From an uncultured Planctomycetales bacterium (GTDB lineage Bacteria > Planctomycetota > UBA1135), in NCBI GenBank assembly GCA_964591365.1, contig CAZQAP010000002.1, positions 1 to 42,597 of the forward strand: a stretch of 42,597 bases of DNA, given 5' to 3'. Below are positions 1-42,597 of the stretch, piece after piece. A program made the translations under genes and the position numbers. A model generated the notes under the pieces. That model worked only from the letters and a program-made list of their open reading frames with translations, was not told the DNA's origin and ran no database searches. Positions within the stretch are counted from its first letter, which is position 1. The number at the start of each line of letters is the position of its first letter.

Positions 1-207
1 ATTCCTGGGGGATGAGGGGCGCGCCTGGAGCGGTGTGGCTGAACGGTTCGGCCGTTACGGGGGCCCCGGTGGCAAGGATCCTCCTTCCAAGGGCCAGATG
101 CCACCAGACGTCCCCCGAATCGATGGGAGCGAGGGCCTGGAAAAGGGAAACGGAAAGGATGCCTGCGACGCACCCGGCTGCAATCCGCAGGCGAAGGACG
201 GAAGGAG

Positions 208-230
208 AACGAATCGGTCCGCCGATTCCG
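208..230 (-). terminator. candidate intrinsic terminator downstream of the small CDS at 241-468
   Basis: 7-bp stem GAATCGG (211-217) / CCGATTC (222-228) with a 4-nt loop. On the minus strand it is followed by GTTCTCCTT. Confidence 0.35.
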
Positions 231-240
231 GCGCGGGTCG

Positions 241-468
241 TTAGAAGACGACTCGCTGGAGGTCGTAGATGTGGAAATCGACCGAAGTTTCGTTGTCGAT
301 GTTGATCAGTCTTCCGGTTCCGAGACGCTCGACGAACGTGATCGCCCCGTCGACCGCCCGCCCGTCCTTGAATTCCAGGCGGACGTTCGGCTCGGTGCGG
401 GCCCTGCGAAGGCGGGTGAGGATCCTGTGGTAGTCGGGAGGGAGCGTGTCGTTTGCGCGTCGAACCAT
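241..468 (-). CDS. hypothetical small protein (75 aa)
   Basis: Internal ATG at 468 of ORF 241-705, preceded by AGGAA. The product MVRRANDTLPPDYHRILTRL...HIYDLQRVVF has a non-repetitive, protein-like composition. It lies 35 nt downstream of the Nudix-like gene on the same strand. No family recognised. Confidence 0.4.
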   Translation of the reverse strand: MVRRANDTLPPDYHRILTRLRRARTEPNVRLEFKDGRAVDGAITFVERLGTGRLINIDNETSVDFHIYDLQRVVF

Positions 469-502
469 GTGTTCAATTCCTGCCGGAAGGCCGGCGATGG
501 AG

Positions 503-1240
503 TCAGGTCTTGGAAGTTCCGGCAAGGTGCGCCCGCAAGGCGTCCGAGCCGGGTGGACCGTCTGACTTGAGGGGATCCAAGGCTCCCGATTGCAGGAGAA
601 GAGTGGACCAGGTTTCGAAGGAACGGGAACCATCCCGGCTCGCTGCAACGAGGCGAGCCAGGGGTTCGAAGCTGCCGGCCATGGCGGAGGTTTCGCGCAC
701 CGCAAGTTCGAGGCCGGAGGAATCGAGGCGATAGACGATTCCCAGGTGGACGGAGCCCACCGCGGAGGAATCGTCGTTGAGCACGCCCAGGGGCTTGAGC
801 GGAAGGGGAAGGTCCGGCAGGACGAGTTCCTCGTTCAGCTCGCGCAGGCAGGCGTTCTTGATCAGGCAGGGGCTGGAGTTCTTCGGCGAGGCTTCGGAGT
901 GGCCGGGCTGGTCGACGGGGTTGACGTGTCCCCCCACTCCGATGCTGGCGAGCCCGTGCAGGCGCCGTTCGGTCTGGGTGACCAGACGCGTGAGGCACAA
1001 CACTTCGCAGGCTCCCTCGTCTGCCGCGGTCTCTCCCCGTGGCCGGGTGACCGCCACGTAGGGAATGGCCTGCTTGAACTCGGAATGGGATTCGGCATAG
1101 CGCCGCTCCATGAAGAAGCCTTCTTCGCGCAAAGGCCCCAGAATCCGGTCTTCCAGTTCCTCCTCTTCCAGGGCCAGGAACCCCTGAAGATTCCGTCCTG
1201 GAAGAAGGGCGCTGCGGGGGGAAACCCAGACGAACTCCAT
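503..1240 (-). CDS. Nudix-like hydrolase family protein
   Basis: ATG at 1240 (MEFVWVSP...). It has a Nudix-box-like segment GVGGHVNPVD...CLRELNEELVLP. The part of ORF 503-1303 upstream of this ATG is probably not coding. Confidence 0.5.
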   Translation of the reverse strand: MEFVWVSPRSALLPGRNLQGFLALEEEELEDRILGPLREEGFFMERRYAESHSEFKQAIPYVAVTRPRGETAADEGACEVLCLTRLVTQTERRLHGLASIGVGGHVNPVDQPGHSEASPKNSSPCLIKNACLRELNEELVLPDLPLPLKPLGVLNDDSSAVGSVHLGIVYRLDSSGLELAVRETSAMAGSFEPLARLVAASRDGSRSFETWSTLLLQSGALDPLKSDGPPGSDALRAHLAGTSKT

Positions 1241-1313
1241 CCAGGGTGAATTTCTACGGAAAGACGGGCGGCGGCGCAAGGGGTTGGGGCCAAAAAAACC
1301 CAATTTGTTGGGG

Positions 1314-1334
1314 ACTTGTGGAAATCGTCCACAA
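1314..1334. promoter_or_regulatory. perfect 8-bp inverted repeat CTTGTGGA-N5-TCCACAAG, candidate operator upstream of the Nudix-like gene
   Basis: Read directly from the sequence. It sits about 75-95 nt upstream of the ATG at 1240, in the rnpB/Nudix intergenic region. Confidence 0.25.
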
Positions 1335-1398
1335 GGTGTTGGGCCTGGGGGAACCTGGGGAAGGATGGTGGAAAACCGCCCTCCAGCAGGGAAAATGA

Positions 1399-1420
1399 TC
1401 CCAAAAACCCCTTTCCCGGG
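1399..1420 (-). terminator. weak candidate terminator at the rnpB 3' end
   Basis: The minus strand reads CCCC-GGGAAA-GGGG followed by TTTTT, immediately after the P1 3' strand of RNase P RNA. The stem is short. Confidence 0.3.
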
Positions 1421-1797
1421 GGGCGAGCGTCACCCTGTAAGCCGGGTTCTGTGCCTCCCCGAAGGGAGCGGCGGCCATTCCTCTAGGACCGGCGTTGCCG
1501 CAGGCCTCCAACGCCCTACCCGGAGGTCGAACGGCGCGGGCCACGCCATCCCTCCCTATTCGGGCTTTCTCCCGGTGGGGTTTGCCCTGCCACGCCTGTC
1601 ACCAGGCGCGCGGTGAGCTCTTACCTCGCCGTTTCACCCTTGCCGAAGCGGGAAACCCGTCCCGGCGGTTTGTTTTCTGTGGCACTTTCCCTGGGGTTGC
1701 CCCCGGTGGGCGTTACCCACCACCGTGCCCTGTGGAGCCCGGACTTTCCTCGCGCGGATCGAAGATCCGCCCGCGGCCGCCCGGGTGACGCTCGCCC
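1420..1797 (-). ncRNA. rnpB: RNase P RNA, bacterial type A
   Basis: The minus strand carries the universally conserved P4 strands GAGGAAAGTCCGGGCTCCACAGGGCA and CACAGAACCCGGCTTACAGGG. It also has GGTAACGCC...GGGAAAGTGCCACAGAAA and GGTAAGAGC.CACCGCG blocks. The P1 helix pairs GGGCGAGCGTCACC (5' end, 1797 downward) with GGTGACGCTCGCCC (3' end, about 1421-1434). Confidence 0.92.
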
Positions 1798-2262
1798 TCA
1801 GTATACCGGCGGGTCCTCTTCCGCGGGCGGGGGGGCCTCGTTCTGGAGTTCCTCCAGGTACTCCCGCAACAGAACCACTGCGGCGGTGGAGTCCAGGAAC
1901 GGTTTCGCCTTGCGGCGCCGCACCCCCACTTCGCGGAAGAGGCCCTCCGCCATCTTGGTCGTGTAGCGTTCGTCCCGCTCCTCGATCTTCGTGCCGGGCG
2001 GGAGTTTTCGGCGCAGCTCCCCGAGAAAGAGCCGCACCCGGGCGGCCTGGGCCCCTTCCAGGCCGGAGGGGAGATAAGGCATGCCGATGAGGACCAGGTC
2101 CACCTCCTTCTCCACGGCGGCCGCAACGACCCCCGCGACGGTTTTCCCCAGGTCTTCACTGACCACGGCCGGCAGGGGGTGGGCGGCGATTCCGAGCGCA
2201 TCGCTCACCGCCAGGCCGGTGCGCTTTCCGCCGTAATCGACCGCCAGGATCCGGGAGGCCAC
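1798..2262 (-). CDS. ruvX: Holliday-junction-resolvase-like putative pre-16S rRNA nuclease (YqgF/RuvX)
   Basis: GTG start at 2262 with GGAG 7 nt upstream. The N-terminus ILAVDYGGKRTGLAVSD is the YqgF signature, and the length (154 aa) is typical. Confidence 0.88.
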   Translation of the reverse strand: MASRILAVDYGGKRTGLAVSDALGIAAHPLPAVVSEDLGKTVAGVVAAAVEKEVDLVLIGMPYLPSGLEGAQAARVRLFLGELRRKLPPGTKIEERDERYTTKMAEGLFREVGVRRRKAKPFLDSTAAVVLLREYLEELQNEAPPPAEEDPPVY

Positions 2263-2275
2263 CGTGGGCTCCGGG

Positions 2276-3364
2276 TCAGAGAAGGTCCTCGCGGCCCATT
2301 TCCCGCAGGCGCTCCACCAGGCACTTCACCTCCTCGGCCCGGTCCCGGCGGGCCACCAGCACCGCATCCGCGGTGCGCACCACCACAACGTCCTGGAGCC
2401 CGAGCACGGCGATGGTGCCCGCAGTTCCCGAGTAGGCCAGGACACCGCTCGAATCCTCGGCCAGAAGGAGGCCGCCCCCGGGAAAGACGCTGGCGTTCCC
2501 CGATCCGTCGGGCCCGACCTCCTCGTAGAGCGCCTGCCAGGAGCCGACGTCGCTCCAGCTGAAGGGAGTCTCCAGCATGCGGACACCTTCCGCTTTCTCC
2601 ATCACGCCGTGATCGATGGAGATCGAGGGGAGCGCGGGGTAGATGCGTTCCAGCTCCGCCGCGAAGCGCGGAGTGTTCCAGGAGCCTGCGAGATCGGCGA
2701 GCCCCTCGGCAAGGTCGGGCAGAGCCTCGCGAATGGCTTCGAGAATGGTGTCCGCCCGCCAGAGGAAGATGCCCGAGTTCCAGAACCAGGTTCCTTCCGC
2801 GCGGTAGCGTTCGGCGGTGGCGCGGTCGGGTTTTTCGGTGAAGGACTCCACCTCGAAGCACGCGATGCCCAGGACGGAATCGAGCTGCCGCCCCCGGTGG
2901 ATGTAGCCGTAGCCGGTGGCCGGGCGTGCGGGCGGGATGCCGAAGGTGACCAGGCGCCCGGGTTCGGCCGCGACTTCCGCCCCCGCTTTCAGGGTCTTCT
3001 GAAAGGATTCCGCCGGGGCGATGGCGTGGTCCGCCGGGAGGACCGCCATGACGGCCTCTGGGTCCACCGCCGCCAGGACGGTGGCGGCGAGTCCGATGCA
3101 TGCTGCGGTGTTCCGCCCGCAGGGCTCCGCCAGGATGCGGTCCTCCCGCAGGCCGGGGCAGGCCTCACGGGCTCCGGCGGCCTGGCGGGCGTTGGTCACC
3201 ACCCAGGTCCGTTCCCGGGGAATCAGGGAACCCAGCCTGTCCACCGTTTCGGCGAGCATGGGCCGGCCTCCCGTGATGGGGAGGAACTGTTTCGGCCGGC
3301 AGACGCGGCTTTCGGGCCAGAACCGGGTGCCCGAGCCGCCGGCCATGATCACTGCGTGGAGCAT
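2276..3364 (-). CDS. mannose-1-phosphate guanylyltransferase (nucleotidyltransferase domain only)
   Basis: N-terminus AVIMAGGSGTRFWPESR..PKQF, then PADH, GYGYI and FTEKPD motifs typical of ManC/CpsB-type GDP-mannose pyrophosphorylases. 362 aa. Confidence 0.88.
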   Translation of the reverse strand: MLHAVIMAGGSGTRFWPESRVCRPKQFLPITGGRPMLAETVDRLGSLIPRERTWVVTNARQAAGAREACPGLREDRILAEPCGRNTAACIGLAATVLAAVDPEAVMAVLPADHAIAPAESFQKTLKAGAEVAAEPGRLVTFGIPPARPATGYGYIHRGRQLDSVLGIACFEVESFTEKPDRATAERYRAEGTWFWNSGIFLWRADTILEAIREALPDLAEGLADLAGSWNTPRFAAELERIYPALPSISIDHGVMEKAEGVRMLETPFSWSDVGSWQALYEEVGPDGSGNASVFPGGGLLLAEDSSGVLAYSGTAGTIAVLGLQDVVVVRTADAVLVARRDRAEEVKCLVERLREMGREDLL

Positions 3365-3401
3365 GGGAATGGCGTGCGGGAAGCCGGCATTCTAGCCGGG
3401 A

Positions 3402-6400
3402 TCATTGGCGCTTCCGGGGGACCTTCTCCACCGGAAGGACGGGAGAGATGCGCCAGTCGCCGGAGGGGATGTCAGGCAGCCAGAGCGGAAAAGGGTGCTG
3501 TTCCTTGCTGGAACCGGAAATCTTTCCGAAGGCACGCTGCGAGACGACCGGCCGTTCGATGGGCCCGCGCACGTCCTGTTCCACGAAGAGGTCGAAGATG
3601 TCTCCGATCAGGGGAAGCCCGGTCAGGAAGGAGATGGTCCGCACGGTGGCCTTCATGCGCAGGTAGCCGTCCAGACCGATCCAGCCCTCCCCCTTGACCT
3701 TCAGGAGCGGGTGGTCGAGAACGAACTCGTCGATCCGGATCCAGCCCCGGTTCTTGGCGGGGTCGCTGCGGAAACGCAGCAAGCCGCTCTGGAATTGCGG
3801 GGGTTCGACGCCGGCGAAACGCCACATGGAGGAGAGGACCGGCACCTGGCCGAGGACCCCCCCTTCGATCTCGAGCTGGCCGCGCCCCTTGTAATCGAGA
3901 GGGTCGGGCGAAGCGCTGCGGAAATCGAGCCGCCCTCCGACCCGCCCGCCGAGCGAGCCGCCCAGGTTGAGTTCGTCCCGCATCCGGGCAAGGCTGAGGT
4001 CCTCGAGGTGGAGCAGGGTCCGCAGCGGAGCTTGCGGAGTCAGTCCCATGCGGATCTCCCCCTCCTCGTCGCGGCCTTTCGGATCCTTCCCGTGGGTCAG
4101 GATCCGGCCTCCCAGAACGTCGGCCGAGAAGTGGTGGAAGACCACCTCGCGGGGATCGAAATTGATCTCTCCGTGGAAGCTGGAGGTCCGCAGGTCGTTC
4201 AGACGGACCTGGCCGCCGGACAGCGTCAACTCGGCCTGGAAGTCCTCGGGACCCTTCCAGGTGAAGCTGCGCAACGCAAGGGTTCCGCTGCCGTTGCGGA
4301 GCCGGGGCGGACCTTCGATCCGCAGGCCCGTGATGCCGAGTTCTCCGGTGGCGGAAAAGGAGGGCTGCCCGTCCGGAGGGAGGCGCAGGTCGACCCCCAG
4401 GCCCGGCGAACGGACCCGGCCGCGGAAACCGATCCTCTGGAAAGCCGCCCAGGCATCCTTGCTGAGCAGGTCCGCGAAAAAATCATTCACGTCGATTCCG
4501 CCGGCGGTTTCGAGCCGGGCATGGATGCGGGTTTCTTCCCCCGAAGGGGTGGCGGAAAGGTCGTGGAGCAGGAGACGGCCGGCGGGATTCTCGAGTTCGA
4601 GAAGGCGGCTGCGGGCCCCGGAGCCGGAGAAGTAAACGTCCCCTTGCAGACGGGTGGCTGCCGTTTCTCCGGCCGCGCTTTTCAGTTCCAAGGGATCCAG
4701 CTTCAGGAAGCCCTCCAGCGAGGCAGGATCCTCCAGATCGAGCGACGCGGAGAAGGCGAGCCGGCCGGAGAGATCCAGGCCGGCGAGGTCTTCTCCCAAG
4801 GCGGGGGACAGGATTCCCGCCAGGTCCGACAGCTCGGGCGAGACGTCGAAATCGGGGACCGTGCCCCAGAAGCGGTTCCAGCGGCTCCCCCTTCCCGACA
4901 CGTTCACCATCGAAGCCGCGAATCCGTTGCCCGCCAGGGTGCCGGTGATCCCCGGAGCGGCAAGGGCCGACCAGGCTCCATGGCGGGCCACCGTAACCGG
5001 CCCGGCGAGCTGGGAGATGCGCAGGTCCATCTTCCCCTCCGAAGGGTGCGGAATGTGGAGGACCAGCGAATCTCCGGCCAGGCCGGCGCGGGCGAAGATC
5101 TGGGGAAGCGGCCGGCCGGCCGGCCGGCGGAAGAAAACCTCCAGGTGGTTGGGACCGGAAAGCTCCAGCCGGGAAAAGATCTCCGGCAGTTCCAAGGAAT
5201 CCTGCAGGATGGGCCATTCTTCCTTTTTCGGCTGCAGATCGGCTCCCGTGATGCGCACCGCCACCGAGGGGAGGTCTTCCCCTTCGGCTTCGGCAAGATG
5301 CCCGTTGAAAGCGACGCGGGAGCCCAGGGCTTCCACCTCTCCTTGGAAGCGGGCCAGACCGGGGCGCCAGCGCAGGCGGGTCTGCAGGAGATGGGAGCGC
5401 ACCGGAAGGAAGGCGGGCAGGAACTGGCATTCCGAGAGCAGGCCGTCCATGGACACCTCCACGCGGGAGGCAAGAAGCGGGCGCCTCAAGAAGATGTCGA
5501 GGTCGAGCCGCCCCCCCCGGGGAACGCCGAGGTCCTCCCAGATCTCCAGCAATCCTGGCACGCCGCGCGCCGCCTCATGCACCTCTTCGTCGACGGGAAG
5601 GCCCTCGATTCCGACGTCCAGGTGGATGCCGGCCGGTCCGTCGCCGAATTCCATCGAACCGCGGGTGGTGAACCGGCCGGCACCCATCGATCCGTGGAGG
5701 TCGGCCAAAGCGCGCAGCCCGGCCAGTGTGAAATCCCCCGCGAGCCCGCGGATGGGGTAGGGGAAGGCGGGCCGCGCCCCGTCGTCCTCGAGGAAACCCC
5801 GGTAGGTGCTCCCGAAATCCCGCACGGGGACGTGGGCCACCCAGCGAAGCGGCCCGCGGGAATCCCATCGGAAAACGAACCCGCTGGCCAGATCGCCGCG
5901 CAGTTCCAGGGCCCGGAAGGCCTCGGCCGTACCTTCATCGAGTTTCGCGATTCGTTCGAGGAGCGGCTCGTCGATGGGAACCGGTTCGGTGGAGCCGCGC
6001 AGGCGGAGTCGGAGATCCCCTGCGGGGTTCCGCAGGAAGGAACCCTGCACCTCGAGCGGGATTCCTGCAAACGTTCCACCGCCATGGACCTCGATGGCGG
6101 CGGTCAGGCTGCCGGAAACGTCCAGATGGAAGCCCCGGCAGTCGAGGTCGGCGCCGAGGAAATCGCCGCCCAGATCGGCGAGGCGCCCCTCGACACGGGC
6201 CGCTTGCAGGCCGTTCCGGCCCCCCTCCAGGTGAGCGCGAAGGGAAAGGGATTCCGCCCGGCAGGTCGCCAGGGCATCGATGCCCGTTCCTTCCAGGTCG
6301 AGGGGCGCGGCCTCGCCGGCCAGGTCGAGAATCCACCTTTCGAATCCTTGGCTGGAAGCGATCCAGGCCCGGACGCTCAAGCCTCCGGGAAGGCCGGCCG

Positions 6401-6908
6401 TTCCCCGCAGTTGCAGGCCGCGCGGTTCAAGGATCCCCTCGAGTTGAGGAAACCGGGCTTCCAGGGGAACCTTCAGGCCCGCCTCGGTCCATCTCAATAT
6501 TCCCTTTTCAACCCGAAAGGGCAGGCGGGGCAGGGAGAGGGTTTCCCCGCCGCGCGGCAGGTGTTCGAGAAAAGCCCGGTCGAGTTCCAGGACCGGGGCG
6601 TGGAGAACGAGACTGCGAGGTTCGAGGAATCCGGGCGCCCCGGGGAGCAGGCCCGCTTGCAGGTCGAGCCGGTCCAGGACGAGGGAGAAGCCGTCCCCTC
6701 CCTGAAGGGAGAGGTTTTCGAGCACCATGCGCCCGGAACCCCAGCGGATGCGGGCTTTTCCGACTGTGGCGGTGATTCCGAGTTCGGGCGGGAGCGCCGC
6801 CTCGATCCGTCTCCGCACCAACTCGCGGGGAAGCGGGATGGGCACCCAGGCCGACCCCGCCAGCAGCAGCGAGAAACCGGCCCCGAAGAGGAGGCGGAAG
6901 GTGCGCAT
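3402..6908 (-). CDS. AsmA/TamB-like large envelope protein (1168 aa)
   Basis: ATG at 6908, 2 nt after the alr stop. It has an N-terminal signal anchor (MRTFRLLFGAGFSLLLAGSAW) and a long beta-rich, repetitive body. The C-terminus (LLRFRSDPAKNRGWIRIDEFVLDHPLLKVKGEGWIGLDGYL) resembles the AsmA-family C-terminal region. Family assignment is by resemblance only. Confidence 0.6.
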   Translation of the reverse strand: MRTFRLLFGAGFSLLLAGSAWVPIPLPRELVRRRIEAALPPELGITATVGKARIRWGSGRMVLENLSLQGGDGFSLVLDRLDLQAGLLPGAPGFLEPRSLVLHAPVLELDRAFLEHLPRGGETLSLPRLPFRVEKGILRWTEAGLKVPLEARFPQLEGILEPRGLQLRGTAGLPGGLSVRAWIASSQGFERWILDLAGEAAPLDLEGTGIDALATCRAESLSLRAHLEGGRNGLQAARVEGRLADLGGDFLGADLDCRGFHLDVSGSLTAAIEVHGGGTFAGIPLEVQGSFLRNPAGDLRLRLRGSTEPVPIDEPLLERIAKLDEGTAEAFRALELRGDLASGFVFRWDSRGPLRWVAHVPVRDFGSTYRGFLEDDGARPAFPYPIRGLAGDFTLAGLRALADLHGSMGAGRFTTRGSMEFGDGPAGIHLDVGIEGLPVDEEVHEAARGVPGLLEIWEDLGVPRGGRLDLDIFLRRPLLASRVEVSMDGLLSECQFLPAFLPVRSHLLQTRLRWRPGLARFQGEVEALGSRVAFNGHLAEAEGEDLPSVAVRITGADLQPKKEEWPILQDSLELPEIFSRLELSGPNHLEVFFRRPAGRPLPQIFARAGLAGDSLVLHIPHPSEGKMDLRISQLAGPVTVARHGAWSALAAPGITGTLAGNGFAASMVNVSGRGSRWNRFWGTVPDFDVSPELSDLAGILSPALGEDLAGLDLSGRLAFSASLDLEDPASLEGFLKLDPLELKSAAGETAATRLQGDVYFSGSGARSRLLELENPAGRLLLHDLSATPSGEETRIHARLETAGGIDVNDFFADLLSKDAWAAFQRIGFRGRVRSPGLGVDLRLPPDGQPSFSATGELGITGLRIEGPPRLRNGSGTLALRSFTWKGPEDFQAELTLSGGQVRLNDLRTSSFHGEINFDPREVVFHHFSADVLGGRILTHGKDPKGRDEEGEIRMGLTPQAPLRTLLHLEDLSLARMRDELNLGGSLGGRVGGRLDFRSASPDPLDYKGRGQLEIEGGVLGQVPVLSSMWRFAGVEPPQFQSGLLRFRSDPAKNRGWIRIDEFVLDHPLLKVKGEGWIGLDGYLRMKATVRTISFLTGLPLIGDIFDLFVEQDVRGPIERPVVSQRAFGKISGSSKEQHPFPLWLPDIPSGDWRISPVLPVEKVPRKRQ

Positions 6909-6910
6909 CG

Positions 6911-8080
6911 TCAGGAAGGAGGGGGGCTCGCCAGGGATGGCGCGGGGGACTGGAGGGGGGCGTCGAAGAAGACGCGCCGCACCCGGGATCCGACCGAGCA
7001 GGTGATCTCGTAGGGAATGGTTCCGGCGGCGCGGGCCAGTTCGAGCAAACCCAGCTCCTCTTCGCCGTCCCTGCCGACCAGGGTGGCGGTGTCGCCCACC
7101 CGGGTGCCGGGGACGTGGCCCACGTCGGCCGTGCAATAGTCCATGGAGATGGCGCCGACCAGCGGGCAGCGGCGCCCGCGGACGAGGACCGCCCCCCGGC
7201 CTTCCCGTCCCAGCCGGTAGGGAACGCCGTCGCAGTAGCCGATCGGGAGGGTGGCGATGCGGGTGGGCCGCAGTGCCTGCCACCCGCCCCCGTAACCCAC
7301 CCGGGTTCCCGCCTGAATGTCCTTCAGGAACACGATCTGGGTACGAAGCGAGAGGACCGGGCGCAGGCCGGGATCGACCGCCAGGCCTTCCGGAAGAAGG
7401 CCGTAGAGCGCCAGGCCGACCCGCACCGCGTCTCCATACGGCCGGTCCGCGGAGAAAAGCGCCGCGGAATTGGCGCAATGGACGGTGGGGAGGCCTTTTC
7501 CGGCATTCCTCCACCTGGCAAGGACCTGTTCGAAACAGCCCAGCTGGACCCGGGTGAAAGGGTCGGAAAAGCCCTGCGGAGAGGCGATGTGGGTCATGAT
7601 TCCCCTCAGCTCGAGCCAGGGTTCTGCCGCGAGGGTTTCGGCCACGCGCAGGGCGGCATCGGGCCGGACCCCCAGGCGGGTCATTCCGGTGTCGATCTTG
7701 AGGTGTACGCCCAGCTTGCGGCGCGCCTTGCGGGCCGCTGCGCCGAGCATCCGGACGCGGCTTTCGGAGTGGACCCCAACCTCGATCCGGTACCGGAGGA
7801 GGGCTGCGACCTCGGCGTCGATCACCGTTCCGAGCACCAGGACCGGGGTGCGGATTCCCGCCCGGCGGAGTTCCAGGGCCTCGCCGCTGTCGCCCACCCC
7901 GATGCGCTCCACGCTTTCCTCCTCGCAGATCCGGGCTATCCGGACCGCACCGTGGCCGTAGGCGTTGGCCTTGAGGACCGGCCACACCGCAGCCACCCCG
8001 GCCCGTTTGCGAACAAGGGCAAGATTGTGGCGGAACGCGGCCAGATCGATTTCCGCCCAGGCGCGCAGGCGGGAGGCCAT
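6911..8080 (-). CDS. alr: alanine racemase
   Basis: The PLP-lysine motif VLKANAYGHG is near the N-terminus. The C-terminal ISMDYCTADV and YEITCSVGSRVRR blocks are present. 389 aa. Confidence 0.93.
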   Translation of the reverse strand: MASRLRAWAEIDLAAFRHNLALVRKRAGVAAVWPVLKANAYGHGAVRIARICEEESVERIGVGDSGEALELRRAGIRTPVLVLGTVIDAEVAALLRYRIEVGVHSESRVRMLGAAARKARRKLGVHLKIDTGMTRLGVRPDAALRVAETLAAEPWLELRGIMTHIASPQGFSDPFTRVQLGCFEQVLARWRNAGKGLPTVHCANSAALFSADRPYGDAVRVGLALYGLLPEGLAVDPGLRPVLSLRTQIVFLKDIQAGTRVGYGGGWQALRPTRIATLPIGYCDGVPYRLGREGRGAVLVRGRRCPLVGAISMDYCTADVGHVPGTRVGDTATLVGRDGEEELGLLELARAAGTIPYEITCSVGSRVRRVFFDAPLQSPAPSLASPPPS

Positions 8081-8268
8081 GGAGGGGAATGTAACGGCTG
8101 GACCGGGGTGGGTTCCAGACTCCTGGGGCCCAATGGGGTGTCGGGAGATCTTTCGGGGTTCCCGTTCCGGGCGGGACCCGGGCCCCCGGTCCGCCCGGCA
8201 ACCTGGTCCCGCGGAGTCCCCACCAGGCGTAAATTCCCAAATAAAGGCCCATTTTCAGGGTTTAGGGT

Positions 8269-8297
8269 TTGACCCAGGGCTTCCTGTCGGTTCCAAT
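8269..8297 (+). promoter_or_regulatory. candidate sigma70-type promoter for the histone-fold gene
   Basis: TTGACC (8269-8274), 17-nt spacer, TCCAAT (8292-8297). It lies in a locally lower-GC stretch about 100 nt upstream of ATG 8396. It is followed by the direct repeat GAATGGGT-N3-GAATGGGT. Confidence 0.25.
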
Positions 8298-8395
8298 GAA
8301 TGGGTTGGGAATGGGTCAACCGCTCCTTCCTTGAACACCACCCCTCCTCGGAAGGCGAAGGCCGACGAGGATCAACCGAAAGACAACCAGGAATC

Positions 8396-8632
8396 ATGGC
8401 CAGAAAAAAGGCAAAGACGACCAAGAAGAAGACGAAGCGGAGCGGGAGCAGGAGTTCCCGGATCGCCGAGTTGATCATCTCCAAGAGCCGGACCAAGGGG
8501 GCCGTCAAGCGTTGCAACGTTTCGAGCGACTTCTACCCGGCCCTGGATCAATACGTCCGGAGTGCCATCAAGGAAGCGGAAGGCCGCGCGACCGCCAACG
8601 GCCGCAAGACCCTTCGTCCCCAAGATCTGTAG
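8396..8632 (+). CDS. histone-fold DNA-binding protein (bacterial histone-like singlet) with a lysine-rich N-terminal tail
   Basis: ATG at 8396 preceded by AGGAA. The tail is MARKKAKTTKKKTKRSGSRSSR. The body, IAELIISKSRTKGAVKRCNVSSDFYPALDQYVRSAIKEAEGRATANGRKTLRPQDL, aligns by eye to the archaeal HMfB pattern. Compare ...VSDDARITLAKILEEMGRDIASEAIKLARHAGRKTIKAEDI, including the L2/alpha3 signature GRKT(L/I)xxxD(L/I). Confidence 0.62.
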   Translation: MARKKAKTTKKKTKRSGSRSSRIAELIISKSRTKGAVKRCNVSSDFYPALDQYVRSAIKEAEGRATANGRKTLRPQDL

Positions 8633-8646
8633 ACCGGATTCCTCCG

Positions 8647-8691
8647 GGCAACGGCGCGGTCCGCTTGGGCGGGCCGCGTCTGCCTTTTTTT
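8647..8691 (+). terminator. intrinsic terminator between the convergent histone-fold gene and tsaB
   Basis: GC-rich imperfect hairpin GGCAACGGCGCGGTCCGC / GCGGGCCGCGTCTGCC followed by T7 (8685-8691). Confidence 0.6.
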
Positions 8692-8722
8692 CGCCGTGGT
8701 TTCACGAGGGTCCTTCCGGTTT

Positions 8723-9382
8723 TCAAAGTCTGCGGGGCTGGGCCGCGGCGCGCAGGTAGAGGGGGTTTGGAGGCGGTTGGGCACTCCAGGCCGGATCGTC
8801 CGGGGGGCCGAATCTCCTCCCAGCAAGGCGGAGAAGACTGGATGCAGGAGGAGCGATGCGCTCGGCGAACACCTCCACCTTCGCCGCGCACAACTCCGGA
8901 TCGCCGATCAGCAGACAACCCTGGGGGACGGCGTCCGCCCCTTCTTCGCGCGGAAGGACCCGGGGAGCAACGATGACTTCCACGTCGTCGCAGGTCCGCC
9001 GGTAGACGGCGTGATAGACCTCCCGGCGGTGGGCGTCGAGAAGAAGGTGGACGTGGGAATCCACGGGCGCGGAAAACGCGGCGGCTTCGAATGTGGAGAT
9101 TCCGAGCACGGGAATGTCCAGGGCGACCGAAAGCGTGCGCGCAGCAGTGCAGGCGATGCGCAGCCCCGTGTAGGACCCCGGGCCGGTTCCCGCGACGATT
9201 CCCGTGAGGTCCGCGCGCGAAAGACCGCCTACGCAAAGCAGGCTCTCGAGGCACGCGAACAGCTGTCTTCCCCGTTCGCCCTGGAAGGCGGCTTCCTCGA
9301 TGCCGCTCGAGGTCCCCAGGGCGATCCGGGAGGGGTCTCCAGAAAGATCGAGGCCCAGGATTCCGTGGAGAAGTCCCCTCAA
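8723..9382 (-). CDS. tsaB: tRNA N6-threonylcarbamoyladenosine biosynthesis protein TsaB (YeaZ)
   Basis: GTGPGSYTGLRI motif and N-terminus ILGLDLSG. There is no ATG or GTG downstream of the glmM stop in this frame. A TTG at 9382, 19 nt after the glmM stop, is therefore inferred as the start. Confidence 0.78.
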   Translation of the reverse strand: MRGLLHGILGLDLSGDPSRIALGTSSGIEEAAFQGERGRQLFACLESLLCVGGLSRADLTGIVAGTGPGSYTGLRIACTAARTLSVALDIPVLGISTFEAAAFSAPVDSHVHLLLDAHRREVYHAVYRRTCDDVEVIVAPRVLPREEGADAVPQGCLLIGDPELCAAKVEVFAERIAPPASSLLRLAGRRFGPPDDPAWSAQPPPNPLYLRAAAQPRRL

Positions 9383-9401
9383 GCTGCTTTCCAGCCGGGT
9401 T

Positions 9402-10763
9402 TCAGGCCAGGATCCCGTCTTCGCGGGCGGCCCGGGTGAGCCGATCGAGAGCTGCCAGGACGGCCGGGCCGCTCTCCGCTTCCACCATGAGCCGGATCCG
9501 GAGTTCGGTGCCTGAAAAACGGACCACGGTGCGGCCTCTTCCGCCGAATTCTTGAGCCAGTTCGTTCTCGACCGCTTGCAGCCGGGGAAGTTTTTCCATG
9601 GAAACCCGTTCAACCACCGGAAGGCTCACAAGTTTCTGGGGGTATTCCCGGTATCCGGCTGCGAAATCCTGGGGTTCCAGATTCTCTGCGGTCAGGGCTG
9701 CGGCGATGCGCAGGAAGGTATAGATACCGTCCCCGCGGAATCCATGGTCTTCTCCAAAGAGGAGGTGCCCCGACTTTTCCCCGCCCAGGGTCCAGCCGTT
9801 CTGGCGCATGGCCCGGGCCACGTTGCGGTCGCCGACCGCGACCCGCTGCAGGCGGATCCGCTTTCCTTCCAGGTATTTTCCCAGGCCCATGTTGCTCATG
9901 ACGGTTGCGACCACCGTCCGTTCGGGAAGGAGATCCTGTGCCGCGAGGTGCGGGGCGAGCCCGGCAAGCAGGATGTCTCCGTCCAGCACACGCCCGTTGC
10001 GGTCTGCCAGGATTCCACGGTCCCCGTCTCCGTCCAGGCTGAGTCCGATCCGGCAGTGGTTCTGAACGGTTTCGCGCGCGGCCAGTTCGGGATGCAGGGA
10101 ACCGCAGTCCCGGTTGATGTTCCGGCCGTCGGGGCGGTCGTGGATGGAAACCGGCTCGGCGCCGAACGCCTTGAGAATGCGCGGCCCGAGCTGGGAATAG
10201 GCTCCGTTGGCGCAGTCGATCAGGATCTTCCAGCCCTTGAGTTCCAGCTCGGGAAAGGCGTCATTGCGCAGCCAGGCCATGTAATCGCCCACCAGGCCCT
10301 TGGCGCGCCGGATGGTTCCCGGAACGGCTGAGTCGGGAAGATCCTCGTTTCCGGCCATCCCTTCCTCCAGCGCCAGCTCCTTGCCGTCCGAAAGCTTGCA
10401 ACCGTCGGCTCCCAGGAGCTTGATGCCGTTGTCTTCGGCGGGATTGTGGGAAGCCGAGATGACCACGCCCCCGGCGTAAGGGCCCGTGGCGGTCAGGTAG
10501 GCGACCGCGGGAGTGGGGGCCAGACCGACCACGTCCACCGGAACGCCGCCGCGCACGAGGCCGCCGGCCAGGGCGGCCGCCAGGGTCTCCCCGCTCTGCC
10601 GGCCGTCATGGCCGATCAAGACCCCGCGGGGGACCGGGCCTTCGCCCCCGGAAGGAAGATGCTCGCTGAACAGGCGCCCCAGGCGCTCCAGGAATCCGGG
10701 CGCGAGGGGCCCCTCTCCGGCCTTGCCCCGGATGCCGTCCGTGCCGAAAAGCCTTTCCTCCAT
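9402..10763 (-). CDS. glmM: phosphoglucosamine mutase
   Basis: N-terminus LFGTDGIRG, active-site SASHNPAEDNGIK, metal loop DGDGDR and GGEKSGH motif. 453 aa. Confidence 0.94.
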   Translation of the reverse strand: MEERLFGTDGIRGKAGEGPLAPGFLERLGRLFSEHLPSGGEGPVPRGVLIGHDGRQSGETLAAALAGGLVRGGVPVDVVGLAPTPAVAYLTATGPYAGGVVISASHNPAEDNGIKLLGADGCKLSDGKELALEEGMAGNEDLPDSAVPGTIRRAKGLVGDYMAWLRNDAFPELELKGWKILIDCANGAYSQLGPRILKAFGAEPVSIHDRPDGRNINRDCGSLHPELAARETVQNHCRIGLSLDGDGDRGILADRNGRVLDGDILLAGLAPHLAAQDLLPERTVVATVMSNMGLGKYLEGKRIRLQRVAVGDRNVARAMRQNGWTLGGEKSGHLLFGEDHGFRGDGIYTFLRIAAALTAENLEPQDFAAGYREYPQKLVSLPVVERVSMEKLPRLQAVENELAQEFGGRGRTVVRFSGTELRIRLMVEAESGPAVLAALDRLTRAAREDGILA

Positions 10764-10788
10764 GCTTCTGCCAGATTCTTTCCGGAGT

Positions 10789-11922
10789 CTATTGAGGGTT
10801 CTGCACGACCGTGACGGTCCAGTCCTCTTCCCCCTCCGGGGTGATGGTCATCTGTTTCAGGTAGAGATCCCGCACGCCCTTTTCCAGCCCGAAAAGGGTC
10901 CACTCGATCTTAAGCGGATACTCCTTGGCTTCGACCTTGACCTGGGACAGGTCGGCCAGGAGACGGACGTGGCTTGTCACCCACTGGCGGTCGAAGGTCT
11001 CGGGAAGCCCTTCGTCGCTGAGGAGCTGGGCGACCCAGGGCTTGCGTCTCAAGGGTTTGGGGGTCCAGGTGGACCCCCCGGGGGCCTTCCCGAACAGGTA
11101 GAGCAGGCCGTCGTCCTCGGGAAAGAACTCCACCCGGACGGGTTCCTTCAGGCGCAGGGGCAGGGAGACCAGGACGCGTTCCGGTTCCATGCGGATGCCC
11201 GTCTGCAGCAGGGACGGGTCGAGGGCCACGGAACTGGTGAGATCCCGGCGGGCGCCATCGACGTTGACAAGATCAAGGAAGACCGCCTCGGGTTCGGTCC
11301 CCTCGACCATGGCCTTCAGCCGGCGTCTCAACTGGTCCACTTCGGTCGTCGGGCCGTCGATCTCGACCCGGCTGGGCGTGAAGCGGATCTTTGCGGACTC
11401 GACCGCGAAGGATTCGGCCGGGTCGCCCTGGATGCGGACCATCTCGGAGGTCAGATCGACGGGGACGACACGCCGCCGTTCGAAACGGAGTTCTTCCAGA
11501 GGCTGTTCCTTGGGAGGGACCGAACCCAGGAGAACCTGGGCGTCCTGCGGGCGCTGCCAGGAGAGGTCGCGCGGCCGCAGAGGCACCTGGAAGATGGAGA
11601 CCTCCTGCTCGGCGGAGAATTCCGCGCGGTAGGACGCGGCACACTGGGACTTGAAGAAGTTTTCGAGAGTCGAGCGCGGGCCCTCGAAAAGGACCTGGAT
11701 GTTCGAACCCGGCTTGGGGGCCACCAGGATCCAGCCGGGCGGCACCTGGACCTGGATCGTATTGTTCTCCGGGGCCGTGACTTCATCTCCCGTCACGATC
11801 TTGAAGGAATGACCCTGTTTCTGGGTGACCCGGTTGTCCGCCCAGAACCAGAGGACCAGCCCCAGGCCCAACGCCAGCCCTTTGCGGCCCAGGTCGTGGA
11901 AGAAGATGCCGCGAAGCTTCAC
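10789..11922 (-). CDS. cdaR: YbbR-domain protein, CdaA regulatory protein CdaR-like
   Basis: GTG at 11922 overlaps the cdaA stop (GTGA). It has an N-terminal TM segment (GLALGLGLVLWFW) followed by repeated beta-rich YbbR-like segments. Its position between cdaA and glmM matches the known cdaA-cdaR-glmM module. Confidence 0.75.
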   Translation of the reverse strand: MKLRGIFFHDLGRKGLALGLGLVLWFWADNRVTQKQGHSFKIVTGDEVTAPENNTIQVQVPPGWILVAPKPGSNIQVLFEGPRSTLENFFKSQCAASYRAEFSAEQEVSIFQVPLRPRDLSWQRPQDAQVLLGSVPPKEQPLEELRFERRRVVPVDLTSEMVRIQGDPAESFAVESAKIRFTPSRVEIDGPTTEVDQLRRRLKAMVEGTEPEAVFLDLVNVDGARRDLTSSVALDPSLLQTGIRMEPERVLVSLPLRLKEPVRVEFFPEDDGLLYLFGKAPGGSTWTPKPLRRKPWVAQLLSDEGLPETFDRQWVTSHVRLLADLSQVKVEAKEYPLKIEWTLFGLEKGVRDLYLKQMTITPEGEEDWTVTVVQNPQ

Positions 11923-12827
11923 TGGGAAGCCGCCTTTTCCGGGGCCGGGGGCTTGAGAGGAGACTCCGCGGCGGCCACCACGACGCTGGAGGGCTCCGCC
12001 CGCGTTTCCGCGGCGGCGCTGTCCTTTTTCGGCTTGGGTTTGGGAGCTTCCGTCCGCAGAAGCTCCCGCAGCTTGTCCTCGATCTGGTCGAAGGGGACCT
12101 GCCGGTACATGATCCCCCCGCAGCAGATCGAAATCCTCCCGGTCTCCTCGCTGACCACCACGGTGACGGCGTCGGTCTCTTCCGTGAGCCCCAGGGCCGC
12201 TCGGTGGCGCGTGCCCATGCGGCGCTGGACTTCCGGGTTTTCGGTCAGCGGGAAGAGGCAGACCGCGTAGGCGATCTTGCGGCCCCGCAGGATGACCGCG
12301 CCGTCGTGGAGGGGGTTGCCCGGAAAGAAGATCGCCTCGAGCAGGATCGAAGCGACCGGAGCTTCGATCTTGACGGCGTTCTCCTCGTAGGGGTCCAGGG
12401 AGACGTTGCGTTCGAAAGCGATCAGGGCGCCGATGCGTTCCTTGGCCATGCGCTGGACGGCGGCGGTGACCTTGGCGAGCGTGGCGGCTTCGGGGCCCTC
12501 GCTTCCCAGGAAGCCGAGGAAGCCCGCCCGCCCGATCTGGGAAATCCCGCGGCGCAGTTCCGGCTGGAAGAGGATGACCAGCACCACCACCAGCCAGGGG
12601 GCCACCAGCCCCAGGATGAAGTTGAGACGCGGCACTTCGAGCACCGCATCCAGCCCGGCAAGGCCGATGGAAACGGCCAGGAGAAAGACCAGAAGCCCTC
12701 GCAGGACGCCGAAGCCCCGCGTCGTGCGCAGGAATCTCAAGACCGCGTAGATCCCCAGCGAAAGGAGCGCGATCTCGATCGCCGCTCCCACGGTGTAGCT
12801 GCTGACTCCGAGCTGGCGGAAAATCAT
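11919..12827 (-). CDS. cdaA: diadenylate cyclase CdaA (DisA_N/DAC domain, membrane-anchored)
   Basis: ATG at 12827 overlaps the folP stop (ATGA). It has three N-terminal TM helices. The DAC motifs LHDGAVIL and GTRHRAALGLTEETDA are present. The tail is Pro/Lys/Ala-rich. Confidence 0.9.
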   Translation of the reverse strand: MIFRQLGVSSYTVGAAIEIALLSLGIYAVLRFLRTTRGFGVLRGLLVFLLAVSIGLAGLDAVLEVPRLNFILGLVAPWLVVVLVILFQPELRRGISQIGRAGFLGFLGSEGPEAATLAKVTAAVQRMAKERIGALIAFERNVSLDPYEENAVKIEAPVASILLEAIFFPGNPLHDGAVILRGRKIAYAVCLFPLTENPEVQRRMGTRHRAALGLTEETDAVTVVVSEETGRISICCGGIMYRQVPFDQIEDKLRELLRTEAPKPKPKKDSAAAETRAEPSSVVVAAAESPLKPPAPEKAASQ

Positions 12828-13672
12828 GCCGGGGTCTCCTGCCCGGCCCGATTGTCGGCGCAGGGGGCCCTGGCCGCCAGCACGGATTCCTCGGGAAAAG
12901 CCGCCGCTGCCGCTGCCAGGGCGGCATCCCAGACGAACCCCCCCCGGTGGAGGCGCAGGACGGCTGCCCCGCCGGCCGCGCAGAGCGCCGCCGCTCCGGC
13001 GGTGCCCCCGTCCCGCTCGGCGGGCGGGCGGTCCTTGCCGAGCACCGGGAGCAGGAAGGACTTCCGCGAGGGGCCGGCGAGGACGGGGAACCCGAGCGCC
13101 CGGAGACAGCCGATGGAAGCGATCCATTCCAGGCTCTGGGCGGCGGTCTTGGCGAACCCGATCCCCGGGTCGAGCAGGATCTTTTCCGGAGCGATCCCCT
13201 GGCGCAGGGCCAAGCCGGCGCGCGCCGCCAGTTCGTCCACGACCTCCCCCAGGAGGAAACGGTAGCTTGCGCGAGAGGCCATGTCGGCCGGGGTCCCGCG
13301 CATGTGCATGAGAACCACCCGGCAGCCGGCCCGCGCGACCACGTCCGCCATTTCCTCATCTGCGGCCAGGGCGCTTACGTCGTTGATCATCGCCGCCCCG
13401 GCCTCCAGGCAGGCGCGGGCGACCTCGGCCGACCGGGTGTCGATGGAAAGTCGCACTCCCAGGGGACGCAGCTTCCCGATGGCGGGGAGCAGCCGCTTCA
13501 ATTGAAGGGCGGCGAGCACGGGACGGGCTCCGGGGCGCGTGCTCTCCGCGCCCAGATCCAGGAAGGCGGCTCCCTCGTCCACCCGCAGCGCGGCTTCCCT
13601 TTCCAGGACCCCGGCCCGGAGAAGTTCCCCGCCGTCGCTGAAGGAATCGGGGGTGAGATTCAGGATGGCCAT
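12824..13672 (-). CDS. folP: dihydropteroate synthase
   Basis: MAILNLTPDSFSDGG, DLGAESTRPG, SIDT, INDVS, DPGIGFAK and SRKSF motifs. ATG 13672 gives the minimal core. The frame stays open up to a GTG at 13984 that overlaps the ftsH stop, so the true start is uncertain. Confidence 0.88.
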   Translation of the reverse strand: MAILNLTPDSFSDGGELLRAGVLEREAALRVDEGAAFLDLGAESTRPGARPVLAALQLKRLLPAIGKLRPLGVRLSIDTRSAEVARACLEAGAAMINDVSALAADEEMADVVARAGCRVVLMHMRGTPADMASRASYRFLLGEVVDELAARAGLALRQGIAPEKILLDPGIGFAKTAAQSLEWIASIGCLRALGFPVLAGPSRKSFLLPVLGKDRPPAERDGGTAGAAALCAAGGAAVLRLHRGGFVWDAALAAAAAAFPEESVLAARAPCADNRAGQETPA

Positions 13673-13980
13673 GAAGGCGGGACGCGGGGGACGGGTTTGC
13701 CAGGCCGCCCGGCCGGCGGCAATGCGCGCTTCGATCCAGGCCGCGCGCCCGGCAGGGTCGTTTTCGTCTGCGGCGGTCCGGAGGAATTCGGCAGGAAAGG
13801 GCCCGTCGGGAGGCCGGAAGGCCTGGGATCCGTCGGGCAGGAGCCTTCCCGGCTCAAGACCCCGTTGCTGGAGCGCCCGGGCGCAGGCGGGGGACTTGCA
13901 GGCGGGGCCGCGCCACCAGCCGTCCCCCAGAGGGAGGGCATGGTGGGGTCTTGAGAAGTGGGGGACTTCCCAGGGATGGA

Positions 13981-16254
13981 TCACGCCGGAGCCAGCCCTT
14001 CCTGCCCGGGCTGCACAAGGCCGCTTCCCGGTTCCGGTGCGGGAACCCGCTTGGCGGGATCGGATTGAGCGGGGGCCGGCGAGCCGGAGGGCGGGGCCTC
14101 GGGTTCCGGGCGCAGATTCTCCGGGGCGGTCCCCTCCATCAGGAGGACGATCTCGTGCGCGTGCAGGGTCTCGAAACGAAGCAGAGCCTGGGCCACCCGT
14201 TCCACTTCCTCCCGGTTCCGGGAAAGGACCTCCCGGGCCCGGCCATAGGCTTCTTTCACGAAGCGGGTCACCTCGTGATCGATCTCCTTCACCGAAGCTT
14301 CCGAGAAATCCTTTCCGAGCGAGAATTCGCTCCCCAGGAAATCGTTGCCGCGTTGATGGGCGAAGTTGATCGGGCCGAGATGATCGCTCATTCCCCATTC
14401 GGTGACCATCATGCGGGCGATCTGGGTGGCCCGCTGGATGTCGTTGGAGGCTCCCGAGGTGATGTCGTCGCAGAACATCTCTTCGGCCACACGCCCTCCG
14501 TAGAGGACCGTCAATTCGTCGAGGAGTTTCTTGCGGGTGAGATGCAGGTGTTCCTTCTCCGGAAGCTGCATGGTGGCCCCCAGGGACATCCCCCGCGGGA
14601 TGATGGTGACCTTGTGGACCGGCTCGGCGTTTTCGAGGGTCTGGCTGATCACGGTGTGCCCGGCCTCGTGGTAGGCGGTGATCGTCTTGTCCTCCAGGTC
14701 CATCACCCTCGATTTCTTCTGGCGGCCGAAACGGATCTTGTCACGGGCTTCCTCGAGGTCGTCCTGGGTGACGGCCAGGTGGTTCTTCATCACAGCCAGG
14801 ATGGCGGCTTCATTCACCAGCGCGGAAAGTTCGGCCCCGGAGAAGCCGGGCGTGCCGCGGGCGATCTCGGCCATGTCCAACCCGGGGGCCAGCTTCACTT
14901 CGCGGCTGTGGACCTTGAGGATCTGTTCGCGGCCGTTGATGTCCGGAAGATCGATGACGATTTCGCGGTCGAAACGGCCCGGCCGGAGAAGGGCGGGATC
15001 GAGGACGTCGGGCCGGTTGGTGGCGGCGACGACGATGATGCCTTCATCGGTGTCGAAGCCGTCCATTTCGACCAGGATGGCGTTCAGGGTCTGCTCGCGT
15101 TCGTCGTGGCCGCCGCCCATCCCGGAGCCGCGCTTGCGGCCGACGGCGTCGATCTCGTCCAGGAAGAGGATGCAGGGGGCCGAATCCTTGGCCTGTTTGA
15201 AGAGGTCCCGCACCCGGCTGGCGCCCACGCCGACGAACATCTCCACGAAGTCGGAGCCGCTGATGCTCAAGAAGGGGACATCGGCCTCGCCGGCGATCGC
15301 CTTGGCCAGCAGGGTCTTGCCCGTGCCGGGATTGCCGACCAGGAGGACCCCGCGCGGGATCCGGCCGCCCAGGCGCTGGAAACGGGTGGGGTTCTTCAGG
15401 AACTCGATGATCTCGCCGACTTCCTCCTTGGCGTCGTCGATGCCGGCAACGTCCTCGAAGGAGACCTTGGTCCGGTCCTCTTTGTTGTAGAGGACCGCCC
15501 TGGAGCGGCCGAAGGACATCAGGCCCTGGCCCTGGCCGCGCATCTGGCGCATGAAGATGAACCAGAAGAGCGCCAGGAAGAGAAGGATGGGTCCGAAGGT
15601 GCCCAGGAAATACATGAGGGCCGAATTGCCCTCCTCGACCACCAGGCCCTTGCCAAGGTCGAAGTATTCCTCCGTGACGTCGGCTTTCTTGCTTTTGAGC
15701 GTTTGCAGAAGCTGCCCCACGTCGGCGCCCGCAAGGAGGATCTCCCCGTAGTGGAGCCCCTGCTTGTCGGCATAGTCGAGAAACAGGCGCTGCTCGGTGG
15801 GGGCGGGGCCTGCCGCGGCCTTGTCTCCAGCGGCCCGGGTTGCCTTCAGGGCGTAGACGTGCACCGGATTCTTTTCGCCGCTCTCGACCGCCTGCAGGAT
15901 TTCTTCGGCTCCAAAGAGGCCTTCGGGCTTTTTGGCGAGCTGGTTCCGGATCCACTCGTTGGTTTCGGGACTCCGCGGCCAGGTCACGGTGAAGGATTCC
16001 TGGCCGGCTGGAACCACTCCCTTGCGGAAGCTGCCCGTGATCCGGCTGTTCTGATCCTGGGGCGCGGCCGTCTCGATCCCCCCCGTGTAGAGGTTGTAGC
16101 GGAAGGCGTCCACGCTGATCGTGCGGCGGGAGGGGGGGCTTCCGAAAATCACCAGGAGGAGCAAAAGGGCGGTCGTCAGCACCAGGAAGGGGCCGAAGGG
16201 CCGCTTCCCGGGCTTTTCTCCCGGACGGGCGGGTTTTCTGGGCGGTTCGTTCAT
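13981..16254 (-). CDS. ftsH: ATP-dependent zinc metalloprotease FtsH
   Basis: ATG at 16254 (MNEPPRK). Walker A GNPGTGKT, Walker [31 protein letters not shown] and zinc site HEAGH are present. There are two TM segments separated by about 185 aa. Confidence 0.95.
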
Positions 16255-16760
16255 CAGGGGCCTGGGGGGGTGGAATCTGAAAAAAGGATGCTGACTTCCA
16301 TTACGACCTGTTCCGCCATCGTATCGAGGATTTCTCCCATGGCGCTCAAGGCGTCCTCCCCGTCCGAGGGGAGGAATTCGAACGTCCGGCGGGTTTTTCC
16401 GTTCCCCAGGACCTCCCCCTGGGGATCTTCCAGCCGCCAAGTCACCTCCAGGGTGGCGGAACCCACCAAAGCGCCCCCTGTGCGCGCCCGGTCCGGCGCG
16501 CCGCGCGAAACGTCCCGGATCCCGGTCCTGAGCACGAAGTCGGATTCGTCTCCCCCGAGGCGGACGTCGAGCAGGCGCTCGAAATCGGTCCGCAGGGAGC
16601 GCGTGAGGCCGGTTTCGATGCCGCGCCAGCGGGTGTCATTGGATGCCGGCGCCACGGAGATCCGGCGCCCTCCGCCGACGGAGGGGTCGATCACGCGATA
16701 GCCGCAGGATGCGGCGCCCAGGAGGGCGGCCAGGCCCAGGGCCCGGAAGGGAGCCTTCAT
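16254..16760 (-). CDS. LptE-like outer-membrane lipoprotein
   Basis: ATG at 16760 overlaps the stop of the upstream gene (ATGA). The signal peptide carries a lipobox (LLGAASCGYRV). The CGY..., NDT and acidic/arginine pattern resembles LptE (RlpB) family lipoproteins. 168 aa. Confidence 0.5.
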   Translation of the reverse strand: MKAPFRALGLAALLGAASCGYRVIDPSVGGGRRISVAPASNDTRWRGIETGLTRSLRTDFERLLDVRLGGDESDFVLRTGIRDVSRGAPDRARTGGALVGSATLEVTWRLEDPQGEVLGNGKTRRTFEFLPSDGEDALSAMGEILDTMAEQVVMEVSILFSDSTPPGP

Positions 16761-17680
16761 CCTTCCTTCCCCTTCGTTTCCTGCACCTCTCCGAGCGGAG
16801 GGTCCGGGGGAAGGCCGGCAAGTCGCTTGCGCGCCTCCTGGCCGGCCTCCGTCTTGGACCATTTCGTGGCGTTCCGGTAGTGGAAACGGGCTCCACGGAC
16901 GTTGTCGATCTCCCGGTAGTAGTCGCCCACGTTGAGTTCGTGCCCCGCGGCCAGTTCCTCCAGGTGTTTCTTGGTGTCCTGAGCCTCCCGCCGGTAGAGG
17001 CCCGAGGGGAACTGGTCGAGATAGTGTTTGAGCTGATCGAGGGCGGAGAGGATCAGCCGGCCGTCGATTTCGGGTCCGTCGACCTGGAGGTAGCGGCACA
17101 TGGCGATGCGGTAGGTCGCCAGGTCGGCCCACTCCGAGTGGGGGTGGTTGCGCAGGATCAGGCTGTAGTCCTCCGCGGCTTCGTTGAGCATCCGGCTGGT
17201 GTAGTGGAACTCGCCCACGCGGGCCAGGGCTTCGGCGGCCAGGGGGCTGAACGGGGCCCAGGCAGCCAGGTTGTGCAGGGTGGTCACGCCCCGGGATTTG
17301 TCGGTGAAGATGCCGAGCACCTTTTCGTCCCCCTGCAGCAGGGCGACCCCCATCTCGAACAGGCGTTCCACCACCCGCTGGGTGTCGACCGAGGGCCCCT
17401 CGAAGAGCAGGAACTCCTCGTAATGCTTGATGGCCTTGTCGTAGGCCCCGATCTTGTAGGCCACGTCCCCGGAAAGGAGGCTGAAGGAGCCCTGGGAGAG
17501 CCGGTCGAAGTCTTCGCGGTCCAGGCCGTTCAGCTCGGACCAGGCCTGGTCCCATCGCCCCTGGTCCGCCAGCGCCCGGACCTCGGAGAGATCGGCTTCC
17601 GCCAGCGGCTCCGGCGGGGCGGAAGAACAGGAGAAAAGCCCCAGCAGGGTCAGGGACAGAAGGGTGCGGTGGTTTCTCAC
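16757..17680 (-). CDS. BamD/YfiO-like TPR outer-membrane lipoprotein
   Basis: GTG at 17680 overlaps the recO stop (GTGA). Lipobox LLGLFSCSS. The body is TPR-like and helical, with blocks such as YKIGAYDKAIKHYEEFL and GDYYREIDNVRGARFHY. 307 aa. Confidence 0.6.
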   Translation of the reverse strand: MRNHRTLLSLTLLGLFSCSSAPPEPLAEADLSEVRALADQGRWDQAWSELNGLDREDFDRLSQGSFSLLSGDVAYKIGAYDKAIKHYEEFLLFEGPSVDTQRVVERLFEMGVALLQGDEKVLGIFTDKSRGVTTLHNLAAWAPFSPLAAEALARVGEFHYTSRMLNEAAEDYSLILRNHPHSEWADLATYRIAMCRYLQVDGPEIDGRLILSALDQLKHYLDQFPSGLYRREAQDTKKHLEELAAGHELNVGDYYREIDNVRGARFHYRNATKWSKTEAGQEARKRLAGLPPDPPLGEVQETKGKEG

Positions 17681-18447
17681 GCGAGAGTCGCGAGGCTGGG
17701 ATGGCGGCGCCGCAGGGCGGCCAGGGCCCGGGGCTGGTGCTCCAGGTGGTAGAGGAGGAATTCCTCGAGGATTGTAAAGGCGGCCCGCTGGCAGTCCGAA
17801 TCGGCCTGGATCGGCATACCCGGATGATCCCGCAGGTCTCGCAGGAGATCCAGGGTCGCGGGAGAGAGGGGCTGGGAGGGCCCCTCGTGCGGGAGGCCGT
17901 CCCGGGGGCCGATACCTCCGGTCGAAGGCGAGAACCCCAGGCCCGAGGGGGAAGGCGGGGCCGGGGCGGAAGCGAGGACCGCTTCCATTTCCAGGCGCGG
18001 GGTGAGCCCGAGCAGGCCGAGCCCCTGCATCAAGGTGCGGCACAGGAAGGGCAGCAGGGCCAGGGGGCGGTCCAGTTCCTGGAGGCCTTCCAGGAGGTAG
18101 AGGAAGGCGGGCTCCGAGGGGGAGCCGGGAGGGGCCGCCAGTTCCGCCAGCTCGGCGCGCACGGCCGCCGCCACGATGCGGTCGGGGTTCTCGGAGATGC
18201 CCGGGAAGCGGTGCTCCAGGGAGGAGCGGTAGAGCGGGTGGAGGTCGCTGTGCTCGGTTTCACCGTATTCGGCCTGGATCAAGGCCCAGGTGTCGAGCAC
18301 GCCGAGCTGGCCGCTCTTCATGCGGTGGACGCCGCGCGCGAAAAGGGAGACGGTGCCGGACTCAGGGGTCAGGGCGCGCAACACCAGCGAGGTTTCGGAG
18401 AAGGGCCAGCGTCGCAGCACGATGGCCGGAGTGCTGCGGCGCTTCAC
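17677..18447 (-). CDS. recO: DNA repair protein RecO
   Basis: GTG at 18447 overlaps the stop of the upstream gene (GTGA). The N-terminal OB-fold pattern is TPAIVLRRWPFSETSLVLRALTPESGTVSLFARG. 256 aa. Confidence 0.82.
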   Translation of the reverse strand: MKRRSTPAIVLRRWPFSETSLVLRALTPESGTVSLFARGVHRMKSGQLGVLDTWALIQAEYGETEHSDLHPLYRSSLEHRFPGISENPDRIVAAAVRAELAELAAPPGSPSEPAFLYLLEGLQELDRPLALLPFLCRTLMQGLGLLGLTPRLEMEAVLASAPAPPSPSGLGFSPSTGGIGPRDGLPHEGPSQPLSPATLDLLRDLRDHPGMPIQADSDCQRAAFTILEEFLLYHLEHQPRALAALRRRHPSLATLA

Positions 18448-19778
18448 GCGGCGTCGCTTCCCGCGGCGGGCCGTTCCCGGCGCGCCCGGATGCGCCGGAT
18501 GCGGCGTTCGTCGGCCTCCACGACTTCGAGGTAGACGCCGTCCACCTGCAGGCTCTCGCCGGGGGTGGGGATGCGGCCCAGTTCCTGGAAGATCAGCCCG
18601 GCCACGGTGTCGTAGCCTTCGTCCTCGGGCAGGTCCACTCCCAGGACCTCGTTGAGGTCGCCGACCGGGACGACCCCCTCGATCATCACCTCGCCGGGTC
18701 CCAGGTTCTCGATGGAGGGCTGCGGGGAGGTGGTGTCGTGCTCGTCCTCGATCTCGCCGACGATCTCCTCGAGCAGGTCCTCGATGGTGACCACCCCGGC
18801 CGTGCCGCCGTATTCGTCCACCACCACCGCGAGGTGGTTGCGGCGCCGGCGCATCTCTTCCAGGATGGCGGGCACGCGGGTGGTCTCGGGAATGAAGAAG
18901 GGCGCCCGCATGTGCTCGCGCACCACGGTCTTCTCGAGATCGAGGCCGTCGGGCAGGGCCGCCAGGATGTCCTTGGCGTGGAAGATCCCCACGATGTGGT
19001 CGAGATCGCCCTCGTAGACCGGGATGCGGGAATGTCCCTCGTTGCGCACCACCTCCAGCGCGGTCTGGAGGTTGTCGGAGGCCGTGATGGCCGCCAGCGA
19101 GGTTCGCGGCGTCATCACCTCGGCGGCATCGGTTTCGGGCAGTTCCAGGATGCCCTCGATCATGCGCCGCTCGGTCTCCCCGAGCGCCTCCTGGCGTTCG
19201 GTCTCGCTGGCCACATCGAGGACCTCCTCGGCCAGGGTGCGGGCCGCCTCGCCTTCGGGGTCGGCTCCGAAGCGCCGAAGGGTGGAGGAAAGCAGGGCAG
19301 TGAGCGGCCGCAAGGGGAGCGCCAGCACCCGGATGAGCGGCAGGATGGCAAGGACCGGGGCGAGGCCGCGCCCGCGCACCGCGAGGGCCGGGAAGCCCTC
19401 CAACAGGAACGCCGCGGCGAGCCCGAAGAGGATCCAGGCCGTCCAGACCTCGGGACCGGGGGCCAGACGGTCGGACTGGCGCACCATCCAGACCACCGCC
19501 GCGAACAGCCCGGCGATGCGCACCAGGCCGGCGGTGCCGGCGAGCCAGGCGGGAGGGTCTTCCAGCAGCGCCTTCTTGCGGCCCGAGCGCGCGGGAAGCC
19601 CGGCCAGAAGCTGGTGGCGCAGCGGCGAGGCGCAGAGCGCGCGCACCCCCCCCGCGAAGGCTGCCAGAAGCAGCAGGGCGAGCGGAACGAGGACCAGTCC
19701 GGCCAGGGATGGGGGCGCGGAGTCGCCTGTGGAAGGCGGAAGGATGGTCCCGAGGACTACCGTAAGTGGATCGCTCAA
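18444..19778 (-). CDS. CNNM/CorC-HlyC family transporter-associated protein (DUF21 + CBS pair + CorC_HlyC)
   Basis: It has TM segments, then a CBS pair (EVMTPRTSLAAI..., HSRIPVYEGDLDHIVGIFHAKDIL, AVVVDEYGGTAGVVTIEDLLEEIVGEI) and a C-terminal transporter-associated domain. The start is inferred at TTG 19778, with GTG 19844 as an alternative. Confidence 0.82.
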   Translation of the reverse strand: MSDPLTVVLGTILPPSTGDSAPPSLAGLVLVPLALLLLAAFAGGVRALCASPLRHQLLAGLPARSGRKKALLEDPPAWLAGTAGLVRIAGLFAAVVWMVRQSDRLAPGPEVWTAWILFGLAAAFLLEGFPALAVRGRGLAPVLAILPLIRVLALPLRPLTALLSSTLRRFGADPEGEAARTLAEEVLDVASETERQEALGETERRMIEGILELPETDAAEVMTPRTSLAAITASDNLQTALEVVRNEGHSRIPVYEGDLDHIVGIFHAKDILAALPDGLDLEKTVVREHMRAPFFIPETTRVPAILEEMRRRRNHLAVVVDEYGGTAGVVTIEDLLEEIVGEIEDEHDTTSPQPSIENLGPGEVMIEGVVPVGDLNEVLGVDLPEDEGYDTVAGLIFQELGRIPTPGESLQVDGVYLEVVEADERRIRRIRARRERPAAGSDAA

Positions 19779-19922
19779 GCTGGTGCGCCGCTCCCCCCGG
19801 GCCGCCTTGCGGCGGGGGAGGGCTTTGCCCAAAGTATAGTCCACGGGAGGGGGCCGCCGGCGGGCTTCCTCCCCCCGGGGCCGCTTCCCCGGCTCTCCTG
19901 CGCCCCCTGGGGCGGCTTTTTC

Positions 19923-21184
19923 GTGGAACGGACCCCCTGCAGCCTGCTGATCGCCCATGCCGCCCGGGTGGTGACCCTGGATGCCGGGGCCGGGGGCGCT
20001 CTTCCCGCCCCGGGTGCTCTCGAGGCCCTGCCGGTCTTCCCGGGGGGAGCCGTGGCGGTGGAAGGGGCGCGCATCGCGGCGGTGGGACCCGAAAGCGAGC
20101 TGCGCGCCCGCTTCGAGCCGCGGGAGGTGCTCGACGCCGGCGGCGGGCTCGTGATCCCCGCCTTCGTGGACGCCCACACCCATCCGGCCTTCGCCGCCGG
20201 CCGCGCGCAGGAGTTCCAGTGGCGCAGCGAGGGGATGGACTACGTCGAGATCGCCCGCCGGGGGGGGGGATCCTCGCTTCGGTGCGCGCGGTGCGCGAGG
20301 CGAGTGAGGAGGAGCTGGCCCGTTGCGTGGCGGACCACTTCCGCCGCATGCAGCGCTGCGGCACGGCCTCGTGCGAGGCCAAGTCGGGCTACGGGTTGAG
20401 CACGGCGGAGGAACTCAAATCGCTGCGCGCCATCCGCGCGGCGGCCGAGGAGACCGGCATGCAGGTCTTCCCCACCTTTCTGGGCGCCCACGCGGTGCCC
20501 GAGGAACACTCCGGCGATCCCGACCGCTACCTGGCGATCCTGTGCGAGGAGTCGCTCCCCGCGGTGGCCGAGGCGGGGCTCGCGCGCGCGGCCGACATCT
20601 ACGTCGAGGCGCACGCCTTCGACCTCGCGCGCGCGCGGCGCTATCTCGCGCGCGCGCGGGAGCTGGGCTTCGCCCTGCGGGTGCACGCCGAGCAGTTTGC
20701 GACCCTGGGCGGCGCGGCGCTCGCCGCCGAGCTGGGGGCCGAATGTGCCGACCATCTGGAAGCGCTCGACGACGCCGGGCTCGAGGCCCTGGCCTCGAGC
20801 GGCCGCACCTTCGCGGGGCTTCTGCCGGCGGTGGCCCATTTCCTGCGCCAGAAGACCGACGCCCCCGCCCGCCGCCTGATCCAGGCCGGAGTGCCCTGGT
20901 TCCTGGCCACCGATTTCAACCCCGGAACCTGCTACACCCCCTCGCTTCCGGAAGTCATCCATTTCGCCCGCATCCGCCTGCGGCTCTCCCCCCTGGAGGC
21001 CCTGGCCGGCGCCACCCTCCATGCGGCCGCCAGCCTGGGCGCCGGCGACCGCAAGGGCCGCCTGGCCCCCGGCCTCGACGCCGACCTCGCCGTCCTGGAG
21101 ATGACGGATCTGCAGGAACTCGGTTACGCCTTCGGCGAAAACCCCGTCCGCCACCTGGTCTCCCGCGGCCGGGTGGTCTTCTAG
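19923..21184 (+). pseudogene. hutI: imidazolonepropionase (hutI) interrupted by a 1-nt frameshift in a G10 tract (or an assembly error)
   Basis: The N-terminal part (GTG 19923; LLIAHAARVVTLD...PAFVDAHTHPAF...DYVEIARRGGG) is in the frame of ORF 18738-20399. The remainder (GGGILASVRAVR...EAKSGYGL...HAEQ...ATDFNPG...DADLAV) is in the frame of ORF 19766-21184. The switch occurs at G10, positions 20260-20269. Confidence 0.85.
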
Positions 21185-21272
21185 CCGAAAAGCCGTCACG
21201 GACGCGGGCGGAGCTGGAAAGGGGAAGAGAAGGTCCTGGATCTTCGTGTGCCCGAACAGGGGGGAATTGACA

Positions 21273-21794
21273 ATGTCCGCAGAGGTCCAAGGAAGCGCCA
21301 CCCTTCCCGCCGAAGCCCATCTTTCCGAGCGGCTCGTCGGGGAAGCAACCCTCGCCGGCGGCCTGGGGGCCGTGGCGATCATGGTCTGGTTCCTGATCCT
21401 GGACACGATCCAGGGTCATCCGCTCTACACGCCGACCGTGCTGGGCACGGTCCTCTTCCACTCCGGCGAGGCCGTGTCGCTCGCCGATCTGCCGGTCTCG
21501 CTCGGCATGGTGGCGCTCTACACCATCCTCCACGGGGTGGGGTTTTGCTTCGTGGGCTACGTGGCCGTGCGGCTCTTCGTGGCCGCCGAACGCCATCCGG
21601 CCTGGCTCTTCGGCCTGCTGCTCTTCTTCATCTTCTTCTTCGCGGGCTTCCTGGCCTTCAACCTGCTCACCGACCTGCCGGTGTTCGAGGCGATCTCGGT
21701 CCCGGCGGTCCTGGGCGGCAACTTTCTGGCGGCCTTCTTCATGGGCCGCTACCTCTGGCGCCGCCACCCGCTCGACCTGCGCCAGCTCCTCTGA
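21273..21794 (+). CDS. hypothetical integral membrane protein (about 4 TM)
   Basis: ATG at 21273 after GGGGAATTGACA (alternative GTG at 21246). Hydrophobic segments include GGLGAVAIMVWFLIL, VALYTILHGVGFCFVGYVAV, LFGLLLFFIFFFAGFLAF and VLGGNFLAAFF. Confidence 0.55.
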   Translation: MSAEVQGSATLPAEAHLSERLVGEATLAGGLGAVAIMVWFLILDTIQGHPLYTPTVLGTVLFHSGEAVSLADLPVSLGMVALYTILHGVGFCFVGYVAVRLFVAAERHPAWLFGLLLFFIFFFAGFLAFNLLTDLPVFEAISVPAVLGGNFLAAFFMGRYLWRRHPLDLRQLL

Positions 21795-21839
21795 GGTTCA
21801 ATGCGGCCGGCGAGCTTTCGGGTGGCGGAGCCGAGGCCT

Positions 21840-23558
21840 CTACAGCGTAAAGTTCAGGGTGCGGGCCACCGAGCAGAAGTCGAAGTTGCTGTTGATGACC
21901 ACCAGGGTGATCGGGAAGTGGTGGCCGAGAAGCTTGAGCGGCAGGGCGAAGGGGGGAACGGTTACATGCGCAATAGCCTTTCCGTTTTCATTGAGAATGC
22001 CTTGGAATCCGGAAGTGCCCGAAGGGGTTTTGCCGTTCCTGGAAGCATGGAAGTATTTGTCCCGTGTGAGGGGGATCAGAAGACCGTTGAGTGTGGTGGG
22101 CCCGGTTCCGTGGGCGGACAAGAGGATCTGATAACTGGCGCCCGCATCCACGTCTGGGAAGTCGATCGCGTAGTCGATCCTTCCGCCGGAGGTTACCGAA
22201 AGCACATCTGCGGAAGCGGTGAGGATCGGGTTGAAGGTATAGACGAATGCCGACCCCGCATGGGAAAGGCCGTTGGGGTGGGCAAGCGGGGCTCCGATGA
22301 TCAGGTCCGGAACTCCATCCCTGTCCACGTCTCTTGCTCTGGACACCGAAAACCCCAACGCGGCCCTGGCAGTCAACCCGTCGAGGCGGAATAGTTGAGT
22401 TCCTGTTGCCCCGGAGAAGACCAGGGTCGAACCCGCTTGGTAGATTCCGCTGGGGTGTGCAAATGGGGCTCCGACGATCACATCGCCCAAGCCATCGCCG
22501 TCGATATCTCCGGCTCCGTCAACGGAATGTCCCAGGTGGTCACTGCTGGCTTTGCCGTCCAATCGCCAGAGCTGGGCACCCGTTGCGCCTGAAAAGACAA
22601 AGGCCGAGCCTGCATACGTGAGGCCGTTGGGGGCTGCACCCGGGGAGCCGACGATCATGTCATCAAAGCCATCGCCGTCAACATCCCCTGCGCCTCCGAC
22701 GGAATACCCCAGCAAGTCAAAAGCTCTCAAGCCGTCGAAGCGGAGGAGCCGGGCTCCCGTTGCGCCGGAGAATACGAAAGCCGACCCTGCATTGGGGAGG
22801 CCATGAGGATGAGCACCATAGGCTCCCACGATCAGGTCGGGAACCCCATCGCCGTCTACGTCCCCTGCCCTGGCCACGGATTTCCCCAAAAAGGACTGTA
22901 TTCCTAAGCCATCGAACTGAAAGAGCTGCAATCCTGAGGCTCCGGAGAAAACAAAGGCGGAGCCCGCACTCCCATGTTTGTTGGGATCAGCATAGGGAGC
23001 GCCAACGATAAAATCATTGAAACCGTCTCCGTCCAGATCTCCAGCGCCGGCCACGGACCATCCCAACCGATCTCCGGCTCCAAGGCCGTTAAAGCGCCAG
23101 ATCTGCTCTCCGGTCGCCCCGGAGAAGACGAAGACGGAGCCCGAATACGGGAGACCGTTGGGATCCGCCTTGACGGCTCCAGCGATCAGGTCGTCGAATC
23201 CATCCCCATTCACGTCCCCGGCACCGGCCACGGACCATCCCAGGTAGTCCCCCGCGCCAAGGCCGTCGAAACGCCACAACTGTTCTCCGGTCGCTCCGGA
23301 GAAGACGAAGGCGGACCCTGCCGCGGAGAGGCCCTTGGGATCAGCCCCGGGAGCGCCGACGATCAAATCAACGAAACCGTCTCCGTCCACGTCTCCGGCG
23401 TCGGAGACAGAGAACCCGAATTCGTCATCCATCGCGAGGCCGTTGAAACGGCGTCCCAGGTCTTCGGTCCCACCCACCGTCTGGGCTGAAAGGGCGGGTG
23501 GAAGGAAAGCCTGGGCCAAACCTGCAAGGGCAAGTGACAGGAGAAATGGGGGATGCAT
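21840..23558 (-). CDS. secreted FG-GAP repeat protein, paralog P1 (7 blades + conserved C-terminal module)
   Basis: ATG 23558 with GGAG 7 nt upstream. Signal peptide MHPPFLLSLALAGLAQAFLPPALSAQ/TVGG. It has seven blades with DxDxDG loops. The C-terminal module starts at TFNPIL. Confidence 0.9.
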   Translation of the reverse strand: MHPPFLLSLALAGLAQAFLPPALSAQTVGGTEDLGRRFNGLAMDDEFGFSVSDAGDVDGDGFVDLIVGAPGADPKGLSAAGSAFVFSGATGEQLWRFDGLGAGDYLGWSVAGAGDVNGDGFDDLIAGAVKADPNGLPYSGSVFVFSGATGEQIWRFNGLGAGDRLGWSVAGAGDLDGDGFNDFIVGAPYADPNKHGSAGSAFVFSGASGLQLFQFDGLGIQSFLGKSVARAGDVDGDGVPDLIVGAYGAHPHGLPNAGSAFVFSGATGARLLRFDGLRAFDLLGYSVGGAGDVDGDGFDDMIVGSPGAAPNGLTYAGSAFVFSGATGAQLWRLDGKASSDHLGHSVDGAGDIDGDGLGDVIVGAPFAHPSGIYQAGSTLVFSGATGTQLFRLDGLTARAALGFSVSRARDVDRDGVPDLIIGAPLAHPNGLSHAGSAFVYTFNPILTASADVLSVTSGGRIDYAIDFPDVDAGASYQILLSAHGTGPTTLNGLLIPLTRDKYFHASRNGKTPSGTSGFQGILNENGKAIAHVTVPPFALPLKLLGHHFPITLVVINSNFDFCSVARTLNFTL

Positions 23559-23849
23559 TGAGGGTCTCCTCGTTCAACCGGAACCAGGCAAACAAACTGG
23601 CTTCTCAAAGATTTCCGCGTTCGTTGGCCCAAACGGTTCAAGCGCAAGAAACCCCACTATCTGCCAAAACCTGCCCGCAAAAACGCCAGGAGGCCCCAAA
23701 AACCATGCCTGATCACTGCCCGCCCCGGCCGCTCGGCCCATCGGCCTCCACGTCGCCGGGAACCGGGAGGGAATTGCCGGGCAGCCCATGCCAGACCGGC
23801 GAGGAAAAGGGAAAGAGTGGTGGCTGTTTTCATCCTGTCGAACCATTGC

Positions 23850-23884
23850 GAAAATCCCTCCCCGGCCTGCCGGGCCGGGGAGGG
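23850..23884 (-). terminator. intrinsic terminator after paralog P2
   Basis: Perfect 12-bp stem CCCTCCCCGGCC / GGCCGGGGAGGG (23856-23884) with a 5-nt loop. On the minus strand it is followed by ATTTTCG. Confidence 0.6.
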
Positions 23885-23924
23885 GCAGCGGTTTTTCGGG
23901 CCTTTTTCGGGCTCCGGGGGCCTT

Positions 23925-25454
23925 CTAGGGCGTGAAGACGACCTTGCGCGCCACGGACGCGAACTCGAGGCTCTTGTCGGCCGCGGCGAGGAAGATCGTG
24001 CGGCCGATCAGCTTGGCGGGGAGACTCCCGGGGGCCGCTGCGATCCCGGCCGTCGCCTGTCCTTGGGCGTCGAGGCTGCCCTGGAACCCGGAGGCCTGCG
24101 GCGGGGTGCGCCCCTTCCGGGAAGAGCGGAACAGCCGGTCGGGCGTGAGCGGAACGAGGAGATCCCGGAGCATGACGGGTCCCGTGCCGTGGGCCGACAA
24201 CAGGATCCGGTATCTCGCTCCCGCATCCACGTCGGGGAAGTCCAGCTTGTAGTCGATCGGTCCTCCCGCGGCGATCGAAAGGGTCTCCGCGGAAGCCCGC
24301 AGGATCGGATTGAAGCTCAAGACCAGCGCCGAGCCGGCGTCGGTGCGGCCGCCGGGATCGGAACCGACCGCGCCGGTGACGAAGTCGGCCAGCCCGTCGC
24401 CGTCCAGGTCTCCGGTGCGGGCGACCGAGAACCCCAGCAGGTCGCCGGCCCCCTCGCCGTGGAAGCGGTAGAGCGGGAGTCCGCCGGCTCCGGAAAAGAC
24501 GAAGACCGAACCGGCGTCCGTGCGCGCGAACGGATCGGCGCGCATGGCCCCCACGATCAGGTCGGGGACGCCGTCCGCATCGAGGTCGCCGACTCCGGCT
24601 CCGGAGAAACCGAGCTGATCGCCCGGGTTCTGCCCGTCGAAGCGGAGGATCCGGTTTCCGGTGGCCCCCGAAAAAACGAAGGCCGAACCGTAATTGCCCT
24701 GGGGACCGGGGTCGGTGCGGGGGGCGCCCGCCAGGATGTCTCCGACCCCGTCGCCGTCGAGGTCGCCCGCGGCGGCCACGAAGCTGCCCAGCATTCCGCC
24801 GGCGACGCCGCCATGGATGACGAGGATCTTGTTGCCGGTCGCTCCGGAGAAGACCAGAACGGAACCGGCGTCCACGAGGCCGCTGGGGTCGGCGCGCCGG
24901 GCGCCTACGAGCAGGTCGGGCACGCCGTCTCCGTCGAGATCGCCGATGCCGGAGACGGAGACGCCCAGGCGCTCGTGGACCGACTGGCCGTCGAAGCGGA
25001 AGAGCAGGCTGCCCGTGGCCCCGGAATAGACGAAGGCCGAACCGGCATCCTCGAGTCCGCCGGGATCCGCCAGCACGGCCCCGGCGATCAGGTCGGGGAT
25101 GCCGTCGCCATCCACGTCGCCGGCCGAGGCCACCGAGAAACCGAGCAGGTCGGTCGGGGACTGGCCGTCGATCCGGAGGATGCGGTTTCCGGTGGCCACC
25201 GAAACCACCTGGATGGAGCCGGAAGCCAGGCCGTTGGAGGAGGCCTGCGGCGCTCCCAGGATCAGGTCGCCGATGCCGTCCGCGTCCACGTCGCCGGCGG
25301 CGGAGACCGCGTAGCCCAGAGAGTCGCCCGCAGCGAAGCCGTCGAAGCGCGCGCTCTGGTCGAAGGTTCCGCCCACCGTCTGCGCGGCGAGCGGGGAAGA
25401 AAGCAGGGTCAGGACGAGCCCGACGGAAAGGTCCAGCAAGGCTGGGGTATTCAT
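23925..25454 (-). CDS. secreted FG-GAP repeat protein, paralog P2 (6 blades + conserved C-terminal module)
   Basis: ATG 25454 with GGAGACGAC upstream. Signal peptide MNTPALLDLSVGLVLTLLSSPLAAQ/TVGG. It has six blades. 509 aa, about one blade shorter than its siblings. Confidence 0.88.
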   Translation of the reverse strand: MNTPALLDLSVGLVLTLLSSPLAAQTVGGTFDQSARFDGFAAGDSLGYAVSAAGDVDADGIGDLILGAPQASSNGLASGSIQVVSVATGNRILRIDGQSPTDLLGFSVASAGDVDGDGIPDLIAGAVLADPGGLEDAGSAFVYSGATGSLLFRFDGQSVHERLGVSVSGIGDLDGDGVPDLLVGARRADPSGLVDAGSVLVFSGATGNKILVIHGGVAGGMLGSFVAAAGDLDGDGVGDILAGAPRTDPGPQGNYGSAFVFSGATGNRILRFDGQNPGDQLGFSGAGVGDLDADGVPDLIVGAMRADPFARTDAGSVFVFSGAGGLPLYRFHGEGAGDLLGFSVARTGDLDGDGLADFVTGAVGSDPGGRTDAGSALVLSFNPILRASAETLSIAAGGPIDYKLDFPDVDAGARYRILLSAHGTGPVMLRDLLVPLTPDRLFRSSRKGRTPPQASGFQGSLDAQGQATAGIAAAPGSLPAKLIGRTIFLAAADKSLEFASVARKVVFTP

Positions 25455-25674
25455 GGTCGTCTCCGTTTCGAAGGGTCGGTTCCGTCCGATTCCAGGGGGC
25501 GAGGAACATGGCGCGGATTCCGGGAAAGGAGTCCGCGCGAACGGTGCAGAATGGGTCAAGGGGGCGCGCCGCGGGTTCGATTCCGCCCGCTCTCCGTGCG
25601 AAAAGGAACAAAGCCCCCGGCGGAGACCGGAAGCTTGCAAGGAACGGGCATCACGAACAGGAGGGAGGCAAATA

Positions 25675-25690
25675 CCGTTCCACTGAACGG
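25675..25690 (-). terminator. weak candidate terminator after paralog P3
   Basis: The minus strand reads CCGTTC-AGTG-GAACGG followed by TATTTG. The stem is short. Confidence 0.3.
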
Positions 25691-25715
25691 GGAATCTTTC
25701 CCTGCGGCCCGTCCG

Positions 25716-27404
25716 CTACGGCAGGAACGAAAGCCGCCGGGCGACGGAGGCGAAGTCGAGCTTGTCGTTGATGGCGGCGAGGAAGAAGGTGCGGCCGATC
25801 AGCTTGGCGGGAAGGGTGCCGGGCGCGGCGGTGAAACGGGCCGCGGAGCGGCCCTGGGGATCCAGGATTCCCTGGAAACCGATCCCCTGGGGAGGGGTGT
25901 TCCCCTCGAGGGAGGCCCGGAAGAAGCGGTCGTTCGTCAGAGGGATCGAAAGGCCCTTGAAGAGGGTCGGACCGGTCCCGGTCGCGGAAAGAAGGAGCTC
26001 GTATTCCCGGCCGGCATCCACGTCGGGGAAATCGATGGAGTAATCGACCGCTCCCCCCGCAGCGATCGAGAAGGCTTCCGCCGAGGCGCTCAAAATCGGG
26101 TTGTAAGTGAAGACGGAGGCGGAGCCGGTTTCGCGAAAGCCGCCCTCTTCGGACAGGGGCGCCCCGATGAAGAGTTCGGGAGAACCGTCTCCGTCCAGGT
26201 CGCCGGCATCCACAACCGAGGAGCCGAAGCTGGCGCCCGGCTTCGAGCCATCGAGGCGAACGATGAGTTCCCCGGTGGCTCCAGAGAAGAGGAAAGCCGA
26301 CCCTGCATCCGTGCGGCCTTCCGGATCCGTTCCGTTGGCGCCGATGAGGATGTCGGGCACCCCGTCGCCGTCCGCATCCCCCGTGGCCGCCACGGAGGAG
26401 CCGAAGAAATCGTTGATCCCCGCTCCATCGAAACGGCGGATCACGGCCCCGCTCGCCCCCGAGAAGACGAAGACCGAACCCGCATTGACGATCCCCTGCG
26501 GGTCGGAGCCGCGGGCCGCGACGAGAAGGTCGGGAACGCCGTCGCCGTCCAGATCGCCGGCGGGGGCCAGGGAACTGCCCGTCAGGTCGCTGGCGTGCGC
26601 GCCGTCGAAGCGGAAGAGCTGGGCGCCGGTGGCACCGGAGAAGACGAAGGCCGACCCGGCGAAGGTGAGACCGCCGGGGTCAGCGCTGAAGGCCCCGATG
26701 AGCAGGTCATCGTGTCCGTCGCCGTCCACGTCGCCGGCCGTGGAGACGGCGTTGCCCAGGAAATCGCCGGGCTCCCCGCCGTCGAAGCGGAGGATCCGTC
26801 TTCCGGTGGCCCCCGAAAAGACGAACGCCGACCCCGCCCCCGTCCTGCCGTTCGGGGAGGCGCCCTGGGCGCCCACGACCAGGTCGGGCACGCCGTCGCC
26901 GTTGACGTCGCCGGCCGGGGCCAGCGCCGTGCCCAGTCCTTCCCAGGCCGCCGTGCCGTCCAGGCGGAACAACAGTTTCCCGGTGGCGCCGGAGACCAGA
27001 AGGACGGAACCGGCATGATCCAGGCCGTTGGGTGCCGAGGGGGGGCTGCCGATGGCCGCGTCTTCCCGCCCGTCTCCGTCCAGGTCGCCGACCAAGGCGA
27101 CGGCACGGCCGAACTCCCCGTGATTCTTGTTCCCAACGCTCCAGAGAAGGTTTCCGCTGGCGCCGGAAAGGGCCAGGATCCTGGCCTTGGGATAGGCGTA
27201 AAGGGCTCCCACGATCAGATCCCCGACGCCGTCCCCGTCGAGGTCGCCGCCCCCGGCGACGGGGCATCCGAAACGTTCCCCTCCGTCCGTTCCCTCGAAG
27301 TGGAACATCGTGTCGAAGGTCCCGCCGTTCAACTGAGCCGGAAGGCGTGAGGAGAGCAGGACCAGGAAAAGGCCGGCCGGAAGGAGGCAGGGAAGACGGA
27401 TCAT
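25716..27404 (-). CDS. secreted FG-GAP repeat protein, paralog P3 (7 blades + conserved C-terminal module)
   Basis: ATG 27404, only 10 nt after the P4 stop. Signal peptide MIRLPCLLPAGLFLVLLSSRLPAQ/LNGG. 562 aa. Confidence 0.9.
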   Translation of the reverse strand: MIRLPCLLPAGLFLVLLSSRLPAQLNGGTFDTMFHFEGTDGGERFGCPVAGGGDLDGDGVGDLIVGALYAYPKARILALSGASGNLLWSVGNKNHGEFGRAVALVGDLDGDGREDAAIGSPPSAPNGLDHAGSVLLVSGATGKLLFRLDGTAAWEGLGTALAPAGDVNGDGVPDLVVGAQGASPNGRTGAGSAFVFSGATGRRILRFDGGEPGDFLGNAVSTAGDVDGDGHDDLLIGAFSADPGGLTFAGSAFVFSGATGAQLFRFDGAHASDLTGSSLAPAGDLDGDGVPDLLVAARGSDPQGIVNAGSVFVFSGASGAVIRRFDGAGINDFFGSSVAATGDADGDGVPDILIGANGTDPEGRTDAGSAFLFSGATGELIVRLDGSKPGASFGSSVVDAGDLDGDGSPELFIGAPLSEEGGFRETGSASVFTYNPILSASAEAFSIAAGGAVDYSIDFPDVDAGREYELLLSATGTGPTLFKGLSIPLTNDRFFRASLEGNTPPQGIGFQGILDPQGRSAARFTAAPGTLPAKLIGRTFFLAAINDKLDFASVARRLSFLP

Positions 27405-27414
27405 GGTTTGCGGG

Positions 27415-29121
27415 TCACGGAAGAAAGGCGAGCTTGCGGGCCACCGAAGACAGGTCGAGGCGCTTGTCCACGGCGGAGAGGTAGAGGGTCCGTCCCGCCA
27501 GCTTGGCGGGCAGCCCTCCGGGAACGGCGGTGAAGCGGGCGGCAGCTCTTCCCAGGGCGTCGAGCCGTCCCTGGAAACCCCGGGCCTGGGGCGGGGTGCG
27601 GCCCTTCAGCGAGGCGAGGAAGAAACGGTCCCGGGTCAGGGGGACCGCAAGGCCCCGCAGGCCGGTGGGGCCGGTTCCACGGAAGGACAAGAGAATGCGG
27701 TAGCCGGAGAAGGCTTCCCTTTCGGAGAAATCGGCCGCGTAGCCGATGGTTCCCCCCGATGCGATCGATAGCTCCCCGGCGGAAGCCTCCAGGATGGGAT
27801 TGAAGGTGAAGACGAAGGCGGCACCCCGGTCCTGGTACAGAGAGGTTTCCTCGAAAGGGGCGCCCAGGATCAGGTCCGCCCGGCCGTCTCCATTCACGTC
27901 GCCCGCTCCCGAAACCGAGATCCCGAGCCCGCTCTGGTGGCTCAATCCGTCGAAGCGGAAGAGAAGGGCCCCCGTCGCTCCGGAGAAAAGGAAGGCGGAA
28001 TTGCCGGGTGCCGGCCGGTATTCACCGGAGAAGGTGGCCCCGACCAGGATGTCGGGAACCCCGTCGCCGTCCACGTCCCCCGGACCGGCGACCGAACGCC
28101 CGAAGGAAGGGGTGTCCGCATCGCCGTCGAACCGGAAGATCTGGCTGCCGGTTGCCCCGGAGAAGGCGAAGACGGTGCCAGGATCGTCGCGGGGAGCGGA
28201 AGCCGTGCGGTTGCCCACAAGAAGATCCCCGAGGCCGTCCCCGTCCAGATCCCCCGCCCCGGCGACGGAGGTCCCGAATCGAAAACCATCCGAGGGCCCG
28301 TTCAACCGCAGAAGAAGGTTGCCGGTGGCGCCCGAATAGACGAAGACGGATCCCGCAACGACATGGTTGTTGAGGTAGGTATCGGGAGTGCCCACAAGGA
28401 AGTCCGCGAAACCATCTCCATCGGTGTCCCCGGCATCGGCCACCGCCTTCCCGAAGGTCTGGACCGGATCCGAGCCGTCGATCCGGTAGAGGAGAGCCCC
28501 GCTCCCGCCCGAGAAGACGAAGACGGAACCGGCTTGGGAAACTCCGTTTACGGTCGTATTGACCGCCCCGACGACCAGTTCGGCCAGACCGTCGCCGTCC
28601 ATGTCGCCGGCCAGGGCGACGAAATTGCCCAGGAGGTCCTCGTCACTTGCGCCGTCGAAACGATGGATCTGAAGGCCCGTTGCTCCCGAAAAGACGAATG
28701 CCGAACCGGCGTTGTAATGTCCGTTCGGATCGGAATGCGGCGCTCCCACGAAGATGTCGGGAACCCTGTCCCCGTCCACATCCTTGCCTCCCGAGACGGA
28801 ATATCCCATCAAATCGAAGGACTCGAATCCGTCGAATTGGTAGATCAGGTTCCCGGTCCGGCCGGAATAGACATAAGCGGAACCGGTGTTGTTCACACCG
28901 TTTGGCTGGGCGAAGAGAACGCCGACGACCAGATCGTCCCGGCCGTCCTGATCGACGTCCCCGGCCGTGGAAACCGCGTATCCCAGTTCGTCGCCCCGAA
29001 AGAAGGCATCGAAGCGGAAGCGCTGCTCGAGGTCTCCGCCGACGAGCTGGGCGGGATGGAGCGGAGAGAACCCGGTCAGGGCCAGCCCGGCGATCGCAGG
29101 GAGAAGGAAGAATGTTTTCAT
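27415..29121 (-). CDS. secreted FG-GAP repeat protein, paralog P4 (7 blades + conserved C-terminal module)
   Basis: ATG 29121 (MKTFFLLPAIAGLALTGFSPLHPAQ/LVGG). 568 aa. Several of its blades are more diverged, for example KDVDGDRVPD and GDTDGDGFAD. Confidence 0.88.
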   Translation of the reverse strand: MKTFFLLPAIAGLALTGFSPLHPAQLVGGDLEQRFRFDAFFRGDELGYAVSTAGDVDQDGRDDLVVGVLFAQPNGVNNTGSAYVYSGRTGNLIYQFDGFESFDLMGYSVSGGKDVDGDRVPDIFVGAPHSDPNGHYNAGSAFVFSGATGLQIHRFDGASDEDLLGNFVALAGDMDGDGLAELVVGAVNTTVNGVSQAGSVFVFSGGSGALLYRIDGSDPVQTFGKAVADAGDTDGDGFADFLVGTPDTYLNNHVVAGSVFVYSGATGNLLLRLNGPSDGFRFGTSVAGAGDLDGDGLGDLLVGNRTASAPRDDPGTVFAFSGATGSQIFRFDGDADTPSFGRSVAGPGDVDGDGVPDILVGATFSGEYRPAPGNSAFLFSGATGALLFRFDGLSHQSGLGISVSGAGDVNGDGRADLILGAPFEETSLYQDRGAAFVFTFNPILEASAGELSIASGGTIGYAADFSEREAFSGYRILLSFRGTGPTGLRGLAVPLTRDRFFLASLKGRTPPQARGFQGRLDALGRAAARFTAVPGGLPAKLAGRTLYLSAVDKRLDLSSVARKLAFLP

Positions 29122-29332
29122 GGGTTCCGCCCCTTTCGAGGGGGGCGGGGTCGTTCGATTCCGCTCACCGCCCGTGCGGAAAACAACAGAGGGAAGGGGG
29201 GACCGGCCGGAATCCGGAGCTGACACTCCCTCTCCCGCTTCATGCCGGCGGGTTCATCGACGAGGGTGGCAAAAACCGTGCCGGATCTTCGGCCGCGCGG
29301 GCGGTCCTTCCTCCTCCGGCCGGGCCTTCCTA

Positions 29333-31042
29333 TCAGGGTTGGAAGACGAGCCGGCGGACGACGGAAGAAAAGTCGAGGCTCTTGTTGACCGCGGCGAGGA
29401 AGAGCGTGCGCCCGGCGAGGCGGGCGGGCAGCCCCCCCGGCGCGGCGGTGAAATGGGCCAGGGCCTGCCCTTGGGGATCCAGGATGCCCTGGAAGCCGAC
29501 TCCTTGGGAAGGCGTGTCGCCGTGGGTGGAAGCGGTGAAGAACTTGTCCTTCGTCAGGGGGACCAGGAGGCCCTTGAGAAGGGTCGGGCCGGTTCCGGTC
29601 GCGGAAAGAAGGATCCCGTATTTCAAACCTGCATCCTTCGCAGGAAAGTGGATCGCGTAGTCGATGGTCCCGCCGGCGGAAATGGAAAAGATTCCGCCCG
29701 AGGCGATGAGAATCGGATTGAAGGTGAAGACGAAGGCGGAGCCCGCGAAGAGGAGGCTCCCCGGGCTGGCGAAGGGGGCGCCCAGGACCAGGTCGCCGAG
29801 GCCGTCGCCGTCCGCATCGCCCGCGCCGGAGACCGCGGTCCCCAGGAAGTCGGAGGCCGCCTGGCCGTCGATCTGGAGAACCATGCCTCCCGTCGCTCCG
29901 GAAACCAGGAAGGCGGAGCCGGCGTTGCTGCGCCCGCCCGGAGCGGCGAAGGGGGCCCCGGCGGCCAGGTCGGGCACACCGTCCCCGTCCGCATCCCCGG
30001 TCCCCGCAACCGACCGGCCCAGGGCGTCTCCGCCGTGCAGGCCGTTGAACCGGAGCACCTGGGCGCCCGTCGCGCCCGAGAAGACGAAGGCCGCGCCCGA
30101 GTCGGTCTTGCCATTGGAGTCGGCGAGCGGGGCGCCGGCGGCCAGGTCGGGGACGCCGTCCCCGTCCACGTCCCCGGCAGGGGCCACCGAGAAGCCGAAC
30201 TCGTCGTGGGCACCCTGGCCGTCGAACTGGAAGATCAACGATCCACCGGCTCCGGAAAGGACGAAGGCGGACCCGGCATCCTTGAGGCCGCCGGGGTCGG
30301 CAAACGGAGCGGCGACGATCAGGTCCGCCAACCCGTCGCCGTCCACGTCCCCCGCCCCGGCCACGGCCCGCCCCAGATTGTCGGAGGCCGCCTGGCCCCG
30401 GAACACGAGAAGCTGCAGGCCGGTGGCGCCGGAAAAGACCCGCGCCGACCCGGCATCGGTGCGGCCGTTGGGATCGCGGAAGGGAACCCCGGCGATCAGG
30501 TCGGGAACGCCGTCGCCGTCGACGTCGCCCGCGCCTGCCACGGAAAACCCCAGTTCGTCATGGGAGGCCTGTCCGTCGAAACGCCAGATCAGGCTGCCAG
30601 TGGCCCCCGAGAAGACGAAGGCCGATCCGGAATCCTTGTTGCCGTTGGGATCCGCGAAAGGAGCCCCGACGATCAGATCGTCGAAACCGTCGCCGTCGAC
30701 GTCGCCCGCGCCGGCGACGGAAGAGCCGAGCGCATCGTTGGAGGCCGGGCCGTCGAGGCGCAGAAGCTGCGCTCCAGTGGCTCCCGAATAGACGTAGGCG
30801 GCGCCCGCGTCGGCGTGGAGGTTGGGGTTGGCCAGCGGTGCCCCGACGATCACGTCCGCGAAACCGTCGCCATCCACGTCCCCGGCCGCTGCCGCCGAAG
30901 AGCCGAGTTCGTCGATGGATTCCTGGCCGTTGAAACGGAACCTCTGCTCCACGATCCCGCCCACGGTCTGGGCGGAGAGGAAGGCCGGAAGAAGAACCGC
31001 AGCAAGCGCTGCCAGGGGAAGGGGAAGGATGAGGGTTCGCAT
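29333..31042 (-). CDS. secreted FG-GAP repeat protein, paralog P5 (7 blades + conserved C-terminal module)
   Basis: ATG 31042 preceded by GAGGGACC. Signal peptide MRTLILPLPLAALAAVLLPAFLSAQ/TVGG. 569 aa. Confidence 0.9.
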   Translation of the reverse strand: MRTLILPLPLAALAAVLLPAFLSAQTVGGIVEQRFRFNGQESIDELGSSAAAAGDVDGDGFADVIVGAPLANPNLHADAGAAYVYSGATGAQLLRLDGPASNDALGSSVAGAGDVDGDGFDDLIVGAPFADPNGNKDSGSAFVFSGATGSLIWRFDGQASHDELGFSVAGAGDVDGDGVPDLIAGVPFRDPNGRTDAGSARVFSGATGLQLLVFRGQAASDNLGRAVAGAGDVDGDGLADLIVAAPFADPGGLKDAGSAFVLSGAGGSLIFQFDGQGAHDEFGFSVAPAGDVDGDGVPDLAAGAPLADSNGKTDSGAAFVFSGATGAQVLRFNGLHGGDALGRSVAGTGDADGDGVPDLAAGAPFAAPGGRSNAGSAFLVSGATGGMVLQIDGQAASDFLGTAVSGAGDADGDGLGDLVLGAPFASPGSLLFAGSAFVFTFNPILIASGGIFSISAGGTIDYAIHFPAKDAGLKYGILLSATGTGPTLLKGLLVPLTKDKFFTASTHGDTPSQGVGFQGILDPQGQALAHFTAAPGGLPARLAGRTLFLAAVNKSLDFSSVVRRLVFQP

Positions 31043-31235
31043 GGTCCCTCGAGGGGAAAGGGGGGCAAGGAGCAGGGGCCCGGAGGGCTCCGGAACCCCC
31101 AAGAGGAGGATCTTCAGGATACCACTGGAAGGAAACGGGGCTCCCGCCGGTGCACCTTGACCGCCCGGCGGGTGGGATCTACCTTTCCATGCCCTCTGCC
31201 CGGTTCTTGCGGGCGGAAAGGAGCCAAAGAACCCC

Positions 31236-32420
31236 ATGCCTTCCCCCGTGGCCGTGGTGAGCGCCGTGCGGACCCCCATCGGCCGCTTCCTGGGGGCCTT
31301 CCGCGAGCTTGCGGCCCCCGTCCTGGGGCGGGAGGCGGTGCGGGGGGCGCTCGAGGCGGCCCAAGTGGCCCCCGAGGAGATCGAGACCCTCTTCTTCGGT
31401 CACGGGCGCCAGGCCGGCTCGGGCCCCAATCCCGCCCGCCAGGTGCTCATCGGCGCGGGCATCCCGCAGGAATCCCCGGCCGCCACGATCAACCAGGCCT
31501 GCTCCTCGGGGCTCAAGTCGATCCAGCTCGCCGCCGACGAGATCCGCCTGGGACGCGCCCGCATCGCGGTCGCCGGCGGCATGGAGTCGATGTCGCGGGT
31601 GCCCTTCTTCCTCGACCGCATGCGCTTCGGCTACCGCCTGGGAAGCGGAGCGGTGGTCGACGGCATGTACCGCGACGGTTTCTTCTGCCCGCTTTCGGAG
31701 ATGGTCATGGGCGAGACCGCCGAGCTGCTCGCCCGGGAACACGGGATCTCCCGCCAGAAACAGGACGCCTTCGCGCTCGAAAGCCAGAAGAAGGCCGCCG
31801 CCGCCATCGAGGCCGGACGCTTCCGCGAGGAGATCGTTCCGGTTACGGTCAAGGGCCGCAAGGGCGAGACCGTGGTGGACGCCGACGAACATCCCCGCCC
31901 CGACACCTCGCTGGAGAAGCTGGGGCGGCTTGCCACGGTCTTCGACCGCGAGCACGGCACGGTCACGGCCGGCAACTCCTCGGGCATCACCGACGGGGCG
32001 GCCGCGCTGGTCCTGATGGAGGCCGGGGAGGCCGAACGCCGCGGGCTCGAGCCTCTCGGCCTGCTCGGCGACACCCAGGTCTGCGGCTGCGACCCCCGCC
32101 GCATGGGACTGGGACCGGTCCCCGCCACGAAAGCGATTCTCGAGCGAAACGGCTGGGACCTCGACGCCTTCGAACTGGTCGAACTCAACGAGGCCTTCGC
32201 CGCCCAGGTCCTGGCCGTGTTCCAGGAACTCCCCTTCCCAGCCGAGCGCCTCAACGTCAACGGCGGGGCCATCGCGCTGGGGCACCCCATCGGCTGCACC
32301 GGGGCCCGCCTGGCGGTCACCCTGCTCCACGAGATGAAGCGCCGCGGGGCCCGCCGCGGCCTCGTTACCCTGTGCGTCTCGGGCGGCCTCGGCATGTCGG
32401 CCGTCTTCGAGCGCCCCTGA
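31236..32420 (+). CDS. acetyl-CoA C-acetyltransferase (thiolase II)
   Basis: Active-site Cys in INQACSSGLKS. C-terminal NVNGGAIALGHPIGCTGAR and CVSGGLGMS. 394 aa. Confidence 0.92.
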   Translation: MPSPVAVVSAVRTPIGRFLGAFRELAAPVLGREAVRGALEAAQVAPEEIETLFFGHGRQAGSGPNPARQVLIGAGIPQESPAATINQACSSGLKSIQLAADEIRLGRARIAVAGGMESMSRVPFFLDRMRFGYRLGSGAVVDGMYRDGFFCPLSEMVMGETAELLAREHGISRQKQDAFALESQKKAAAAIEAGRFREEIVPVTVKGRKGETVVDADEHPRPDTSLEKLGRLATVFDREHGTVTAGNSSGITDGAAALVLMEAGEAERRGLEPLGLLGDTQVCGCDPRRMGLGPVPATKAILERNGWDLDAFELVELNEAFAAQVLAVFQELPFPAERLNVNGGAIALGHPIGCTGARLAVTLLHEMKRRGARRGLVTLCVSGGLGMSAVFERP

Positions 32421-32448
32421 CCCTGAACGTCCCTTCCCCACGCCTGCC

Positions 32449-33120
32449 ATGCTCCGATTCCTGTCCTGCGCCCTGCTGCTTGCGGCCGTCCTGCCGGCCT
32501 GCACCACGAAAGAGGAGGCTGTCCCCGCTTCCGAGGCGGGTGGCACCGAAACCGCCCCGGCCGCGAAGAACGCCGCCGCCAAGCTCGACTTCTCTCCCGG
32601 GGGCCCCATTTCCGACGCCGACCTGGGCAGCTACCTGGTGAAGATGGACTGCTCCATCGGCGGGGAGGACGCCGGCTCGATGACCTTCGAGTTCTGGCCG
32701 GAAAAGGCGCCCAAGACGGTGCGCAACTTCCTGCGCTACGCCTCCGAGGGCTTCTACGACGGCCTGACCTTCCACCGCATCATCCCGGGATTCATGATCC
32801 AGGGCGGCGATCCCAGCGGCAACGGAACCGGAAGCGGACCCCATGGAAACATCCCGGCCGAATTCTCGAGCGACCCGAAGTACAGCCACGTCTACGGCGT
32901 TCTTTCCATGGCCCGCGGCCCCGACCCCGGCAGTGCTTCCTGCCAGTTCTTCATCTGCAACGCCAACCCGACCCACCTGGATGGCAAGTACGCCTCCTTC
33001 GGGAAGATGCTGGAAGGGCGCGAGACGCTCGACAAGCTCTCTTCGGTCGCCTTGAACGGCTCGAAACCGCTGCGCCCGGTGGTCATGGAAAAAGTCGCCG
33101 TGATTCCCAAGGCGAACTGA
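32449..33120 (+). CDS. cyclophilin-type peptidyl-prolyl isomerase, predicted lipoprotein
   Basis: Signal peptide plus lipobox LLAAVLPAC. Cyclophilin core TVRNFLRYASEGFYDGLTFHRIIPGFMIQGGDP...SMARG.DPGSASCQFFI. Confidence 0.88.
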   Translation: MLRFLSCALLLAAVLPACTTKEEAVPASEAGGTETAPAAKNAAAKLDFSPGGPISDADLGSYLVKMDCSIGGEDAGSMTFEFWPEKAPKTVRNFLRYASEGFYDGLTFHRIIPGFMIQGGDPSGNGTGSGPHGNIPAEFSSDPKYSHVYGVLSMARGPDPGSASCQFFICNANPTHLDGKYASFGKMLEGRETLDKLSSVALNGSKPLRPVVMEKVAVIPKAN

Positions 33121-33178
33121 GACCGGAATCCCTGCCCTCCCACGAACCCCAAGAAAACGAACCCCCGAGGAAGACGAC

Positions 33179-33757
33179 ATGACGATCGCCAAGGAAGTCA
33201 CTGGAACGCTCGATTTTGCGGATCCGGGCCAGGTCGGCGAGGCCGAACTCGCCAAGGCCCGCGTGCAGATGGAGATCCAGGTGGACGGAAAGGACTCCGG
33301 AGCCATGACCTTCGAGTTCTGGCCCCAGGCCGCCCCCAAGACCGTGCGCAACTTCCTGCGCTACGCATCCGCGGGGTTCTACGATGGACTGGGATTCCAC
33401 CGCATCATCTCCGGGTTCATGGTCCAGGGCGGCGATCCGAAGGGGGACGGCACCGGCAGCGGCCCCCACGGAACGATCCCGGGGGAATTCTCCCAGGATT
33501 CCCGCTACAGCCACCGGCAGGGCGTCATCAGCATGGCCCGTTCCCAGGATCCCGACAGCGCCTCGTGCCAGTTCTTCATCTGCCACGGCGATCCCACCTT
33601 CCTGGACGGGCAGTACGCCGCCTTCGGCCGCCTGGTGGATGGCGAGAAGACCCTCGAAGCCCTGGCCGGCACGCCGACCCGCACCCGGGGCGGGGAGAAG
33701 AGCGCTCCCACCGTGGACTGCCGCATCGCCAGGATGCGCGTCCTCATGGAAGAGTGA
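33179..33757 (+). CDS. cyclophilin-type peptidyl-prolyl isomerase (no signal peptide)
   Basis: GAGGAAGACGAC precedes the ATG. Core TVRNFLRYASAGFYDGLGFHRIISGFMVQGGDP...SMARSQDPDSASCQFFI. It is a paralog of the preceding gene. Confidence 0.88.
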   Translation: MTIAKEVTGTLDFADPGQVGEAELAKARVQMEIQVDGKDSGAMTFEFWPQAAPKTVRNFLRYASAGFYDGLGFHRIISGFMVQGGDPKGDGTGSGPHGTIPGEFSQDSRYSHRQGVISMARSQDPDSASCQFFICHGDPTFLDGQYAAFGRLVDGEKTLEALAGTPTRTRGGEKSAPTVDCRIARMRVLMEE

Positions 33758-33770
33758 GGGAGGCGGGGTC

Positions 33771-34580
33771 ATGACGGATTCGAAGACGGAAGCGGATTCC
33801 CGCCAGGGAGTTTTCGCCGAGATCGAGGACGGCGGCCTGGGCTGGATCACCATCCAGCGGGAGAAGGTGCTCAATGCCCTCAACCGGGAGGTTCTGGGCG
33901 TGCTGAAGGAAGCCGTCCGTTCGCTCGAGGAGGATTCCGCGGTGCGCGTGATCGTGGTTCGCGGGGGCGGCGAGAAGGCCTTCGTCGCCGGGGCCGACAT
34001 CGGGGAAATGGCCGGCATGGATCCCCTCGAGGCGCGCCGCTTCAGCCGCCTCGGCCAGGAGGTCCTCGAGACGATCGAACGCTGCGCGAAACCGGTCGTG
34101 GCCATGGTCCAGGGCTTCGCCCTGGGAGGCGGCCTCGAACTGGCGCTGGCCTGCCATCTGCGCGTGGCCTCCACGCGGGCGCGCTTCGGGCTGCCCGAGG
34201 TCGGGCTGGGCCTCATTCCGGGCTTCGGCGGGGCGGGGCGCCTGGTTCGCCTGGCCGGGCTCGGAGTTGCGCGCGAATGGGTCCTCACCGGCGGGCATTT
34301 CTCCGCGGAGGAAGCCCACCGTGTCGGGGTGGTGAACCGGCTGGTGGAGCCCGGAGAACTGGAATCCGAGACCCGCAAGCTGGCCGCCCTTCTCGCTTCG
34401 CGCGGGCCGGTGGCCCAGGCCCTGGCGCTCGACGTGCTGCGGCGCGGCCTGGAGGCCGGCCAGTCGGAAGGCCAGCGCGCCGAGGCCGATGCCTTCGGAC
34501 TGGTCTTCTCCAGCGAGGACATGCGCGAGGGAACCCGCGCCTTCCTCGAGAAGCGGAAGCCCTCCTTTCCGGGGCGCTGA
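33771..34580 (+). CDS. enoyl-CoA hydratase/isomerase (crotonase) family protein
   Basis: ATG 33771 after GAGGGAGG. Motifs KAFVAGADI, GFALGGGLELALACH and GLPEVGLGLIPGFGG. 269 aa. Confidence 0.9.
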   Translation: MTDSKTEADSRQGVFAEIEDGGLGWITIQREKVLNALNREVLGVLKEAVRSLEEDSAVRVIVVRGGGEKAFVAGADIGEMAGMDPLEARRFSRLGQEVLETIERCAKPVVAMVQGFALGGGLELALACHLRVASTRARFGLPEVGLGLIPGFGGAGRLVRLAGLGVAREWVLTGGHFSAEEAHRVGVVNRLVEPGELESETRKLAALLASRGPVAQALALDVLRRGLEAGQSEGQRAEADAFGLVFSSEDMREGTRAFLEKRKPSFPGR

Positions 34581-34663
34581 AACCGGCTCCGCGCGGCTAC
34601 AATAAACCGCCAAAGATGCCCGGCGAAGGATCCTCCCCCGTCGGGCGGCTTTGTTTTTCGCCC

Positions 34664-35872
34664 ATGTCCATGCACAAGAACCTCGTCCTTGCCGGCGGTG
34701 CCCGCACCGCCATGACCGAATACTCGGGCACCCCCGGCTTCGGCCTCTTCAAGGACGTGGGCGCCAACCAGCTTGGCGCCCACGCCATCGCCGCCGCGCT
34801 CGAACGTTCCGGGGTCGCAGCCGGTCAGGTGGACCAGGTGTTCATGGGGAACGCGCTGCAGACCGAGAACGGCGCCATCTACGGGGCCCGGCACGCCATG
34901 CTGCGCGCCGGGATCCCCCAGGAGGTACCCGCCCTCACCGTCAACCGGCTCTGCGGCTCCGGCATCCAGGCGGTCGTTTCGGCCTGCCACGCCATCATGG
35001 CCGGGGAAGCCGAGGTCTGCGTTTCCGGAGGCATGGAAAACATGTCCCAGGCGCCGCACGTCCTGCGCGGCGCACGGGATGGCTATCACCTGGGACGCGC
35101 CCCGAAGCTCGAGGATTATCTCTTCGAGTCGCTGCTCGATCCCCTCTGCGGGTTCTTCATGGCGCAGACCGCCGAGAAGCTGGCCGGGAAGTACGGGATC
35201 GGCCGCGAAGAGCAGGACCGGTTCGCACTGCGGAGCCACGAGCTGGGTGCTGCCGCCGTGCAGAGCGGCCGCTTTCGCGAGGAGATCGTGCCGGTCACCG
35301 TGAAGCGCGGGCGCAAGGAGGTGGTCGTGGACACTGACGACCACATCCGGCCGGAAACCACCCTCGAGGGGCTGTCGAAACTGCGGCCCGCGTTCGGCAA
35401 GGACGGCACGGTCACCGCCGGCAACGCCTCCGGAATCGTGGACGGGGGCTCGGCCCTGGTCGTCACCACCGAAGAGCGCGCGAAGAAGGAGGGCTGGAAG
35501 ATCCGGGCGTTCGTGCGGAGCTGGGGGATCTCCGGGGTCGATCCCACCATCATGGGGATCGGACCGGTCCCCTCGATCCGCCAGGCGCTCGATCGCGCCG
35601 GCCTCAAGCTCGATGCCGTCGATTTCTTCGAGATCAACGAGGCCTTCTCCGCCCAGTACCTGGCCGTCGAGAAAGTGCTCGAACTCGACCGGAACAAGGT
35701 GAACGTCAACGGCGGCGCGGTGGCCATCGGCCACCCTCTCGGCGCGACGGGCGCGCGCCTGCTGCTCACCCTCTACCACCAGCTCGAACGCGCCGGGGCC
35801 CGCTTCGGCGTGGCTTCGGCCTGCATCGGCGGCGGCCAGGGGATCGCCATGCTGATCGAGAGGCCTTCCTGA
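34664..35872 (+). CDS. acetyl-CoA acetyltransferase / 3-ketoacyl-CoA thiolase (second copy)
   Basis: ATG 34664 (MSMHKNLVL). Active-site Cys in VNRLCGSGIQA. C-terminal NVNGGAVAIGHPLGATGAR and CIGGGQGIA. Confidence 0.9.
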   Translation: MSMHKNLVLAGGARTAMTEYSGTPGFGLFKDVGANQLGAHAIAAALERSGVAAGQVDQVFMGNALQTENGAIYGARHAMLRAGIPQEVPALTVNRLCGSGIQAVVSACHAIMAGEAEVCVSGGMENMSQAPHVLRGARDGYHLGRAPKLEDYLFESLLDPLCGFFMAQTAEKLAGKYGIGREEQDRFALRSHELGAAAVQSGRFREEIVPVTVKRGRKEVVVDTDDHIRPETTLEGLSKLRPAFGKDGTVTAGNASGIVDGGSALVVTTEERAKKEGWKIRAFVRSWGISGVDPTIMGIGPVPSIRQALDRAGLKLDAVDFFEINEAFSAQYLAVEKVLELDRNKVNVNGGAVAIGHPLGATGARLLLTLYHQLERAGARFGVASACIGGGQGIAMLIERPS

Positions 35873-35885
35873 CCGGGATGCGCGC

Positions 35886-37904
35886 ATGAACGCTCCGTCC
35901 TGGCCTCCGCCGGTCGTGCGCCTGACGCCCGGGAAACGGGTCCTCTTTCTCACCCGCGATCTCGACCTGATCCGCCGCCAGCTCTACGAAGGGCTCGACC
36001 TGCGCATGGACGACCTGCGGGTCGAAGACCTGCTCGACGACGTCAACACCGACGTCATGACTCCTGCCTGGGCCTGCTTCAACCACCGGCCGGAGGATCT
36101 GGCCCGCCACGCCTATGCCGGGCTTCTCCACGAGAAGGAGCGCCTGTTCCGCGAGGGCGCCTTGATGGACGGGAACTTCGAGGTGATCGTGAGCGGACAG
36201 CGCAAGGGGACCGGCTCTTCGCGCGAGACGGCCGCCCAGGCCGAACGCTGGTGCGGGATCCGGATCGTGATCGCCGCGTCGTTCGCGCCCATCCACGAAC
36301 GCAACAACATCAACCTGGGCCAGTTGATGGGGGACCACGGAATCCTGGCCAGCCTCCAGGCCGGGGAGGGGGTGCCTCTGGACGAATTCACCGGGCGCTT
36401 CGATCCCGTCACGCGGCTGATCCTGGAGAGCGGCGGCCTGTTCGCGTTCGGCAGGCGCCTGAAGGCAGTTGAGATCGCCCTTCCGCCCCTGGAGACCGCG
36501 CCCCGTCCCATGACCCTCTTCGAGAAGATCGTGGCCTCCAAGCTCGTTGGCGGGGGGGATGGGCCCGCTTACGTCAAGCCCGGCGATTCCGTCCTGGTGC
36601 GCGCCGACGGCGGCTACAGCCACGAGTTCACCAGCGCCCAGGTGCACGAGTTCCTGCGCCAGGAGTTCGGGCAGGACTACACCGTCCAGCGTCCCGAGAA
36701 ACTGGCCGTTTTCGAGGACCACCTGCTCTATGCCGACGGCGTGGCCCGCATGGCCCCCTTCGCGGACAAGATCCAGATCCTGCGCGACCTGCAGAAGGAG
36801 TTCCAGGCGCACACCGGCGTGCGCGACTACTCCGCCGTGGACGGGGTTTCCCCCGGCATCTGCCACCAGGTTGCCCGGGAGGAGTTCATCGATCCGGGCG
36901 ATTTCATCGTGGCGACCGACAGCCACACCTGCATGGGGGGCGGCAACAACGCACTGGCCTTCGGCGTGGGCGCCACCGAGTACGCGGCCATGATCCATTC
37001 CGGCTACACCTTCGTGAGGGTGCCCGAATCGATCCGTTTCGAGCTGCAGGGCCGCCTGGACCCCGGCTGCACCGCCAAGGACGTCATGCTCCACATTCTG
37101 AAGGAGTTCGCCCGCAAGGAGCTGACCCTCGACCGCGCGATCGAGTTCGGCGGGCCGGGGCTGGCCAGCCTCTCCATGGACGAGCGCGCCACGCTCACCA
37201 ACATGGCCACCGAGTGCACCGCCAAGACCGGCATCTGCGAGGCCGACGAACGCACGCTTGACTGGCTGGTGGAGCGGCGCGCGGGGGTGACCCGCGACGA
37301 ACTCGCGGCCCGCACGGTGGCGCCCGACGAGCAGGCGCATTACGACGGCGGCATCTATCCAATCGACCTGTCGAGCCTGCGGCCCATGGTCGCCCATCCC
37401 GGCGATCCCGAAGGGGGCGTGCCCAGCGATCCGACCAACGGCATGCGAATCGAGGATCTGGAGGAGGTGCCGATCGACATCGCCTACGGCGGCTCCTGCA
37501 CCGCGGGGAAGGAGGACGACTTCCGCTACTACGCGCGCGTCGTGCGGGAAGCGGTGGAAGCCGGCTGGCGGGTGGCGCCCCGCGTGCGCTTCTACATCCA
37601 GTTCGGTTCGGTGGCGGTGCGCGATCTGGCCCGGCGCAAGGGCTGGACGGACCTGTTCGAGCGCGCGGGAGCCACGGTCATCAATCCCGGCTGCGGGGCC
37701 TGCATCGGCTGCGGACCCGGAGTCAGTGAATCGGAGGGCCAGGTCACCGTGAGCGCCATCAACCGCAACTTCCAGGGGCGCAGCGGCCCCGGGCGCCTCT
37801 ACCTCGCCAGTCCTCTGACCGTGGCCGCTTCGGCCTTCGCCGGCCGGATCGTGGCCTGGCATCCGGGGATGTTCGCTCCCAAGGCGGCCCAGGCCACCGC
37901 CTGA
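35886..37904 (+). CDS. aconitase-superfamily dehydratase with an N-terminal swivel (LeuD-like) domain fused to a LeuC-like catalytic domain
   Basis: Residues ~1-200 have LeuD-like motifs (DDVNTDVMTPAW; GQRKGTGSSRETAAQAE; IAASFAPIHERNNINLG). From ~207 the LeuC-like part begins (MTLFEKIVASKL, ATDSHTCMGG, GGSCTAG, NPGCGACIGCGPG, NRNFQGRSG). It is a single uninterrupted 672-codon frame. Confidence 0.8.
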   Translation: MNAPSWPPPVVRLTPGKRVLFLTRDLDLIRRQLYEGLDLRMDDLRVEDLLDDVNTDVMTPAWACFNHRPEDLARHAYAGLLHEKERLFREGALMDGNFEVIVSGQRKGTGSSRETAAQAERWCGIRIVIAASFAPIHERNNINLGQLMGDHGILASLQAGEGVPLDEFTGRFDPVTRLILESGGLFAFGRRLKAVEIALPPLETAPRPMTLFEKIVASKLVGGGDGPAYVKPGDSVLVRADGGYSHEFTSAQVHEFLRQEFGQDYTVQRPEKLAVFEDHLLYADGVARMAPFADKIQILRDLQKEFQAHTGVRDYSAVDGVSPGICHQVAREEFIDPGDFIVATDSHTCMGGGNNALAFGVGATEYAAMIHSGYTFVRVPESIRFELQGRLDPGCTAKDVMLHILKEFARKELTLDRAIEFGGPGLASLSMDERATLTNMATECTAKTGICEADERTLDWLVERRAGVTRDELAARTVAPDEQAHYDGGIYPIDLSSLRPMVAHPGDPEGGVPSDPTNGMRIEDLEEVPIDIAYGGSCTAGKEDDFRYYARVVREAVEAGWRVAPRVRFYIQFGSVAVRDLARRKGWTDLFERAGATVINPGCGACIGCGPGVSESEGQVTVSAINRNFQGRSGPGRLYLASPLTVAASAFAGRIVAWHPGMFAPKAAQATA

Positions 37905-37911
37905 CCTCCGG

Positions 37912-38095
37912 CTCCCCGGGGAAGATCGAAGAAAATAAACCGCGGAAACGCGGAAACGCGGAGAAGAAGAAGAAAAAGACAAGAGAGGGACGGGTCTTCC
38001 GCTTTTCTTCTTCTTCTTTTCTTGCTTTTCTCTTCTCCGCGCTCTCCGCGTCTCCGCGGTTCATCTTTCTTCTTTCTTTGGAGATCCTCGTCCCC
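37912..38095. repeat. long imperfect inverted repeat with a purine-rich left arm and a pyrimidine-rich right arm (low-GC island)
   Basis: The left arm is GAAGATCGAAGAAAATAAACCGCGGAAACGCGGAAACGCGGAGAAGAAGAAGAAAAAGACAAGAGAGGGAC. The right arm is GTCTTCCGCTTTTCTTCTTCTTCTTTTCTTGCTTTTCTCTTCTCCGCGCTCTCCGCGTCTCCGCGGTTCATCTTTCTTCTTTCTTTGGAGATC. The centre is near 37990-37996. Each arm carries three copies of CGCGGARA or its complement. Confidence 0.85.
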
Positions 38096-38171
38096 CAGGA
38101 TTCCCCAGGGCCCCAAGGAGGACCCGCGACCCACCCGAAGCCCGGAACCCTCCCGCGTTTATGATGGAGGC

Positions 38172-38696
38172 ATGCGGTGCCCCGCCTGCGGCCGGGATCT
38201 GGAGGAAAGAAGGGCCCGGGACGTTCGCGTGGACGCCTGTACGGGCGGCTGCGGAGGAGTCTGGTTCGACGCTTTCGAGCTGGAGAAGATGGACGAACCG
38301 CACGAAGGCGTCGAGGCCGGTCTTCTCGAACTCGAACCGCGGCCGGGCGCCGTCCCCGACCCGGAGAAGCCGCGCGACTGTCCCCGCTGCGAAATCCCCT
38401 TGATGCGGCATTCCTTTAGCGTCCGCCACCGCGTCCAGGTGGACGAATGCGGAAAGTGCGGGGGCATCTGGCTCGACGCGGGGGAACTGGCCCGCATCCG
38501 CAGCCTCTTTCCCACCGAAGCGGAACGCAAGGAGACCGCCCGCCGGACCTTCGAGGAAAGGTTCGGGCCGGAACTCGCCGCCATGCGGGCGGAAAGCCTG
38601 GAGGGACTCGCAAAGGCCCGGAAATTCGCCCGCCTGCTCCGTTTCCTCTGCCCGAGCTGGTACATCCCCGGGAAGCAGGACTGGGGCGCCTATTGA
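38172..38696 (+). CDS. protein with two TFIIB-type zinc-ribbon motifs
   Basis: ATG 38172. Two copies of the pattern CPxC...x(12-16)...C(G/T)xCGG(V/I)W(F/L)DxxEL (CPACGRDL...CTGGCGGVWFDAFEL and CPRCEIPL...CGKCGGIWLDAGEL). The C-terminal half is helical. Confidence 0.65.
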   Translation: MRCPACGRDLEERRARDVRVDACTGGCGGVWFDAFELEKMDEPHEGVEAGLLELEPRPGAVPDPEKPRDCPRCEIPLMRHSFSVRHRVQVDECGKCGGIWLDAGELARIRSLFPTEAERKETARRTFEERFGPELAAMRAESLEGLAKARKFARLLRFLCPSWYIPGKQDWGAY

Positions 38697-38714
38697 GCCC
38701 TGCGGGCTCGTTTT
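38695..38714 (+). terminator. candidate intrinsic terminator after the zinc-ribbon gene
   Basis: GAGCCC-TGC-GGGCTC stem-loop overlapping the stop codon, followed by GTTTT. Confidence 0.4.
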
Positions 38715-38732
38715 CCGGGTTGAAAAAAGGCC

Positions 38733-38763
38733 TTGAACCCTCACGCGGCGTCAGGGTTCCAAT
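38733..38763 (+). promoter_or_regulatory. MerR-type promoter/operator with a 19-bp spacer
   Basis: TTGAAC (38733-38738), 19-nt spacer, TCCAAT (38758-38763). The dyad GAACCCTCAC / GTCAGGGTTC (9 of 10 complementary) spans the -35 element and the spacer. It lies about 37 nt upstream of the MerR-family ATG. Confidence 0.6.
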
Positions 38764-38799
38764 GGCATCGTGGAACCCTGCCCGCGGTCGAAAAGAACC

Positions 38800-39546
38800 A
38801 TGAACGAGAAGCCTCTTCCCTGGAAGGTCGGCGAGGTGGCGCGGCGCACCGGTCTGACGGTGCGGACCCTGCACCATTACGACCGGCTCGGCCTGCTCTC
38901 TCCTTCCGCCCGGTCGCCCGCGGCGTACCGGCTCTACACCGCGGAAGACCTGGCCCGTCTCCAGCAGATCCAGTCGCTGCGCCAGCTCGGCCTGCCCCTG
39001 GCGGAGATCCGGACCTGCCTTGAGAGACGGGGCTTCTCTCCCGCCGCCATCGTCCAGCGCCATCTTCGAAAGATGAAGGAATGGATGGCGCAGCAGCGGG
39101 TCCTGGTCCAGCGCCTGGAAGCCCTGGCGGAAAGCCTGGAACGGGGCGGGAAGGTCTCCGTGGAAACCCTCGTCAAGACCATCGAAGAGATCACCAGAAT
39201 GGAAAAGTACTTCACACCCGAACAGAAGAAGCAGCTTGAGGATCGAAGAAAGACCCTCGGAGAGGAGAAGATCCGCCAGGCCGAAGCCGATTGGACCGAA
39301 TTGATCGCCCAGGTCCGGGCCGAAATGGAAAAGGGCGCCGACCCCGCCGGGGAATCGATGCAGCGGCTCGCGCGCCGCTGGGTGGAGCTCACGGGAGCTT
39401 TCACGGGCGGGGACCCCGGAATCGGGCAGTCCCTCTCCGAGATGTACCGGCAGGAAGGGCCCGCCGCGGCCAGCCGGGGCGCCCTCGACGGCGAGGTCTT
39501 CGCCTTCGCTTCGCGGGCGGTCCAGGCCTTGAAGGGCGCCCGGTAG
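38800..39546 (+). CDS. MerR-family transcriptional regulator, TipA/Mta-like (C-terminal TipAS-type effector domain)
   Basis: HTH WKVGEVARRTGLTVRTLHHYDRLGLL, a coiled-coil linker, and a C-terminal block KYFTPEQKKQLEDRRKTLGEE...W.EL typical of TipAS domains. ATG 38800 (alternative GTG at 38770). Confidence 0.82.
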   Translation: MNEKPLPWKVGEVARRTGLTVRTLHHYDRLGLLSPSARSPAAYRLYTAEDLARLQQIQSLRQLGLPLAEIRTCLERRGFSPAAIVQRHLRKMKEWMAQQRVLVQRLEALAESLERGGKVSVETLVKTIEEITRMEKYFTPEQKKQLEDRRKTLGEEKIRQAEADWTELIAQVRAEMEKGADPAGESMQRLARRWVELTGAFTGGDPGIGQSLSEMYRQEGPAAASRGALDGEVFAFASRAVQALKGAR

Positions 39547-39627
39547 ATAGCCCTTCTTTCCGCGGGGTCTTTCTCCCGGGCGGAGCTAGGCGGAGCTAGA
39601 ATGTTTCCTCATCAAGGAGAAGACCTC

Positions 39628-40692
39628 GTGGGAAGACACTACAAAATCGCTGTCGTCGCCGGAGACGGCGTCGGACCGGAAGTTGTCCGTGAAGGGCTGC
39701 GCGTGCTCGATGCGGCCGCCCTCCAATTCGGCTTTTCGGTCGAGAAGACCGAATACCCTTTCGGCACGGAGCACTGGCTGCGCACTGGAGAGATCTTCCC
39801 CGATTCCGCCTTCGAGGAGGTTCAGCGGCACGACGCGATCCTGCTGGGCGCCATCGGCGATCCCCGCGCACCCGTGGGCAAGATCGAGCGCGGCATCATC
39901 GGGCATCTCCGCTGGGATCTCGATCTCTACGTCAACCTGCGCCCGATCAAGCTCCACGATGCGCGCTTCTGTCCGCTCAAGGACACCCGTCCCGAGCAGG
40001 TCGATATGGTCTTCGTGCGCGAGAACACCGAGGACGCCTATGTCCAGAAAGCTTCCTTCGAGAACAAGGACACTCCCGGCGAGGTGGCCAGTCAGCCCAT
40101 GCTCTACACGCGCAAGGGGACCGAACGGATCATCCGCTACGCCTTCGAGCTGGCCCGCGGCCGGCCGCGCCGCAAACTCACCCTGGTCGACAAGGCCAAC
40201 GCCGTGCGCTCCCAGGACCTCTACACGCGCGTGTTTGCGGAAGTCGGGCGCGAGTTCCCCGAGGTGGAGACCGACCACGCCTACATCGATGCGGCCTGCA
40301 TGTGGATGATCAAGAACCCGGATTGGTTCGACGTGGCCGTCACGACCAATCTCTTCGGAGACATCATCACCGACATCGGCGCCATGATCCAGGGGGGACT
40401 GGGCATCGCCGCCAGCGGCAATTTCCATCCCGGCAAGCTGGGCCTCTTCGAGCCCATCCACGGCTCCTTCCCCAAGGCGGCCGGGAAGAACCGCGCCAAT
40501 CCTCTGGCCACGATCAGCGCCGTGGGCATGATGCTCGACTTCCTGGGCGAGAAGGAGGCAGCCCGGGCGGTGGACCAGGCCGTGGCCCACCTGCTGCGCT
40601 CCGGGCGCATCCCCAGCCTCAAGGCGGGGGCCCTGCCAACCGACCGGCTGGGAGGCATGATGATGGAGGAACTGGCGGGCGTGAAGGCTTGA
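39628..40692 (+). CDS. isocitrate/isopropylmalate dehydrogenase family enzyme, tartrate-dehydrogenase-like
   Basis: GTG 39628 lies 8 nt after AAGGAG (alternative ATG at 39601). Motifs IAVVAGDGVGPEV, LRWDLDLYVNLRP, VRENTEDAY, DKANAV, YIDAACMWM, TNLFGDIITD and HGSFPKAAGKNRANP. Confidence 0.85.
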   Translation: MGRHYKIAVVAGDGVGPEVVREGLRVLDAAALQFGFSVEKTEYPFGTEHWLRTGEIFPDSAFEEVQRHDAILLGAIGDPRAPVGKIERGIIGHLRWDLDLYVNLRPIKLHDARFCPLKDTRPEQVDMVFVRENTEDAYVQKASFENKDTPGEVASQPMLYTRKGTERIIRYAFELARGRPRRKLTLVDKANAVRSQDLYTRVFAEVGREFPEVETDHAYIDAACMWMIKNPDWFDVAVTTNLFGDIITDIGAMIQGGLGIAASGNFHPGKLGLFEPIHGSFPKAAGKNRANPLATISAVGMMLDFLGEKEAARAVDQAVAHLLRSGRIPSLKAGALPTDRLGGMMMEELAGVKA

Positions 40693-41921
40693 GCCCGGCC
40701 CCTGGGGCGGGGAGCAAGCGGCGCAACCTTTTTCTGCTGGCCATGGCCGAATTGCTGGCCATGGCGCTGTGGTTTTCCGCCTCCGCCGTGGTGCCCCAGC
40801 TCAGCGTGGCGTGGAAGCTCGAAGGAGCCCAGGAAGCCTGGCTCACCATGGGCGTCCAGATCGGCTTCGTGGCCGGGGCGCTCTTGAGCGCGCTGCTCAA
40901 TCTTCCCGACCGGTTCGACAGCCGCCGTCTCTTCGCCTGGAGCGCCTGCGGGGCCGCTTGCGCCAACGCGCTGATCCCCCTCCTGGATGCCGGCCTGGAA
41001 ATCGCCCTGGTTCTGCGCTTCCTCACCGGGATGGGGCTGGCGGGCGTCTACCCGCCCGGCATGAAGCTCATGGCGACCTGGTGCAAGCAGGACCGCGGCC
41101 TGGGGATCGGGATCCTGGTGGGGGCGCTCACGTTCGGATCCGCCCTGCCGCACCTTCTGAACGGACTGGGCTGGTTCGGGGAGGGGGGCATGCCGCCCTG
41201 GAAGCCGCTGCTGCTGGCTTCTTCCGTTTCGGCGGGAATCGCCGCCCTCATCGCCGCATTCCTGCTCCGGCCCGGGCCGCACCTGGGTCACAGCGCGCCT
41301 TTCCACTGGCGCCATCTTTTCCGGGCCTTCTCCCATCGTCCCACGCGGCTGGCCAACTTCGGCTACCTGGGACACATGTGGGAACTGTACGCCATGTGGG
41401 CCTGGGCGCCGTTCTGCCTGCTGGAAAGCTACAAGCAGGCTGGCTGGAGCCTGCAGGGCGCGCGCATCGCCGGGTTCGGAGTGATCGCGATCGGGGCCGC
41501 GGGCTGCGTTCTGGCCGGGGTCCTGGCCGACCGCTTCGGGCGCACGGCCGTCACCATCGGGAGTCTTCTCCTTTCGGGGAGCTGCGCCCTGGCGGGAGGG
41601 TTCTTCTTCGGCCATCCGGCACTTCTCACGGCCGTCTTCCTGGTGTGGGGCTTTGCCGTGGTGGCCGACAGCGCCCAGTTCAGCGCCGCGGTGAGCGAAC
41701 TGTCCGATCCCCGCTACGTGGGGACCGCCCTCACGGTGCAGACCAGCCTGGGATTCCTCCTGACCCTGGCGACGATCCGGATCGTTCCCCCGCTGCTCGA
41801 GGTTCTCGGATGGGAGCGCGTCTTCATGATCCTTGCCGCAGGGCCCGTCTTCGGGATCGCCAGCATGCTGCGGCTCCGCCGGCTTCCGGAGGCATCGCGG
41901 ATGGCCTGCGGTCATCGGTGA
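40689..41921 (+). CDS. MFS-type transporter (about 12 TM)
   Basis: TTG 40689 overlaps the dehydrogenase stop (TTGA); alternative ATG at 40743. It is hydrophobic throughout, with an MFS-like loop GVLADRFGRT. Confidence 0.72.
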   Translation: MSPAPGAGSKRRNLFLLAMAELLAMALWFSASAVVPQLSVAWKLEGAQEAWLTMGVQIGFVAGALLSALLNLPDRFDSRRLFAWSACGAACANALIPLLDAGLEIALVLRFLTGMGLAGVYPPGMKLMATWCKQDRGLGIGILVGALTFGSALPHLLNGLGWFGEGGMPPWKPLLLASSVSAGIAALIAAFLLRPGPHLGHSAPFHWRHLFRAFSHRPTRLANFGYLGHMWELYAMWAWAPFCLLESYKQAGWSLQGARIAGFGVIAIGAAGCVLAGVLADRFGRTAVTIGSLLLSGSCALAGGFFFGHPALLTAVFLVWGFAVVADSAQFSAAVSELSDPRYVGTALTVQTSLGFLLTLATIRIVPPLLEVLGWERVFMILAAGPVFGIASMLRLRRLPEASRMACGHR

Positions 41922-42053
41922 AACCCGGGCCGCTCCAGGACCGGCACGGGCCGCAAAACGCCCCGGTCTGGCTGCGGATTCCTGCGGAACCAAAGGGATC
42001 CTGGCGGGTTTTTCTCTTGAACCCCCCCTGTGGAGACAACAAAAGGAGACTCA

Positions 42054-42380
42054 ATGAAGAAATTCGCCCTAATCCTGCTGGTCCTGGCCGTTGTGGCCGG
42101 ACTTTCGTGGGGAACCACCGCCCAGGCCCAGTCCACCGACCAGGTGACCGTTCGGGGAGTGATCCTGGGGGTCAACCTCCAGCATCATGTTCTCGTCCTT
42201 CTGACCCGGCACGGGCGCCTTCACGTCCTCTTCGGGCCCGATACCGAGGTGTTCATCAACGGCCATCCTGCCCGGCCTTTCGAGCTCCACCGGGGCATGC
42301 GTGCGGAAGCGGCCGGCCGGAGGGTTCCCGGCCGGCGGGCCCTCGCCGCCCGGGTCATCCGGGCACGGACCCGAAGATAG
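42054..42380 (+). CDS. small secreted hypothetical protein (108 aa)
   Basis: AAGGAG lies 6 nt upstream of ATG 42054. Signal peptide MKKFALILLVLAVVAGLSWGTTAQA/QS. The C-terminus is basic. Confidence 0.55.
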   Translation: MKKFALILLVLAVVAGLSWGTTAQAQSTDQVTVRGVILGVNLQHHVLVLLTRHGRLHVLFGPDTEVFINGHPARPFELHRGMRAEAAGRRVPGRRALAARVIRARTRR

Positions 42381-42399
42381 GGGCCACGGGTTGTCCAAG

Positions 42400-42430
42400 G
42401 CGCCTGCCGGGATTCCCGGCAGGCGCTTTC
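42400..42430 (+). terminator. intrinsic terminator between convergent genes
   Basis: Perfect 12-bp stem GCGCCTGCCGGG (42400-42411) / CCCGGCAGGCGC (42415-42426) with a 3-nt loop, followed by TTTCC. Confidence 0.7.
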
Positions 42431-42451
42431 CTCGTAACCGGTTTCGGAAGG

Positions 42452-42597
42452 TTATTGGACGATCAGGACGCGCGGTTCGGTGGGCCGCGGATTGTTCTTC
42501 GCGTCCACCACGCCCTGGAAGAAGAAAGCCGTTCCCTGAAGACCGGGTTTGGGAGGAATCGTGAAGGGGAGGGTCGCGGATCCGGCGCCGATGGCCC
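42452..42597 (-). CDS. 3' end of a minus-strand gene running off the window (partial)
   Basis: My own translation of the minus strand gives ...GAGSATLPFTIPPKPGLQGTAFFFQGVVDAKNNPRPTEPRVLIVQ*, with a TAA stop at 42452-42454. It is not in the ORF track because its start lies outside the window. Confidence 0.4.
   Translation of the reverse strand, partial: AIGAGSATLPFTIPPKPGLQGTAFFFQGVVDAKNNPRPTEPRVLIVQ

Follow-up and report, generated by a model that had tools for sequence, protein, structure and literature searches.

Seven-bladed integrin-type propellers that carry a Ca2+ site in every blade and lack a transmembrane helix have been described in bacteria, with examples from the Proteobacteria and Cyanobacteria (Chouhan et al. 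2011, PLoS One 6:e25069, PMC3192720). The proteins reported here, P1 to P5 from an uncultured Planctomycetales bacterium, resemble them in having a row of seven FG-GAP/Cage repeats of ~60 aa, each blade with its own Ca2+-binding motif. The two groups also share loops that are more regular than those of human integrins and a predicted closure of blade 7 by a strand from the N-terminus, and neither has a transmembrane helix. Double propellers are occasional in that group, and a 997-aa relative with 13 DxDxDG motifs (L011_g3) appears to be one here. In contrast, the 2011 study describes neither a C-terminal Ig-like module nor tandem arrays, and no expansion in the Planctomycetota.

In metazoans, integrin alpha forms an obligate heterodimer with a beta subunit, which has a beta-I/VWA-like domain. 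The propellers of P1 to P5 have their best match, in both structure and sequence, in the alpha headpiece (alpha-V, alpha-5, alpha-IIb). In both, Ca hairpins lie opposite the ligand-binding loops, which in our proteins form the presumed binding face, and the propeller runs directly into an Ig-like sandwich, which in P1 to P5 stands where integrin has its thigh domain. However, P1 to P5 have Ca sites in all seven blades where integrin has 3-4, and they have no calf domains, transmembrane helix or cytoplasmic GFFKR-type motif. Psathyrella velutina lectin (PVL) and tachylectin-2 are secreted, stand-alone multivalent propellers, as P1 to P5 are predicted to be, although these lectins lack a C-terminal Ig-like domain. 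PVL has DxDxDG Ca loops and inter-blade sugar pockets with GW in loop D-A' (PMC8023676). More generally, VCBS/FG-GAP propellers typically serve carbohydrate recognition or protein-protein interaction, and blade number varies within lineages (PMC9218822).

Organization of the array

The array occupies positions 21840-31042 of the window, by which we mean the whole 42,597-nucleotide stretch of DNA that was analysed. Five head-to-tail ORFs were found on the minus strand, in exact agreement with the sizes and outer coordinates that a sequence-only reading of this DNA had given for five same-strand paralogues:

21840-23558, minus strand: P1, 572 aa; predicted signal peptide, 7 FG-GAP blades and C-terminal Ig-like module
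23925-25454, minus strand: P2, 509 aa; predicted signal peptide, six blades and C-terminal Ig-like module
25716-27404, minus strand: P3, 562 aa; predicted signal peptide, 7 FG-GAP blades and C-terminal Ig-like module
27415-29121, minus strand: P4, 568 aa; predicted signal peptide, 7 FG-GAP blades and C-terminal Ig-like module
29333-31042, minus strand: P5, 569 aa; predicted signal peptide (residues 1-24), 7 FG-GAP blades and Ig-like module

Pairwise identity among the five proteins was 46-58% over nearly the full length, and all of them were acidic, with net charges of -24 to -36. Because the spacer between the P4 stop codon and P3 is only 10 nt, these two genes are probably co-transcribed. 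GC3 of P1 was 0.67, and the overall GC of positions 28001-29000, which are covered by P4, was 0.64, below that of the segments over P2, P3 and P5. As the sequence-only reading had proposed, the genes adjoining the array are those of ordinary metabolism and housekeeping (FtsH, a DAC-domain protein, a CorC/CBS protein, an amidohydrolase, a thiolase, two cyclophilins, an enoyl-CoA hydratase and an aconitase).

P1 to P5 are integrin-type propellers

Pfam searches matched PF01839 (FG-GAP) in all five proteins, with seven repeats per protein and six in P2 (E 4e-35 to 3e-55); the best score was that of P5 (seven repeats, E 3e-55). The DxDxDG motif recurred with a period of 59 aa in P1 to P5, and the full Dx[DN]x[DN]Gxx[DE] motif was present in 33 of the 34 blades. 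Blade 2 of P4 has a noncanonical loop in which DVDGDR replaces DxDxDG. The blade consensus included GDVDGDGxxDL and AGSAFVFSGATG, and so the calcium loop and strand that had been described for each blade were recovered. By their motifs these loops would be expected to hold calcium. The earlier count of six or seven ~59-aa blades can be refined, as seven is the number in four of the proteins and the six blades of P2 reflect an exact 59-aa deletion of a single blade relative to P0162, a near-identical homologue of 568 aa from another assembly.

An AlphaFold model (AF2) of P5 (pLDDT 91.9, pTM 0.87) consisted of seven four-stranded blades, a closing strand at the N-terminus and a sandwich at the C-terminus; closure of the ring was read from model confidence and topology. 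When this model was compared with the PDB by Foldseek, each of the best 50 matches was an integrin alpha headpiece (E ~1e-25, TM 0.57-0.60, probability 1.0). Similarly, a sequence profile searched against PDB sequences gave 62 matches, of which the 60 listed were integrin alpha, with alpha-V at E 3e-29.

We conclude that P1 to P5 are integrin-alpha-type FG-GAP propellers of the bacterial kind, with a Ca motif per repeat and no transmembrane helix. Identity with metazoan integrin alpha was ruled out because the tail matched only generic Ig-like folds and no integrin thigh was present among the best 50 Foldseek matches of the tail alone; calf match, transmembrane helix and cytoplasmic motif were likewise absent. 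The Integrin_alpha2 leg-domain family had no match in P1 to P5 at E<=0.01, and no gene for a VWA or integrin-beta domain was found in the window or in the related loci L010-L016. At the same threshold the Pfam scan of P1 to P5 returned nothing beyond FG-GAP-type families, and no enzyme domain was recognisable with Pfam or NCBIfam, which bears out the claim that no enzymatic or toxin domain is attached.

Predicted export and the search for an anchor

Each protein begins with a hydrophobic segment followed by A-Q and (T/L)-x-G-G, the arrangement that had been read as a Sec signal peptide. The P5 segment is as follows:

30971-31042, minus strand: predicted signal peptide of P5, MRTLILPLPLAALAAVLLPAFLSA followed by QTVGG; hydrophobic h-region, A at -1

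The N-terminal 23-25 codons of P1 to P4 are its counterparts. The -3 residue is an allowed Leu in P2, P3 and P5 and His in P4. Across 48 homologues A24 was nearly invariant and Q25 was invariant, and in the P5 model residues 1-27 had a pLDDT of <50 and were followed by a strand at residues 30-38. These features point to export of P1 to P5 and cleavage between A and Q.

No lipobox (L-x-x-C) was found in P1 to P5, in which the sole early Cys is residue 6 of P3, and the NCBIfam sorting-signal models, with T9SS CTD, PEP-CTERM and LPXTG among those sought, gave no match at E<=0.01. There was also no convincing membrane-spanning segment past the signal peptide in any of the five proteins. The only segments above the hydrophobicity cut-off were at ~210 in P2 and ~428-436 in P5 (scores 1.6-1.76), and those of P5 are strands in the AF2 model. 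Thus, the proteins have no recognisable membrane anchor, lipobox or sortase, PEP-CTERM or T9SS-like tail, as had been claimed, and neither a surface anchor nor a secretion system could be assigned to them.

A conserved module at the extreme C-terminus

The tail common to the five proteins was located by tblastn:

21843-22235, minus strand: C-terminal module of P1
23928-24314, minus strand: C-terminal module of P2
25719-26105, minus strand: C-terminal module of P3
27418-27804, minus strand: C-terminal module of P4
29336-29722, minus strand: C-terminal module of P5, 129 aa

The sequence-only reading was right that all five proteins share this module, although its length is 129-131 aa rather than ~125. 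The modules start with [FY]NPIL and have a mean column identity of 74% across P1 to P5. Their termini (…SVAR.L.F.P/L) contain no hydrophobic helix, and P1 has a distinct variant (…INSNFDF.SVAR.L.FTL). Modelled alone, the P5 module gave a pLDDT of 92.7 and only generic Ig-like matches in Foldseek. It had no match in Pfam at E<=10 and none in NCBIfam or among PDB sequences. A profile search with the module recovered 1956 clusters at 50% identity. In each of the 150 relatives checked the module was the last part of the protein, and it was also found behind SBBP and FG-GAP_2 propellers. This distribution suggests a separate, shuffled module.

The module resembles the T9SS CTD (Por_Secre_tail) in being a small, strictly C-terminal beta-sandwich common to proteins with different propellers. 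However, it is longer (129 aa versus about 80-100), it has no NCBIfam sorting match, and the cargo seen consists only of propellers. To our knowledge, T9SS is not known in the Planctomycetota. One reading, which we hold to be doubtful, is that the sandwich is a C-terminal sorting or attachment domain, specific to this lineage of Planctomycetota, that would bring FG-GAP, FG-GAP_2 and SBBP propellers to the surface, the arrays being a birth-and-death surface-recognition repertoire. In that case the sandwich may be a functional analogue of the T9SS CTD that is unrelated in sequence. As a secondary reading, the propeller and Ig-like tail together may be the prokaryotic equivalent of the propeller and thigh that make up the headpiece of integrin alpha.

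Related arrays and gene turnover

Thousands of homologues are public, automatically named "integrin alpha" or "FG-GAP repeat protein", and those with organism labels come almost entirely from Planctomycetota metagenome-assembled genomes (MAGs). Copy number varied across relatives from 1 to at least 7, and tandem arrays contained 2 to at least 7 copies. A locus syntenic with that of the window, L011, has at least 7 copies, with 4-nt overlaps between genes, and includes orthologues of P5 (L011_g1, 82% identical), P4 (L011_g5, 79%) and P3 (L011_g7, 75%). Another locus, L010, has 7 complete genes on 14 kb, and its contig opens with a fragment of the module, whereas L008, L016 and L007 have 4, 3 and 2 copies. 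Comparison of the window array with L011 revealed gene gain and loss at the syntenic locus.

A recent, self-contained expansion was not supported by this comparison, because three of the five paralogues have orthologues that are 75-82% identical while the paralogues are only ~50% identical to one another. Related MAGs also carry arrays of this family, and the window array is thus not unique. Gene contexts differed among the loci, and no conserved neighbour that would indicate a pathway was found. Nor can the array be called an undescribed system: propellers of this type with a Ca site per blade were reported in bacteria in 2011 (PMC3192720), and the databases already annotate its homologues by the thousand.

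Variation is focused opposite the calcium loops

P1 to P5 and their relatives vary most in two loops of the blade, 2-3 and 4-1, which form the face away from the Ca loops. Entropy across the 48 homologues was 2.2 bits in the 2-3 loop and 2.0 bits in the 4-1 loop, compared with 0.8-0.9 bits in the Ca loop, 3-4 turn and inner strands. Among the paralogues, the top-face loops of P4 are the most diverged. Loops generally outvary strands in any fold, and the pattern is to that extent weaker than it looks; even so, the variable loops do stand apart from the Ca loops and 3-4 turns, which are just as exposed. No conserved residue cluster was found in the 48 homologues beyond the scaffold and Ca motifs.

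Orthologue dN/dS values were 0.25-0.32, and in P5 the value was 0.33 for the top loops and 0.13 for the bottom loops. Thus, the array genes are maintained under purifying selection and the top face evolves faster. As dN/dS of the top loops was <1, there was no sign of positive diversifying selection in them, only of relaxed constraint. The suggestion of diversified recognition is consistent with the focus of variation on the 2-3 and 4-1 loops.

The sugar-pocket GW motif of PVL and tachylectin corresponds to the residue after the loop Gly (PMC8023676). At this position of the 4-1 loop, W, F, Y or H was found in 6/7 blades of P1, two of which have GW, and in 4/6 of P2, 0/7 of P3, 2/7 of P4 and 2/7 of P5. 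Most blades of P3 to P5 thus lack a GW-type residue, in contrast to the lectins.

Proposed function and alternative explanations

The array most likely encodes a repertoire of binding proteins that are exported and are not enzymes, because the loops of the face opposite the Ca sites differ most among the paralogues and in the wider family. We lean, by a small balance of probability, towards a tandem multigene family of soluble, Sec-exported binders with related specificities. P1 to P5 would be soluble after export, either periplasmic or released. Cleavage of the signal peptide between A and Q would leave a strand (QxVGG…RF.G) at the new N-terminus, and this strand would be the last one needed to close the propeller. 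One Ca2+ per blade would sit in the Dx[DN]x[DN]GxxD hairpin of strands 1-2, all on one face, stiffening a regular scaffold, and ligand would bind the opposite face, built by the 2-3 and 4-1 loops, with specificities that differ among the members. By VCBS/FG-GAP precedent the ligands would most plausibly be glycans or other surface polymers, although protein ligands are possible, and the proteins are perhaps lectin-like. The C-terminal sandwich may act as a stalk or in attachment, oligomerisation or sorting. The array would evolve by birth and death via unequal recombination, with genes and single blades gained and lost.

A highly regular, acidic scaffold would also suit structural parts of the cell envelope or a surface layer, in which the paralogues would assemble, perhaps as hetero-oligomers, through the C-terminal sandwich. 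The similar sizes of the paralogues, their partly operonic arrangement (the P4-P3 spacer and the L011 overlaps) and the conserved, always terminal module are consistent with such parts. However, a copy number that varies so widely across relatives is unlike a structure of fixed stoichiometry, conservation is lowest in the top-face loops, and no anchor motif was found; we consider this explanation unlikely. Still less probable is a role as extracytoplasmic sensors in ECF sigma-factor signalling, the propeller and tail acting with or as an anti-sigma-like partner. Two relatives, P0091 (849 aa) and P0125 (835 aa, within the three-gene array of L016), have N-terminal Sigma70_r2/r4, a hydrophobic segment and a linker in-frame with propeller and tail. 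However, these fusions keep an internal Met and a signal-peptide-like segment and may be read-through calls of adjoining ORFs, most family members stand alone, and there is no sigma or anti-sigma gene in or beside the window array or at the syntenic locus.

Catalytic propellers are known within the VCBS supercluster (PMC9218822, PMC8023676), and some singleton homologues lie near GH106, GH172 or esterase genes, as might be expected if the paralogues were enzymes acting on different polysaccharides in the manner of family 11 rhamnogalacturonan lyases (PL11) or aldos-2-ulose dehydratase. However, integrins account for all 50 listed structural matches and for every one of the 60 PDB sequence matches listed out of 62, no CAZyme-type Pfam match was found, and the would-be active-site face is the most variable one; we give enzymes very little weight. 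PL11 propellers are eight-bladed with a conserved active site; P1 to P5 have seven blades (six in P2). The birth-and-death dynamics and lineage-specific expansions of the arrays would fit kin recognition or anti-predator or anti-phage decoys, as speculated for repetitive VCBS propellers. This self/non-self explanation seems to us the most remote of those considered: the orthologues are well conserved under purifying selection, PADLOC anti-phage models gave 0 matches for P1 to P5 and the adjoining 182-aa protein, no toxin, effector or defence domain was found in P1 to P5 by Pfam, NCBIfam or PADLOC, and there is no mobile-element context around the array.

The array is real but only moderately novel, because the family is large and already annotated. 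Current views are not overturned; the propeller class and its occurrence in bacteria were already known. Beyond the 2011 description are the recurrent arrays with gene gain and loss, the variation opposite the Ca sites, and a tail that is always C-terminal in the relatives checked. We found no paper in the literature on this propeller and tail family or any function assigned to it. The nearly 2000 diverse examples of the unnamed C-terminal domain make it worth a Pfam entry, and for integrin evolution the family adds a large prokaryotic group with an integrin-type propeller directly before an Ig-like domain. If the array is a repertoire of binders, it would be a compact library, diversified in nature, of binding scaffolds that Ca2+ stabilises, from an uncultured marine or sediment lineage, and it could shed light on the recognition of particles, algal glycans or other cells by such Planctomycetota.

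Organization of the array and its repeats

Positions 21840–31042 are filled by five ORFs that lie head to tail on the minus strand:

P1: 21840–23558, minus strand, ORF of 572 aa
P2: 23925–25454, minus strand, ORF of 509 aa
P3: 25716–27404, minus strand, ORF of 562 aa
P4: 27415–29121, minus strand, ORF of 568 aa
P5: 29333–31042, minus strand, ORF of 569 aa

The start of each ORF was taken as the Met preceding a hydrophobic signal-like segment, and these starts match the N-termini of close homologs. Over their full length the five proteins share 46–58% pairwise identity. A Pfam scan matched FG-GAP (PF01839) in all five, with seven repeats per protein except for six in P2 (E 4e-35 to 3e-55), and FG-GAP_2 and FG-GAP_3 matched as well. 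The DxDxDG motifs recur with a strict period of 59 residues, and the complete integrin-type calcium motif Dx[DN]x[DN]Gxx[DE] is present in 33 of the 34 blades. Each protein ends in a module of 129–131 residues (the tail) that starts with [FY]NPIL and has a mean column identity of 74%. The sequence-only reading described the array correctly wherever its description could be checked, coordinates and sizes included.

An assembly artifact was ruled out as the source of the array because the paralogs share no more than about 50% identity; this does not extend to a blade deletion in P2, which could be a repeat collapse. Compared with the 568-aa protein P0162 from another assembly, P2 is near-identical in the in-register stretches and is missing exactly one 59-aa blade. 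Forms of 506–511 aa are also found in L010, an array locus in a related MAG. The alignment with P0162 points either to a very recent in-frame deletion by recombination between blade repeats or to collapse of the repeat during assembly.

Blades within P1 share 59% identity and those within P5 56%, as high as the identity between paralogs, in which same-index blades are 49% identical and different-index blades 46%. These similar values indicate that the blades are consensus-like and that blade orthology is barely resolvable. Recent blade amplification or concerted evolution was also considered, and constraint and gene conversion both fit these identities. Composition is uneven across the array: GC3 is 0.67 in P1 compared with 0.83–0.84 in P2, P3 and P5, and the overall GC of the segment covering the P4 region is lower (0.64). 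A difference in expression level, age or origin may account for this unevenness.

Predicted fold of the propeller and the tail

An AlphaFold2 model of P5 was built from a 48-sequence alignment (pLDDT 91.9, pTM 0.87). It consists of a disordered signal peptide (residues 1–27), an N-terminal strand (30–38), seven four-stranded blades and a C-terminal beta-sandwich. In a Foldseek search with this model, the best 50 PDB matches were all integrin alpha headpieces (alpha-V, alpha-5, alpha-4 and alpha-IIb), with E values of about 1e-25 and TM scores of 0.57–0.60. Integrin alpha-V was also the top match of the family sequence profile (E 3e-29). The earlier interpretation of the proteins as integrin-alpha-like FG-GAP propellers is sound, and our confidence in the architecture and fold is high.

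When modeled by itself the tail was also predicted well (pLDDT 92.7). Its fold resembles generic Ig-like domains only, namely antibody and TCR V domains and the pilus chaperone FimC, along with viral Ig, FN3 or BACON-like domains; these PDB and viral fold matches have TM scores of about 0.4–0.5 and E values of 2e-4 or worse. The tail matched no Pfam family even at E<=10, and a comparison with PDB sequences gave nothing meaningful. Because the similarity is only generic, we did not adopt the designation of thigh, Big or T9SS domain. The tail sits where the thigh domain sits in integrin alpha, a likeness of placement.

Variation is concentrated in two loop sets

Among 48 homologs, entropy was 2.2 bits in the loops between strands 2 and 3 and 2.0 bits in the 4-1 loops, whereas the calcium loop, the 3-4 turn and strands 2 and 3 had values of 0.8–0.9 bits. 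Propeller topology places both of these variable sets on the same face, with the calcium loops on the opposite one. The dN/dS values of the tested orthologs were 0.25–0.32, so purifying selection acts on every copy tested. In the P5 ortholog pair, the variable loops had a dN/dS of 0.33, compared with 0.13 for the calcium-face loops. The residue following the Gly of loop 4-1, which occupies the pocket-forming position, is aromatic or His in six of seven blades of P1 (GW twice) and in four of six blades of P2, compared with none of seven in P3 and two of seven in both P4 and P5.

Export signals

The N-termini of P1–P5 contain zero or one basic residue, a hydrophobic core, Ala at −1 and Gln at +1. 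Position −3 is occupied by Leu in three of them (P2, P3 and P5) and by His in P4. Q25 is conserved in all of 48 homologs, A24 and G28/G29 are each conserved in at least 90%, and the AQxVGG motif is also present in distant family members. From these features we infer that P1–P5 are exported by Sec and cleaved at A|Q. The proposed lack of a membrane anchor, lipobox or catalogued sorting tail held up. P1–P5 contain no lipobox and match no NCBIfam sorting-signal model, and beyond the signal peptide the hydrophobicity scan revealed no segment that convincingly spans the membrane; in P2 and P5 a few windows were barely above the cut-off.

Genomic surroundings and transcription

Housekeeping genes, which the sequence-only reading called ordinary metabolism, flank the array on both sides:

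One flank: phosphoglucomutase, DAC-domain protein, FtsH, TPR/YfiO-like protein, CorC/CBS protein, amidohydrolase and a 182-aa hydrophobic protein
Other flank: thiolase, two cyclophilins, enoyl-CoA hydratase, aconitase, MerR/TipAS regulator and isocitrate/isopropylmalate dehydrogenase

Among the array surroundings in the window we found no gene of a secretion system, sigma factor, VWA protein, mobile element or defense system, and a PADLOC search returned no matches. The strongly hydrophobic 182-aa protein (21246–21794, plus strand) is encoded convergently with P1, facing its 3′ end; it has no Pfam or PADLOC match and nothing ties it to the array. Elsewhere in the window, a full-length bacterial class A RNase P RNA (1422–1792, minus strand; 301.5 bits, E 7e-98) could be used as a phylogenetic marker of the source organism. 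In a stop-free frame of about 1619 aa (3402–8261, minus strand), codon-position GC resembles that of coding sequence and Pfam gave no family at E<=1e-4; the frame may encode a very large uncharacterized protein.

The spacer between P4 and P3 is only 10 nt, and therefore these two genes are probably cotranscribed; the remaining spacers are 211–366 nt. Alignment of the four intergenic/upstream regions (mean identity 40%) did not reveal a common regulatory motif, and scans for promoters (1 vs 0.3 expected) and terminators (15 vs 11.2 expected) were at the shuffled background. A short similar stretch (…CACGG..G.GAGCGGAATCGAAC…) is common to the regions upstream of P2 (25455–25715) and P4 (29122–29332) and absent upstream of P1 (23559–23924) and P5; it may be a leftover of the duplication unit.

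Arrays in relatives are recurrent and variable

Tandem arrays of the family recur in related MAGs, and the comparison called for earlier showed that copy number varies from singletons, which lie in unrelated contexts, to at least seven (L010 and L011). The 14-kb contig of L010 carries seven complete paralogs that are 70–88% identical and a tail-module fragment at its start; L008 has four copies (64–74% identical), L016 three and L007 two. L011 is syntenic with the window on the same side (thiolase, two cyclophilins, enoyl-CoA hydratase, second thiolase and aconitase) and contains at least seven copies, its contig stopping inside the array. Ortholog identities between the two loci are 82% (P5 and L011_g1), 79% (P4 and g5) and 75% (P3 and g7). 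The extra genes intercalated in L011 include a 276-aa truncated copy and a 997-aa protein with 13 DxDxDG motifs, which we read as a putative double propeller. Adjacent L011 genes overlap by 4 nt (ATGA-type) at 8146–8149 and 14899–14902, suggesting translational coupling of some paralog pairs.

The paralogs in the window are about 50% identical with dS of about 0.9–1.4, whereas dS between the window and L011 genomes is about 0.4–0.5, indicating that the paralogs diverged far before these genomes split. The array is both old and dynamic.

The family is large and its tail is found on other propellers

Searching 1.84 billion cluster representatives with a profile built from the five tails gave 1956 matching proteins at E<=1e-3, 671 of them at E<=1e-10, nearly all of 500–600 aa with the module at the C-terminus. 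In 147 of the 150 best matches the module reached to within 5 residues of the C-terminus, and in all 150 to within 20. When the tail alone was used in word-index searches, no more than 7 and 11 proteins came up, mainly fragments, and it took the exhaustive profile search to reveal the family. The full-length profile matched at least 7564 proteins at E<=1e-20; named matches were called ‘integrin alpha’, ‘FG-GAP repeat protein’ or ‘hypothetical protein’ and came from Planctomycetota MAGs, with one labeled Nitrospinota. All nine loci recovered from a species-representative genome set were in Planctomycetota MAGs. These counts and labels indicate that the family is large, public and auto-annotated. 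Our literature searches found no paper characterizing it.

The tail also ends proteins with other propellers, of the SBBP type (P0013 and P0014) and of the FG-GAP_2 type (P0016 and P0022), and the P0014 tail is very near the P1 variant. This distribution shows the tail to be a shuffled module, shared between unrelated propeller classes. The body of P0013 and P0014 consists of DUF7948 and SBBP beta-propeller repeats.

Two members, P0091 and P0125, have N-terminal ECF sigma domains fused in frame. P0125, an 835-aa ORF inside the three-gene array of L016 (3240–5747), starts with ECF sigma-70 regions 2 and 4, continues with a hydrophobic segment and a linker, and then has an internal Met with a signal-peptide-like segment, the FG-GAP propeller and the family C-terminal module. 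This ORF, like P0091, could be a true sigma–sensor fusion or two genes read through.

Relationship to known propellers and possible function

Chouhan et al. (2011) described bacterial proteins with seven integrin-type FG-GAP/Cage repeats and a calcium motif in every blade, with loops more regular than those of human integrins, no TM helix and occasionally two tandem propellers, and assigned them no function (PMC3192720). P1–P5 are members of this ‘one Ca site per blade’ class and of the FG-GAP/integrin-type propeller superfamily. Integrin-like propellers belong to the VCBS supercluster (Pereira and Lupas, 2021, 2022; PMC8023676, PMC9218822), whose members typically recognize carbohydrates or proteins, and highly repetitive propellers arise repeatedly with blade number variable within lineages (PMC9218822). 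The window proteins fit this class well. P1–P5 are not integrin alpha subunits, as they lack the leg domains, TM helix and cytoplasmic motif and no beta partner was seen nearby. Nor do they carry a catalogued sorting signal or defense signature.

The best-supported reading, which we favor by a small measure, is that P1–P5 are exported binding proteins, non-enzymatic and rigidified by Ca2+, which together make up a multigene repertoire. Their scaffold and calcium face are conserved and the opposite face is variable, differing between paralogs; the common Ig-like module could act as a stalk, attachment point, oligomerization element or sorting signal. Glycans, bound in a lectin-like manner, are the most plausible ligand class because of family precedent and the partial GW signature; the sugar pocket of PVL and tachylectin-2 is built from the GW motif of loop D-A' (PMC8023676). 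Glycans specifically are nonetheless a tentative and rather doubtful assignment.

Less likely, the proteins could instead have a structural role in the envelope or act as enzymes, or they could constitute a self-recognition repertoire. Another unlikely rival is an ECF-linked sensor, of the kind that a true fusion in L016 would represent.

The sequence-only reading had not recognized the array as a described system. The array is less novel than that reading supposed, since the propeller class is published (PMC3192720) and the family is abundant and annotated. The modest new points are the recurrent arrays, the polarized variation and an unnamed, strictly C-terminal Ig-like domain. Also beyond the literature are an array that is old and dynamic, change at the level of single blades, shuffling of the tail and in-frame fusions to ECF sigma domains.
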